Of a DNA stretch of 64,000 nt, positions 1 through 64,000 are shown one piece after another. The position numbers and the translations under genes are program-made. The stretch's first letter is position 1; each line of letters begins with the position of its first letter. Under the pieces are notes generated by a model, which saw only the letters and a list, made by a program, of their open reading frames with translations, was not told the origin of the DNA and made no database searches. The DNA is taken from the NCBI GenBank assembly GCA_964036045.1, contig OZ038378.1, positions 199,516,001 to 199,580,000 on the forward strand. The letters are read 5' to 3'. The DNA comes from Eutreptiella sp. 'Long Island Sound 2002'. Its lineage: Eukaryota; Protista; Euglenida.

Positions 1-488
1 GACCGCAGTAAACTGGAACACTGAAGCAGGCCGCAAGCAGGTCATAAAGCGCTCCACACCTGCACGTCCTGGTAGGCACATGCAGCAATGGTCGGGAGTT
101 CAATCAGATCACCCTTGTGTTCATGGTACCACTCTATCCCTTTTCTATGTAGGCCTTGAAGGGGGAATGTTTGCCCGGCGCGCGCCCAGCGCGCTACTGT
201 TCTATTAACTATCCCGACTTCAGCCCCAGATTTACCCTCTCATTGAGAAGCCCCCCAAATAGACCACGTTGCACTACAAACCTTCCCTACAAAGCACGTT
301 GCAAAATAAAGCAATATCTGTGAATTCAGCAACTCTGACTGTCATCTGTATTGTACTTAACAAACAACATTGGTCCCACAATAAATTCAGTACAATAGTG
401 CTCCTTACACTCATCACAAACCGCGACGGTGGAACGCTTCTGGCAACACAACACACAGACTTCTGCCTCATCCTCTGCCTCATCTTGC

Positions 489-780
489 GTGCCACAACCG
501 AGCAAACAGCTGCTCAATGCGTGCCCTATACCACCCGTGCACGTCATTGTAACATTGTTGGCGGGCTGTCAAAGTGCCATTCTTTCTTCCAATGAATGGC
601 ACAATGACATGAATCCAGCCTTTATAAGCACCATCATGCCCCCAACTTCGAAATCAAAGAAATCACCTCGGGTATGAAAAGGTCCATACCCATCCCAAAT
701 CAAAACATCTGCTGATGTCCCGGGGACCAAGGGGCACATCCATATAATGTTGCCCAACATATCAACGGCAACAGTCCACC
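489..780 (-). mobile_element. PIF/Harbinger (IS5-like, DDE_Tnp_4-type) transposase fragment, frameshifted near 640
   Basis: Minus strand reads WTVAVDMLGNIIWMCPLVPGTSADVLIWD. After a 1-nt frameshift it reads DGAYKGWIHVIVPFIGRKNGTLTARQQCYNDVHGWYRARIEQLFARLWH, matching the GsxxD / DxxY / N..H...R..IE..F pattern of this family. Confidence 0.7.
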
Positions 781-1909
781 GGTGGGGCAGAGGTCACAAA
801 AGATGCCCGGCGCGCGACCGGCACGCTAACGCTCCCCCTAAGATGTCAACACAAAATTGTGTCTGCATGCTACTCACAGTAACGTGCTCTCCGGTTATGA
901 CGGTCTGTCTGGGCACTGTGCATGAAGCTGACACCAAACGATCAAGTGCTGCCAACTGATCAAAGCAACCTTCGAGGAGGTGTTAGGAGGTAAGGCAGAG
1001 AGGTTGAGGGCAAGAGAGGCCACAGGGCCCAAGCCGGACTCGCTGCACTATACCTTGAGGAACTAACTTCCGTGCTTGGTGTTTGAACAACCAGGCGTGA
1101 CCACGCTGGGGGGGTGTCCATTGGGTGTAAACCCAAGTCCACTGCTTGCACTGAAGCAAGGTGGGGGAGTGAACAGCGTGGGGTGAACCATACCTGGGAA
1201 TGTGCAAAGTGTGACATTGAAACCAATGCTCTGCATCGTTCACTCTGTGGGGTCCCATGCACCCAACGACACAGAGAGGCACCCGCAGAGCATAGAGGAG
1301 ACAGTCGCACAAACACACATGCACTGTACATAGGGAGATATATACTCTGTAACATAGTGCATTCCATGGGGGAGGGGAGGGTACAGCTCAGAGATGACAC
1401 CAAATGTGGTCCAAACCTCCTGAACACTTTGGACCTCCAGGGAGGGGGGGGGCGGTTGGTGTCAGGGTCTGACCCAGGCATCCCCCCCCCACAGGGTGCA
1501 TTCCTGAGCCCGAGAAACCGGGCGGCGTGCATGGCCAGCAGCGTCTGCTGGTCACGCCCACTGGAGGGGGCGGCTTAGGTCGAAATTTGCAGTGCATACC
1601 CTCAACCCCACGGCCATGTGCTGCAGTCACAGGCGCCAGGTGCTTCCCCAAGGAAGGCAAAGAACTGGGGTGGACACGCGGCCTGCGTGGCTGCTGCTGT
1701 GCCGGGTTGAGAGCGGCCTGTCAGAGGTTGTTTTTGGCAGATGCAAATGGAACTCAGCACTCCACGCCATGGGGGGTCGTGGCGGCAAGGGGAACACGCC
1801 GGGTGCGCATGGCCTGCCGGCTTGAGGATCGACCGCACATGCGGTCTCCCGGAGGACAGGCAGTGCTGGGTCCTGCTGCCGCATCACCATTTCCGGAGAC
1901 GCGCGTGTA

Positions 1910-2427
1910 CCCCCCCCCTTGTCTAAGCTACGCAAAGGCACGGAATTAATACGGCCCCTACGCCTACTGTAGCTTAGACACAGCCGTACCTTGCACGCGG
2001 CACATACAACTACCGGCATGGTGAGCTGATGCAAGAAAGGGGAAGATAATGCACAAATATCTCCAAAATCAGAGCTCTGTGGTTTCAAGTGGGCAAACAA
2101 TCACAACAAATGTGTTGATGACCCCATGTAATTGGCAGATTTGTCACCAAAACCATGTCTTATGCGGTTGCACTACATTTCGTACCAAATTAAAATAGGT
2201 ACAGAATGAATCTGGTCCCTATGCCCGCTGTAGCTTAGCCATAATCCGACGATGGCCGTCACCCCCCGTATCGCACCGGCAGGAGATCACTGTTCTCGTG
2301 TCCAGCACACGCGGCGGAGCCGCGGCCACAAATCGTCCATAAGCGGCGAAGCCGCGCTCCTGAGTCCAGAAAGGCGGCGAAGCTGTAGCCCGCTGTAGCT
2401 TAGACAAGGCTGTAGCTTACACAAGGG
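1910..2427. mobile_element. MITE with terminal inverted repeats and TA flanks (Tc1/mariner-like)
   Basis: Left end TA|C9-TTGTCTAAGCTAC; right end GTAGCTTACACAAGGG|TA. Extra internal copies of GTAGCTTAG(A/C)C occur near 1969, 2229 and 2395. Confidence 0.6.
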
Positions 2428-2939
2428 TACACCGCGGGGCGAGCACTAGTGAAGCGACTGTAACACGAAGCCAAACAAGGCCTGGCAATGCGAGTCCTTC
2501 CCACTCAACCAGTGCCTCGAAATACGATTCCAGACCAAGTCTAGGCGACATTTCACCAGGACTGCGGAGGCGCAGGATGCACCTGAACCGCGACATGCCC
2601 CAGGGGACCTCCGGTCACAGAAAGCTCTCAGCCCAACATGGGGCTGTTATGGCACCCGCAACTCAAGGGGGCCTGTGTCTGGCGGCGTTGTAAAGGCACC
2701 GATGGGTGTGGTAAGACGTGCCGTGTTGGCCGACGGTGCTGTGCTGCGCTGTGGACATGGATCCACTTGAGCTGCCATGAAGGGGAAGGGAGGGAAAAAT
2801 GGACTGCAAAGCCAGAGGACCGACCAGGCTCGGTGCAAAAAGACAAACTGCTGCTCTCACACCTTTGCTAGAAACTGTCTCCTTTGGAACGACCAACTTC
2901 TGATCGGGGTGCACGTGCCAGTGGGTCCCACCGGGTGGA

Positions 2940-5300
2940 TGAGCCCTGGCTGGGCCACTTTGCGGTGTGCCTGACACGTGTGCAAATCCTCTGCGGTGCA
3001 CATTTCCATGCCAGACACCAGTGGCACCCCTGAGTCAGAGTGTGATGAATGGACTGGTGCAAATTGACCCAGGAGAACTCGCAAAGGTCGTACTATACTG
3101 GGGTGGCGAGTGGCAGTGATGATGGTGCGTGGAAGCAATGGCGAGGAGGATGGCTGCCGGCGCACCAACAACCCCCAATCAGCAGGGGGAACAGGGAGAG
3201 GGGGACCTGCAGTCAGCCTCACGGTGACGGGAAAACTATGTTATGGGGATATGTAGGACTACTCTGTGCTATGTTTAGCGCAAAAAATGGCCATTTCTAG
3301 CACTCTGGTGAGGATGTTACCAGCAGTGCCGAGATACCCTATTTCTAGCTGTTCCTAGGCCTTGGTTGGGCCTCACACCCGCAATCCAAACTTGTTCTAA
3401 AGCATGGAGCACCCATATCCCATCCAACAGCCCACCCGGTAGTGGTTGGGTCGGGGGGGGGGGGGGTATAATCGCCACAAAGACAGAAAACATTCACACT
3501 TGGCACAAACAAAGTATACACTCGGGACACACACACCAGACCAGCTGTCTACTTTGCGCCGGATTATCCAGCGCAAATCCAGCGTCACCCTTCCCCAACA
3601 AGCCCACTGTGGAAAACGATCCCTGTCCATTCCCAAATGTCCGGTACCCTTGCCAGTGTAGTGAACAACATCAGTCAATGCGTACAAAAAATTTTGGAAA
3701 TCTCTGGTCCTCTATTTCAATCCAAGGGCCTCTTTGGCATGATGTACCAACTAGTGGTTCAGCAGTGGTTCGTACATTGGGCAGCAGCTGACCCAGAGAA
3801 AATGACTGTGGAGGGGCCATGTGTATAGTTGAGCAACATGCACACATTCACCTCGAACTGCATGGTCTGCGGCTGCCAATGCTGTCTCCATGTCCTACAG
3901 AGAACACAGTGTCAGTTGACACCGCGTCTCATCTCTATGATGTGCATGCATGCACTGAAAACACCAGCAGAGTTCATTAACAGCACGGTGACACTGACGC
4001 TGACAGGTGCAAAAAATGATGTCATTGGGAAATGAACCGAGCCCCCTGCAATTGAAAGACCAGCACTTAATCCACTACACTACACTATCCAGCTGGTAAT
4101 CCCTGTGCAACAGAGCATTCTTACCCTGACGTGAGTTCACAAAAAACTGCAAATCCAGCGCAAATCCAGCGCAGCATTTTTGAAATCCAGCGTAATCCAG
4201 CGTCAACTGCCCAAAAATCCACCGCAAAGTAGACAGCTGCACCAGACACTTGGGATACGCGAAGTGAACAAGTTGGGACACAGAAACTCAACAACCTGGA
4301 CACAACCTACACAAAATGGGAATCATACTGTTTGCCCCGGTGACCGGGTGGGGTTACGGGGAGATTAGGAAATCCCACCCGTATTTTGAGGGTGGGGAAG
4401 TCGACATTTGCTTTGGATGGCACTGTGAGCAGTGGCAGACACGCTGTGTGCATGCACATGCACACATGCAGGTGGGCGGACGGGCATGTGGGCTGCATAC
4501 ACAGCAGCCTAGAAGGAGCCCACTGGAGTTCAGCAGGGCCGCATGTTGCGAGACTCATGCAACTGCAGTGCCCTGGCTGGGCCACTTTGCGGTGTGTCTG
4601 ACACGTGTGCAAATCCTCTGCGGTGCACGTTTCCATGCCAGACACCAGTGGCACCCCTGAGTCAGAGTGTGATGAATGGACTGGTGCAAATTGACCCAGG
4701 AGAACTCGCAAAGGTCGTACTATACTGTGGTCCATGAAAAAGGGTGGCAGGTGGCATTGTTGATGGTTTGTGGAACCAATGGCGAGGAGGATGGCTGCCG
4801 GCGCACCAACAACCCCCAATCAGCAGGGGGAACAGGGAGAGGGGGACCTGCAGTCAGCCTCACGGTGACGAGAATACTATGTTATGGGGATATGTAGGAC
4901 TACTCTGTACTATGTTTAGCGCAAAAAATGGCCATTTCTAGCACTCTGGTGAGGATGTTACCAGCAGTGCCGAGATACCCTATTTTTAACTGTTCCTGGG
5001 CCTTGGTTGGGCCTCACACCCGCAATCCAAAATTGTCCTAAAGCATGGGGCACCCCTATCCCATCCAACAGCCCACCCGGTAGTGGCTTGGGGGAGACTA
5101 GGAAACCCCACCACTACTTTGAGGGTGGGGAAGTCAACATTTGCTCTGGATGGCACTGTGAGCAGTGGCAGACACGCTGTATGCATGCACATGCACACAT
5201 GCAGGTGGGCGGGCGGTCATGTGGGCTGCATGCACAGAAGCCCGGAAGGAGCCCAGAGGAGTCCAGCATGGCCGCATGTTGCGGAACTCATGCAACTGCG
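2940..5300. repeat. About 740-bp tandem unit (2+ copies) interrupted by an insertion of about 900 bp
   Basis: 2945-3100 matches 4571-4727; 3130-3445 matches 4773-5090; 4355-4570 matches 5095-5300. The blocks are near-identical by eye. Confidence 0.85.
3465..4330. mobile_element. Putative foldback/MITE-like insertion inside the tandem unit
   Basis: Absent at the equivalent junction of the other unit copy (about 5090). It carries a perfect 17-bp inverted repeat CAGCTGTCTACTTTGCG (3542-3558 / 4223-4239) and clustered AATCCAGCG subterminal motifs. Confidence 0.5.
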
Positions 5301-6300
5301 GTGCAGGAATCCCAGAAGATTGTTTGTGCGGGGCACGCACGAGCCGTTTTAGGGGCACAGGAGCCATGGATGCCGCATGGGCTGTACGGTGGGCACATGG
5401 CTGTGTGAGTGGCAAAAGCGTTGCATGTGTAATGGATTATGTGAGCCATGTGTTGCGCACGAGTCACAAACGGCAAAACGGTCATGTACAAGGCAAAACA
5501 GGCCATGGAAGGGAGGCACTCTGACTTTTGGATGCATCATTTTGCCACACACACTGCATTACACTCTTGCGCTTGGCCCCAATATGTCCAAACAAGGGTA
5601 AAAGGACCGAAAATGGAAGCAGCACCCCATGAGCTTGGACACGCTGTTGTTTGCGCACAGTACAAGAGCACACGGGCTGGCTTTGTGTCTGTCTTTGGAC
5701 TATGGGGCAACCAGGGAGGAATCAGATGAAACGACTCCCTCATCAAACGATACGTGCGTCCAAATCAACCATCATCATGCAAAACAACATCAATAGCTCC
5801 AATATCCACCGTGGCCTAGAAAGAGGGACCGTCAATTTCATGGTTCCAAAAAGATGCGGAAGCAACAAACCACGATGTTCAGACAAGCCATTGTCTGGAT
5901 GGGAGGAAAAGCTGGATAGCTGGCAAGTTCCAATCGATTGAAACCGGCATTGAACCAATGGCATCTCACAGCGAATAATTTCGGCTGGTGGTAAAATCTA
6001 CATCGCAAGACGTTGAAGCCAGGTAACAGTTGGCCGGCAACGGTCACACTAAAGCTGATGCATCATTGAAGGATAGCCACCGCTGGCAGCAAAATGGTGG
6101 CCACTGACTACTGTCAGTTGGCTGGTCATCACTGGCCCCAGTGGCAACTGCCAGCAAAAAAGGCCTGTCGTGAAAAAACAAAAGGCAACTGCCCATGCTG
6201 ATGGGTTGGCTCTATGCTGTGCGGTTGTAGAAGCTTGCCGCACAAAGGAGTGCTAGAAGACAAGTGCGCTAGGCATACAAGCCACACAGCATCTGAGTAC

Positions 6301-6912
6301 CTAGGCCCCCTGGTGCTTGCGCACTGGGGCCTTGCTCATGGGGCAGTGCGCATACTTCTTAGTCTGCACCTTAGTCTGCTGTCGCCATCCAATGCCACAT
6401 ACAAGACAAACAAAATACGAGTGCCCACGCTTGCCGCGTAGCCGTTCCCACCACTGGCGGTGGGCACACCTGCCATGTGGAGCCACGGGAAACTTGCCAA
6501 CAAGTTCAGAAGCCGCAGCAGATTCAGTGGACACCGTTGCCATGTCCGTCGTTGTGTCATCGCCCAGACTGTCGTCATCGCTTTGGCTGGTGCTGCGGCC
6601 GTTGCTGTTGCTGTTGCTCACAATGTCGACACTGCTCCTACGGTCTGAAATCGATTCCCAGACCTCTTCCCATGTCTGATCTGCACTAGGCGGCAGCGTG
6701 TAAGGATCATGGCAGAGCCCTTCGGACACAGAAGATCGGTGTTGCAGTCCTGCTGGGCTTTGGTATTGGGAGGCATACCCAGTCTTGTACTCAGTGTTGT
6801 ACTGAGCGGTGTACTCAGTGGTGTACTGCACACTGTAGCATCTGTACTCTGCAGCCCGTGTGTAGGGGGGCAGCTGGGTGTTGTAGCCGGCTGTATCGGT
6901 GTGATGTGTCAT
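6301..6912 (-). CDS. Unknown protein (about 203 aa): low-complexity Tyr/Thr and Ser/Asp N-terminal half, C-terminal Cys/His zinc-ribbon-like motif
   Basis: Open frame from MTHHTD to a TAG stop, with motif CAHRQWWERLRGKRGHSYFVCLVCGIGWRQ. A pyrimidine tract and TTTCAG lie about 45 nt upstream of the ATG (possible acceptor). Confidence 0.7.
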   Translation of the reverse strand: MTHHTDTAGYNTQLPPYTRAAEYRCYSVQYTTEYTAQYNTEYKTGYASQYQSPAGLQHRSSVSEGLCHDPYTLPPSADQTWEEVWESISDRRSSVDIVSNSNSNGRSTSQSDDDSLGDDTTTDMATVSTESAAASELVGKFPVAPHGRCAHRQWWERLRGKRGHSYFVCLVCGIGWRQQTKVQTKKYAHCPMSKAPVRKHQGA

Positions 6913-7759
6913 TTTGGGAAGGTTTACGAACAGAGATCGAAAAAAATAGACACTCTGAAAGTGACACGAAACAGAATCTCTGAGGTAAAAGATCCCCAAA
7001 GGCTGCATATTTGATGATGACCATCCAACATGGCTCCCTGACCACTCACCTTCCCCAGCCCGCCACAAAATAGCCATGGTTCATTCATCCATGTGGCCAG
7101 CTGGCCCAGGGGTGCATCCCTAGTTACACAAGCAATATTCCCCGCAACTGGCTGACAAAAGTAAATCTTACCTCTCTATTCCAAGCCCTTCTACCCGTTT
7201 GGCCAGTATCCCACCCCCAAAAGAAAGGCATGCCCCAGATAAGCCCAGGGTACGGCCAAACGCCAACACCTTACAGATGCCACACTCACTATGGTACGCC
7301 AATCCCTTAGCCTATTGCCTACGTGTATCGTTGAATATCAAATTTTTCCGAATTGAAAGAACATTCAACAGTCTGTCAAAAATATTTTGCGTTGCAGGGC
7401 ACACTGCTGAAAAGGTTGGACCCAATGTGCAAACCTTTCCTGGGTGTTTGTCATCATGGACAATCCAAAACAGGTCTTCTTTCACTCGCATTCTCTTTGG
7501 GGACACAAGGTATAGGCACAGCACCCCGATGCGCAAGAAACATGCGAGCAGAAGTGCGGTGAAGTGCAGTTGCTGGACAGTTGAGATAAGAGTCCAGCCC
7601 ATCAGAAATGTGGTAAAATAATATGACAGAAAAGTTGATAATGGGGTTTGAGGCAATAATTTTTTTTAACTTGAATCAAATATTACACCAAGTGTTCGCT
7701 GTACATGCACAAAGTAGTTCATATGGCCGCCAACAGGCCTAGTTAGGGCCAGAGCCTAA

Positions 7760-8250
7760 TTATGAGCTTAGACACCCGCTGGCAGGGCACCCCTACGAAC
7801 AGCGCGATGGGCATCAGGCCCGCGCACCGCAGGCATGCCGGCTCGTGTGTCGGTGGGCCAGCTGCAGTCACTCTACTGCCTCCGAGACCCAGGCGCGCCA
7901 CTCTGTGCGGACTGCTTCCCATGATGGGCAGTCCCAGAGCACATGTGCCTCATCCTCATGCGAGGAGCCGCAGTCAGGGCAGCTCAACGTGACCCGCATG
8001 TTGTGCCCGTGCACGTGGGCCGCCCTCCACAGCACCCCGACCAGCAGGCCCTGCAAGAGGGAGGCCTCCAGCTCTGTGGCTGCTACGCGGAGTGCTCTCC
8101 AGCAAGCATCCCCATCGACCCCGTCTCCGGCCCACCATAGGTCACTGGGCGGCGGGCCTCCAGGCCTCGCATGGCTTGGCAGCACAAGCTGTCCCACACC
8201 GGCAGATCTAGCACGGGCTCCCGCACCAGGTGCATGGTTCAGTTTGGCCT
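7760..8250 (-). mobile_element. Non-LTR retrotransposon (LINE) 3' remnant with C-terminal zinc knuckle
   Basis: ORF 7868-8197 contains CPDCGSSHEDEAHVLWDCPSW (CX2CX8HX4C), typical of the LINE ORF2 C-terminus. The frame breaks downstream. Confidence 0.75.
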
Positions 8251-8299
8251 AGCACCGCCCAAGACCACCAGCCTTCCAGTGGCTGCTAGCCTAGCTGAA

Positions 8300-8830
8300 A
8301 AACACATAAAGAGGGTCTGAAACATGCTTTACAAAGGATATTCGATCATTGTGAATGGTCAGCACATCAAGAGAATCGTTTTCAAAAGTTTCCATTTTTC
8401 AGCTGCCAAAAGGGGAAAACTGCATTAGTTGTTGTGCGACAGCCCCTTGCCCCCGTCCAACAGGTTGTGTCCCGGCCCGTTTGAAGCTGCCACAACCCCT
8501 CCAACACCCAAATAGGGTGAAAAACACATGACAAGGATCTAAAACATGCTTTACATGAGATATTTGATCATTGTACATGATTAGAATTAAAAAAAAATCG
8601 GTTTCAGATAATTCCATTTTTGAGCTGCCGAGGGGTGGAAAACTGCATTAGTTGTTGTGCCCCAGCCCCTTGCCCCCATCCAAACACCCAAATAGGGTGA
8701 AGGACACATAAAGAGGGTCTAAAACATGCTGTACACAGGATATTTGATTGTTGTGAATGGTCAGAAAATTAAAAAAAATGGAATGTGAATTTCTGTTTTT
8801 GAGCTTTAGAGGGTGGAAAACTGCATGGGC
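8300..8830. repeat. Degenerate tandem repeat, about 180-220 bp, 2-3 copies
   Basis: ACACAT(A)AAGAGGGTCT(G/A)AAACATGC recurs at about 8300, 8521 and 8703. AAAACTGCATTAGTTGTTGTGC recurs at about 8416 and 8640. Confidence 0.75.
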
Positions 8831-9559
8831 AGGTTTTGCGCACGCCAGGGGCCACTGAACCACCTACAAACAGCAATTTTGAGGCTTTTGGGGCCCATGG
8901 CCTGGGGTACATGGGCCCAACGGCCAATACGTGGGTCCCTATGGGTGGTCAAATACCCATATTGTCACCAAATGACCACCCAAACCCATCCCAGGGGCGA
9001 CAAGAGGGTTTCGGAAAAAAACGAATTTTGAAATTTTTTCAGGTGCCACTAAATAGCGGATCCAGCGCAAAAACAGCTAAGTTCTCAGCGGCAAGAGCCC
9101 ATAGGGGGGGCTGACCGGGGGTGCCCGGGGTTTGGACCCGGGACCTCCGCCATGGGTTAGGGGGTCCATATACAAGAAAAAATTGTTCAGGACCCAGGTC
9201 CAAATCCACACACAGCTGCAATGTGCAAAAAAAATTTGACCCCCTCCACACACACACCCCAAAAATGGGGCACCCGGGTATGGGGGGGGGGGGGGTAGGA
9301 GGGTCAAAATCCAAAAAAAATTCATTGGGGCATCATTGTCTATCCCAAAATGATGATGTTACAAGGGGTTAGACGTCTCATACCATATCTTGGGGCATGC
9401 TACGTGAACGACCCTCAAAAGGGGGGGGGGGGGTATACGATGCCCACACCTGTGCGTGATCTAACAACCTCTCTTTGAGGTGATTTTTGTCTGTGGGATT
9501 CAGCTTCACCCGTGGGCAGCGGAGTTTGCCATACCATGCGGGAACCGATTTGCTGTCAC

Positions 9560-9990
9560 AAACCTGACCTAGACATGTGTTCTCGGTACTTGGGATCCTG
9601 ACACTTGGGATCCTGACCTGGATATGTCTCCTAGGCATTTGGGATACCGACCTGGACGTTTGTCGCAGACACCCATTTTTCGTAGACCACTAGCATCATG
9701 ACCTGGATGTGTGTGCTAGACTTGGGATCGTGACCTAGACATAGACTCTGGGGATCCCAACCGAGACATGTGTCCAATACACTTGGGAAACTGGCCAAGC
9801 CATGCATGCTTGGCGTATGGGATCATGACCTAGACATGTGTCATAGTCACTTGGCATCAGGACATGTGTTCTAGGCTCTCGGGGGCCTAACCCAGACATG
9901 TTCTGTAGACACTCGGGGTCCTGACCGAGATGGGTGTCCCAGACAGCTTCCAGGTGACCTGGATCTGGGTCCCAAGGCCCAAACACACCC
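9560..9990. repeat. Degenerate minisatellite (GGGATCCTGACCTAGACATGTGT-like units)
   Basis: GACCT(A/G)GA(C/T)ATGTG and CTTGGGAT motifs recur throughout. Confidence 0.7.
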
Positions 9991-10119
9991 TCCTTTTGGT
10001 TGCTGTGTAGTTAGAGCCATGTGGAAACCCAAAATATCCCTCAATTTTCGAAACAAAATTCATCCCCCGGTCTGTACATGGTCCTTGAGCAATAGTATGC
10101 CAGCTGCCGTCATTACTCT

Positions 10120-10375
10120 GGTGGTGTTTGCACTGGGTTATGGTTCAATTCACACTGTAAAACATTTTGTTGGCTGTCTTGCAGTAGTCAATCTGATGAG
10201 AAAATTGTTTTTTCATGCACAAACAAAGCCTGCCTGAAGAAGACGAATGCACACAGGCTTTGATGGGAAAATTGTTTGCACTGGGTTATGGTTCAATTCA
10301 CACTGTAAAACATTTTGTTGGCTGTCTTGCAGTAGTCAATTTGATGGGAAAATTGTTTTTCCGTGCACAAACAAA
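10120..10375. repeat. Direct duplication, about 148-bp period
   Basis: TGTTTGCACTGGGTTATGGTTCAATTCACACTGTAAAACATTTTGTTGGCTGTC occurs at about 10125 and 10273. Confidence 0.85.
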
Positions 10376-12781
10376 GGCTGCCACAAGAAGACAAATGCAC
10401 AGAGGAATCCCATTGTCCCAGTAAAAATGATGCACATCTTGGAGTGACGCCTCCTGCCAGTGAAGCACGAGTCAGGTGTCCCAGAATCCCAGAAACCCAA
10501 CGAATCAGCAGAACAAATCGGCAAAATTCAGAAACCCATCACATCGGCAGAACAAATCGGCGAAGTCGGCCGAATTCGGCCGCCGATTTGGGGGGTTGCT
10601 CTCCCTTTCGGGTTATCAACTTCCATCGTAATCTCCCCGGTCAGTTACTATCCCTGAGTCGGTTGTCAGCTCGATGTTAATGGTTAGTTAGCCCAAGGTC
10701 AATGGCCAGCACAAGTTACTAGCCAGCCCTAGGTTATTGATTAGCCGAGGGTTAGGGGCCAAGGTCACTGTGTGCTTGCAAGAGGCTATCGCTCATTGAT
10801 GATGGGTTATCCCTGGCGGAGGCACGTTTGCTGTTAACATATTTCCCTCTACCACTCAACAAGGTCCGTCCAGTCAAGAAGGTCAGACCTTTCACAAAGT
10901 ACACAATGATACAAACCTACGACTACATACGTAAAATGCGCTACACATACAGGACCTCACGGGTGGCATTGGGCGTGGTTAAACAGTAGGAGATGGCACC
11001 CTAAACCCCCCCCCATGTGCAGCAGCCCCGATGCTAAGCCTCATCCCCCCCAAAAAAAACAGCCAACCCCGGGCCCTACGCTCCCCTGCCAGCGCTCTCC
11101 ACCAGGACCCTGCCCCCTTCCCAGCGGCGCCCCTACTGCGGCCCATCTCCTTGGTGCATGGCCCCATGCCGCGCTTGGTCTTGCCTGGTGGGGGTGGGGG
11201 TGGGGATGCAGGAAGTATCACAGCTTAGGTCTTTCGGAATTAACGTCACCAGGCACTCAAACTTCTGACTGCAACAGCTCGTACATGCTTGGCAGCTTCA
11301 GCCATCCCCCATGAGGTAGAGGTTTTTCATGGAAGCCGGGCTCAAGGGCTTGTTGGAGGGTGTTTTGGACCCTGCCCCGTGTAGACTATTTGGGTCATGG
11401 CGGTGTAGGGGTCACGGAGCTAGGGAGCGGAGAGCACACGATGAGAGCTAGTATTGAATAAAGACCCTGCCAACCATTTTGGAACTCCCCAGATCATCCA
11501 AGAATGAATGACGTCTTCCAAGCCCAAATTTGACACCAGTTGGATCATGGTCCTGGCCCAAGTCCCTACCAAGCCCCACATCCCACTTTTGGCGGGCGAA
11601 ACCAGCGATTGAAAGCCGGACCACCCCACACTTGGGATGCATCAGGGTAGGTTGGCGAACGAAGTGGGTTGGCGTGCAAAGCGGGCAAGATGCAGGGCAG
11701 AGGCACGCCTCAGGCATGCAATGTTGTTTGAAAAAAAGGGGGCGCTGGATGGGTCGAGGGAAAGGAGTTCGTGCGGGGACCGAAGGAAAAGCATAGAAGC
11801 AAACCTCAGCAGCTTGCATCCCCATCACTAAGCATGTGGCCTCACAGCGGGCACAATGTGATGCAGACTGCAGTGTCTCAAAATAAAAGAGTTGATGATT
11901 AGCAAAAAAGAATCTCACTACTTGGCAACTACGGCAGGTTTCATGAGCATGGAAATGGTTCAGAAACAACCTACTTGGTGCGTCATCATGTCCGCAATTC
12001 GTCCAATGGTGACCAGGCTCAAAGATACCAAAGTAAGCAATACACACGCCCACCACCGGATTTGAGCTAAAATCTGTGATTTTGCAACACAAACCAAGCA
12101 ATGGTGCTGCAAAACCCAGCTACTATCCCCAAGCACAGTCGCCACTTCCAAGTAATCAGTCCCACTACATTGCAAAATTTAATTTAATCTAAGCACTGTG
12201 GACAAAATGAACAAGTAAATGTCAGCAACTTGCATCCCAATCATTGCACAGCCGGCACAGTGCGATGCAAAGTTTCATGCAAGCGTCCTCAACCCCTGCT
12301 CCTCTGCCAAATCCAGCATATCCTCCTTCAAAAAGGTAAACAGGCGGCAGAAAGACGGTGTTTGGCATGCAAGTTCCCATCAGCTGCACATCTCCACCTC
12401 CACATCTCCACCTTCTCCAACTCTGGGGCTCCTGGACTTTCAACCGGGCAGGTGGCCAGTAGAGCTCTCTGGCCAGACCCCACCCCAAAAGAGGTGGGCT
12501 CAGTTGACTGGTGACATGGATTGGTTGAACCACATGTACAGTGCGGTCTGGAGGAGGGCGGGGGGGGGGGGGGTTGGATTCAACCCGCTTCACGGAAGAT
12601 GGAGGGAGGAAGGTGACCCGAGTGAACGAACGCCAGCCGGGCGGCCGTCCTTCACCAGACTGCGCCTGAGCGATTCAAAGGCTCAAAGCATCCCTTGCTG
12701 TCGGCAGCACTCCAAAGCGGGAGCAGTGCACTGTGATGCTCAACCCGGATCCCCAGTTTAGCGGAGGGAATCTGGAAATGG

Positions 12782-12965
12782 TTAGTACAGCGGTACATTC
12801 CAAAAGTACTTCTTTGGTTTGTTGTAGTTCATGATGACGTCAAGACTGTACACAGACTCGATCATCGGCAGCAAGTGATGTTCCTTTGTGATGGACATGC
12901 AATTGGCCCAAAGCCCACGGTCAAAAACGCTGGACCACGCATCACCATTCAGCAGAATCAGGCTC
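12782..12965 (-). CDS. FkbM-family methyltransferase, last exon (6 of 6 found)
   Basis: Acceptor tttgtcag|G; phase-2 join CTG AG|G AGC. Reads RSLILLNGDAWSSVFDRGLWANCMSITKEH...NVPLY then TAA. Confidence 0.8.
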
Positions 12966-13061
12966 CTGACAAATGAACAAGGGGTGCCGTAGGGCATGTG
13001 CGACGGCTGATCGGGAATAGACGGGATACAGAAATATGTGGCAAAGATCTGGAACAAACGA

Positions 13062-13175
13062 TGTGGGTGTGGGTGTGGGTGTGGGTGTGGGTGTGGGTGT
13101 GGGTGTGGGTGTGGGTGTGGGTGTGGGTGTGGGTGTGGGTGTGAGTGTGAGTGTGGGTGGGTGGGTGTGGGTGGG
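13062..13175. repeat. (GGGTGT)n hexamer microsatellite in an intron
   Basis: About 13 perfect copies with a degenerate tail. It produces the spurious PH/TH/GV/CG ORFs. Confidence 0.95.
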
Positions 13176-13375
13176 TGTCTGTGGGTGTCTTTGTCAGCAA
13201 TCTGTAAAAGCATGGCATAGGACGGCAGTCAGTATGATTAACCTCCCCTTTACCCTCTGTGCCATGCATCCAGGAAGTGACTGGTGGGGTTGGGGTTATA
13301 GATACAGTTGTGCGTGAGACCATTTGTGCCAGGAGCGACGCCGGCGCTGTCCTTTGGCGCGAATTGGAGGCACAC

Positions 13376-13515
13376 CTCAGGCCCACCAAATATGACCAGT
13401 ACCCAAAGCTCTGCATTTTGTTGGTGATTGCCTTCGTGGTATTCAGACTGGAGCACTCCCAGAACCAGATCCCAACGACATGCTCCTTCAGTAAACCTGT
13501 TGCCCCTTCAAGAAC
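13376..13515 (-). CDS. FkbM-family methyltransferase exon 5
   Basis: ttgcag|GTT...CTGAG|gtgtgc, 140 nt. Reads VLEGATGLLKEHVVGIWFWEC...FGYWSYLVGLR, continuing the KIDxExxExxVLxGA motif. Confidence 0.85.
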
Positions 13516-13635
13516 CTGCAAAGCAGGCCATGGTCAAGGGGCCATGCAGGGCAAGCGTAAGTGGCCTGGCAGGCCGTAGCCAATGAATCGTGTGGAACAA
13601 TTAGCGGGTCTGCAGGAGGTTCTCTGGCTCAGGGG

Positions 13636-13870
13636 CAGGCCTTTGCTTAGTGATACTGGGGGGGGGGGGGTCAAATTGGCCCCCCAGGATTTTGGCTGAC
13701 CCACCCACCCATCCACATCAGAAAATTTTTCCTCAGGAAAAAAATGAAATTTATCAAAGGGGCCCGAACTTGGAGGTCGATTTTAGGTACACAAACTTTT
13801 TTTTGGCCTCTGACCCACCCACCCACCCCCCCCCCGGTATAGTATCAACCAGCCACTAAGCAAAGGCCTG
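13636..13870. mobile_element. hAT-like MITE (235 bp)
   Basis: 17-bp perfect TIR CAGGCCTTTGCTTAGTG (13636-13652 / 13854-13870). Flanks CTCAGGGG and CTCAGGGC give a 7/8 match to an 8-bp TSD. Confidence 0.75.
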
Positions 13871-14514
13871 CTCAGGGCTCAGAGACTTCCGAATGAATGC
13901 GCTCGTGTGTGTGTCGGGGGCTTCGCTGTGCGTATCACTCGGCAGGCGGCGAGGAGGGCTGGAAAAGGGACGCCATTTCAGAGCAGTAGGATGCGTTGTG
14001 CTCTGTCCCTCTGTCCCTACCTACCGGATGCCCAGGGTCCATGACGCTTGGTAGCTTGCCATGTACTCATGTACCACGGATTCAGCGCCTGGGACTGTCT
14101 GGTAGGGTCCCACTTGTTGGACGCAAGGCTACTGGCCAGTCATGCTAGTAGTTCCAGCCAAGCCCAGCAAGGAGCGTGGTCCTTGCTGTGCCCTTTGACC
14201 AACGAGCGATATGCATTGGCTTCCTTGTTTCAGCCGTTATTAGGATTGAACCAGGGCAGCCGGAGAGGTGGCTGCCCCCAGGTGGCAAACTCCAGAAGGC
14301 TTTCGGGGACTTGCTTACGCAGTTTGATGGTTTTTCATCAAAATGCTCTGCACTTTCACCCCTCAAGCCTGTTCTCCGGTGTCAGCCTTCGGTGCAGGCA
14401 TCCACAGCGATCTGAAGGCACGTTCCCCAAGGGCAGGCACCCATCCAATCCCTTTGGAGTTTGTGCGCAACTTTGGGCTTAGGAGGAGCAACATTGGGGG
14501 CTCATGGCAGATAC

Positions 14515-14655
14515 TTCCAATTCGTGCTTCTCAGCATCAATCTTCAGTAAAAAGATGTGTGTCCGGTTGGGGCCCTTCGTTTGCTGCCACCAATCATCAA
14601 GCGTCATGACGTCCACCAACTCGAACCCTTGATTGGCGCGATGGGGATCAGCCAC
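14515..14655 (-). CDS. FkbM-family methyltransferase exon 4
   Basis: ctcag|GTG...GAA|gtatct, 141 nt, phase 0/0. Reads VADPHRANQGFELVDVMTLDDWW...IFLLKIDAEKHELE. Confidence 0.9.
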
Positions 14656-15318
14656 CTGAGCACAAGCGCATGAACACTGATAAGAGAGAATGAAGGCAGT
14701 ACGGCGGGGGGGCAGGGTATTTGGGGTCTGAGAGAAAGGCAAGCCCAGGAACGAAGAAACTCTCCACTTTGTATGTGATTGCACTCACACACATTGTCAA
14801 AACTCTTGCACCTCCGAATTCTTATGCAGTGCCCCTTGTTTGTGCTGCACCGCCTGCAATGCAATTAAATTCTTCGCCAACTTTGCCGGCGCTGCGAGAG
14901 TCTGCGGAATCCGAGGCGTAATCTGAGGGCGCGGTGGTGGTGGAGGCTTGAACGGCCCGACCCGAGTGGCCCAAGGCAGGAGAGGAAGGTGTGAGAGGGC
15001 AGCAGTGGGGTACAGGGGAATGGGATGAGAGCGAGGCACGAGAAGGGAGAAGGGAGGAAGGAGGAGGCTGCAGAAGATGCCCAAAAGAGGAAGGGGTGGA
15101 CGGGTGGGCAATAAGGAGTGTAGGACTGAGATGGCAGTGGAGACAGGCAGGCAAGGAAGGCAGGAGAAGAGGGTGCAGACGAAAATGTAAGCGGAATGCA
15201 CAAGACGAGGGTAGAGTCGAAGGCATGAGAGGGAGGCAGGAAAGGTAGACTGATGAGGTATCACATCACATCTGGAACTTGGGCAAAAATAGGCGCGCAT
15301 GGGCATGGCAGCACATAC

Positions 15319-15432
15319 CAGAGAGGGCACTTCGTCGCCACCAAAATTGTTGCGGTCAGTGTCACGCTTGGCATAATTGTAGAGCTTCATGCGGCCGCTC
15401 TGATGGCTGACCCCAGCATGATATGTGTGGAC
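15319..15432 (-). CDS. FkbM-family methyltransferase exon 3
   Basis: cgcag|GTC...CTG|gtatgt, 114 nt, phase 0/0. Reads VHTYHAGVSHQSGRMKLYNYAKRDTDRNNFGGDEVPSL (the AvSxxxG motif). Confidence 0.8.
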
Positions 15433-17973
15433 CTGCGCCGTGCATCATGCAAACAAACCCCTCATCGCTTCATTTGCCTCCCTTTGACCCAAAGCAACAA
15501 AGTAATTCATACCACCAGACTGTGGTTGCAGGCACCCGTGTCACCCATTTGGCCTGAGACTTAGGGTTACAGAGGGGTTATGTAGCCGTTTTGATTTCTC
15601 TCCGCTTTGGGGTCCCCAAGCAGGTCTTCGGGACAAAACCTTGTGCCATTGACGACGACTCATCCACATCTGGCCCAAACTTCGACTCCGACTCCAACTC
15701 CCACTCCGGTTGCAACTCTGATTTACCTCGGGATCGGGCAGGGCGAGGTTCTGCACCATCTTAATACTATCTATGCCCTCTCGAGTACTCCAAAAGCAGA
15801 GAGAGCTCAGATTGGCTCCATAACCTGCCATCTCGGGAACTCTAGAGTGGAGAGGAATATGTGGACTCATAGCCCATACCAGTATAGGGGACCCGCAAGA
15901 AGTGCACCATTTGTGAAGGAACCGGACCCAAAAGGGAGAATGTACTAAATAAATAAGAACAAAGTGGTGCATAGGGGGAAACATTACATAACAAGTGTTT
16001 GTATGTGTGTACCACTATATATCCTTTGTTTTGGGATAAACACCCAAATAGCGCGCCGCAGCGCCACAAGTGCCACAGGATAAGTGTTTCCAAGGTTATG
16101 TAGCCCCTTAGCCACCCTCCCCTCCTCCAACCTGCCATGTGCCAACTCCCAATGACAAAAAGCAGAACGGACCAAGTGCATCTCTAACCCAATATGTAGC
16201 ACTCATTCGTCCATGACCCAACCTCCTTCTTGTAGCTCTCCCTCCTCCAGCTCCTACAGCTCCTCCTCTAGCTCCTCCTTTGGCTCCTTCTCAAAACACC
16301 CCCCGTCCGCAGAGTCAGGAGATGATATAGGTGTGGGCCACTACCATATGAATTCTAAAATTTGGCGGAATCCTTTTGTGTTGGGTGTTTTGAATTCTGT
16401 CTATGCAGAATTTTTGCGACAGCACCCAAACTGGGGAAAATCATTTTATTTTTGCAATCTTTTCTGCAGCATTCAGTTTTGCGGAGCTGTTGTTGGTTGA
16501 CTGAGTCCACAGTTGTTTTATCTTCACTTTTTTTTTGCATTTGGTCTCCTTTGGGGGGGGGGGGGGGTTATGGTTCATTCATTTTGGTGCCACTGAAAAG
16601 GACCTGGGGTACCTTGGACTCTGGGATTGCAGTCCATTCCTGCACAGGCATACAAATTTGGACCAGTTGAACTCGGGGATTGCAGTCCATAGCACAGGCA
16701 AGCACCAACAAGCCAGTGTGTCAGATGATTCAGGCCAACCAGTTTTTCAACAATCCATCCACATGCTGGTGCCCATGGCCCATGGCACAAGAAATGCTGA
16801 AACACCAATGGAATTTGCAACAGGGCCCGACCACTTTTTCACAAAACTGGTTTGTACATTCGTCGATAGTAGTGCACAAGGCACATCAAATGCTGAAACA
16901 ATGGCACAGAAAGCTCTGCAGGAGCATACAACAAGGCAACGAACAGAAGGGATGAACCATGCAGCACAAGTGTGTTCAAGTCAGAAAGGGGGACAAAAAA
17001 CAATTGCGATCCTTTTTGCTGATGTCATTTTGCGAAGGGTATGAAGCTGAAAATTAATATTCTCGTTGCGGTTTTTTATTTCCCAGAAAACAACACCTTG
17101 TGCCAGAATTAATTACTTTCGCAAAACTTTAGGATTCGTACGGCAGTTACTGTTGGGAAGCAGGTCCGCACTATTGTGGCAGCCAAAAAACATTTTGTAC
17201 ACTACTTCAACTTAGACAGTACAAGCGGATGGTAGAAACAGTAGTGTCGGGTGGTTGAGTTGTGGAGTGACGCCAGTTGCCACAATCCTAATCCACCTCC
17301 CAGTGCAAACAGCAACCCCCCCCCCCCCCTCTCTACACTCCGGGCCCAGCCACCTTCAAGATAGTGCAGGAGGGGTTAGGCACAGACCTACTTAATGTAG
17401 ATTCCTGGGGGGCTTGGCTTGGCATTCAGCATTCGTGAATGCGCCATGGATCATTTGAATTATGGAACCAGGCTTCAAATGGCCAATGATGGTGTGATGG
17501 AACGGGACTGCACGTGGCCTGCAGGGAGGGCAGCATAGCTGTGCTGGTTGGCCAGTGTTGCGGATAGAACGATTGCACTCAAGTTGGATTATTCAGTGAT
17601 TAGCTGTGTGAATGGATTTTCAAAAACATTTTCATCGTCAGCATGCTTTAAATAGTTGGACCTTTCACCCAAAGTAAAGCAGCCTGCGGCTGCAGGATGG
17701 CATAAGGCTGCTATAGGCACGCCCTTGGGTCTACTTTATGTGGCAGGGCCTTGTGGCAGGTGGCTTTTGTGGTATTCAAAAACAGCCCTCGTCTCATTGG
17801 TGACTGAACTCCCGAATAGCCTTGGGTCAAACCACGTACAGCAGGTGGTCGGAATGTAGGGCCAGCCCAGCGGCTGGTGTTCCACAGTTTTGTGTGGCTG
17901 TATTTTAGAGCGGGGGCTCATTGGCTCAAAAGAAACGGGAAAATGGGGTGTGCACCTGCAAAACTGGGGGCAC

Positions 17974-18154
17974 TTGCAGTCGACGCTGGCCATAGTTCAG
18001 GCGTTTCGATGGCGGGTTGAATGGTTTGGAGCACGAGCCGTTGCAAAAAGAAGTCAGGGTACTCTCCAAGATTTTGTAGTTCTCTTGTTTGGGCTCGAAC
18101 GCATGCAACTCCAGCGAAGATTGACCGTAATCAAACCCCAATTGGAAAGGATTC
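17974..18154 (-). CDS. FkbM-family methyltransferase exon 2
   Basis: ctcag|G...CAA|gtgccc, 181 nt. Contains LELHAFEPKQENYKIL (the AFEP motif). The 3' donor choice is inferred from phase. Confidence 0.8.
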
Positions 18155-18839
18155 CTGAGATGATTGCGTCAGGGCGGCCGCCAAGCACAGGGGCTATTGC
18201 GCAATTCCCATGCACCAAATCACATGCACTCCAAAACAGGGCGGGGTGTGTGTGCATTGTTAGGCTGCCCAGGGACGGCGTATGTGCAGGGCAGTATAAT
18301 GCACATGCATTAGCTACGCAGGAAAGGGCTGTATACATGCTCATAGGTAATCGTGTGCAATAATAAGGGCAGTGCAGGGGCTTTGTGGGGGCTGCATACG
18401 GGATGTGCATGTGAGCAATACATCCAATGTTTGTCACTGGTAAGAATAGACAAATGATGCTTCAGTTGCAGTCGGTGCTTAATAAACGAAACTTTGGAGG
18501 TTAAGCACTGGCGAATGGCGGACAAATGCCGGCCGTCGGCGCTGATTCGCCGGGCCATAGGGCTGTCCTTAGTCAAAAAGTACACAAAATCTCGTTGTTA
18601 AAGCACCCCGGTGCCTTAGCCTATCCACAAACGTTCCCTCGCAGAACAGTGCGCGTAGTGGGAAACCACTGCTGACTCGCCGAAGAGGCAGTGAGCTTAC
18701 GCGTCAGACGCACGGGACTCAGGGACATGGCGCCGGGCGGTAGTGCGCAGGGCCGCAGGGCTCACGCAGAGGGCACCAGGGGTACGTGCCTCGACACCAA
18801 CGTATTACCGAGGAGGACTGGACAGAAGGAGGTGCATAC

Positions 18840-18985
18840 CATTGCTTCTTCCTCCAATCTTCAAGAGCCTGCGGGGTCCAAGACATGGAGCCTCTGTACT
18901 TGGCACAGGGGGTCTGGAACGCAAGGATCGTCTCCGCAGAGAAGAAGCCTACGTTTGCACCGACGTCCACAATCACTTTGGGGTC
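18840..18985 (-). CDS. FkbM-family methyltransferase, first identifiable exon (SAM-binding motif I)
   Basis: ttcag|GAC...TG|gtatgc, 146 nt. Reads DPKVIVDVGANVGFFSAETIL; TG|G joins exon 2 as Trp. Confidence 0.9.
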
Positions 18986-21539
18986 CTGAAGATGCACAGC
19001 ACAGCACCAACCGGAATGAGAACATGTGGCATCGGCACAGGCTGCACTGCTTTGTCTGCAATTCTTTTGCAATTGCTTTTGCGTTTGAGGGCGCTTTCCT
19101 TGATTTCACAGCAAACTTCTGGTGGTGATGTGGAATGGTTTTTCTTCCAGACCAGCAGCGATTCCAAGCGTGAGCACAAATTGGACGACGTTTTCGTACC
19201 ATGCTTCAATTCCATGATATTGGGGGCTGCCTCCTGTAATTACTTTGCCTTTGGATCAAGTTGTACGATGCAAAGAAAAACCCTGTGCCAACTGTCCAGA
19301 AGTGCTGTTCCCTTGGGGTTAAGGGGGTTGCGTGCGGTAACGCAATTTTCCTGCAATTTATCACAATTGGATTGGATGGTCCATGACCGCAGCCCCGTGC
19401 CCCCTTCTCAAAAGCAGTTTAATCCTGAAAAGTGGTGGCATTGTGGCTGATTTTTCTCTCTGTCATTATGGGCCCCAAACACGGCCAATGAGGGTGCCTC
19501 GGTGCCTCAGCATGACAAATAGTCTTTTTGACTAATTTTGGGTGGTGTGCAACGCATGGGTAGCCAAGAAGCAGGAGGCTGCATGTGTTGTTTGAGGATT
19601 GGAGCCTATGCTACAAGGATGGTCCAATGTACAGGTCCATGTGGGTGGAATACAATGCCATAACTTTGTTCCAGATGGGCATGATGCAGATCTGGTGGGG
19701 TTTACAAAATATGCACGCAAGGCTCATACAGTGCTCAAGCAGTGCGCACGAAGTTCAATGACATTGCCACAGACCGAGTTGCGAAACACCTACAGATGCA
19801 CATACCACTATCATCACCACTACTGCTATTACTACTTGCACAATCCCCTGTCACGACGTGCTACAACCTCTCACACAGTCCTCGGTCACAGACCTTGTTA
19901 TACAGCACATACAGATGTGTCTCCTTCTGCAGAAACAACTCGTCGTACAAGGCAGAAATGTGCGATAGAGACTTGAGGAGATGCGAAAGAGGAACCTGTT
20001 GTGCCGAAGTACACTGTAGGGCTAGGGGCATACACAAGGCTACGGCTGGGGCGAGAGCTGGGGGTAGGGGTAAGGCCACAGCCCAGCTGAGGCCAGGGCA
20101 AGGGCGAGGGATGGGTTCAGGGTGGGGCCACGGCGTCCACTCTCAGAATCCATATCTGCACAGCCGCGGCTGTGGCCGATAAACTAGAGTGTTGCCCTTC
20201 CTTTGTGTGTTCGCGTTGTCCGGTTGGCAACATCGCAAAACGGCACCACTCGCTTGCTGCATCTCAGTCCCTGGACTCCAGGAAAATTGCTCCAGGGCGA
20301 CTTTTCTGGCTTCCCACGACGTGCTGATTCCAGAAATACCATTTTCATGTTTGTTGTTTTTAGTTGTCCCTGACTGGCCCCACACGACCGGGTGGCCTGG
20401 AAATGGCCTGACAGGAAAGCCCCACCACAGGGGAAAGGGGGGCTCTAACCCCCCCCCCTCTCTGATGAAAATTCGTTTTCCATTTTTTGTTGCCCAGAAA
20501 TGGCCAAAATCCAGTCCTTGACAGAAGAGCCCCCTTTTCAAGATCCCCCCTCCATTGTGAGACATGAAAAACGACACAATCTACGTCACCACAGGTGTAT
20601 GTACAGTATACACATGGCCAACAAATTTATTTGCATCATTATACATACACGACAACAATGGTTGAGGGTTGCGAGGTGTTGACAACGTTGGGGAAAGCAC
20701 CACCAAAGTGAGAGGACATCGCTCATGGTGGTGGGTGGTAATGGGCTGAAGATGTAATGTACATGTACAACAATGTAAATGATAGTTACACATTTCATGG
20801 TCCTTTAGTGCCCTTTTGATGACCCTTGGGGGGTAGCTGATGGTGGTAAGCACCCTGTGACTCTGAATTCATGCGGTCAAATCCGGTTGAGCTAGAACCA
20901 ATCGGTAGGCTAAAAATGGAGAAAGGTAACAACCATTTTCCAATTTGACGACCTACAAATACATAGGCAAAGATGTATAGACAAAAAAATATTACACGGT
21001 AGGAGTTTTTTGGAAACTCTCATGGCGTCCATTGCATTCCATATGGAATCCAACTTGTTGGCTGACGCACGGGACCATGATGAACTACTTTGTGATGATG
21101 CCTTTGAAGCGGCAACTAAGAATGAAGAATCAGATGTGTCGGAATTTTCAAGCAATGATGATGCTGATGACGGTGATGCTGAGAAGGTTGATGCCACTGC
21201 TGATGTTGCTGTTCTTGATTGCGTGCCGATGATGACTCCGAACCGGATGGTGATGATGGTGATGCTGAGAAGTTTGATTATGCCAATGCTGCTTGCAATG
21301 AACCCGCTTCTGCCATACACTGGTGATAAAATGAGGGGTGTCCCGGCGTGGCTGATTTCTTGGATAATCTATTTGTTGGAGTTTATCTAGGGTGCTTATC
21401 CCATCCGTGCAAACTTGCTAGTGCTGCAGCATCGGCATGCAGCATGTGCACAGCCAGGGTGGTTGGAGAAATGCTACAGGAGGGGAGGGGGTTGTTAGAG
21501 CCCCCTGGATTCCACGCCCAAAACTTGATGCTTATGTTG

Positions 21540-22900
21540 TTGATGATGATGCTGTGAAGGAGGCTAAAAAAACCAAGCGCTTTAAGAAAATGCAGAAAAA
21601 CTTACACCGTGGCCAGGGTTCCAAAAATTCATCGGGCAAAAGGACGAGACAACCCCCCCCCCCCCCTGTCCGAGTCAAGCGCCGAGCTGGTGCACTACTT
21701 TGTCAGAATGAAGGTTTTTCATCCATTCAATGGAAAGTGTTGGACCTCACAAATGAGCAAACGTTATTGGTCAACAAACGTCAACCAGACAATTGGGCCA
21801 AAAGTATGGACAAAATGGAGGGTATGGTTTTGGCCCAGACTTCAGGACACATTACTGGTGGCAGTCGAAGAGTGCTGTACCAAAAATGCAATGTCACTTT
21901 GTATCAATGGTTTTCAGCACACCATGCACAAAATCTGCCAGTGTCTGCACGCATGCTCACCGACGAAGCCCAACGGTTGGCACAGCCTGGTGAACATATT
22001 CTGTCACGCCGCTGGCTCGAAAAGTTCCGAAAGCGGCACCACATTGTTTTGTGAAAAGCACAATGCCAGACACAGCTTTCTACAGCAAAACGGGACTCCG
22101 GGCTAAATGGGTTGTTTCCCTATTGATATTTGCAACCCTCTGCCATTCGAGTTTGGGTTAACTATGAGATACCAGCTGCATTGGTTGGGCTGTTGGGTAA
22201 TGTGCCAACACTGGAGCACAAGGGATCGTCAAATGTCATGGTTTCATTCGGAGAAAATCATTTTCAACGCATGGGCACACTGATTGCAGTGCTTGCTGCC
22301 ATTAAGGAGGGCGATGATTTGAGTGCACTAACTTTGGACCCTGCCCTCATCTTGAAGTGCAAGAAACCAAAAGTAATTATGACCCCCCACGCTTTGCTTG
22401 TGAACACAAACCCCACAGGTGTGATCAATGCCAATTACTTGAGGTATCATTCTGTAGCCTATTTGCAACGTCAATCTGCCAAAACAAATGCTGAGTGTAT
22501 CGTTATAATGGATTCCACAACTGCACATATATATTCTACAATATTGGCTGCATTCCGTCATGCCGAGTTGGTGTATGCTGTCATACCAGGTCTATTGACT
22601 ATGTTTGTGCTGCCCATTGACATAGCCTTGGCTGCATTGTATGGGACTGCACATCACCGCTTATGTGTGGCACGGATGGAGGGGAAACGCAAGCCCACTG
22701 CTGCTCACGCCCACAACTTATTTGTGGAATTTTGCTTGTAACAGCTACAAGCACATTGGATGTGCCGAAAGTGTTCCAAGAGTTGGGCTATATAGACCCT
22801 ACGAAGGCCAAGTTACGTGTTCCTTTCCAATTTGTACCCCCTGTTGTGCCAGCTAGTGATGCATTACCACCAAAACCAATGCCAAAGGCCCAGCCCATAC
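21540..22900 (+). mobile_element. pogo/Tigger-like (Tc1-mariner superfamily) transposase pseudogene
   Basis: CENP-B-type HTH: LYQWFSAHHAQNLPVSARMLTDEAQRLA...SRRWLEKFRKRHHI. DDE_1-like segment: CIVIMDSTTAHIY...VIPGLLTMFVLPID. Stops and frameshifts lie between and after them. Confidence 0.85.
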
Positions 22901-22939
22901 CTGTGGCTAGACAGCCGGGGAAGGCGGGCTTTCACTTGC

Positions 22940-23300
22940 GTGGGGGGGGGGGGGGTATCAATAGAGCCCCCAAAAACTGTGGGGGGGGGTTGGGAAAAGG
23001 GCTCAATTGACAGACACCATTAATCAGTGATTATGAACTCTGGCCTCAAAGGCGCCGAGAGTTTTTTTGACCATTGAAAATGGTCAATTTTTTCCCCCAC
23101 CAAATACATGGCAAGTGGTGTATTTTCTGAACCCCCTAGACGCGCTGATTCCAAAAACCCCATTTTCATTTTTTGCCGAATTTTGGGTCTGGGCCACCTC
23201 CGGGGCCCGGGATTCAGTCTCGGTAGGATTTTGGGGGTCCTGTCAATTGAGCCGTTTTTTTTGGGCAGGGTTCCTAGCCAGGGGGGCTCTATTGACCACG
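22940..23300. mobile_element. MITE at the 3' end of the pogo remnant
   Basis: 14-bp inverted repeat TCAATAGAGCCCCC (22958-22971) / GGGGGCTCTATTGA (23282-23295). No clear TSD. Confidence 0.6.
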
Positions 23301-26289
23301 CTATTCGAAACAGTTGTGTGTGCACGACTAGCACTGCTCAAAGCAAAGCAGAAATGCAAAGCAAAAGTCGAAGAATAAAGCTCTTCACTGACATGTCATA
23401 GGCGCCTTTCACTGTAGCAAACAAGACAGCAGGTGAATGTTGTTTGTCCACTACTCCTGTGGTCCTATGAACTATCATCTGGTTGGTACAGGGCAGCAGC
23501 AAAAGGTGCCGCCAGGTATGAAATTCTGACGTCAAATTGTAACAGCAGCAACCCCCCGCCTGCAAGTGAAAGCCCGCGTTCCTCTGTCCCTGGCATCATT
23601 CCTTTCCAAAAAGTAAACAATGTTTTCAACTCAGCCCACAAATCTGTGCAGTGCATGTCCCTGTGGTGCTCTCATTAGGGGTGCGTGATATTATTTCAGG
23701 TGGTCAAAATAATATCATGCGCACGTGATATTATTTTCACACGTGATATTAATGGGGGGGGGGGGTATGTTTCCACCATTGAAGAAATGAAAATGCCCAA
23801 TTTGGAAGGTGGAATTGGGCGAAAAGTAGCTTTTTGTTACCACTTAAGCGGCCCTAGTACAGAGCCGTGGCGTGGAATATGAGTCCCAATTGCTCATTTG
23901 CATCCGCTTGATGACCAAATCATTACAAAAAAACAACGGCTCCATTTGGAAGCACCATCTGGGCACGGCAGTATTTGTTGCAAATTTCAAATGGAAACCT
24001 CACAAAAATTAGCTTTTTCACCACTTCAATGGCCATAGCGTCAAACGGAATACAGCTCCTTCATTGCCCATTTGCATTGTGTTTATGTCCCAATCATTGT
24101 GGAAAGCGAACGACTCCATTTGGAAGCACTGGGTTGGTGCAGCAGCAAACATTCTGAATTTTCCGGTTTTGACTCTTTTATGGGACGCTCAGCTCGGCCA
24201 TCAGCTCCGTTGGGGTATGGCAATCAATATGGAAAAACAATGGTTCCATTTTGAATGATAGGAGGACTTTTATCACATTACAGTGTCGCACAGGACAATG
24301 CAACACCCAGGGGCGTCAATGTCATACACATCGTTCAGCAACAGCTTGGCCTTCCCTATGGAAGAGGGGTATGGAGCCTCGCCCAGTTCGTGTCCCTGGA
24401 ACAAGCCCTATGCTGAGGCACCTCCGTTGAATGCTTTGCAGCCGCCCAGGAGAAGTACTTCAGCTGTTGGTTGTGTCGATCACGGAATGCCCGGGGCCAT
24501 CCGGTCATGGAGCTGCCGGCACAGACCTCGTCGGTCACCTCTTTGGCCTAAGGGACAAAGATGATACACAGAGGCGTCAGCGCAATACCCCCGCCTCCCC
24601 GACTTCCATCGAATGCCGCTTGACCCGTCTACACCGGCCCCACCGCCACAGCGCACTCCGAAAGACCGAAAGAACGGAGAGGCGGAGCTGCCACGTTTGC
24701 GCTTCGCCGTCACGTGCTGGTCCAGAGCACGACCTGCAGGCTATCCCGTGCTGCGGGGACCGCCACTGAGCAGGCCATAGCGCAGTGTCAGGACGCCACA
24801 CTGCAATACAGGGCTGGGCCCCCTTTGTGGGTGCCACGCCAGGACTGCAGGGGCTGTGTGCATGAATGCAGGGCATTGACTCTTTTGGCGGCCGCAACCC
24901 TCTCCAGACGGCCCAGACGGTGCCTCTGCACTCCCGGGTCACCGACTTGTGGCACCAGATGATACCCCCCCCCCCATCACACAAAGACTGTGGGCGGCCG
25001 GAGCGAAAAGTTGGCTCGTCGCCCCTGCCCCAAACACAACCCCCATCTGCCCGGCGGGTGCCCCTTGATGCCCTCACGACAGGATTTCTTTCACCACCTG
25101 CACCGCCACGCGGCATCTGGAACGATGTCTGTGAGACGCTGAGCGCGGCGCTGCTCACCTTTGGGGGGAGGGACGGGGGGGGGGCGTTTCTTGGTGACCG
25201 TTCCTCCCGGGTCGCGCGCTCTGGGGGGACTGTGCGTGGGGGCGGAGGCCACAGCCGGCAGCCAGTCAGCAGCCGCCCCGTCCTCCCGACTGGAGGAACC
25301 CCCCGCCGTGGCCGAGTCCCAAGGGAAGCCATTCCCGGAGATGCCAAAAAAGATTTTTTGTTGGCTCAGACCAAGATGAGCTGGCGTAGCCTGCTCACTT
25401 TACGGTACTCGAGACAGCCTCTCGGAATCAAGGTTCAGCGCTGTCCAGTGCTACAATGATCCCACAAATGCGTGTGGTAGCGGATCTGACACGTAGTGAG
25501 GATTAGCTGAGTCTGAAACCAGGTTATGCAGTGGGAGACGGCCAATGACTGTAGGCCCAGTCCCGAAGATGCCAAAATAAATGCGCAAGAACGCCAAACC
25601 ACCCCAAGAAAAGTTGAAGTGCCCCTGCCCTCTGCACAAAACCACAGCGGCCCCGCCCCAACACCAATTACCTCTGCAGACTTCTGTGCCACACGCTCTG
25701 GCACGTCTGCCGCCGGTGACGGACAAGGCGGACAAGGCACAGCACGCGCAGGGTCTGGGGCGTGCTGTGCGGCTGAGGCGTCATCAGACCGCGTCAATCG
25801 TGCCACTGGGGCTCGATTCTGCGAGTTTGGGGCGCTGCAGTGGCAATTGCATTGGCAGCTGCCCCTCAGCACGACCCAAGTGGTCAGAAATGTGGTGTAG
25901 ATACTGAGGCCAACGATGATCAGCCCATGGAAGCCGATGCGCATAATCAACCACTGAAGGAGGGTATCAGGCAGAATGGGCGAGGGAGATCCGCGATTGT
26001 CGGCCCCGCCTCCCTATTCTTTGGCCTTGGAAGGCATCGGATTGGACGCAGCCCAGCGACGAAATTGAGAAACACCGGCTAAGGGGTTGCGGGTGCGCAA
26101 ATCCACTCTGCACGGAGGCTGAGAGGCCTCGGCCCACCCTAAACGGCTGATTAATGTTCCCGTTCCCATGTGTTGTATCAAACGTGTGCTTGCCTTCCCT
26201 TCCCTCCCGTTTGGCGACTCCCTTGACCTCCTTCTTCCCTATGTCCACTTTGTCAGGTGCAACACCCTCTTCCTTAGGGGGTTACTGTG

Positions 26290-26920
26290 GTGGTAGGGCA
26301 GGAGGGTACATAGAACATGAAGGATGATGAAGAAATACGGTTACACAAGAGGGAAAACCAGGGGATGTTGCGGAAGAAATGTTAGAGGGCATCAAGGAGA
26401 GATTCTTTGAGTTAGGAAGTGAGCGGGCACTTGAGCTCATGCACTTGAGTTCAGAGCTCAAAACAGAACACAGGTCCACAGTTGCCAGACCGGGAACACA
26501 AAGGTTGAGGCAGTGATGCGCAGCATCCGTTATTGAAGCAGACGAAAGAAGGAATCCAACGTGATTTGATGCAGAAGAAGTTTTGGTTGTGGGAAATATT
26601 TTGCAATTGCGCATAGTGTCCGTGTGAGGTCAGGGGCAATGTTTGAAGGCACTGCACAGGGGCAGGGATTTTTGTTTGGTGGTGGAAGCAATTGTACTAG
26701 GTAGAAACATTTTTGTACAGAGGCATTGCATTCCCCCACCTTTACGCAGTGACTAACGAACGATGTTTAGCTATTTGGGTGGCTCACCGTAAGGGTGCTT
26801 TTAAGGGCAAAAAAGCGCCATTCGACCAAGGCAGGAGGTGGCAGAGGTTGTTGGGCAAGACCATGGTCAACTTTGAGGGGGAGCTCTTGCACTGTGTGCG
26901 CACTGCACGCTACTTTTAGA
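26290..26920 (+). pseudogene. Decayed reading frame of unknown family
   Basis: One frame reads protein-like (TVTQEGKPGDVAEEMLEGIKERFFELGSERALELMHLSSELK...) but is broken by several TGA stops. No family recognised. Confidence 0.3.
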
Positions 26921-29800
26921 CTAAGTCACCGCCAGAAGAGCCCCAGACACACCCTTTCCAAACACACTAAAAGTTGGGCTGCTTCGACTACCCTAGCTCA
27001 AAAAAAGAAAAAAGAAAAAAGAAAAAAAAAACAGTTGCAAGCTACCGTCCCTTCCCATAAGACATCATGCAAAATGGAAAAGGCCAAGAATGGTTGGAGG
27101 AGGCAAGATGGCGTTATTGGACAATCACATGGCTTTCTATGGCTTTGGATCCGAGGCATTGTCCTGCAATCAACAATGCTGCAGCTGAAACATCCGCGGG
27201 GCCCCCTGCTCCATTGGGGTCCATCCCTCAAGACATGGTCCCACATGCATATCATGTGATTCTCATGGGCTGGTGTACTAAGGCAAGGAGATGCCTACCG
27301 GAGATGTGCCACAAAGCCCCTCGACCTAGAAAAGAGAACATGCAGTGAAAATGAGCAAAAACATGCGTGAAAAGGTGTGAATAAGTGACATTGGGTGAAA
27401 ATCTAAGTACGCCATATCCTCAATGTAGAAGAAGCATCCAAAAACTGTTCTCAAACAACAACGATGCCCCTAGTATCACAAAGTATGGATTTCTAGTACG
27501 GCCGGATGCCCAAATAGTTGCACTCCACGCACACTGGGCTAAGGACGCCCCCTGAGGCCCAGAGAGATAGATGTGTTACAACAATACACTGCTTGACTGG
27601 CTGTTGTCTCCATGCATCTTGCACTTTGCCTGGGCCAAACAAATCCTACCAAGCAGGAACAAACACTCCAAAAACATTCCAAACATTCGAAAAGACATAA
27701 AGAAAGGCACCCTGTGCTGTGTGCAAGCGATGATTGCTGTAGTGTGCACAAAAAGAAATGATTGCTGTTGAATACAACTAGTTGCTCAAATCACACATTT
27801 GGTGGAGATATAACTGATGGGATTCAGTGGAAAATCGATTGGGTCTGGCAGAGACGTTGCAGTTGTCGATGGTGAATGGCACACCAACAGGCATCAGTGG
27901 TTCCCTTGCACTGTGCGGCGCCATTGCACAGCTGTGGTCAGCACAGAATGGAGGGTGAGAGCAATTGGGACGTACTCACACCGATTTGGGGGCGAACTAC
28001 GGTGCCTAGCGCATAGTTCCTGGTACAGAGGCAGGTCGCAGGCAAAAGGGTTTTGTCCTTCTACAAGAATGCCCTGATTTGATGGGCCGAAGGGCACGGT
28101 GTCCCACTCTTTGACCTGTGTCCTGTGCCTTGTGCTCTGTGCCGTGTGCCCTGAGTCCTTTTTGGGAGCCTTTTGCCTTGCACCCTTTGCTCACGATCTA
28201 TGCCACGAGGCCCACTCTGTGCCCAAGGATCAAATCTCAGTGTGGGGATCGGTGCAGTGATCAGTGGGGGGGGGGGGGGGTCAAAACAAATGCTCACGAA
28301 TCGTCAGTGAATTGTGCTTTCGCACGTACTCTTAGTCCCTGCCCCTGGACAGGCCGTCGACCCCCAGGACTGTGCAACGTGGGTGATGAAGTAAAGGGCC
28401 GAGGTCAAGTGTAAGGTGCCAGAGGAGATGTTTTGCCAATGGGCACCCTCGCGATAGATGCGAGCCGAGCCTGTGCACCAATTCCCAACGTGACTAGCCC
28501 CTCGTGTGATCAACAGAAATGAGGACTGAAAGGAGCCTTAACTGTCAGATGCCGCATCAAGACTTTTGCCTTCGTCTGGGTCATGGTTGGGTGTGTGCCT
28601 GCTGTGCCCTTTGGTCGCCCAGTCGGTCATCATGATGCGGACCATACCGTTTGCCCCTCGAGGCCAGGTTGTTGAAATCAATGGGGATCACCCAAAGTCC
28701 CAAGTACATAAACGCTGCTTTGAGGTCAAGAGTCAGAGTAGCATTAGCACGCTGGAGAGCAGAGAGTGACATGGGTGTCGGCAATGAATCAGATGAGCAA
28801 CAAACAAGCTACCAACCCATGGTAGCAAGTTCCGCCGTCCTTTGAAAACCACTGCGGCGTACGGCCTCCGATCCAACCCAAAGGTTTGGTGGACGACACA
28901 TTCCCCAACACATGCACGGGCGCACACAGACTGAAAGAGCAAAGAGACAGAGCCTCATCCTCCAGCTGGTTTTTAGTCTTGTCGAAGGCCAGGCCTTGCA
29001 GTTACAGGCCCCAGATGGAAAAAAGCGCATTGGAGGGGTCTGTTGGATGGTAGCCCCGAATGTAGCTGTTTAGCACACCCACACCCCCGACTGGTGCGCT
29101 GTGCATTCGCCCAGGCAGGGCTGAAGGGTCATTGCAAATGAAAGATGAGAAAACAGGTGAAAACGTCAGCACCGCGATGACAGAACTCATGTACTTTGGC
29201 CCGTACTTTGGCAACAAAGAAAAGTATCTTTTGTCTGCAATTGACGAACAGCATGAAACATGACCAGATTCCGACCAAGGTCAAGCCGCACAGTGGGGGG
29301 AAGGAAATGGCCAAAAGAGGTGCCTGCCCAGACTCCCCTCCAGCTCAGCCCTAATACAAAGATTTGATGAGAGTTTCAGACCGCGTTCAGGTAACAGTGA
29401 GAGAAAGGGCTCGGACAAGGATCACCGAGTTGGTAGTGGTAAAGCTTCTGCATCCCCTTGTAGGCAATAGGATGGAGCTGGCCATTTTAGCAGGTGACAA
29501 GCACGTGCAACATGCCAGAAAAAAAAATCATAGCCCAGGTGTTTCGCATTCGGCCCGGATTCGGCGGATATCAAGTCAAATCCCAAAAGGTTTCAGTGAG
29601 CAAGTGGAGCCTGCATGGGCTCCATGCCCACGGTTTCCTTACTGACGTACATTGCACGTGTGCTGGGAGCATTCTGCATTTGAGTCTGGCCGGGTACATT
29701 GACCTGCCATTTTGTGTCCGGAACGGAACAAAAACGGAGGGACCCCCAGCTCAGCCCTCAGTCCAGGCACTGCCGCTGCGTGGCGGTGCTCGGGCGTTGC

Positions 29801-30244
29801 TCAGTGCCCGGCAGCCACATAATCCCGGACGGCGGGCACAAAGGCATTACGGGTGCGATGGAAATACCAGCCCCGCAGCCCCGGGTACAAGCCGGATCTG
29901 CGGACCCAGTTCTGATGCGCAGTGTTGTGGCCCCCCGTCCGGGGCTCGACGCTGTAGATGGGCAGGTGGCCCCCAGCATTCCACTTCGCTGCAATGGCCA
30001 GGGTTGGGTTGCCCCAGTTGTCCGACGTCACAATACCCGCGGCGCGGCTCATTAGGAAAAACTCCTGCAAGAGTCGTACGGTATGGCCGTTGTGCCGGTA
30101 CTCGGGCAATCGCTGAGCGCGCTGCTGTGCCTGCTCCGCGGTGAAGGGATGCAGCGGTGCAGAGAGCTCTGTGAGCAGCACACGATAGGCGTCGCGCTGG
30201 CTGGCGTCGTCGGACAGAACGATCCAAGGCAATTTTCGCAGGCC
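29801..30244 (-). CDS. Methyltransferase-fucosyltransferase fusion gene, last exon (fucosyltransferase C-terminal part)
   Basis: attag|GGC, 444 nt to the stop. Reads GLRKLPWIVLSDD...LLQEFFLMSRAAGIVTS, resembling the xxxTDD and Dxxxls motifs of GDP-fucose transferases. Confidence 0.85.
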   Translation of the reverse strand, partial: GLRKLPWIVLSDDASQRDAYRVLLTELSAPLHPFTAEQAQQRAQRLPEYRHNGHTVRLLQEFFLMSRAAGIVTSDNWGNPTLAIAAKWNAGGHLPIYSVEPRTGGHNTAHQNWVRRSGLYPGLRGWYFHRTRNAFVPAVRDYVAAGH

Positions 30245-31690
30245 CTAATTGCAGGAGCGATCAAGACAGAGCGCCATTTCGTTATGATGCAAGAGCAGTC
30301 CCATAGCCGACACTACTCCCCATCGTCTACGGGTTTCACTTCCTTTTGAACCGGCAAATTTTCCGATGGTGAGCCATGCAGGCAGAGATTATTCTGCATC
30401 ACACCACTCCTCAATGCAGGGGGGAGAAGGAGGCAGGTGAGCGACAATGGCTTGCTGTCCCGCACATGACATGGCACAGCATCACACTCAGCACGGTACT
30501 CAGCATGGCGCCTTACATGTGCACATAGCATGGCACAGAGCATGGCATACAATAGCACGGTGCATAGCACTGCAAATTGCGTGGCGCATGGTATGACACG
30601 AGTTGTGGCACAGAACATGACACCGAGCATGGCACCAGGTGTACCTCTGGAATCCACCAACGCACTGGGACGAAAACTGCTTGGTCACCGTTGCCCAGCA
30701 TACTATGCTGAAAAGAGCAATTTCTCGCGGCTGCTGTTCCAACCAAGCGCCGAAACTCGGGTTGTACAGAGCCAGCTAAACGTCAGAGCAAGTATATTAG
30801 AGTGTTTAACTTCCTGGTACTCATCCTCCCATGCAATAGACTCCTCATGTGCCGTTGAATCATGCTGGTGTCCAAACTGTCCATGCAGGCCACAGGGGGG
30901 TGCTCAGTTCAGTTTCGGCCCCCAACCCCAACAGCGTGGGCAGGGGGGTCCATGGGGGGGGGGGGGAGTTAAACAAATTTTCAGCTTGGCATTTTTGAAC
31001 CCTGTTTCATTCTGAGCATTTTGAACATACACAAGTGGGATAAAATATCCTTTTACTGTTTACCACCAATGGAAAATGGTAGGGCATTCTGACGGAACCA
31101 GGCCAGGCAATACAAGGGCCAAAAGCATACTTGCAGCTGCACTTGGTTATGATAGCACAATCCTTACAGTGTGTTAGGGTATGCCTTGCCATTTCCTCCA
31201 TCCTCGCCCTAATGTCCTTAGCGCATGCCTTAGTGGCTGCGTAACCTCCGCCGTCTCAGGGAGAACTGCAATGGCCAAATAACCCTTGCCGTCTCAGGGA
31301 AAAGTGGAATGGCTATGCAACCCCTGCTATCTCAGGGAAAACTGAAAATATCCATGTAACCAGTGCATTCACATTACTCATATTTGACTTGTCCATTCAA
31401 AACTGAGCATTTTGGGTGTAAACACAATGAGGAAAATTTTCGGTGCCCCATCCAACAAGGCCAAAATAATTTTCTGGGCACCGTTGGCGCCCGAGACAGT
31501 TGTTCCTTGTTGTTCACCATTGGTGTGTCTGAGGGTGGGGGCGGCGGGGCTGGGGGGAGGGGGGATGGTTGGGGCCCAGCCCAACACGTAAGCCCCCACC
31601 ACCCGTGACGCAGGCCCCCTCAGGCACATTTGTACTTGGTGCTTCAACAAGGGCCTCTAGGGTTCGGCTTCAACCTTGCATATCATCAAG

Positions 31691-32694
31691 TACCTCAACA
31701 AAGTGCACTGGCGAACCATAATTTGCCATAATTTGTGCTGAGCCAAATGCGATGCTACGTGCCATGCTACGTGACTTGCAGTGTGCCATCGCAAAATGTG
31801 TGTTTCATAGAATGTGCTATGGTATTTTCTGGGTGTTTTGATGGATATCGCAGAGAAAGCTTTCGGGACCCTGCAGAAGTCTTATGGTGTGCATGCCATG
31901 TCTAGTGTAATTCATGGTGGTCCCACTGATGCGTGCTATTCTGCTACAGTGTTGCCGAAATGCTTCTGGGTGCCTTGGCCACCAACCCGAGCGGTTATTG
32001 TTGGGTTTGCACGGTTCACTTTTGCCATTGCACCCTCGTTGGGTGAGCAAAGTAGCCGTGTATCATAGTGTCTATGGTGGGGCCACCAAGAGGGGCAGAC
32101 AGGCTCCATACAGCAATGTCTGTGCAGACAGCAGACACGCTTGGCTTGGGCGAGCCCTGACTAGATGCCTTTTCCCCGCAGAATCACCACTGTCTGCGGT
32201 TGCACTAAAAGCTTTTGCAACCAGGGGAGTTGGTCTGGAAAAGAATGGGGGACGTTACATAGCGGGCATGCTGTGGGCACGGACAAGCATCAAAGGGTGT
32301 CGAGGGCAGGGCAAGAGCTTGGTGGGGACTACCAACTGTGCACTGCAGGGTGACCCGTATGCAGTGGTGAGAGGCCATTGGCACACCTCGTGGATGAAAT
32401 CTATGAGCCTCCGAGGAGAGCATGTAGTATGAGTTGCAATGGGATACCATGGCTTAGAATACAACATAGCATACACAGCATGGTGAATAGGATCACACAT
32501 ACCTCAACAAAGTGCACTGGCGAACCATCATTTGCCATAATTTGTGTTGAGCCAAATGCGATGCTACGTGCCATGCTACGTGGCTTGCAGTGTGTCATCA
32601 CAAAATGCGTGTTCCATAGAATGTGCTATGGTATTTTCTGGGTGTTTTGATGGATATCGCAGAGAAAGCTTTCGGGACCCTGCAGAAGTCTTAT
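31691..32694. repeat. 195-bp direct repeat pair (31691-31885 and 32500-32694) in an intron
   Basis: Near-identical from TACCTCAACAAAGTGCACTGG to CTGCAGAAGTCTTAT. Ends are not TG..CA. Confidence 0.9.
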
Positions 32695-32766
32695 CATGCC
32701 CTCTGGCGTGGACTGTCCAGCACTGAAAATGGAGCAGACTCGGCACTGATGCAGGAAAGTTGAGAC

Positions 32767-32965
32767 CTGATTCGTTTGGATGACCAGATCTCGCAGTGCA
32801 GTGTGCAGTTCCTCCTTCGCTGCATCAGTGAGTTGCCCCTTGTCACCGCGTCGTAAATATAGCACAAGGTACGAATAAGCAGCCGGCAGTCCAAGATCTA
32901 CTTTGGGCCTGAAGGAGGTTGCCACATGTTCGGCTGTCTTCAGCCAGGCCGCAGGATCCACACAC
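32767..32965 (-). CDS. Fusion gene exon 5 (GDP-fucose-binding motif)
   Basis: cacag|G...CAG|gtctca, 199 nt. Reads CVDPAAWLKTAEHVATSFRP...YLVLYLRRGDKG. Confidence 0.9.
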
Positions 32966-33009
32966 CTGTGAATGGGTGCGGTCATTTACACGGATGGGCA
33001 CAGACTTGG

Positions 33010-33300
33010 TGCAGTGTGGTGTGGTGTGGTATGGTGTGCCGAAAGCGCTGTTACGAAATGGCAATGGCCAGGATGCCTTGCATACGGGTATTGCAAAACG
33101 GGGGTGTAGTGTGGTGTGGTATGGTGTGGCATGGTGTGGTGTGGTGTGGTGTGGTGTGGTGTGGTGTGGTGTGGTGTGGTGTGGTGTGGTGTGGTATAGT
33201 GTGGTGTGGTGTGGTGTGCCGAAGGCGCTGTTACCAAATGGTATTGGCTGGGATGTCTTGCACACGGTAAAATGCAAAATGGGAGTGCTGTGTGTAGTGT
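33010..33300. repeat. (GTGTG)n arrays alternating with a repeated spacer of about 65 bp
   Basis: Spacer CCGAA(A/G)GCGCTGTTAC(G/C)AAATGG...GGATG(C/T)CTTGCA(T/C)ACGG...TGCAAAA occurs at about 33040 and 33219. A related spacer lies at about 36235. Confidence 0.85.
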
Positions 33301-33364
33301 GCTGCGCACCTGAGGAGGGGGGCCAGAGCCCCTTTGCAAGTGTTGTCCTCAATTCAGGGCTGCC

Positions 33365-34250
33365 CTAGGGACCTGTTGCTCCGCCTATTGGTGTAGTTGA
33401 AGCTCCTGCAAAAGCCCACGCTATCGTGCCCCAGGACCCCGAGCGGACCTTGTGAGGCCGTCGAGTGCTTTGGCATGGGCCAGCCAGACCTTCTACGATT
33501 CCGCCAACACTTGTGAGATGAACGATGTCTCCATGTCGTTTGGCCCTACCGGCCCCATATGTGCCACCCACATGGACGCCGTCCTCAGAGCGCTTTGCTA
33601 GCACCATCATGGGCCACAATGTGCCGCTACTGGTCATCGTGAAGCAGCCAAGAGGCAGACCAAGGCCTCTTCCGTAGTTGGGTCCCCATCGGTGCCATAT
33701 TAAACCCGTGCAAGGATAGCCGCCTAATCTAGCAGCCATGTTCGTCGGGGCCAAGTGGCCGTGGTCCTGCAACTTCTCTGGGGGTAGGACGGTGTAAGGG
33801 CGGCCAACAGCTAGGTGAGATCCGTCCGCGGCTTCTCCTTGGTTGCTGCGCACACTGATGGCGGTGATCTGATGCAAGGGCGTAACCACGATGTTGATCG
33901 CGGCCCTCGGGGCTAGGCGTTCCACTCCTAGGGTGTGTGCATATAGGTGTGTATGCCATCTTTACAATGTCCGTTCTCTTGGTACGTGTGGAGGGCGCCT
34001 ACGGCAGACTCCGAGTCCCGCGCCACCTCGCGCACACCCTCTTGCGGCGCTAGCTGACAGGCGCAAAGAAGCAGCAGGGTCATGACCTCGACGGCTTGAG
34101 AGGTTCCCACCCTTGGTGCTGTATTGCCCGAGCGTACCCTTGTATGCAAGCGCCATGGCCATTCCCGCCCGGGTGGTGCCTGCGTCAGTTGCTATGAACG
34201 CCCCACGGATTGTGGACAGTGGCAGCAAGTCATGGAAGCACACTCATGGC
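33365..34250 (-). mobile_element. LINE remnant with RNase H domain (copy 1)
   Basis: Frameshifted segments FIATDAGTTRAGMAMALAY, TSQAVEVMTLLL, EVARDSESAVGAL and VTPLHQITAISVRSNQGEAAD give the D-E-D-D order of RNase HI. Confidence 0.7.
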
Positions 34251-35639
34251 TCTATACGGGGTTGCAAATAATGGGGTGTCGCTGTGGGGGCGCGGTGGGG
34301 GTATAGTGTGGTGTGGACCCCAAAATATTCCCACATGTGTGTCCTTGGGGCGGGGTCCCACACCCCTACATATGGCCCTCCATGCAGGGCATGGAGGGCA
34401 ATATACAAGGGCCCCTTGTGGGGGCGCCCCGGGCGCTTGTGGGTTAGGCACTAGGCCGGGTACCTCAAAAGTGCCACCGCATCCGTTCAGAGCTCTATCC
34501 ATGGCTCGGGCGGCTAGGCAACCATGATGGTAAGCACAGTGTGCTGCGCATGGGACACCCACTCCCAATATTGTTGTCTCTGCGGTGCATGATGCCATAC
34601 CATTGTGGGGCCCTCCATGCCGCAAGCTGTTGTTGCGTGGCTACTCGCAGGTGGGGGGGGGGGGGGGTGCTCCACCTGCACTTGGATGTTCAAAATACTC
34701 ACCCACAGCCTATGCAGGCGGGTGTCGCTTCGGAGGTCGCCTCAAGGCTGTTTGCATACCGGGAGTGCCATAGTCCATCCTAGTGTGGCCATGACATCCT
34801 CCATGGTCGTGGTGAGCTGGATCGCACAACTCTGTTGGCAGACAACCTGCTCCCGGGTGGTCTTGGCTTCACAGCCACCAATGATTGCCGTGGACTATCA
34901 GGGAATCATTTGGCCCGGCGCCCAATCCTTAGGGGCTCGCTGCCAGCGGGGAGTCGGCATGTCTAGCAGGGGTTGTGGGACCCCCCGATGGTGGTGGAGC
35001 CAAAGCCCGATGGCCTCCACCCTGCGCCCCCTGGGGACGTCCGCTCATGGGTCTTGCTGACTACTGAACCCCACTTCGTGCGTAGAAATTCCCCATGTGG
35101 CGATAGCCCAGCGCCACAGCCGCCGCATCGGCCGTTGGGGGCTGATGGACTTGAGTGACCGCTCCGTATTGGCGGTGGTACGTCGTCACCACCAAGTAGA
35201 TGTCTTGCTATGCCAGCCCCATCTCCGGGCGGGATTTGAGTACGAGGACGGGCCGTGGTGCCCTCACAACGGGCCGGGAGCCACATGGGCACACCCACTT
35301 TGTCGACGACCAGCTGCATAGTGTCTCACAGGTGAGGGTGGTGTCAGCGGTGGGGGTTGGTGTGGTGTGGTGTGGTGTGGTGGCCATCATGGCGCAAATA
35401 TGGGTCCAAATGCGGCCCCAACGCATGGCCCCGGATGTGGCAATGATGGTCCTCGAGGCCAAAGTCCCCACCAAACTCTGTGCCGCAACCTGTGTCTACC
35501 ACCCCACGGCTGCAATCCAGCACACTAATGACGCCCTCTTGCTGCGGTGCTAGAAACACATCCTGGGCACCTCCTACCATGCCCGCACTAAAGCGCTCTA
35601 GGGGCCCTACAAGGACGGCTGCCTAGGGCTCCACCGCTC

Positions 35640-36170
35640 GGAGCATTCACGGCGGTGGCAGTGGCCGGGGAATGGGTCCGGCAAGGTGCGTGGGCCAAGG
35701 ACCATTTTAGGCAAGCCCAGCAAACCGCCGTAGCGGAGCAACGCCCCCTAAGGAGGCATTTGCCCCGCGGTGCTCACCCCGGGACAATGGATCCACCACC
35801 GAAACTGCCCCCATCTATTGTGTACGCTACAAATGGTCACCGACTGGGTATGTGTATACCGGTGATGTATGCCATCCCCGTAGTGCCCACCTTTTTGGTA
35901 GGTTCGTAGGGCACCTGCGGCGGGATATGAGTCAAGCACCACCCGGTGGACGCCCTCCTGCTACGTTGGCCGGCGGACGCATAGCAGCATGGTCATGGCC
36001 TCCCCGTCTTGGGAGGTCCCCACTCCGGAGGGCACCCAGGTGTGGTATTCCCCCGGTGCGCTCTCGTACGCTAGCGCCATGACCATCCCTGCCGGGGTAG
36101 CACCAATATCGGTCGCCACGATGGCCCCACATATGGTTGCCAACGGCAGCACTTCGTGGAACCATATGCC
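35640..36170 (-). mobile_element. LINE remnant with RNase H domain (copy 2)
   Basis: IVATDIGATPAGMVMALAY, TSQDGEAMTMLL and VLDSYPAAGAL. Nucleotide similarity to 33950-34250. Confidence 0.7.
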
Positions 36171-38169
36171 TAGTGTGGTGTGGTGTGGTGTGTTGTGGTG
36201 TGGTGTGATTTGGTGTGGTGTGGTGTGTAGAGGCAAAGGCCGGGATGTCTAGCACACGAGAAAATGCAAAACAGGTGGGCCTAGAACCTTAACCTTAAGA
36301 CCAATGGGGGGTCTGCAATTCAGCGCCTGACGCCAACCCCCGCAGCGTGGGCGGGGGGGTCCCGGAGGGGGGGGGGGGGGGTCGAAAAATTTTCTCCATT
36401 TTGTGGGCATTTTTGAATTCCCCATTTCATTCTGAGCGTTTTGAATATACACAATTGGGGTGAAATTTGGTTTTACCACTCACAACAAATGAAAAACAGT
36501 ACCATATTCCAACATATGTACCTGTGAATCAGCAAAAGGCTTCCCGGTCAGCAAAAGAAGACACGTGGCACGGCATTCCCTAACTCATTGTGAGCATTTT
36601 GAATGTAAACAATGGGGGGGGGAATCAAGTGTTTTGCAAATTTTCTATGCTCAAAAAAATTTTCTGGGCGCCGCTAGCGCCCACGTTGCCAGTTCTAATC
36701 AAGTGCTGACTAGTATGGGTTGGGTGGTGCAGAGGGGAGGGGGGGGGGGGGGTTGGTGTCAGGCCTCACAGGTAAGCGCCCCCCCCCCCGTGCTTAAGCC
36801 TTACTAAGACTAACGGCAAACTTACTAACACTAAAGCCCTTTGTTCGGCAAGCAAGACAAGGGGTAGCTACACGGCTCTCCTATCTACCTCCTCTACTGA
36901 GGGCCGCCCTTGGCACTCCCTGCCATCCCGCTTGCTGATGGAGCCGCACCTCCCACGCTATCGTGCCTCAACGCACAGGCCTCAATGAGCACCATGGGCC
37001 GTGGACAAGGGTGTCTCCTGCACACCACCACCAGGGGGGGGGGGGGTCTCGGAAATCGGATATCCTGCTTAAAACCCCCCTAGAGCCAAATTTAAAAAGG
37101 GGGGGGTGGGGGGAATTTAAGGGGCGTTTTCGCTGCGCGGGGGTATTGTGTGCGGGAAGGACGCCCCGGCCCCCAAAATCTCCCCCCACAACCCCACACC
37201 AAATGAAATACATAGTGTCGGGCACCTCCAAGCAGTGGGGTATGCGGCTCACATGTGATCCGACAATTCGCACCGCCCCTACCAACATCTATGGTAGGGT
37301 TTCATCGGCTTGGGAATTTCCGGCCATGGGTACCAAAAACCTCGGGACAGTGGGTCTCCGAGGCGGTCATGGGGTTCAAAATACACCATGGGCTGGGAAT
37401 TGCAGCATGGGGGTTGACCCGCATCAAGGGTGGTCATGGGGTTGGGAATGCACCATGGGGTTAGAAATACACCATGGGGTGAGAATGCATCAAGGGGAGG
37501 GCATAAAAGAAGGAGTGTGTGTGTGACTATGCTGGCTGGCCGACGCAACTCGGGAGGCCCTTAAGGCTGTGGCAGGCTAGGCCCCCCTCCCAGCGCCATT
37601 GTGTGGGCCTTCTAGTCCTAGTGTGCATGCTACTAAAGGGGACGGAGAGGGAGAGCGAGGAGGTGTAGGGCGTGGAGGAGGTATCGGTTTGTGTCATGTG
37701 TGTGCGTGCAGCTCCGCCTACTTCTTGCACCCTAACATCTTCACCATGTGTCGCTTCTTAGCACTTTGCTTGGGAGTGGTGATGGGCCGCTTTGTGCCCT
37801 TGCAGGGCGCAGCTTTCTTTTCCGGGAGAACTTCCATGCCAGAAGAAGAGGTAGAAGAGGAAGAAGGTGAGGAAGAAGAGGAGCTATCACCATCTTCGGA
37901 ACATGCGGAACTCTCGTTGCCGTTGGTCGAATCCTGATCTCTTGAAGACCCAAATCCCGCGGAGCTTGCATGCTCCTCTGGTTTCCACTCCCAATCCGAG
38001 CAGGCAAGAGAGGCTTCAGAAGAAGATGCACCCTCATTGTCAACCGCCTGTGCCACCTTCAAAATGATCCTGGGGTTCGTCAACAGGGGGATTTTTTTTT
38101 GGATCGCCCCTTTTTTTCTCATCGGCCTGGCTAACCACAACCCATTCCGTCAAATCAACGGTGTATGGT

Positions 38170-38510
38170 GCCATGGTGGGTTGGCAACGTGCCAAGTGAG
38201 TTTTGATGTCAAAACCCACGGGGTGGCACTGCACCCGGGAATAGGACATTCACGGGGCATGTTTTCTTGTTTGCGCATGGCCACTGCGTGCTTCAATGGG
38301 ACCACACACGGGCATGTGCTACTAATTTTCTTGCCACAATACTTGTGGTGCACGTGCCTGTAGTGCCACAGGAACCGCAAGGTTCGGCCTCATCACGCAT
38401 CCTTGGGTCCGGTACCACCTCTCCCTTCTGCAAGTGCAATGCCACATGATTGCGCATCCTTGCCAAAGCAATGGCCACTCCACAAACAATTTGGCACCTG
38501 TGCCGTTTTC
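38170..38510 (-). pseudogene. Decayed Cys/His-cluster coding remnant, probably transposon-derived
   Basis: RCQIVC...RMRNHVALHL...EPCGSCG, then after a frameshift NMPRECPIPGC...W...WHV...H. Confidence 0.4.
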
Positions 38511-39349
38511 ACAAAGGCAGATAGGGTGCCCAACGAACAGAATGACCCAACGACCACCGGCATCCATTTGGGCATCCAAAAAAACCACATGCCCGTTCTG
38601 AAACTCACATCCCGCACCAAACCGTCCCGTCCACTGCAACAAGGTCGGATCACTTGTCATTGCGACAAAGGGCAAAAATTGACCTGTCACGGGGATGGAA
38701 TATCCTGTCGCAAGCCCCTCCTTGGTGATACCATAAACCCGTGCCCTGTGAACGGTGCACCATGAAAAACTAAATGTGCCCACAAAACACGTCCGTTGCG
38801 AGCCCCATATGAAGGTCACTAGTGCAAGAAAGATAGCCCCGACCGTTACTGCATCCTCATCAAAATTGCAATTGTCAGACAATGCAACATTGTTTACATT
38901 CGTGGTGGTTTGGCCAAACCGGGAAGTTTGTGCTGTAACCTAACCGCAGCCGATCGGTTGACGCATGTTCAACATTGCCGTTGAATTACTCATTGACAAG
39001 TTGTGTAATATGCACGGTGTCTCGGGGGTCCCCAATGCCAAGCGCGGGGAGAAAATCAGAATTGGCTGTCTCACCCCTACCTTCTCGGGGACCCACAAGT
39101 GGGTGGAATTGCTACGTCACCCCTGCGTTCTCGGGGGTCCCCAGCAAAGGGGACAAAATCAAAGTGGCTGCATTGGGGGCAAGGACAAAACTTTGGATGT
39201 GCAGCCCAAAAGAATATCACATCAATTTCGCAAAAATGGTGTGCCTGCGTCGAAAAACACCCTTAAAAAACCCCCACGGACCATTTTAAAAAACCGGGGG
39301 GTGTTTCCAACCACCCCCCCCCCCCGCGCTATCAGATTTCTGAGAAACC

Positions 39350-39660
39350 CAACCACCACCCTGCTGTGGCTCCTCCTATTCACTGTCTCACTGCTGTGGG
39401 CACTAAGCACTGGGGCTCCTTTTGCATACCACCGCCTTGGACGTGGCATTGGGTTGTGGGTCTCTCTCTGTACAACGCCGCACCGCAGGGGCAGTGGGCA
39501 GTGGGTATCCTACACTACGCTGCACTGCAGGGAGCAGTGGGCAGTGGGCCTCCTTCAATACACTGCTGCACTACAAAGGGTAGTGGGTAGTGGGTATCCT
39601 TCAGTACATTGCCGCACTGCACGGGGCAGTGGGCAGTGCACCTCCTTCGGTACGCTGTGT
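39350..39660. repeat. About 40-bp minisatellite (CACTGC...GGGGCAGTGGGCAGTGGG)
   Basis: The motif recurs at about 39490, 39530, 39580 and 39622. Confidence 0.75.
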
Positions 39661-40190
39661 GCCTCCTTCAAGGCGTGGGGGGGGGGGGGTTGTCGGGGTT
39701 GGACACCAACTACCCCCGCACCCAGTAACTGTTGGCCACAGGCCCCCTGGGGGGGTTTGGGGGCTGGGAAGGGGGTTGTGGGAGAGGCGATGGGGGAGGG
39801 GGGTCCAGGAGGGTCGGTTGAGGCGGGCGTCTAGATAGGGCAATTTGGGGGGGGGCATGCCCCCAAGGCCACCCATTGGTCAATCACAGACTCTTGTTAT
39901 CTCCCCTTGCCCTCCCTTTCTCCATACCATCACCCTAAACCTAACCCTAACCTTTGCAGCGAGCTGGTTCGGCCATGCTATCCCTCCCACACCTTTGCGT
40001 CAACAGCACCCCCATGTGCACCAACAGCGTGGCAACAGCCCGGGCATACCATCAGCACACACACCCTCTGTGTGCCAGCACACACAAAATCCCCTGTGCA
40101 CCGATGTGATGAAGCCTGTTGACTCCCTGGAACCCCGAACCATGCATTCAGAGCCCCGCTACAATTGTCCCGATATCATGAGGCACACAC

Positions 40191-40411
40191 CTTTGAGCAG
40201 CGCTGGTGGTGTACGTCGTGAACTTCTGAAAATGCATCAATAATCCAAAAGAGGTCTCCGGAATCAGATCCATCGAGTGCTTGGGCCCGGGCCATTTGTC
40301 AAATGGGGGCAAGACAAACTCATCAATACCAGTGATGGACTCGTACACTGCTTCTTCCACGAAATACAGTGCTGCGAAGCTCGGTCCGAGAGTTGTAAGC
40401 CTTTGAATGAC
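40191..40411 (-). CDS. Fusion gene exon 4
   Basis: ccaag|GTC...AAAG|gtgtgt, 221 nt. Phase 0 in and phase 2 out match both neighbouring exons. Reads VIQRLTTLGPSFAALYFVEE...TTSAAQR. Confidence 0.8.
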
Positions 40412-40639
40412 CTTGGAACCATGGACCACCATTCAGGGGCTGTGTCCCGCTGCCTCCCTCCACTGGCTTCAACAACACATGCTACTGCGGTTCTTGAACA
40501 GGCCTTGACGGTGACCATGTCTCTTCTTCTCTTCTCACCCGGGGCTGAAATACTCAGTCGTGGCATGTGCCTGGAAGCCCAATGAATCTTTGGGTGCCAC
40601 ATGCGGCGATGATGGGTTTCCGATGATTCAATTTCAGCT

Positions 40640-41340
40640 ACCACAGCGAGTTTCGAGCTGTTATGTTGAGTTTGCAGCTACCATGTTGAGTTTCCATGCA
40701 AAATGATACTTTTCTGCCTACCATGGCGAGTTTCCGGTCACCATCTTGTGTTTCAAGGTGTGTTTCACACGTGTTTCCAGGGACCATGTTGGTTTTGTGC
40801 TGACTTTCCAGCTGCCATGGTGCGTTTTCAGCCACCATGCTGGGTTGTCAGCCACCATTATAAGGTTCCAGCCACCATGATGAGTGTCCATTTCCCCTGG
40901 TGGGGTCCCAGCTACCATGCCCAGTTTCCAGCTACTATGCTGCGTTTCCAGCGACTATGTTGACTTTCCAGGTGCCATTCTGAGTTTTCAGCTGACATGG
41001 TACGCTTTCAGACAAAATGCTGGTCTTCAGCTGTCATGTTGAGTTTCCAGCGAGCATGATGAGTTTTCAGCTGCCATACTAGGTTTCCAACTTTCATATG
41101 GCTGTCCAGCACCCCTGCAAGTGTCCAGCTGCCGAGCTGAGACGGTTTCAGCTGTCGCAGCGAGGTTCAAGGTACCATATGAAATTTGCATGTGTGTTGC
41201 CATGTTGAGTTCCCGCCTACCAATGTGCGTTTCCAGGGGCAATGTATGCTTTCAGTGACCATGGGGGATTGCAGCAACCATGTGGAATTCCCCCCAGTGA
41301 TGGTGAGTTTCCAGGCACCATGATGACTTTTCAGCGACCA
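40640..41340. repeat. Degenerate tandem array, about 20-bp unit (CCATGTTGAGTTTCCAGCT-like)
   Basis: Many TTTCCAG / CCATG / GAGTT motifs in register. Confidence 0.8.
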
Positions 41341-41429
41341 CGGTGACTCTCCAACGTCTGGAGGGGGCGTAGTGAGTGTGTGGCTTCCGGTGTGGTGAGT
41401 TGGTTGTGGGGCTCCCAGAGCAGATGTAT

Positions 41430-41830
41430 GGACTTGTGCGTGTGGATCCCAGGTGAGGAAGGGATGTGGATCCCAGACTGGGGGGGGGGGGGGGCTGGGC
41501 GTGTGGGTCCACAAATTGAGGTCCGTGTGTGCATGCCGGACCAGGTGTATGGTGCTGAGTGTGTGGATCCGCGGACTTGGGTGTGTGGGTTCCGGACGAA
41601 ATGCATGGCGTTGAATGTGTGGACCCGAGTTACGTCTGGACTTGGTTGTGTAGGTCCGAGATTAGTTGTATGGAAGCGCGTGTGTGGCTCCTGTTGGGTG
41701 TATTGTGTGGGTCGCAGCTCCCAGATCAGGTGCAGGGAGATGGGTGTGTGCGTCCCGCATTAGGTGTATGGAGGTGCGCTACGTGGGTCCCATGCAGATT
41801 CGCTGCGTGGGTCCCGGACGAGGCGTATGC
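41430..41830. repeat. Degenerate tandem array (GTGTGTGG(A/G)TCC(C/G)G-like)
   Basis: GTGTGG(A/G)TCC motifs recur roughly every 25-30 bp. Confidence 0.75.
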
Positions 41831-42387
41831 ATCCGTACGGTGGCTGCTACTTGCACGTACTAGCGGAAATCAACACCGAACCCGGAACATACTCTGTGGT
41901 GCTTAATCCAAGTCCGGAGCCTCAGGGTTTGGGATTCTAGGGCTTTGGCAACTTCAGGTGGGTTGCCTCACTTCAGGGGGGGTCTGGGTAAGCCTGCATT
42001 TACCTAGGACACGATTTCACACCTTGGTTTTCCTCCTCACTGGTTGGTCAATCCCGGCTTCTGCCGTGCGGCGCTAACTTCAGGGGGGGTGCCTCACTTC
42101 GGGGGCGGGGGGGGGGGGCATTTTCCGGGTCAAAAAAAACTTGGGGGGGGGGCTTGTATTCGGCACCGCAGAGTAGCTGTGCAACCCGTGCCCCTCTTCC
42201 CCAGCTCTTCAAACACCCAAAGTGCCCCTACGTCCCAAGATCGGACCGAAACCCGGTGACATGATGCGGTGCACCGCAGGACGCTGCAGCAACAAAGCGT
42301 GGATTGCGAGTCCCTAACCCCAACTCAAGGGGCCATGGTCCCTAACCCCAACTCAAGGGGCCACGCAATTCAGAGGGGATCTCTCAC

Positions 42388-42981
42388 CTGCGTCCAGCTG
42401 CTTTGTGAAACCGTCCCCTCGTGATCCGAGCTGTCTCTCCAGCACCCGATGATGGGCCGCTGAAGGCTCTCCCCGAAGACCGCCAGCATCAGGTACTGCC
42501 CCAGACGGTTCCCAAGGCCGCCGTCTGGGAGGGCGATGGCCTTGATGGGACACCCAAGCGGGAGCTTCATGCGTCTCATCTCCGCGTCCGTGGGCAGGAA
42601 AGCGTAGCGTGCGGAGCAGATTGAGCTGGCGGGCACGAGACAGAGTGGTTCGGGCGGGAGCAAATCCTGCAGGTCTTCCTGCAGGAAATGGATTGTCCTG
42701 AGGCCGTGCGCTCGGAACGAGGGGTCACAGGCCTGAGAGTACATGAATTCCGTCAAGGCGTGCTCTGGCGAGACCAGAGCGTATTCCACAAATACATTGG
42801 GGCCGTGCCTGTGGTGGTCCCGGGCGACGGCAAGATACCCACATCGCAACATCGCTTGAATGAACTTGCGGTGCCAATAGCAGTCGGGGTCGTACAGCAC
42901 AAAATTCAAATGGCGAACTGCCACGTTGCAGCGGTGCGTCAGGACGTTCAGCATGTCGCGCTCTGCCCCTTTGACGTCCAC
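42388..42981 (-). CDS. Fusion gene exon 3 (end of methyltransferase, linker, start of fucosyltransferase)
   Basis: caag|GTG...CAG|gtgaga, 594 nt, open. Begins VDVKGAERDML (completing DLLK|VD) and contains ALPDGGLGNRLGQYLMLAVFG in the same exon. Confidence 0.9.
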
Positions 42982-43589
42982 CTTGAAGCAGGCCGAGGCC
43001 AGTAGCGTCAGCAGGGCCATGGAAAGACTATGGGGGAGTCAGTTATGCAGCGGTCGGTGGCATTGGGGGCCGACTTTTGAATCACTAAGGCAGGGGGGGC
43101 AGTGATATACAACTGCACGCGTCTTGAGAATCTGAAGTGCTTGAGAGACCCCAACAGCACTTCAAAAATGATGAGCAACGCCTGAATTCACCACGTGAAG
43201 TGCTTGTGGACAAAAACCATGTTGCTGAGTTTGCGGCGTGCGCGCTGTTGTACTCAGTTTGGAATGTTGCTGTAGCAATCAGGATCAGGACAGTTTTGCG
43301 GACACCGACATTAGTGGCGTATTTCGCGGTACTTGGTGGGTGGATCCGCAGCAAGGGCTCGGATGACGTAGCGGTTCATCGAATGGTCAGGGTGTATCAG
43401 GGGTGACACGGTGGCTTACTGGTAACACCATGTGTAGTTGGCCCTATTAACGAAAAGTACAGTTGAAGGCCTAATGCTGATGTTGTTTCACCGGATCCGT
43501 GCCTCATGAAAGAGGGGTGGTGGGGGATTGACGCTAATGATGGGCACCAGGGGGGGGGGGGGGGTTGGTGCTATCGAGGCCCAACGGGG

Positions 43590-43955
43590 GGGGGGGGCGG
43601 TGGCACATGGGCATGGCGGTCTTTACTCTGTAGACACTGTCTGCCCGAATTAGACGCGGTCTGCTAATTATGGACACTGCCGGCACGTTGTAGATGCGAA
43701 GTGACAGTATTTGGGAAGGGGGCCAAAGGCCCCCTTCCCCAAAAAACGGTCTGCTAAGGTCGTTTACCCATGCACATGGGCATGGCGGTATGTAGCCTGT
43801 AGACACTCTCTGCCCCAATTAGACGATGTCTGCTGATTGTAGACACTGTTGGCACGTCGTAGACGCGAAGTGACAATATTTGGGAAATGGGCCAAAGGCC
43901 CACTTCCCAAAACATCGGTCCGCTTAGGTCGTTTACCCATGCACATGGGCATGTC
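43590..43955. repeat. Tandem duplication, about 170-bp unit
   Basis: GCACATGGGCATG recurs at about 43603, 43772 and 43941. GTAGACACT..CTGCCC..ATTAGACG recurs twice. Confidence 0.85.
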
Positions 43956-44799
43956 TCTCGAGCGGCCGAAGCGAGGGAGGAAAGCACACAGACGCGGGCG
44001 GGGGGGGGGGGGGGGTCAAGTGCATTTTGGTGGGTGTGGCGAATGGGGAGGTTTGGCGCTGACAAGGCGCACAGGGGGGGTGCACTAACGAGGCACGCAA
44101 ATCCAGCAAAACGGTGTATAAACATAGGAGGCAATTGAGATGGTTCTGGCAGAGCCTGCACGTCACTTCAGCTGAAGGTAAAAAAACAGAGCATAATGAT
44201 GAACTCTGAGGGACACGACTTTCAGTGGTTGGCTGATGCACATGGCAGTCAGTCTGGGGTATGGGGTCGCCCCAATATCCATCCAATTCCAGGGAAATTC
44301 TACATATCACAATGGCTCATTGGCCTCCCTCGTCAAATTTGGCTGGGCTGACGATATGTTGGAGCGGAACGCAGCGGCAGATGAACTGAATCAACTTGCG
44401 AACAGTTTTCAGCCACGCTCAAAATCTCAATAATATCAAACACATGGTGCCATGCTGCACAGTTTTGAGAAACAATCCTGATCCTTGTGTTAAAACGACT
44501 GCCTTAGTGCCGAAGAGCCCACATACACATTGCTGAGACTGCATACTAATGACACCAATGACCCGCTGCATGACAGAACTCTGCCTTGCCCCTGACCCCT
44601 CAGGTCTCCTCCCTTTCGTCGCTGATTCACAGCCTCGAATGACCCACTGTTCTCACTCAACCCCCACAACGATTACCTCATTATCTCTCGCAACACACCA
44701 ACTGCCTGCCACGGCATTCCTTGTGGCCACCTTGCGCTGTTTACAGGGCTACGCCGCCTGTCCCCTCACCTTGGACCACTGATTCGCTAAGGCGCATAC

Positions 44800-45112
44800 C
44801 TTCAGCAGGTCTAAGGTCCGGTTGGCATGGCCAATGCTTTGGATTACTTCTTCCAGTTTGACAGTCCGGGGGATGGAAGGCCCATCCGCCACATTACTGT
44901 GGACGTTGTGGAAGTTAGAGCGGGCCCCCAATTGGTGCAAGGAGGCATTGAGGGCGTCAACGTTCAGCGGTGCATGACGGGGTTCGATGTCTGCAGGACC
45001 CGTGACATTGAAAAGATGCATTTCAGCATCTGGCAGCCCATCGCGGACGCCTTGCTCCCAGTAGACCTCCGAAAGAGGACCCATCGAGTACACCAGCCTT
45101 TTCACACCATTT
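44800..45112 (-). CDS. Fusion gene exon 2 (METTL24/Methyltransf_22-like core)
   Basis: gcag|A...AAG|gtatgc, 313 nt. Reads NGVKRLVYSMGPLSEVYWEQGVRDGLPDAEMHLFN...VKLEEVIQSIGHANRTLDLLK. Confidence 0.9.
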
Positions 45113-47733
45113 CTGCATCATGCGGTGAGGGGCACGGGTGATTTTCATGACGTAAGACTAAGACAGAGTGCGCCCTTGCTATGGTGGGCCCAAATTCGAC
45201 GTGTGCAGTACAGCGCAGTGCAAGTGTTTTGGGTTTGGGACGAGTTGCTTGGTGTTGCCCGGAGTAGGACCGGGAGGTGAGTTGGGATGATGAACGACCA
45301 TCCCCCATTGGTCTGGAAGCCATAACCTCCATCCACAAGAACACCTGGACGGAGCGCTTCCGGAGGGTGCGGGGGAGGTGAAGTACGAGAGAAAGTTGCG
45401 GGCTGCAAGCTGGGGACGGGGGAGGCTCCTGCCACAGCCCTTGTGGTCTGGCGGGTGAATGTGCTTGGTGTGCCGCCTGGATTGGGAAAGGGCGGATCGG
45501 TTCAAGCAATGGATTGCTGCACTTGGGTCCCCATTCGAACGATCCGTGGAGATGAAAGTGGGATGCATTACATCGGGAATGCATTCATCGTGTGGACAGG
45601 CCTCGCCTCTTTGGGGACCGGCAGTAGGCCGTGTGGTTGGCTTGGTGATTCAACGCCTCATCCGCCCAATTTCAACCCCAAAGCCAAAGCGGGGGACCCA
45701 ATTGCCTCACCAGACAGTCCGTGACATAACACCACTGACGAGATACCAATCGACCAACGTCGCCTGATCAGTAACCGCTGGTCACCGACGGCGGGTTGTA
45801 ATCAACCAGACCGCATATGAGCACGGCGACCGGTTCCCTTGGCCAGAGCTCCACTTAAGGGAGGGGGGGGTGGTCGGGGGGGGGGGGGGTCCGAGGGGGT
45901 TTTGGAGGGGGGGATCACCCCCTAACCCCCCCGCACAGGTCCCGAAGAAGCAATTTTCGGGCCAGCCCAGAAAGACGTTTACCCCAGAGCCACGAGGTGC
46001 CGTACTGTGTTGCACAATGGGGTTTCCAAGCCTTTTTCGAACATCTGTAAAGGCAAAAAGACCGCAGCTGTAGTCACAGCCTGCAGTAGCATCTCTCCTC
46101 ACTAGCAGCATACACAGGGTACAAGTAGCCAGACCGCTTATGCCGTGGAAAATTGCGCCAAAGGAGAAGAACAAAATTTGGCCCAACCACTTAAGGGGGG
46201 GGGGGGCTGGTCTGGAACCCCCCACCCCACCCCACCCCCGTACTGGTGCTGAGTTGTGAAGTGGAACTCTGCCCTTGGTCTCGCCAAGAAACAAGGTCTC
46301 ACAGGATCTTACCAGCCCAGGGGGGGCGACTACAACTGGTCCTGATGCGACACCCCCCAAGCTATCTGTCAAAACTTGCGGGGGGGGGGGGCAGTTGGGG
46401 CAGGGGGGGGGGGTTCGGCGGGAGGGTGGGGGGGGGGGGGTATTGGCAGCTTGGCCGGGGCGGGGGGGCTGCGCGCAACCCACTACTATCACATGCATAC
46501 CTCAAGGGGGTGTCTGGGGGCATGGGGGTATAGAGGTATGTATGCGATAATAGCGCTATCTTGTCTTTGCCAGGAAGAAAGTCTTAAGCGTCTTGAGGAC
46601 TAAAAGCATAGTACCCCTCTCAACTAAGCATGGGACAAAAAATTTGGCCCCCACACCGCTATCATTCAAAACTCGGGGGGGGGGGGGGGTTCGCATACAA
46701 GGACCGGGCCCGGCCGCCCCCCCGGGCTTACCACAGCAACAGTACGTGCACCTCGCAAGCTCGCTTTGAGGCCACCAACCTCGCTGCCCACCATGTGGCT
46801 GGAGTCACAGCGACTGTCTCAGGCGACGGGGAAGCGTATGTGGCGAAGAGGGTGGAGAGTACCGGTGGTCAAGGCTCATGTGAGGGTTTGGGACGTCAAA
46901 ATCCGTGGGTCTTCAAGCCAGGATGGGCAATCAGACATTGGCGTGCTCGGACATGATTATGTTCTGTCCGATCGTTTCCTCAATGATGGTAAGAAAATTG
47001 GTAGGGTCACGGCCTTCGGACCGGCTGGAATTGGTGATTGATAGAGACGACCCTGGCAATTGAAGTGGGTTCACAGGTATTCACGCTGCATGTAAAATGC
47101 TCGGCATCCCACTCAATTGCCGTCAACGGAATAGTGCAATGCAGGCCCCCTGCATTTGACTGCTTGGCACTAGCCAACGAGAAAAATGCCCGTCGCAGAG
47201 GCACAACATGCTCCAACAACATTCAGCCTCCCCGTGAGGTCTGCAAAGGCTTGACAAGGGCTCTGGGGAAACCAAAGCTGCAGGATGTGGAGCAATGGTC
47301 ATGCGCTGCCAAGCGTTTGAGGGGTGTCCCATTCGATGGGGAGGATGGGGGGGGGGGGCGGTGGATTCAATGGAGGAAGAGTGCGCAGGACCATTGGGGT
47401 CTTTAGGCACCAGGGTAGCGTTGTATTGTAGCCGGAGGAGTTGCCCACCCCATTCCCTTGCCACACGCCATTACCTTCGGAGAAGGGTGCCGCCGTTGAA
47501 GAAATGGATGTGCCGCATGACATGGGGTATGCTATGACCCGAAAGAAAACAAGATTTTGTCCCAAGCTTGGGCTACATGTTGCTTGTTCCGTTAATATTG
47601 GAGGTTGGATACAATTTGTATGGTGTGTTGTGGGCTTGATACGGCCTCTACAGCAACCTCTACTTTGGAGGTACCAAGGAGCGGGCACTCTTACAACATG
47701 GCAACTTCCCAAAGGGAAGGGGTAGAAAGTGAC

Positions 47734-47949
47734 CTTAGGGCCGTGAGCCCACAAACCCACATGCCAATCTCCTTGTATCTCCCATAGGCCACATGCGGAA
47801 TCCTTTGAAGGTCTTCGCAATGCCACTTCGGCCACCATTTATCATAGGACTCCGCTCCCAACTGGCAGGTACGACGGTTGTGCGCTTTCCAAACCCTTTC
47901 GTATTGTGCAAGCTTGTGTGCCCACGCCTCGTGGCATGGGGCAGGAACA
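47734..47949 (-). CDS. Fusion gene, first identifiable exon (METTL24-like N-terminal part)
   Basis: cctag|T...AG|gtcact, 216 nt. Reads WPKWHCEDLQRIPHVAYGRYKEIGMWVCGLTALR (the C...RiG...wvC pattern). AG|A joins exon 2. Confidence 0.85.
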
Positions 47950-50900
47950 CTAGGAGCTAGCAAGAAGGCACACACAGTGACAAGGCAGGGCAAATAACAA
48001 CAAGAGACTTATGTTCACTACTTTTCATTCCAATTTGAAATTCCTCAACATCATGAAAGAACACCCGCACTTATTGGGTTGACCCCCTTCCATCTCTGGC
48101 CTGCTCAACGACCCCACGGGGATCTTTTTGTCCACGGGGATCTTTTTGTCCCGGTAATTTTCACCAACCCACCCACTCCACTGACAAGAGGATGCACAGC
48201 CCCAACAAAGCTTGATCATATCAAGTGACCACTAGACCCTTGACCCACCTGGGAGATGCAAGTGGTGATGGCTAACAGAAAACAAAAGGCCAAAAGCCCA
48301 AAACCCAAGAATAAACATACGCCCTCGCCCCCACATGTGACTATGTAGTAGAGGCGGTAATTCATTCATGCACAATTGAAATGAAAAGTAATCTCAAATT
48401 GGTGACACCATGAGCCACATACAAGCTTTTGTTCTACCTTGTCCAAAACCCAACGGGCGCCGGGAAGAGGCAGGCTAGATTGGGCGGTTGGCTGATGGGC
48501 AATAGAAGCACAACACGAGGCAACAAAAACTGCTCACAAAGGCAGCATTCAAGACTAAGGGGTATACAGTGGCAGGGCAGATGTCTTGCTCTATGCATCT
48601 ACCAATCACTGCCTTTCGTTGTTGCCCATGCAACACACTCATGCTATGAGGGTGCCCTAGATGCGTGGGGGACACGGGGGAGGGATGAGGGGGGCGCACG
48701 GAGGGTATGGAATTGGCCGTTTTCAAGGGACAAAGATTTGCAACTATTTTGGGGTGTTTGGCATCCTTCAATACCACACAACATAGCACTTTTGGGGGGT
48801 GTTTGGCATCGCTTATGCCCTCCCAAGCCCTCCTATCCTTCAATGCCACACAAAACAGCACAAGATGGTGGCTTGAAGAGGCACAACCAGTAATTGTGTA
48901 ACCTCGATGGTCATCATTCTTCAAAAATATTGCAGAGCATCGTAAGCATATGAAATAAACCATTTCCAACATATGCTCTTCAAAAAGAGCATATCATGTA
49001 CTATGTGGCGCTGTGTGGCACAAACACAAAGCAAGACAAGGTCTATAGCAGCCGGCTAGAGGATCAACAAGAGGAGGAGGACCCCTCCCCCCCTCTATGG
49101 TCGGTTTCGCTGAAAGTAACCATTTGACAGGCTGATGCCGTCATGACAATGAACTATATACCTCAGATCCTGTGGAAGCGAACAAGGTGCGTGTTGATCA
49201 TGCCAAGCAGCGAAAGACTAAGGTTCCATGCCTCCAACCACTTGTGCTTACAAGGAGCCAACAAGCCATTGCCAATGCTACTATTTAGTGCAAGAGACAA
49301 TCGTGATATGTCTTTCCATCATTGTTTCACACTTGTAGGGACGGATGGAGGGAGGGTGGATCCGAGGGATCGAGGGAGGGAGTGTATGGGTTATGCCATT
49401 GCAAGGCGGTCGCAGGCGGTGGGCTCCCCCAAAGAACAGCCCTATCCTTGGAAACTCTCACCTATAATTCCAAAGAGTCCTTGTGATAATCACCGTCAGG
49501 TTTGCCATCCCTTTGGAGATACTTTGATGAATATTGTGTGGCCCCAAAATTACGGGGATGATAAATATTGTGTGCCCCAAACTACGGGAAAGTCGGCGGG
49601 TGCGTTTATTGGTTTGCTGGCTATCCTTGTTGTCGGCGGTGCCATGCCTTGCGGCTTTCAAGGGGGCGGGGAACGCCATGGATGCATCATCATCATGAAA
49701 TCTTGAGAGCACACTCCCGGGTCCAACACACGATGCACTTAACTATGTGGTGGCGAGCCGCAGCAAGCCATGGCTGGACGGCCAGCTAGCTGGCTCAGCT
49801 AGGTGAAGCCCCCCACCCACCCCACCCTAGTTCCACGGCTCCCAAGTATGCACCCCAGCGCCACAGCTCCCAAGTATGCAAGTTACTGATTGCAAGCTGA
49901 GTGTTGCTCTCAATCCCTAATAAGGAATGCGTAAGCGCAAAGTACCTCCATCCATCAAAGGATGGAGATACAAGATTTGTACATACACGCGGCCGCCTGT
50001 CCGTGCATTTGTCGTGGGCTTGCCGAATAATGTGATGTTTGATGATGAGGCGATGGGACCGCTTGCTACCCTTGAGATAATTTTTGCACGCGTCTAGCCA
50101 TGCCAAGCAACACATACACTCCCTCTACCCTCCCGCGATGCATTCATTCCTTCCTCCCTACAAGCCATGTGCTGACATTCATAGATGGATCACGATTGTC
50201 TCTTGCACTGTCTCTTGCATTTGGCTGGATGAATTGAACCTTGCACGCTCAACACGCGCATTATTGGCTTCCATTGGATCTGAGGTACAGCTACATTTAC
50301 CTCACCGTCGGATGCCACAATGGTGTCCTCCACATCGTTGCTTGGCGAAGCGCTTGAGCTATAGCTTGAGGTCTTGGGTGCCTTTGCTTTCTCCTTGATA
50401 GGAGGGTTGCGGCGCCAAGGACCCACCAGCTGCTATGCAAATGGAGTGTTACTAAATTAATGCGCACCTTCATGCGTTAAAACAATTTTTTCACCCTTGC
50501 CTCACCATGTCCATGCAAAGGACGCTTTGTTGATTTGGGAGCAAGAACTCCAAGTTGGCATCAATCCTTTGGTCCTACATTGATGACCTATTTCAGTTTA
50601 GGAAGGCGGGCACCTTGCACTGGTCGCTGTGCAACAAGTCGGCCATCACGGCGCCTTTGATTCTTTTGGCGTTGCATCGAAAAGGCCCTCGCTATGAAAC
50701 GGAAGTGAAACATCTCTACTTACACGTGCAATGGCAAGCATGTCGAAGAGCAAAAATCGAGTGGTGGCTAACAATGCCATGGGAGCAAATTCGACCACTC
50801 ATGAGGCATCGGCCGAAACACAAAGGCAACACGGATGCAAGCATCACATAGCACATGCATCGAGCGGTATGCAAAGAAGGTCCACATACAAAATGTACCC

Positions 50901-52574
50901 ATGAGCAACACCAAGAGGACAACACCCCAAGGTAAGATCATGCTATTTGCCATGCCGTCAATCAATATTTGGCCGCCTTGAAGATGCCAGATCATAGTTT
51001 GCCACCAAGCATGAAGAAGGCTTACACGTTTGTAAGCAATCGTTGAACGCTATAACACTCATGATGAGAGACTGCAACAAATCAGGGGGAGATGCAAACA
51101 TACTGACAAGTCTTCATCAAAACCCCAGGACCCCCGACGGGAAGGAAAAGTAGAAATAGCGCAAAGAAATACGCGTAGAAACAAAGGATCTGCCCATATT
51201 GCGCAGGCGTCTGACAAGTGGTAGTCAAATGTCACATCCTTGTTGTATTGTTGCAACATGTTGTTGTTTTCAGTTCACATCCTTTCAACACCTTTTCTTC
51301 TTCTAAGTGCTTTTTGAATAGGGATGGTATACAGCTCCAGTCACAATCAATGTTAGGTGCCTGCTTTGGGTGTGACTTGCACCACATGATGATGTTCTGC
51401 ATCTAGCTTACTGCTCTTTTACAAAATGTCCAGGAAGATGATGATGGAGAAGATGAGGATGCAGGCTGCCGGTGGTTGGCCGGACCGCCCCCAACCAGTT
51501 CGGTTGAGCGCAAAAAGGACTCATGGGACATGGCTCTCCCCGATGAGGCCTTGGAATCCAACAGAAGAGACCCTACCAGTCCGTGGTGGGAACATCCGGA
51601 TGGTATGTGCTTCTGCTTTTCTACATGTTCACGTACATATATGTTGGTTGTTTCCTTTTACCTGACTATTGTTCCTCTCTTTTAGAGCTAGATGGAGCTA
51701 CCCGGCTCCGAGCCATGGTACATGCGGTACTACCCTTTGAGGTGCGCTCAAAGAAAAGAAGAACACAAAGGAGAACAGGAAGAACAATGAGATGAAGAGC
51801 TGCAGGGAAAAGTTTCTGCGGAAGATATTAAGGCAGATAGCTTCTCTCACAACCTTATGCCGAATGACATAAAGCACGGCGCGAAGCACAATGTTGAAAT
51901 TTCACTGCATACGTGTTTGTGCTCTCCGGGTCCTCCAAAGCCCCCCGGAAGCCTCATCGCCGATCCGATGTTTGGGAGTAATAAAAAGAAAGCTTTGCAC
52001 AAATGCAAGTTGACCATTGCATTGTATGATATGTTTGTTTGTCATATACATTTTTCATTTTTTTGCCATTATGTGGCATAAATGAAAAAAAAACGGATGT
52101 GGCTTGCCCGTCAAGAGAAAGAGGCCAAGCCGTGGGCCGAGAGAGTGCATCCTATAGTGAACAAATCAGATAGGTGCTTGCACTCACGTTATTCACACAT
52201 TGCTGGCATGAACCTTGTTGTAAAAATATTTTTGTGTTCTCTCTTCGCACGCAAAAAGGCGGATGAGCTAACTCAACTGACACCGGAAAGGCGGACACAA
52301 CAACAAAAAGTGTCCAACAACAACCGCTACAAGAGCCAAGTATATGCTTTATTGAAGCGACTCACAGGGCCCAGAACAAGCCCATATATGTTTACAAGTA
52401 GTGTGAGATATTCATCGGGCTAGGAAATGGCTTCTTCGGAAGGTCTTTCACTTTTACTTTGGCTCATTACGGGCCCGTATATGTTTACAAGTAATTTCGG
52501 CTATGCATTCAGTTAAAGCATCAATCATGGAGAACGTCTTTGGGCGCGCTTTTTGTTTTTGACCTTACTCACGT

Positions 52575-53010
52575 CGCCCATAACGGCTCCATCTGTGTGC
52601 TCAAGTAATTGTAGATAGGCATGAGGTTAAAGGATGGCTGCTTGGAAAGCTCTTTCGGACACCGCCAATTATCTCTCACCTTCACTGCCTTGACTTATTG
52701 TAGAGCCAAGTGTAGTTCGGTTTTGCTCCCTTGGTGGCTTGCAAAATCACCATTTTTATCCAACCATTCGTGCATGGCCCCAATGGCTTACTTTTGCCTA
52801 AAGCCCGTGACCACACCCAGGTTTGGGGCCGAAGCTTCGGATGGGAATGCATCCTTCAAGTCTTCATGTTCACTGCCATCGTATGGACCGTCCAACACGT
52901 CGCACAGGTCGTCCTTGTCATCATTGACCGCGGTCGGCTAATAAGAGCACAAGGGCATCTTTTCAAGCTCCATAGGCTCATAGTATGGTACAATATAGGC
53001 TCAAGTGACC
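52575..53010 (-). pseudogene. Decayed exon with splice sites retained
   Basis: A single frame runs from ttgcag|GTC to AC|gtgagt, protein-like (DDKDDLCDVLDGPYDGSEHEDLKDAFP...), interrupted by four point stop codons without a frameshift. Confidence 0.55.
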
Positions 53011-53129
53011 TGCAAGCCATTCCACTGCAATAAAATGTTCAAAAGGATCTCTCTATCTTAATGAGAAGAATGTTAAATTTGTATAGGTACTAAATTGTCA
53101 AATTTCTACTTTTGCGAAAAGCAGTTACA

Positions 53130-53860
53130 GTTGCGCGTGCGTGACCAATGTAGACAAATCTTGTATTTGTGCGTGTATTTCTTTGTGCGATTTGTAGCAA
53201 AACATTTTGTTCAACCAGCGACTCCCAGGCTATGTTGACAGCTGCTAATGATCTTTTCGGGCTAACTTACGGACAATTGAATTCTGTCTTACTTGAAGTG
53301 GCTGCAATTTTCGGTGTCAATTCCAAGAATTCAGTACGATGTTCACAATTCACCTATGACGGTGAGCTTCCCAGTAGCGATTCCTTAATTTCGCACGACG
53401 TCAGGCAGACATACCGATTTTGTTTGCGATAGAAGGCCTTAGCAGCTCTCTTTGCAACAAAATGGGTTTTTATTTGCACGACAATCTATTTACACAACTC
53501 GTGAGCCTGACATTGGTAGTGCGAGTTAGTTGTGTGTCATTTTACGATGTGGTCCATCTTTGGTGAATGCTCTGTGTTTCATTCGAAGTTTGACGGTCTG
53601 TTTTGAAGAACACCTTTCATCTAAGTTACAAATGCCCAACTTAGGCGTGACTTTGGTAGCTAGCATAAAACTCGACAGCATTCCTCATTCTAGAGAACTT
53701 TCCGTTGTAAGTACCAAATTCCGCTCACGGCGTGCCACAGATCAATGGTCTAGCTCATTGGCCCATCGGCGTTTTGGCGGATTCTCTGCCTCTTCCACTA
53801 CATGGTCCGCAGAGATTTCATGTTTTGTAGCTTTTCAAGTGTGAAAGCGTGTTTTGCTGC
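53130..53860 (-). pseudogene. Decayed coding segment upstream of the previous exon
   Basis: Protein-like frames (HEISADHVVEEAENPPKRRWANELDH; KTHFVAKRAAKAFYRKQNRYVCL) with stops and a frameshift. Family not recognised. Confidence 0.4.
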
Positions 53861-54253
53861 ATTTTATAAAAAGGAGGACGCATTCATGGACATTAGTACG
53901 TGTCTTTGTTTCTTTAACCAGTTGTTAACCACCACATAGTTCTACCGGGTTAACATGTAATAATTTTTGAAGTCCTTTGTTGCATTGCAATGGGCTTTGG
54001 CCTATACATCCAACATTTCCCCAAAAAACACAAACAAACCTCCTTCAAATCCCCAACACCGACGACGTACAAGGCAAGGTCATGACCACGAAATCGGAAG
54101 GGATTTCGAAACGATTCCTTTCACATGTTCTGAGAAAAAATGAACAAAGCGGGGCATATAACATTGTAATATAAGCAAAACAATGCATACATGCACTATG
54201 AACACGGGTCTCCCCCCAACGCGTGGTGCCGGTGCACCGACGCGTTTGGAAAC

Positions 54254-56104
54254 TGTAATGGGAGTGTGCCCATAAGGCCAAAAGCTGTTGTATTTGACAG
54301 CAGAGCACTGCTTTGCAGCGCTGAGGCTATATTCGGCGGCCTTTTGGCGCCAGAAGGACAGATCGCGCGCACGCATGGATTGCGTGTGAGTTCATGATAC
54401 AGACAATGAACAGAGCCGATAAATACCGTTTTATATTGCGTCTGTTATTGTTTTTATTATTGTCTGTGATGCTGCAGTGCCTTCTCATTTATTACAGGCA
54501 CTTTCAGCATATTTGCAGCTCTTCGCCAAATTCATCGTTGGGGAGCGCTGATGCTACGCCGCAGTCCAGTCCCAAGGGCAAACGAGGACGACGTGCTGGA
54601 CAAGCAGTGCGCCGACGTCAGGCAGCACAGTCCTTGCTAGAGATATTGGACGGCATCGCGGCGCCAGCCAAAGGCGCTCGACACTCAAAGGGTTAAGGCG
54701 CTGTAAGCGCCATGTTGCTACCTGAGGCGCTGCATGCGCCAAGCCACGTGGGCCTGTTAGGCGCTGGGCACTTTGTTCAGTGCCATGGTCAGTGGCGAGA
54801 GCAGGGCGTCCACGACAGGGCTGCTGCTCTCACAGTGAGCAGTGGCGTTGCCTCAAGGCGCCAGAGGCCTGTACGCGTCCGTGGCACTGGAGCTGTCATT
54901 TCTGTGGGCAGTCCTGATGTCCCAAGGCGCAAGATGCCTTTTTTTTTTCTGCTCGGTGGCGGCCATGTGCCTTTGGCACACATGTCAGGAGATCTGATGT
55001 AGATTTACTGGCATCTCAAAACGACTTGGTGAACCAAGGCCGCAGCATGCTTCATTTTGTTTTCTACGTGCTTGTATATGGCCATGGATAGTCGTCTTTG
55101 CCTTTATTTTAATTGTAATGCCTTAGGCTGTCCGTTTCGCGCCATTGGCCTTATACAATTATTATAAATTCCCTCCTGGGCGCTACACTGTACGCGCCAC
55201 GATATATGTGCAGTTTTTAGTGGGTATACACTGCTGTGTGAGTCCCACATAACACAGGTTTCTGTGTATGCATAAAGCATTTGCACTGCACGGCACACTG
55301 TGCACCATACAGCAGAGCACCATACACCAAGCACTCCACACCACTCCATCCGCACAGCACTATAGCATATGCTTATACCAACCACGGTTTGACGTTCATC
55401 TGTACGGGTGTTGGCCTGGTGCCTGAAGCAGCATTGTTTTTGCGCCTTTATGTATGGTCACCCACCCATGTTTATGGGTTATCAGCTTGTCTGCACACTC
55501 CTCTAAGGGTCGTGTGCAGAAGCTTAGGAGGGGAGTGTAATGGGAGTGTGCCCATAAGGCCAAAAGCTGTTGTATTTGACAGCAGAGCACTGCTTTGCAG
55601 CGCTGAGGCTATATTCGGCGGCCTTTTGGCGCCAGAAGGACAGATCGCGCGCACGCATGGATTGCGTGTGAGTTCATGATACAGACAATGAACAGAGCCG
55701 ATAAATACCGTTTTATATTGCGTCTGTTATTGTTTTTATTATTGTCTGTGATGCTGCAGTGCCTTCTCATTTATTACAGGCACTTTCAGCATATTTAATG
55801 AACTCGTCAGCAACTCGATCAATATTCAACTAAGCAGTTCGTCTTCGTGTGCCGCCATGGTTCTGTGAGGTTTGCTGTGAGTACAGTGCGACTGTTTCAT
55901 TTTACGGTGAAGAGCAAAGTTTTGCAGCTTGGTCAAAAGAGCAAGGTTTTGCAGCTTGGTCAAGAGAGCACGGTTTTGCGGTGAGATCAACTAAGAAGTT
56001 TTGTGTGTTCGGCACTTTACAGCATATTTCAAGAATCAAAATAAAACCAGCTTGGGTCAAACTTTTATAATAAGAAAGAAGACAAGAAGCAAGGTTTTAT
56101 TACA
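54254..56104 (+). mobile_element. Nested non-autonomous LTR element inserted in the other LTR
   Basis: TGTAAT...ATTACA ends; 4-bp TSD AAAC (54250-54253 / 56105-56108). The empty site is seen in the 57496-58265 LTR. PPT AGGAGGGGAG (55526-55535) precedes a 569-bp 3' LTR (55536-56104); the 5' LTR is truncated at about 54514. Confidence 0.9.
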
Positions 56105-57495
56105 AAACCCAATCAGCATATGCATGCAAACCCCAACTGATGGGCTGTCATTTGGTGCATGTAACTTCAGGATCTGAGCTACCTACGATTTTATAAAAAA
56201 TCGTGAACATGGCCTACTTGGGCCAAAAAAAACTAGCGCGGAACGGCGCCGCGATAGTGCCGTAACATCCGCTTATGCTTAAAACTGATATACAATTAAT
56301 CTAAGCAATAAAACTGATTGAAAACTCTTAAAAATTGTCAGAAATCGAGATTTTCTGGATCGGCGCGCGCGATCTCAGGACTGGCCGTCGCCGACCCAAA
56401 CTCAGTTTTATAGTACAGAAAATGGTGAAAACACCATCAATGTAAAACTACAGAAATTGCTGATCCACTGATACCAACACTGTCCAAAACAGTGCTGGGA
56501 TCGTGGAATTCTGTGTGTGTACATATATCAGGATTTTGCACTGAAAAAAGCGAAAATATAGGTTGCACGAAAACCTTACACTCCCCTCCCAAGTCCTGAG
56601 ATACATCCCAGGCTGAAAAGCACAAAGAAGGTGTAGTGCAACAAAAAAATTGGGAGGGAAAAATGCAAAGCATTTGGGTTGGGTGTTAACCACCACATAG
56701 TTCTACCGGGTTAACACTCCCCTCCCAAGCTCATACACACCCAGCCAGAACATGGGTGGGGTCTGGGGCTGATTCTCCCAAGACAACCCGGAGAAATATG
56801 TGTTTTTCTCCAAAAAAATGTTTTAGACAAAAACAAAAAATGGTAAACAAACAAACAACCACAAAAATGCACTTGTGTGATGTCCTGACCCTGAAATCAA
56901 AGACATCGCAAAGCAAATCCAGGGCTGCAGCTGAAAAAATAGCGTAAAGGAAGCACAAATTGCTTAAGATAATAATAAAAAAATTCACATATAAGTGTCT
57001 ATGCAAAAATTGAACAAATGAACACAAATGAGTTGATTTGGCTCAAAGATTCTTCTTTAACGTAAACCAATCGCCTCAGCGCGTCCCCAGTCAAGATCAG
57101 TTGTAGGCATATGAGATGTCCCATCCGGTAACAATCTCCATCACGTCAAACCATCCAAATAGCAGGAAACCATCCACCTTTGTAGAGTAACCCTTGGAGT
57201 AAGTCTTGATGGCCTCCAAGTGTCAATCCATGGGGCGTACCAAGGCCCAGGGCTGTCGTCGTCGAATTCTGTCTTCTACCAAGTCGTCGACAGCGCTGTA
57301 GGTCGCTGCCATAGCTCATAGGTCTTCAATTGCTTCAATAAATTCAAAGATGTCCTCCAATAATTTTTTGGACTCCTTCAACTCAAACATGTTGTTGGGG
57401 TTTGCCAATTCCTTCACGTAGTCAATTCATAGACCTCGTCGTCGTCGTCTTCAGCGTCGTCGTCGTCGTCGTCGTCGCTGAGGGCGTTTCGAAAT

Positions 57496-58265
57496 TGTAA
57501 TGATTTTTGAAGTCGTTTGTTGCATTGCAATGGGCTTTGGCCTATACATCCAACATTTCCCCAAAAAACACAAACAAACCTCCTTCAAATCCCCAACACC
57601 GACAACGTACAAGGCAAGGTCATGACCACGAAATCCGAAGGGATTTCGAAACGATCCCTTTCACATGTTCTGAGAAAAAATGAACAAAGCGGGGCATATA
57701 ACATTGTAATATAAGCAAAACAATGCATACATGCACTATGAACACGGGTCTCCCCCCAACGCGTGGTGCCGGTGCACCGACGCGTTTGGAAACCCAATCA
57801 GCATATGCATGCAAACCCCAACTGATGGGCTGTCATTTGGTGCATGTAACTTCAGGATCTGAGCTACCTACGATTTTATAAAAAATCGTGAACATGGCCT
57901 ACTTGGGCCAAAAAAAACTAGCGCGGAACGGCGCCGCGATAGTGCCGTAACATCCGCTTATGCTTAAAACTGATATACAATTAATCTAAGCAATAAAACT
58001 GATTGAAAACTCTTAAAAATTGTCAGAAATCGAGATTTTCTGGATCGGCGCGCGCGATCTCAGGACTGGCCGTCGCCGACCCAAACTCAGTTTTATAGTA
58101 CAGAAAATGGTGAAAACACCATCAATGTAAAAATACAGAAATTGCTGATCCACTGATACCAACAGTGTCCAAAACAGTGCTGGGATCGTGGAATCCTGTG
58201 TGTGTACATATATCAGGATGTTGCACTGAAAAAAGCGAAAATATAGGTTGCACGAAAACCTTACA
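57496..58265 (-). repeat. 770-bp LTR (5' LTR of the minus-strand element)
   Basis: TGTAA...TTACA termini. Nearly identical to 53956-54253 joined to 56109-56580. Confidence 0.9.
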
Positions 58266-58319
58266 CCAGTGAAGCGGTACCCAGAACCCCATGGCTAGGT
58301 CACGTTCTCCGGTCCACTA

Positions 58320-59960
58320 ACCCTATGCACGGAAGGGAAGATGCCCGTTGACGCTCCGTTCCGTGCCGTAAGGCCCCGCATCGGCAAACGATGCACCGCC
58401 AGCGGAGATTTGTGTATCAGAATATCAGGAATCAACAGGGTTTTACTTTCATATTGTTTCCGTCAATTTTTACGCTTCCGTTCTGTTATTCACTGTTTTG
58501 ACTGCTGGCGGTTGGATCGCGACCTTACCTTAACCGCCAGTTTAACTGTTTATAATGGAAATTTTAACGCAATCCGTCACGAAGGCTCCAAAGCCTTCAG
58601 GAACTGCATGGACGCTTCCGCAATTTTCACATCTTACACTCGCAACCTTAATCCGAATTTTTCAGGATGTCGAAATCGGATTTTCGACTTCGACATCCCC
58701 GCACTTGATTTGACCTCTTTCGAGTGGACCTACGTGCTTCCCTATGCACGAATCAACTTTCCCTTTATCTTGCCCTCCATTTGACTCAGAGATATGGGCA
58801 AAACAAAGTTGATTCGTGAGGCCACTTGTGAGGGTCATATCTCGTGCCGCTTGCGAGTATTGACAATAAGGAAACGTGGGATGTATTCACAATACTCCCG
58901 ACGTAATTTAGGAAGCATTATATGCCATGCTTCTCCACACGTGCGCGCTAGTGTAATGGATCATGGTCAAGAGGGTAGAGTTTGCGTTACAACTCATTGG
59001 CCATGATATTGCGTGCGTTAAGATAACTTTCGAGTGTAGCGCGCAAGTGTTGGTGTAGCATAGGAACTCTTCTTGAGTTCCTATGAGCGATTTGAAGCCG
59101 GTTCGGACCCCCGTGGCCATCTTGGGGTCACTTGGGGTGTGTATCTATGTGCCGGCAAGCCGCCATTGGCTGATATCATATTCTCCCATCCACCTGATCT
59201 AACCCGATGTGATAGTGTGATAGGTTTGGCCATCCCGGCTATGAGCGGCCATATTCAGAACCGAGGCACCGCCAGCGGAGATTTATATATCGGAATATCA
59301 GGAATCAACAGGGTTTTATTATCATAATGTTGCCGTAATTTTTCAGCCTTTCGTTCTGATGGTCAATGTATCGGCGACTGTCAGTTGGCTCGCGATTTTG
59401 CGTTAACCGATTGGTTAACTGTTATTTCCAGATATTTTGGCGGATATTCCGTTGAAGGGTCAGATTTCATCAGCAAAGGCTTCGTTGCTTCCGCACTTCT
59501 CTAAATAAGCACTCGAAATTTTTATCAGAATTTTTCGCGATGTCGAAATCGGATTTTCGACTTCGACATCGCCGCACTTGATTTGGACTTCTTCGATTGG
59601 TCATACTCCTTTCCCTATGCCCGAATCAGGTTTCCCTTATACTTGCCACCCATTTGACTTGGAGATATAAGGGAAACAAAAGCGAATCGTGGGATCACTT
59701 TGAAGAGCCATATCTACGAGCGAGTGTGAGGAAAGAGAATAAGGAAGGTTGGGTTGGAACTGCCTTGGTCTCAACTTAATTTAGGAAGCATCAAACGCCT
59801 TTGGTGCGCACACATGCCCGGTGTAGCAAGGGAAAAGGGTCAAGAGGGTATAAAGTGATATATAACTCTTGGACCGTGCAACCGAATATTTTAATGCGAC
59901 TTTCGAGTGTGTCGCATGAGTGTTGGGGTTGCATAGCAACTTTCCTTGGGTTCCTACGCA
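58320..59960. repeat. Diverged 873-bp tandem duplication
   Basis: Anchors CACCGCCAGCGGAGATTT at 58394/59267 and GATGTCGAAATCGGATTTTCGACTTCGACATC at 58666/59539 are both offset by exactly 873. Confidence 0.85.
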
Positions 59961-61113
59961 TTTTTAACGTGAAGTTATGTCAATGGAGGGACATGGCATA
60001 TCATGGTGGGAGCCACATTTTGAGGGTATTTGTTATATGCATGGTATATGTTTGATATGCTCACGCACATGTTATATATCTTCGTGTGGCCGAAGAGATG
60101 GGGAGCCATACGTGACAAGGGCCTTGCCCATGTCCCAATTGTGGAATTCAAAGCGCTAGACCAAGTCTACCGCGTATGTATTGCTCATGGTATGTTTGAC
60201 AAAGAGATCCATGGGTGCACTCCCATTTTCATGGGGCATGTAGATATTAGTGGCGAAGGTATCTCCATGCGCCCGATTGGGGATCCAAGTGGGGGAATTG
60301 TTCGCAAATGGTTCCAATCATTTGTGCATTGAATCATGAGCGGATATCATGGGTGAGCATAGAGATATACTATCATGACAACTTTGTATTTGGTCATATT
60401 ATCATGTTTTTGACCTCAATTTTTGCTCATTTTTGCGTTTTGTGTACTCACCTGGTCAGCTAACAGCAAGAAGCCTATGGAGAGTCGAACCATGGTATGT
60501 TGTTCATATGTTGGCATATGCTTTGGAGTTGAACACCACCATATGCCGGATCACGTACTCCATTTGGCTTGGCGCACGAAGGATTATGAGAATTGGTCTC
60601 AAGATCATGGGCTGACTTGGGCAGTGTGTGGCGCCCATATCCGAAGGGGTTTCGAGGGTAATATGGGGATGTACATGGGCATTGGCCTTTGGTCTCTATC
60701 CTCCATGAATAGTAGACTTCGATTCCATGCATGCTTGGAGCCTTCGGATAAGTATTAACTTCAATTTTGAGCATATTTTTGATATATGGCCAATATGGTG
60801 TGAATTGGCAGTTTTTTGGCATGTTATGAGTTCAAACTCATAAGTCATTTCTCTAAGCCCATTCGACTCCAAGTCCAACCAAGGTTATGTCAGGGTAGGG
60901 CATGGTCCTGAGTGCCACTTTAGGCCATGACACGCCACTTCTTCTATTGGGCTAGGATTTAGAGGCTTGGGAGTGAACACATTTTTGGGGTTTATGTAGT
61001 GACTTTTGATATATGGCATTTAACCATCTTATTGGACTGGGTTCAGGGCATCATGTTGGTGAGTCAAGGGAAGGTCTTGAGTCCAGGGAATGAGGGGTCT
61101 ATGGCTGTGATTG

Positions 61114-61939
61114 TGTAAGTTTCCATCTTTCCCCAACTTTGCTCTATTTGTGTTCATATGCCAATTTCAGGGCTTTCTTCCTTGGTGCAATTCTTGTACA
61201 TGCCCGCCACCGTGGGAATACCGGTGTGCTGAACGAAAGCCCGCAGCCTGATTTGGATTGTGAATTGGGCTATTGCTGTACCTGTGGGATCTGGTTGCCA
61301 TTCAGGGTTGAAGGAGGATTTTATTTTCTATATTTTTGGATTTGGACCCTGGATTTTGAGTATTTTGAGAAATGCAATCATTGATCCGGAGTAAGTCAGC
61401 AGGGGTGTGAAAGTGCTGCCCTGGGTCGTTGTGGGTGCCGGAGGGCTCGGGGCCGGCAAGACCAGTGGGGCAGGCACGCGAGGAGTCTTCCTGGATGTTG
61501 TTATTGGGGGTAGAACCAGAGACACGGACACCAACGGAGGCGAGAGCAGCGACAACAGAAGCAAGGTCCATGCTGATTGTGGTCCGGCAGAAAATCCCAG
61601 TCTATGAAGAAAATTGAGGGGAATTATTCTAAATACATCTGAGTGTCCAAAACTGTCTGAAAAGATTTAAATAATCCATTTATGTAAAATTGTCTGGCCG
61701 ATCTGGCCCGCGAGCGCGCGTCAGCGGCAAATGGCGATTCCAGCTAAAATAGCGGAATGCGGCGGATTTACGGGAAATGGACCGCGGAATCAAATCCGGC
61801 ATATCAGAAATATATAGGAAATATCCTGTGACTGAGCTGCGAGGCGGCGATTCCGCCGAAGCAAAGAAAATGACCAAAATGTAGCCAATCTGGGCAGAAT
61901 GTCTGAAAATCTGAGCAGATGGGGCTAACCGCACTTACA
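61114..61939 (-). repeat. Probable 3' LTR of the chromovirus (about 826 bp)
   Basis: 7-bp inverted ends TGTAAGT...ACTTACA, with a PPT (plus-strand CTCCCCCTCC, 61940-61949) directly adjacent. The left boundary is inferred from the inverted end only. Confidence 0.6.
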
Positions 61940-63584
61940 CTCCCCCTCCAAAAACACACTGGGGTGTGTCGCTACGTCAACGAAGAACGTAGTGCGGGTA
62001 AGTCCCAGAAAAACATAGAAATGTAGCCTCGATGGGGCGAAATCTGCTTGATCTGACCTGATTTGGGCTGAATTGGCACTGAATCAGGCTGGATGAACCT
62101 GAAATGAGACAGAATGAGAAGTGACGAACAGTCCTCCGTGCAGTAAAACATCAGGTTAGGGGCTAAAAAGCATGTAAACGTATCGAGAATCGATACCAAA
62201 CCATGCATTGGTTGAGAATGAGGTAGATTATTGGTGGATTGAGTGGGGGGATCAAGAATTGGAGTGACATCTCAGCGCTCTGGCACAGTTTCGCTGTCGC
62301 GGGCACGCTACGGTGTCCTCGCCGAACTCTACATCGTGTTATCCCGCTTTCGTCGTTCTGAAAACTGCAGCATGTGGCTCAGATTTGGCGCATCTGGTGG
62401 ATGATCACAAAATTGAGCAAGAAAGAGAGTCAAATTGAGCAGAGATTAAGGGGATGAGACAATCACAGTGCAGATAAACAAATACACATGTAGTCTACAG
62501 ACCCTAAGTGAACCACCGAAGGTAGAAATGTTCTTCTGTTCACTTAGATCTAAACAGATCTTCGAGGAATGATGGGAGATGACAAGAAAATCAATCTAAA
62601 TTGTCCTAACGTCAGCATATTCCCTAAGATGAAGGTGAAATGAAGCGGAATGTCTGGAACTGAAACTACTAACACTTTCGTTTAGACTAAAGTTAATATA
62701 TATTGTCGTTTATTCAGCTCAATTGTGCTTTCCGGCACGTTGGTTCGCGAGCATCTAACAGATGCTATCAAAATGTGGATCATGTGATGATGCATCATGA
62801 TGGGACATGCTGGCCCTGGATCCTTGGCATGTAACGCGCCGAAGGTTCGCTGAAGGCACTTTACTGACAGTATATAACTGAGAGACACCGTATTTACAGT
62901 GGCGGTGGTGTCAATCGACTTGGACAAGGCCAATCTTTCGATGGAGTCCCACAAGACACTTGGATTCACCATTCTCGACAGTTTCTGGTCGGATTGAGCT
63001 CACATTGGCGTGTGCCAAAAATACAACGAAGCTTACGGACTTCAGAGGTTGCTGTTAGAAGTCCCTAGAGCTCCTAGATGAAGATTGTCTGAACAATTGA
63101 CGTCTGGGTTTCGTACAACAGTGGCAGATTGATGGACAAACCTGAGAAATTCAAGGTAAATTTGAGGATCCTGGATCTGAATCTGGACTTTGGCGCTAGC
63201 ATCACAGCAAATGAAGGTAAGATCTGAGTTCCTGGCGTCGCATCTGGTGCAGCCAGTACTACAGGGGTTGCCTGTAGGGGTGAATGTCGCTGGCCAGCGT
63301 TTTGATTATGTACATTTGCTTCCATCTGCACGAGTAGCCAAATTCCAAAGATGCACAGACCAACAGAGACAAGATTACCCCGAATCTGCCTGAATTAAGC
63401 CTGAGTTTGGGTTTATCTGAACACGGCAGCACACTCCGTCAGCGTATCTACGCCTTGTCTGCCGAACGGAGACCAAAGAAAAGTTGATTGACGTCAAATT
63501 ATCAAACATTCGCAGTTCTCCACATCATGACATAAACAGAAAGAATGAACAGTGGATTGAGCAGAATGTGGTAGGATGGCTTCC

Positions 63585-64000
63585 TCAATTCGGCCAAGCA
63601 CGAATACATGTGACCACCAACCTGTCTGGCCTGGCCCTCGTACGGCTTGGGCGCTGCAAATCAGCGGCCGAACTTGAAGCTTGGTCCTCATTTGGCTCCT
63701 GGGCTGGCCTAACCGCAAGAGGGGGGATCGACGGATCAGCCCTGGAATGTGGCTGCTGAGGGCCGTAAAAGGCTGGATCTCGATTCACCACAGGTCGTTT
63801 TCCGTCGCTCTCCACTTGTCTGTCTGGTTTCGACGAACAATCTGTCAGGAGTACGCCAATTTCGGGGTGCTTCTTCAGGAAGTCAATGAACCCCTTGGTG
63901 TATCCATGGACAAAAGATTGGGCTGGTTCCCAGTTGTTGTGACTGGAATCAAAGCCCCTCCACTCACACAGAAATTCCCATTCGCCCTTGGCGTCACGTC
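63585..64000 (-). mobile_element. Ty3/Gypsy chromovirus pol C-terminus (chromodomain), runs off the window
   Basis: Open frame RDAKGEWEFLCEWRGFDSSHNNWEPAQSFVHGY matches the chromodomain eYlvkWkG...ntWEP pattern. It is upstream of a PPT and LTR on the same strand. Confidence 0.85.

Follow-up and report, generated by a model that had tools for sequence, protein, structure and literature searches.

The window examined here, a 64,000-nucleotide stretch of contig OZ038378.1 from Eutreptiella sp. 'Long Island Sound 2002', raised the question of whether a single euglenid gene encodes one enzyme that both transfers fucose and O-methylates the fucose or its acceptor. An initial annotation had read six minus-strand exons that join in phase, and the borders, phases, and stop-free frame were all borne out: AG precedes each exon, GT follows exons 1 to 5, reading is in phase across all five junctions (exon frame offsets 1, 1, 0, 0, 1, and 0), and about 660 codons run without a stop or frameshift to the stop codon at 29801-29803 (minus strand). 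The motifs quoted for the product (wvCG, VYSxG, lDlLKvD, GGLGN, RRGDK, and SDD) were likewise all present. The N-terminal part of a Methyltransf_22-like domain lies in exon 1 (47734-47949; W.PKWHCED and MWVCG), which is open in offset 1 and has an uncertain 5' border, and the methyltransferase core lies in exon 2 (44800-45112), with motif I (VYSMG), FNVT in place of FDPT, and LDLLK. As had been claimed, the two domains meet inside one exon, exon 3 (42388-42981). Its first part (42724-42981) corresponds to the last, C-terminal third of that domain, the methyltransferase, here eroded (VDVKGAE and NFVLYD); its middle (42607-42723) is a Pro- and Cys-containing interdomain linker, placed by alignment with the paralog L002 and the Euglena mutabilis-like P0004; and its last part (42388-42606) begins the GT-B domain (LPLGCPIK and GGLGNRLG; family alignment). 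The GT-B N-lobe continues in exon 4 (40191-40411), which carries a DLIPE motif, is matched by L002 in tblastn, and is covered by RNA contigs. Exon 5 (32767-32965; tblastn, 47.5% identity to L002) holds the donor-binding motif YLVLYLRRGDK, and exon 6 (29801-30244; tblastn and family alignment) holds the C-lobe (WIVLSDD, LLQEFFLMSRAAG, and GNPTLAIAAKWNAGG) together with the stop codon. L002, an intronless open reading frame of 604 amino acids on another chromosome (C17; 643-2457, minus strand), is colinear with exons 2 to 6 at 36 to 48% identity, and the alignment revealed no missing segment between the two. Exon 1 shares homology with the N-terminal regions of L003, L031, and L037, all paralogs. 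The locus is one multi-exon gene, and its product, about 660 residues long, has two domains.

Contigs from three independent estuary metatranscriptome studies were used to examine splicing. Intron 3 is removed in contigs from two runs (40409|42386, seen in X1 record 1 and in X3 record 15), and intron 2 is removed in a contig from one run (X2 record 10; join at 42979|44798), in each case with 0 mismatches; the joins equal the predicted introns, offset by 2 ambiguous bases. A further contig departs from the genome at 40184, that is, at the exon 4 donor plus 7 bases (GTGTGTG) that are common to the start of exon 5. Of the five proposed junctions, those between exons 2 and 3 and exons 3 and 4 are bridged exactly, and the exon 4 donor is reached by one contig. 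RNA depth was absent from nonrepeat intron bins. The gene is expressed and spliced, with two junctions directly observed. The genome is of the Euglena gracilis type, judging from the spliced-leader sequence of that species, which occurs in 5,458 copies (reversed control, 0). Taking in the domain analyses that follow, we favor, with moderate confidence, an expressed six-exon fusion gene in which a fucosyltransferase-type GT-B domain would be active and the methyltransferase half is probably noncatalytic.

The N-terminal half is a class I methyltransferase domain of the Methyltransf_22/FkbM type, in agreement with the METTL24/FkbM-like character first assigned to it. Exon 2 alone matches the Pfam model Methyltransf_22 (PF13383; E value, 2.1e-5) with 24.7 bits against a cutoff of 22.4, and in a scan of its own genome with this model the window gene scored 28.7 bits and L002 80 bits. 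Fold and motif analyses used the L002 paralog, which is 46% identical to the window protein. L002 matches PF13383 (E value, 1.6e-15), PF05050 (1e-7), and TIGR01444 (4.6e-4), and the AF2 model of its methyltransferase (pTM, 0.74) has a class I, Rossmann-like fold with at least 500 PDB matches at an E value of ≤1e-3; nearly all of the approximately 40 matches listed are SAM-methyltransferases. The W.CG, VYSxG, and LDLLKVD motifs shared by the family are recognizable in the window gene. In contrast, the methyltransferase part of exon 3 had no Pfam match at an E value of ≤1, whereas the equivalent 98 amino acids of L002 match Methyltransf_21 (E value, 4.1e-5). Moreover, the window gene is changed at four positions that are conserved in the other Methyltransf_22 domains of the genome (D to N, E to K, E to V, and H to Y), so that in alignments FDPT reads FNVT, DxEGxE reads DVKGAE, and ELH reads VLY. 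All three signatures are kept in L002, L031, L032, L036, and L039. L038 keeps FDPT and ELH, with SVDEAE in place of DxEGxE, and L037 keeps FDPT, its open frame ending ahead of the other two. The window copy also differs from its family in being fused to a glycosyltransferase; no such fusion was found at the other Methyltransf_22 loci examined, L027 to L038, within the stretches retrieved for them.

Asparagine is still able to hydrogen-bond ribose; we infer loss of SAM binding from conservation. FDPT lacks its ribose-binding Asp, DxEGxE lacks its Glu, and both residues of ExH are replaced. The domain is probably a noncatalytic module, perhaps with a structural or acceptor-binding role, so that the window protein probably adds a sugar without methylating it. 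That both domains are active, one polypeptide transferring fucose and O-methylating the fucose or its acceptor as first proposed, is doubtful for this copy. Such a reading draws on the recognizable motif I and overall domain, on an exon 2 match above the Pfam cutoff, on the conservative nature of the D-to-N change, and on the fusion having been retained at three or more genomic loci; against it, the four conserved positions are altered together, and the C-terminal third is unmatched by any methyltransferase model, unlike that of L002. In addition, the same domain has decayed still further in the closest paralog, a gene on C12 with 55% identity, and in P0004, which suggests relaxed constraint on catalysis. 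In L002, CLDD replaces SD(D) and the methyltransferase motifs are intact, whereas in the window gene the glycosyltransferase motifs are intact and the methyltransferase is eroded. Since the window methyltransferase is eroded, L002 would be the better candidate for an enzyme that adds fucose and then O-methylates it.

That the chemistry is natural, a further point for two active domains, is shown by known systems. Chlorovirus PBCV-1 A064R has been shown biochemically to combine two rhamnosyltransferases and a methyltransferase in one polypeptide (PMC9614988), and in rhizobia, NodZ adds a fucosyl residue that NoeI then methylates (PMC4881576). A064R resembles the proposed bifunctional enzyme in joining sugar transfer to O-methylation of the just-added sugar (PMC9614988), but its methyltransferase is C-terminal (the reverse order), its donors are UDP-rhamnose, and it is viral and cytoplasmic. 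The NodZ-NoeI route shares with the proposed enzyme a NodZ-type fucosyltransferase, and NoeI would be, like the N-terminal half, of the FkbM family, but the route consists of two distinct bacterial genes, with Nod factors as the substrates of their products, rather than one eukaryotic polypeptide; activity of both domains, if true, would fuse this two-gene route. The nearest named ESM Atlas clusters to the L002 fusion (score, 0.86) are labeled [quoted passage not shown] come from Bacteria and Nucleocytoviricota, and carry Methyltransf_21, with one-fifth of members also carrying Glyco_transf_11. These clusters have a true GT11 glycosyltransferase domain, in contrast to the C-terminal half studied here, and no characterization of these proteins was found in the literature. 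Because the score is below 0.9, they are treated as a lead only, suggesting GT11-FkbM fusions in bacteria and giant viruses. The initial annotation knew of no characterized protein with this architecture but left room for one; A064R is a precedent, and sugar transferase-methyltransferase fusions are already known.

No Pfam or NCBIfam model matches the C-terminal half. Pfam matches to Glyco_transf_11, NodZ, O-FucT, and XG_FTase were absent at an E value of ≤1 from every exon and from L002, L004, and L014; fucosyltransferase models were absent at ≤0.01 among 51 relatives; and Glyco_transf_9 (PF01075) matched neither the exons nor L002 nor the relatives. The family is small: of 1.84 billion representative proteins, only 60 are related to it. 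Its members known here come from the window's genome, Euglena-like transcripts, and metagenome contigs; both of the distant-relative metagenome contigs with informative neighbor genes (n = 2) look eukaryotic. The AF2 model of the L002 glycosyltransferase (pLDDT, 91.6; pTM, 0.90) is a two-lobe GT-B fold whose best Foldseek matches are NodZ, AtFUT1, FUT8, and CePOFUT2; all of the top nine are fucosyltransferases, at modest TM-scores of 0.41 to 0.55. A family profile searched against PDB sequences gave 11 matches at an E value of ≤10, 9 of them GDP-fucose fucosyltransferases (including POFUT1, POFUT2, AtFUT4, NodZ, and FUT8), with E values that are individually weak (0.017 to 1.1); no GT9 chains appeared. 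The profile alignment places RRGD onto HLRIGSD of POFUT1 (IHLRIGSD) and SD onto ATDS. The HxRRGD-, SD-, and GxGN-type motifs are intact in the window gene (YLRRGDK, LSDD, and GGLGN), 52 of the 53 family members keep R175 of the RRGD motif, and every residue that is highly conserved in the family alignment is retained. Thus, the C-terminal half shares with NodZ and FUT8 (GT23), AtFUT1 (GT37), and POFUT1 and POFUT2 (GT65 and GT68) the GT-B fold, an N-terminal GxGN loop, (H/Y)xRRGDK, and SD(D), but identity in structural alignments is only 9 to 14%, Tyr in the Euglena copies replaces the motif His of the fucosyltransferases, and the protein falls outside all of these families by sequence model and carries a fused N-terminal methyltransferase.

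On the modeled fold, the C-terminal half is a GT-B glycosyltransferase that belongs structurally with the GDP-fucose fucosyltransferases. The assignment to a GDP-fucose GT-B type was upheld by the best structural and profile matches, but not by any Pfam match to the GT11, GT23/NodZ, GT37, or O-FucT models, and GT9 ties in one search. Relatives within the GDP-fucose fucosyltransferase superfamily can use other donors, and a GT-B enzyme for another donor (a GT9-like heptosyl-, rhamnosyl-, or other deoxyhexosyltransferase), for which "fucosyltransferase" would be a misnomer, was weighed and judged rather unlikely. In an exhaustive fold search (VIA), the GT9 heptosyltransferase WaaC reached the highest Z score, 12.0, with other GT9 chains at 9.5 to 10.6, in a tie at the top with AtFUT1, NodZ, POFUT2, POFUT1, and FUT8 (10.6 to 11.9); an Atlas cluster labeled Glyco_transf_9 (TM, 0.55) and the absence of fucosyltransferase Pfam matches point the same way. 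However, the profile and Foldseek results and the (H/Y)xRRGDK and SD(D) motifs all match fucosyltransferases. From fold and motifs, the donor is most likely GDP-fucose. In fucosyltransferases the motif Arg binds the GDP beta-phosphate, and Arg365, Lys369, and Glu373 of FUT8 have known roles (PMC8433944); both surface fucose and its sugar nucleotide are known from Euglena (PMC5745450). In the favored reading, the first Arg of (H/Y)xRRGDK would likewise bind the beta-phosphate of a GDP-sugar, and the domain would act as an inverting transferase, passing the sugar to an acceptor glycan or protein. Going by the glycosyltransferase-only paralogs that have signal peptides, transfer would take place in the secretory pathway.

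The 5' end is less clear. Exon 1 as first drawn has its open frame and GT donor but lacks an in-frame Met, an in-frame extension upstream reaches a stop at 48011 before any ATG, and the border at 47949 is only one among several possibilities. Three-frame reading and GT/AG positions gave a candidate start (48009-48028, minus strand) with its ATG at 48028. From this ATG, a 59-nucleotide GT..AG intron (48008-47950) would lead in phase into exon 1; alternatively, a hydrophobic, signal-like open reading frame (MKSSEHKSLVVICPALSLCV...) runs to a stop at 47959-47957 in a frame that differs from that of exon 1 across a (TG)4 run. With neither start codon nor signal peptide located, the proposed topology is tentative, and the gene may have a defect at its 5' end. 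A reading of the gene as a transcribed paralog in decay, one that has lost methyltransferase activity and a start or signal peptide and yields no functional protein, would suit this 5' end and the eroded methyltransferase motifs but is improbable, given the intact frame over six exons, the full set of strongly conserved glycosyltransferase residues, the spliced RNA in three independent metatranscriptomes, and the start that an upstream mini-exon or the in-phase 59-nucleotide intron can supply.

The description of the introns as transposon filled was borne out in part. High-copy repeats were indeed present, and read depth revealed high-depth bins, but none of 10 intron open reading frames had a transposon protein domain (Pfam). 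At 37025-39355, intron 4 contains a dispersed repeat about 2.3 kb long, for which a first look gave more than 11,000 candidates; the scored copies, on many chromosomes, are 75 to 93% identical, the long ones mostly 84 to 90%. Intron 3 contains, just past exon 3, a single copy of a satellite unit of about 46 nucleotides (42289-42335), which reached a depth of about 2 million in DNA run X4, compared with about 10, was abundant in the RNA runs as well, and showed many read joints jumping back 44 to 48.

The fusion gene lies on the minus strand of a window located at C1:199,516,001-199,580,000 of the 2.28-Gb assembly. The initial annotation had drawn it as six in-phase GT-AG exons, and this model held, as borders, offsets, lengths, and the terminal stop all agreed. 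When the window was read again, an AG was present before each of the six minus-strand exons and a GT after exons 1 to 5; the exons measured 216, 313, 594, 221, 199, and 444 nt, with open-frame offsets of 1, 1, 0, 0, 1, and 0, respectively, such that phase was kept at all five junctions and the frame closed with a stop at 29801-29803. All of the sequence motifs that had been quoted were likewise found in the window exons. No copy of the spliced full-length product was present in the protein collection, and the protein was studied through its single exons and through an intronless paralog, L002, used as a proxy. This paralog was among those recovered when the genome was searched with exon 3, and it consists of an unbroken 604-aa open reading frame on C17 (L002:643-2457:-) that contains both the N-terminal (methyltransferase) and C-terminal (glycosyltransferase) halves. 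Aligned to the window with tblastn, the L002 frame gave five colinear matches, corresponding to exons 2 to 6, at 36 to 48% identity and with no segment missing; the two differed in length only where exons 4 and 5 meet, by about 8 residues, within a loop that varies across the family.

Three estuary metatranscriptome studies supplied RNA contigs, which were aligned to window positions 40100 to 45200. Two of these contigs (X1 record 1 and X3 record 15) joined 40409 to 42386, and one (X2 record 10) joined 42979 to 44798, in each case with 0 mismatches. The joints are those of introns 3 and 2 as drawn, offset by two ambiguous bases (GT), and the mapping to the junctions that had been proposed as a check thus showed exons 2-3 and 3-4 to be bridged exactly. 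A fourth contig departed from the genome at 40184, that is, at the exon 4 donor plus GTGTGTG, seven bases common to the start of the intron and the start of exon 5. RNA depth was zero in the nonrepeat intron bins, and a DNA run (X4) covered the whole 40100-45200 stretch. It follows from the RNA joints that exon 3, in which the two domains are fused, is transcribed and spliced to both of its neighbors.

Exon 1 has no methionine, and the frame upstream of it is open only as far as a stop at 48011. The in-frame reading upstream of exon 1 is hydrophobic (…CLVTVCAFLLAPS) and is similar to the signal peptides that stand directly before the same Cys-x-x-x-Trp region in a paralog (L003) and in two other Methyltransf_22-bearing loci (L031 and L037). 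Three starts are possible. The ATG at 48028 might precede an in-phase 59-nt GT..AG intron whose 3' end is the drawn acceptor, in which case there would be no signal peptide; the same ATG might instead open a good signal-like frame, which is in another frame across a (TG)4 run and stops at 47959-47957; or a mini-exon farther upstream might be joined through the AG at 48009-48008.

No Pfam or NCBIfam model matched the C-terminal half in any exon or paralog. A profile built from the Euglena copies and run against 1.84 billion representative proteins returned only 60 at an E value of ≤1e-3, headed by open reading frames of the same genome and a Euglena mutabilis-like transcript cluster. None of 51 relatives carried a glycosyltransferase or methyltransferase Pfam domain, and two contigs encoding distant relatives bear eukaryotic genes (TIMELESS, a kinetoplastid-type RESC6, presenilin, and an ion channel). 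When the two halves of L002 were folded separately, the AF2 model of the C-terminal half, with the relatives as the alignment, reached a pLDDT of 91.6 and a pTM of 0.90. Foldseek placed NodZ, AtFUT1, FUT8, and CePOFUT2 first (E values of 6e-4 to 1.3e-3; TM scores of 0.41 to 0.55), and an exhaustive VIA search gave Z scores of 12.0 for WaaC (GT9), 11.9 for AtFUT1, 11.5 for NodZ, 11.2 for POFUT2, 10.7 for POFUT1, and 10.6 for FUT8. Against PDB sequences, 9 of the 11 matches of the family profile at an E value of ≤10 were GDP-fucose fucosyltransferases, and LHvRrGD was aligned on IHLRIGSD of POFUT1 and lvvSD on YIATDS; PDB searches with single sequences (exons 3 and 6, L002, and the L002 methyltransferase half) gave chance matches only (DARPins, GST, and RecJ). 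In FUT8, Arg365 binds the beta-phosphate of GDP, and Lys369 and Glu373 are catalytic (PMC8433944). Across the aligned family, 52 of 53 members keep the first Arg of the RRGD motif, and the window copy retains G-x-G-N-R, P-E, R-R-G-D-K, S-D, (D/E)-F-F, and A-A-G. On the alignment and the modeled fold, therefore, the C-terminal half is a new sequence family inside the fucosyltransferase-type GT-B group: fold and motifs agreed with what had been proposed, but membership of a named Pfam or NCBIfam family did not. Judged by its retained motifs, the window copy is probably active as a glycosyltransferase, and we infer by analogy that the donor sugar would be GDP-fucose.

In the methyltransferase half, exon 2 alone passed the Methyltransf_22 Pfam cutoff (E value of 2.1e-5). 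The N-terminal half of L002 matched Methyltransf_22 (1.6e-15), Methyltransf_21 (FkbM) (1.1e-7), and TIGR01444 (4.6e-4), and its AF2 model (pTM of 0.74) matched class I SAM-methyltransferases; word-index protein searches with L002 and with this half found nothing. More than a dozen Methyltransf_22 loci exist in the genome. Aligned with these, the window copy retains VYSxG and LDLLKVD, but four positions that are conserved in the other loci are changed, with FNVT for FDPT, DVKGAE for DxEGxE, and VLY for E(L/V)H. No methyltransferase model matched the first 98 residues encoded by exon 3 at an E value of ≤1, while the equivalent 98 residues of L002 matched Methyltransf_21 at 4.1e-5. Erosion was stronger still in the paralog closest to the window gene (on C12; 55% identical in exon 6) and in the Euglena mutabilis-like relative (P0004). 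In class I methyltransferases, an acidic residue that follows strand 2 binds the ribose of SAM. Because the conserved motifs are eroded and the ribose-binding acidic residue is lost, the methyltransferase domain of the window copy is probably inactive. Of the function first suggested, then, the two domain types stand, but a single enzyme that both fucosylates and methylates is doubtful for this copy.

The family forms a graded series in the genome. The window gene combines an eroded methyltransferase with the glycosyltransferase; the copy at C12:45.02 Mb has a more eroded methyltransferase, the glycosyltransferase, and an N-terminal hydrophobic anchor; and L002 (C17:24.09 Mb; 24.086 Mb) has an intact methyltransferase and the glycosyltransferase, without introns. 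A signal peptide and the glycosyltransferase only are encoded on C24, a partial copy at C12:0.17 Mb has a signal peptide and the glycosyltransferase, and a C8 paralog (L004:211-1812:-; 53.262 Mb) has a signal peptide, the glycosyltransferase, and a PAN domain. In a tree of the exon 6 region, all Euglena copies formed one supported clade (96/88), and the order of fusion versus loss is not separable by the tree. The series may be regarded as a natural experiment in the rise and decay of bifunctional glycan-modifying enzymes, with an intact fusion, eroded fusions, glycosyltransferase-only forms, and a glycosyltransferase-PAN form. In L004, the PAN/apple domain (PAN_1 at 3.9e-6) is inserted close to the C terminus of the glycosyltransferase. 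L002 has partial near-identical duplicates (L010 and L012) 1 kb and 45 kb off, with 94 to 95% identity over 74 to 114 aa. The 24-nt E. gracilis spliced leader occurred in 5,458 copies in the genome versus 0 for the reversed control; among the matches listed, those on C1 were scattered on both strands and not only in arrays. A dinoflagellate source was considered and rejected: the dinoflagellate spliced leader (DinoSL motif) was absent from all loci examined for it, and the Euglena leader decided the question of origin. No spliced-leader relic was seen beside the intronless L002 or in the window, and a retrogene origin of L002 is thus unproven, since none was seen upstream of it.

To our knowledge, the surface glycans of Euglena are hardly characterized, and none of the enzymes that build them is known. 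Eukaryotic glycan O-methyltransferases are a little-known enzyme class, and the family offers concrete candidates in the search for them; moreover, together with its paralogs, the window locus defines a family of sugar transferases missed by current family libraries. Surface fucose and the matching sugar nucleotide are present in Euglena (PMC5745450). The initial annotation had named no characterized precedent for the fusion, while allowing that one might exist. As a concept, a glycosyltransferase-methyltransferase fusion is already established in the chlorovirus PBCV-1 protein A064R, which joins two glycosyltransferases to a methyltransferase whose target is O-2 of the rhamnose that the second domain transfers (PMC9614988). 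We found no literature on such an architecture in Euglena. In rhizobia, NodZ followed by NoeI yields methyl-fucose on Nod factors (PMC4881576), and the ESM Atlas has Methyltransf_21 plus Glyco_transf_11 clusters in bacteria and giant viruses (score of 0.86), which we treat as a lead only. A bolder reading, which we advance tentatively and consider rather doubtful, is that the C-terminal half founds a new glycosyltransferase family, possibly centered on euglenozoans and equal in rank to a CAZy family, inside the fucosyltransferase superfamily, and that its Euglena fusion to an FkbM-type methyltransferase would make O-methyl-fucose (or other methylated deoxyhexose) caps in one step. If true, the one-step fusion enzyme would be the first of this kind in cellular eukaryotes, with paralogs caught at various stages of losing one activity.

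The introns had been described as transposon filled. High-copy repeats were indeed present, but the ten intron open reading frames, like ten downstream ones, held no transposon domains. A dispersed repeat in intron 4 (37025-39355) spans about 2.3 kb and has >11,000 first-look candidates, and repeat bins of high depth were seen at 41468-41638, 41981-42493, and 43520-44203. At 42289-42335 in intron 3, a unit of about 46 nt (…GAGTCCCTAACCCCAACTCAAGGGGCCAC…CGCAACAAAGCGTGGATT) was covered in the DNA run to a depth of about 2 million, versus about 10 for unique sequence, and was also plentiful in the three RNA runs; because the reads go back 44 to 48 nt, the unit is a tandem satellite of very high abundance at other sites of the genome. 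In intron 2, 43603-43953 holds 2.1 copies of a 169-nt tandem repeat, which is another high-copy element because the DNA depth of the region is 8,000- to 23,000-fold. An open frame resembling an exon at 14482-14784 (-) (…VDVMTLDDWW…IFLLKIDAEKHELEV…), on the strand of the fusion gene and some 15 kb downstream of it, gave a weak, below-cutoff match to Methyltransf_21 (FkbM) (E value of 1.7e-3; 18.9 bits), and neither tblastn nor the Methyltransf_22-domain profile added to it. Another Methyltransf_22-bearing locus (L039:3240-6050:+; C25:7.318 Mb) encodes about 936 aa, comprising a signal peptide, a full Methyltransf_22 domain (173.6 bits), a second FkbM-type/Methyltransf_21 domain (65.6 bits), and a C-terminal third that is unassigned. 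Its predicted product is a secretory double methyltransferase, and the gene is present in three tandem copies, the others at 7.355 and 7.363 Mb.
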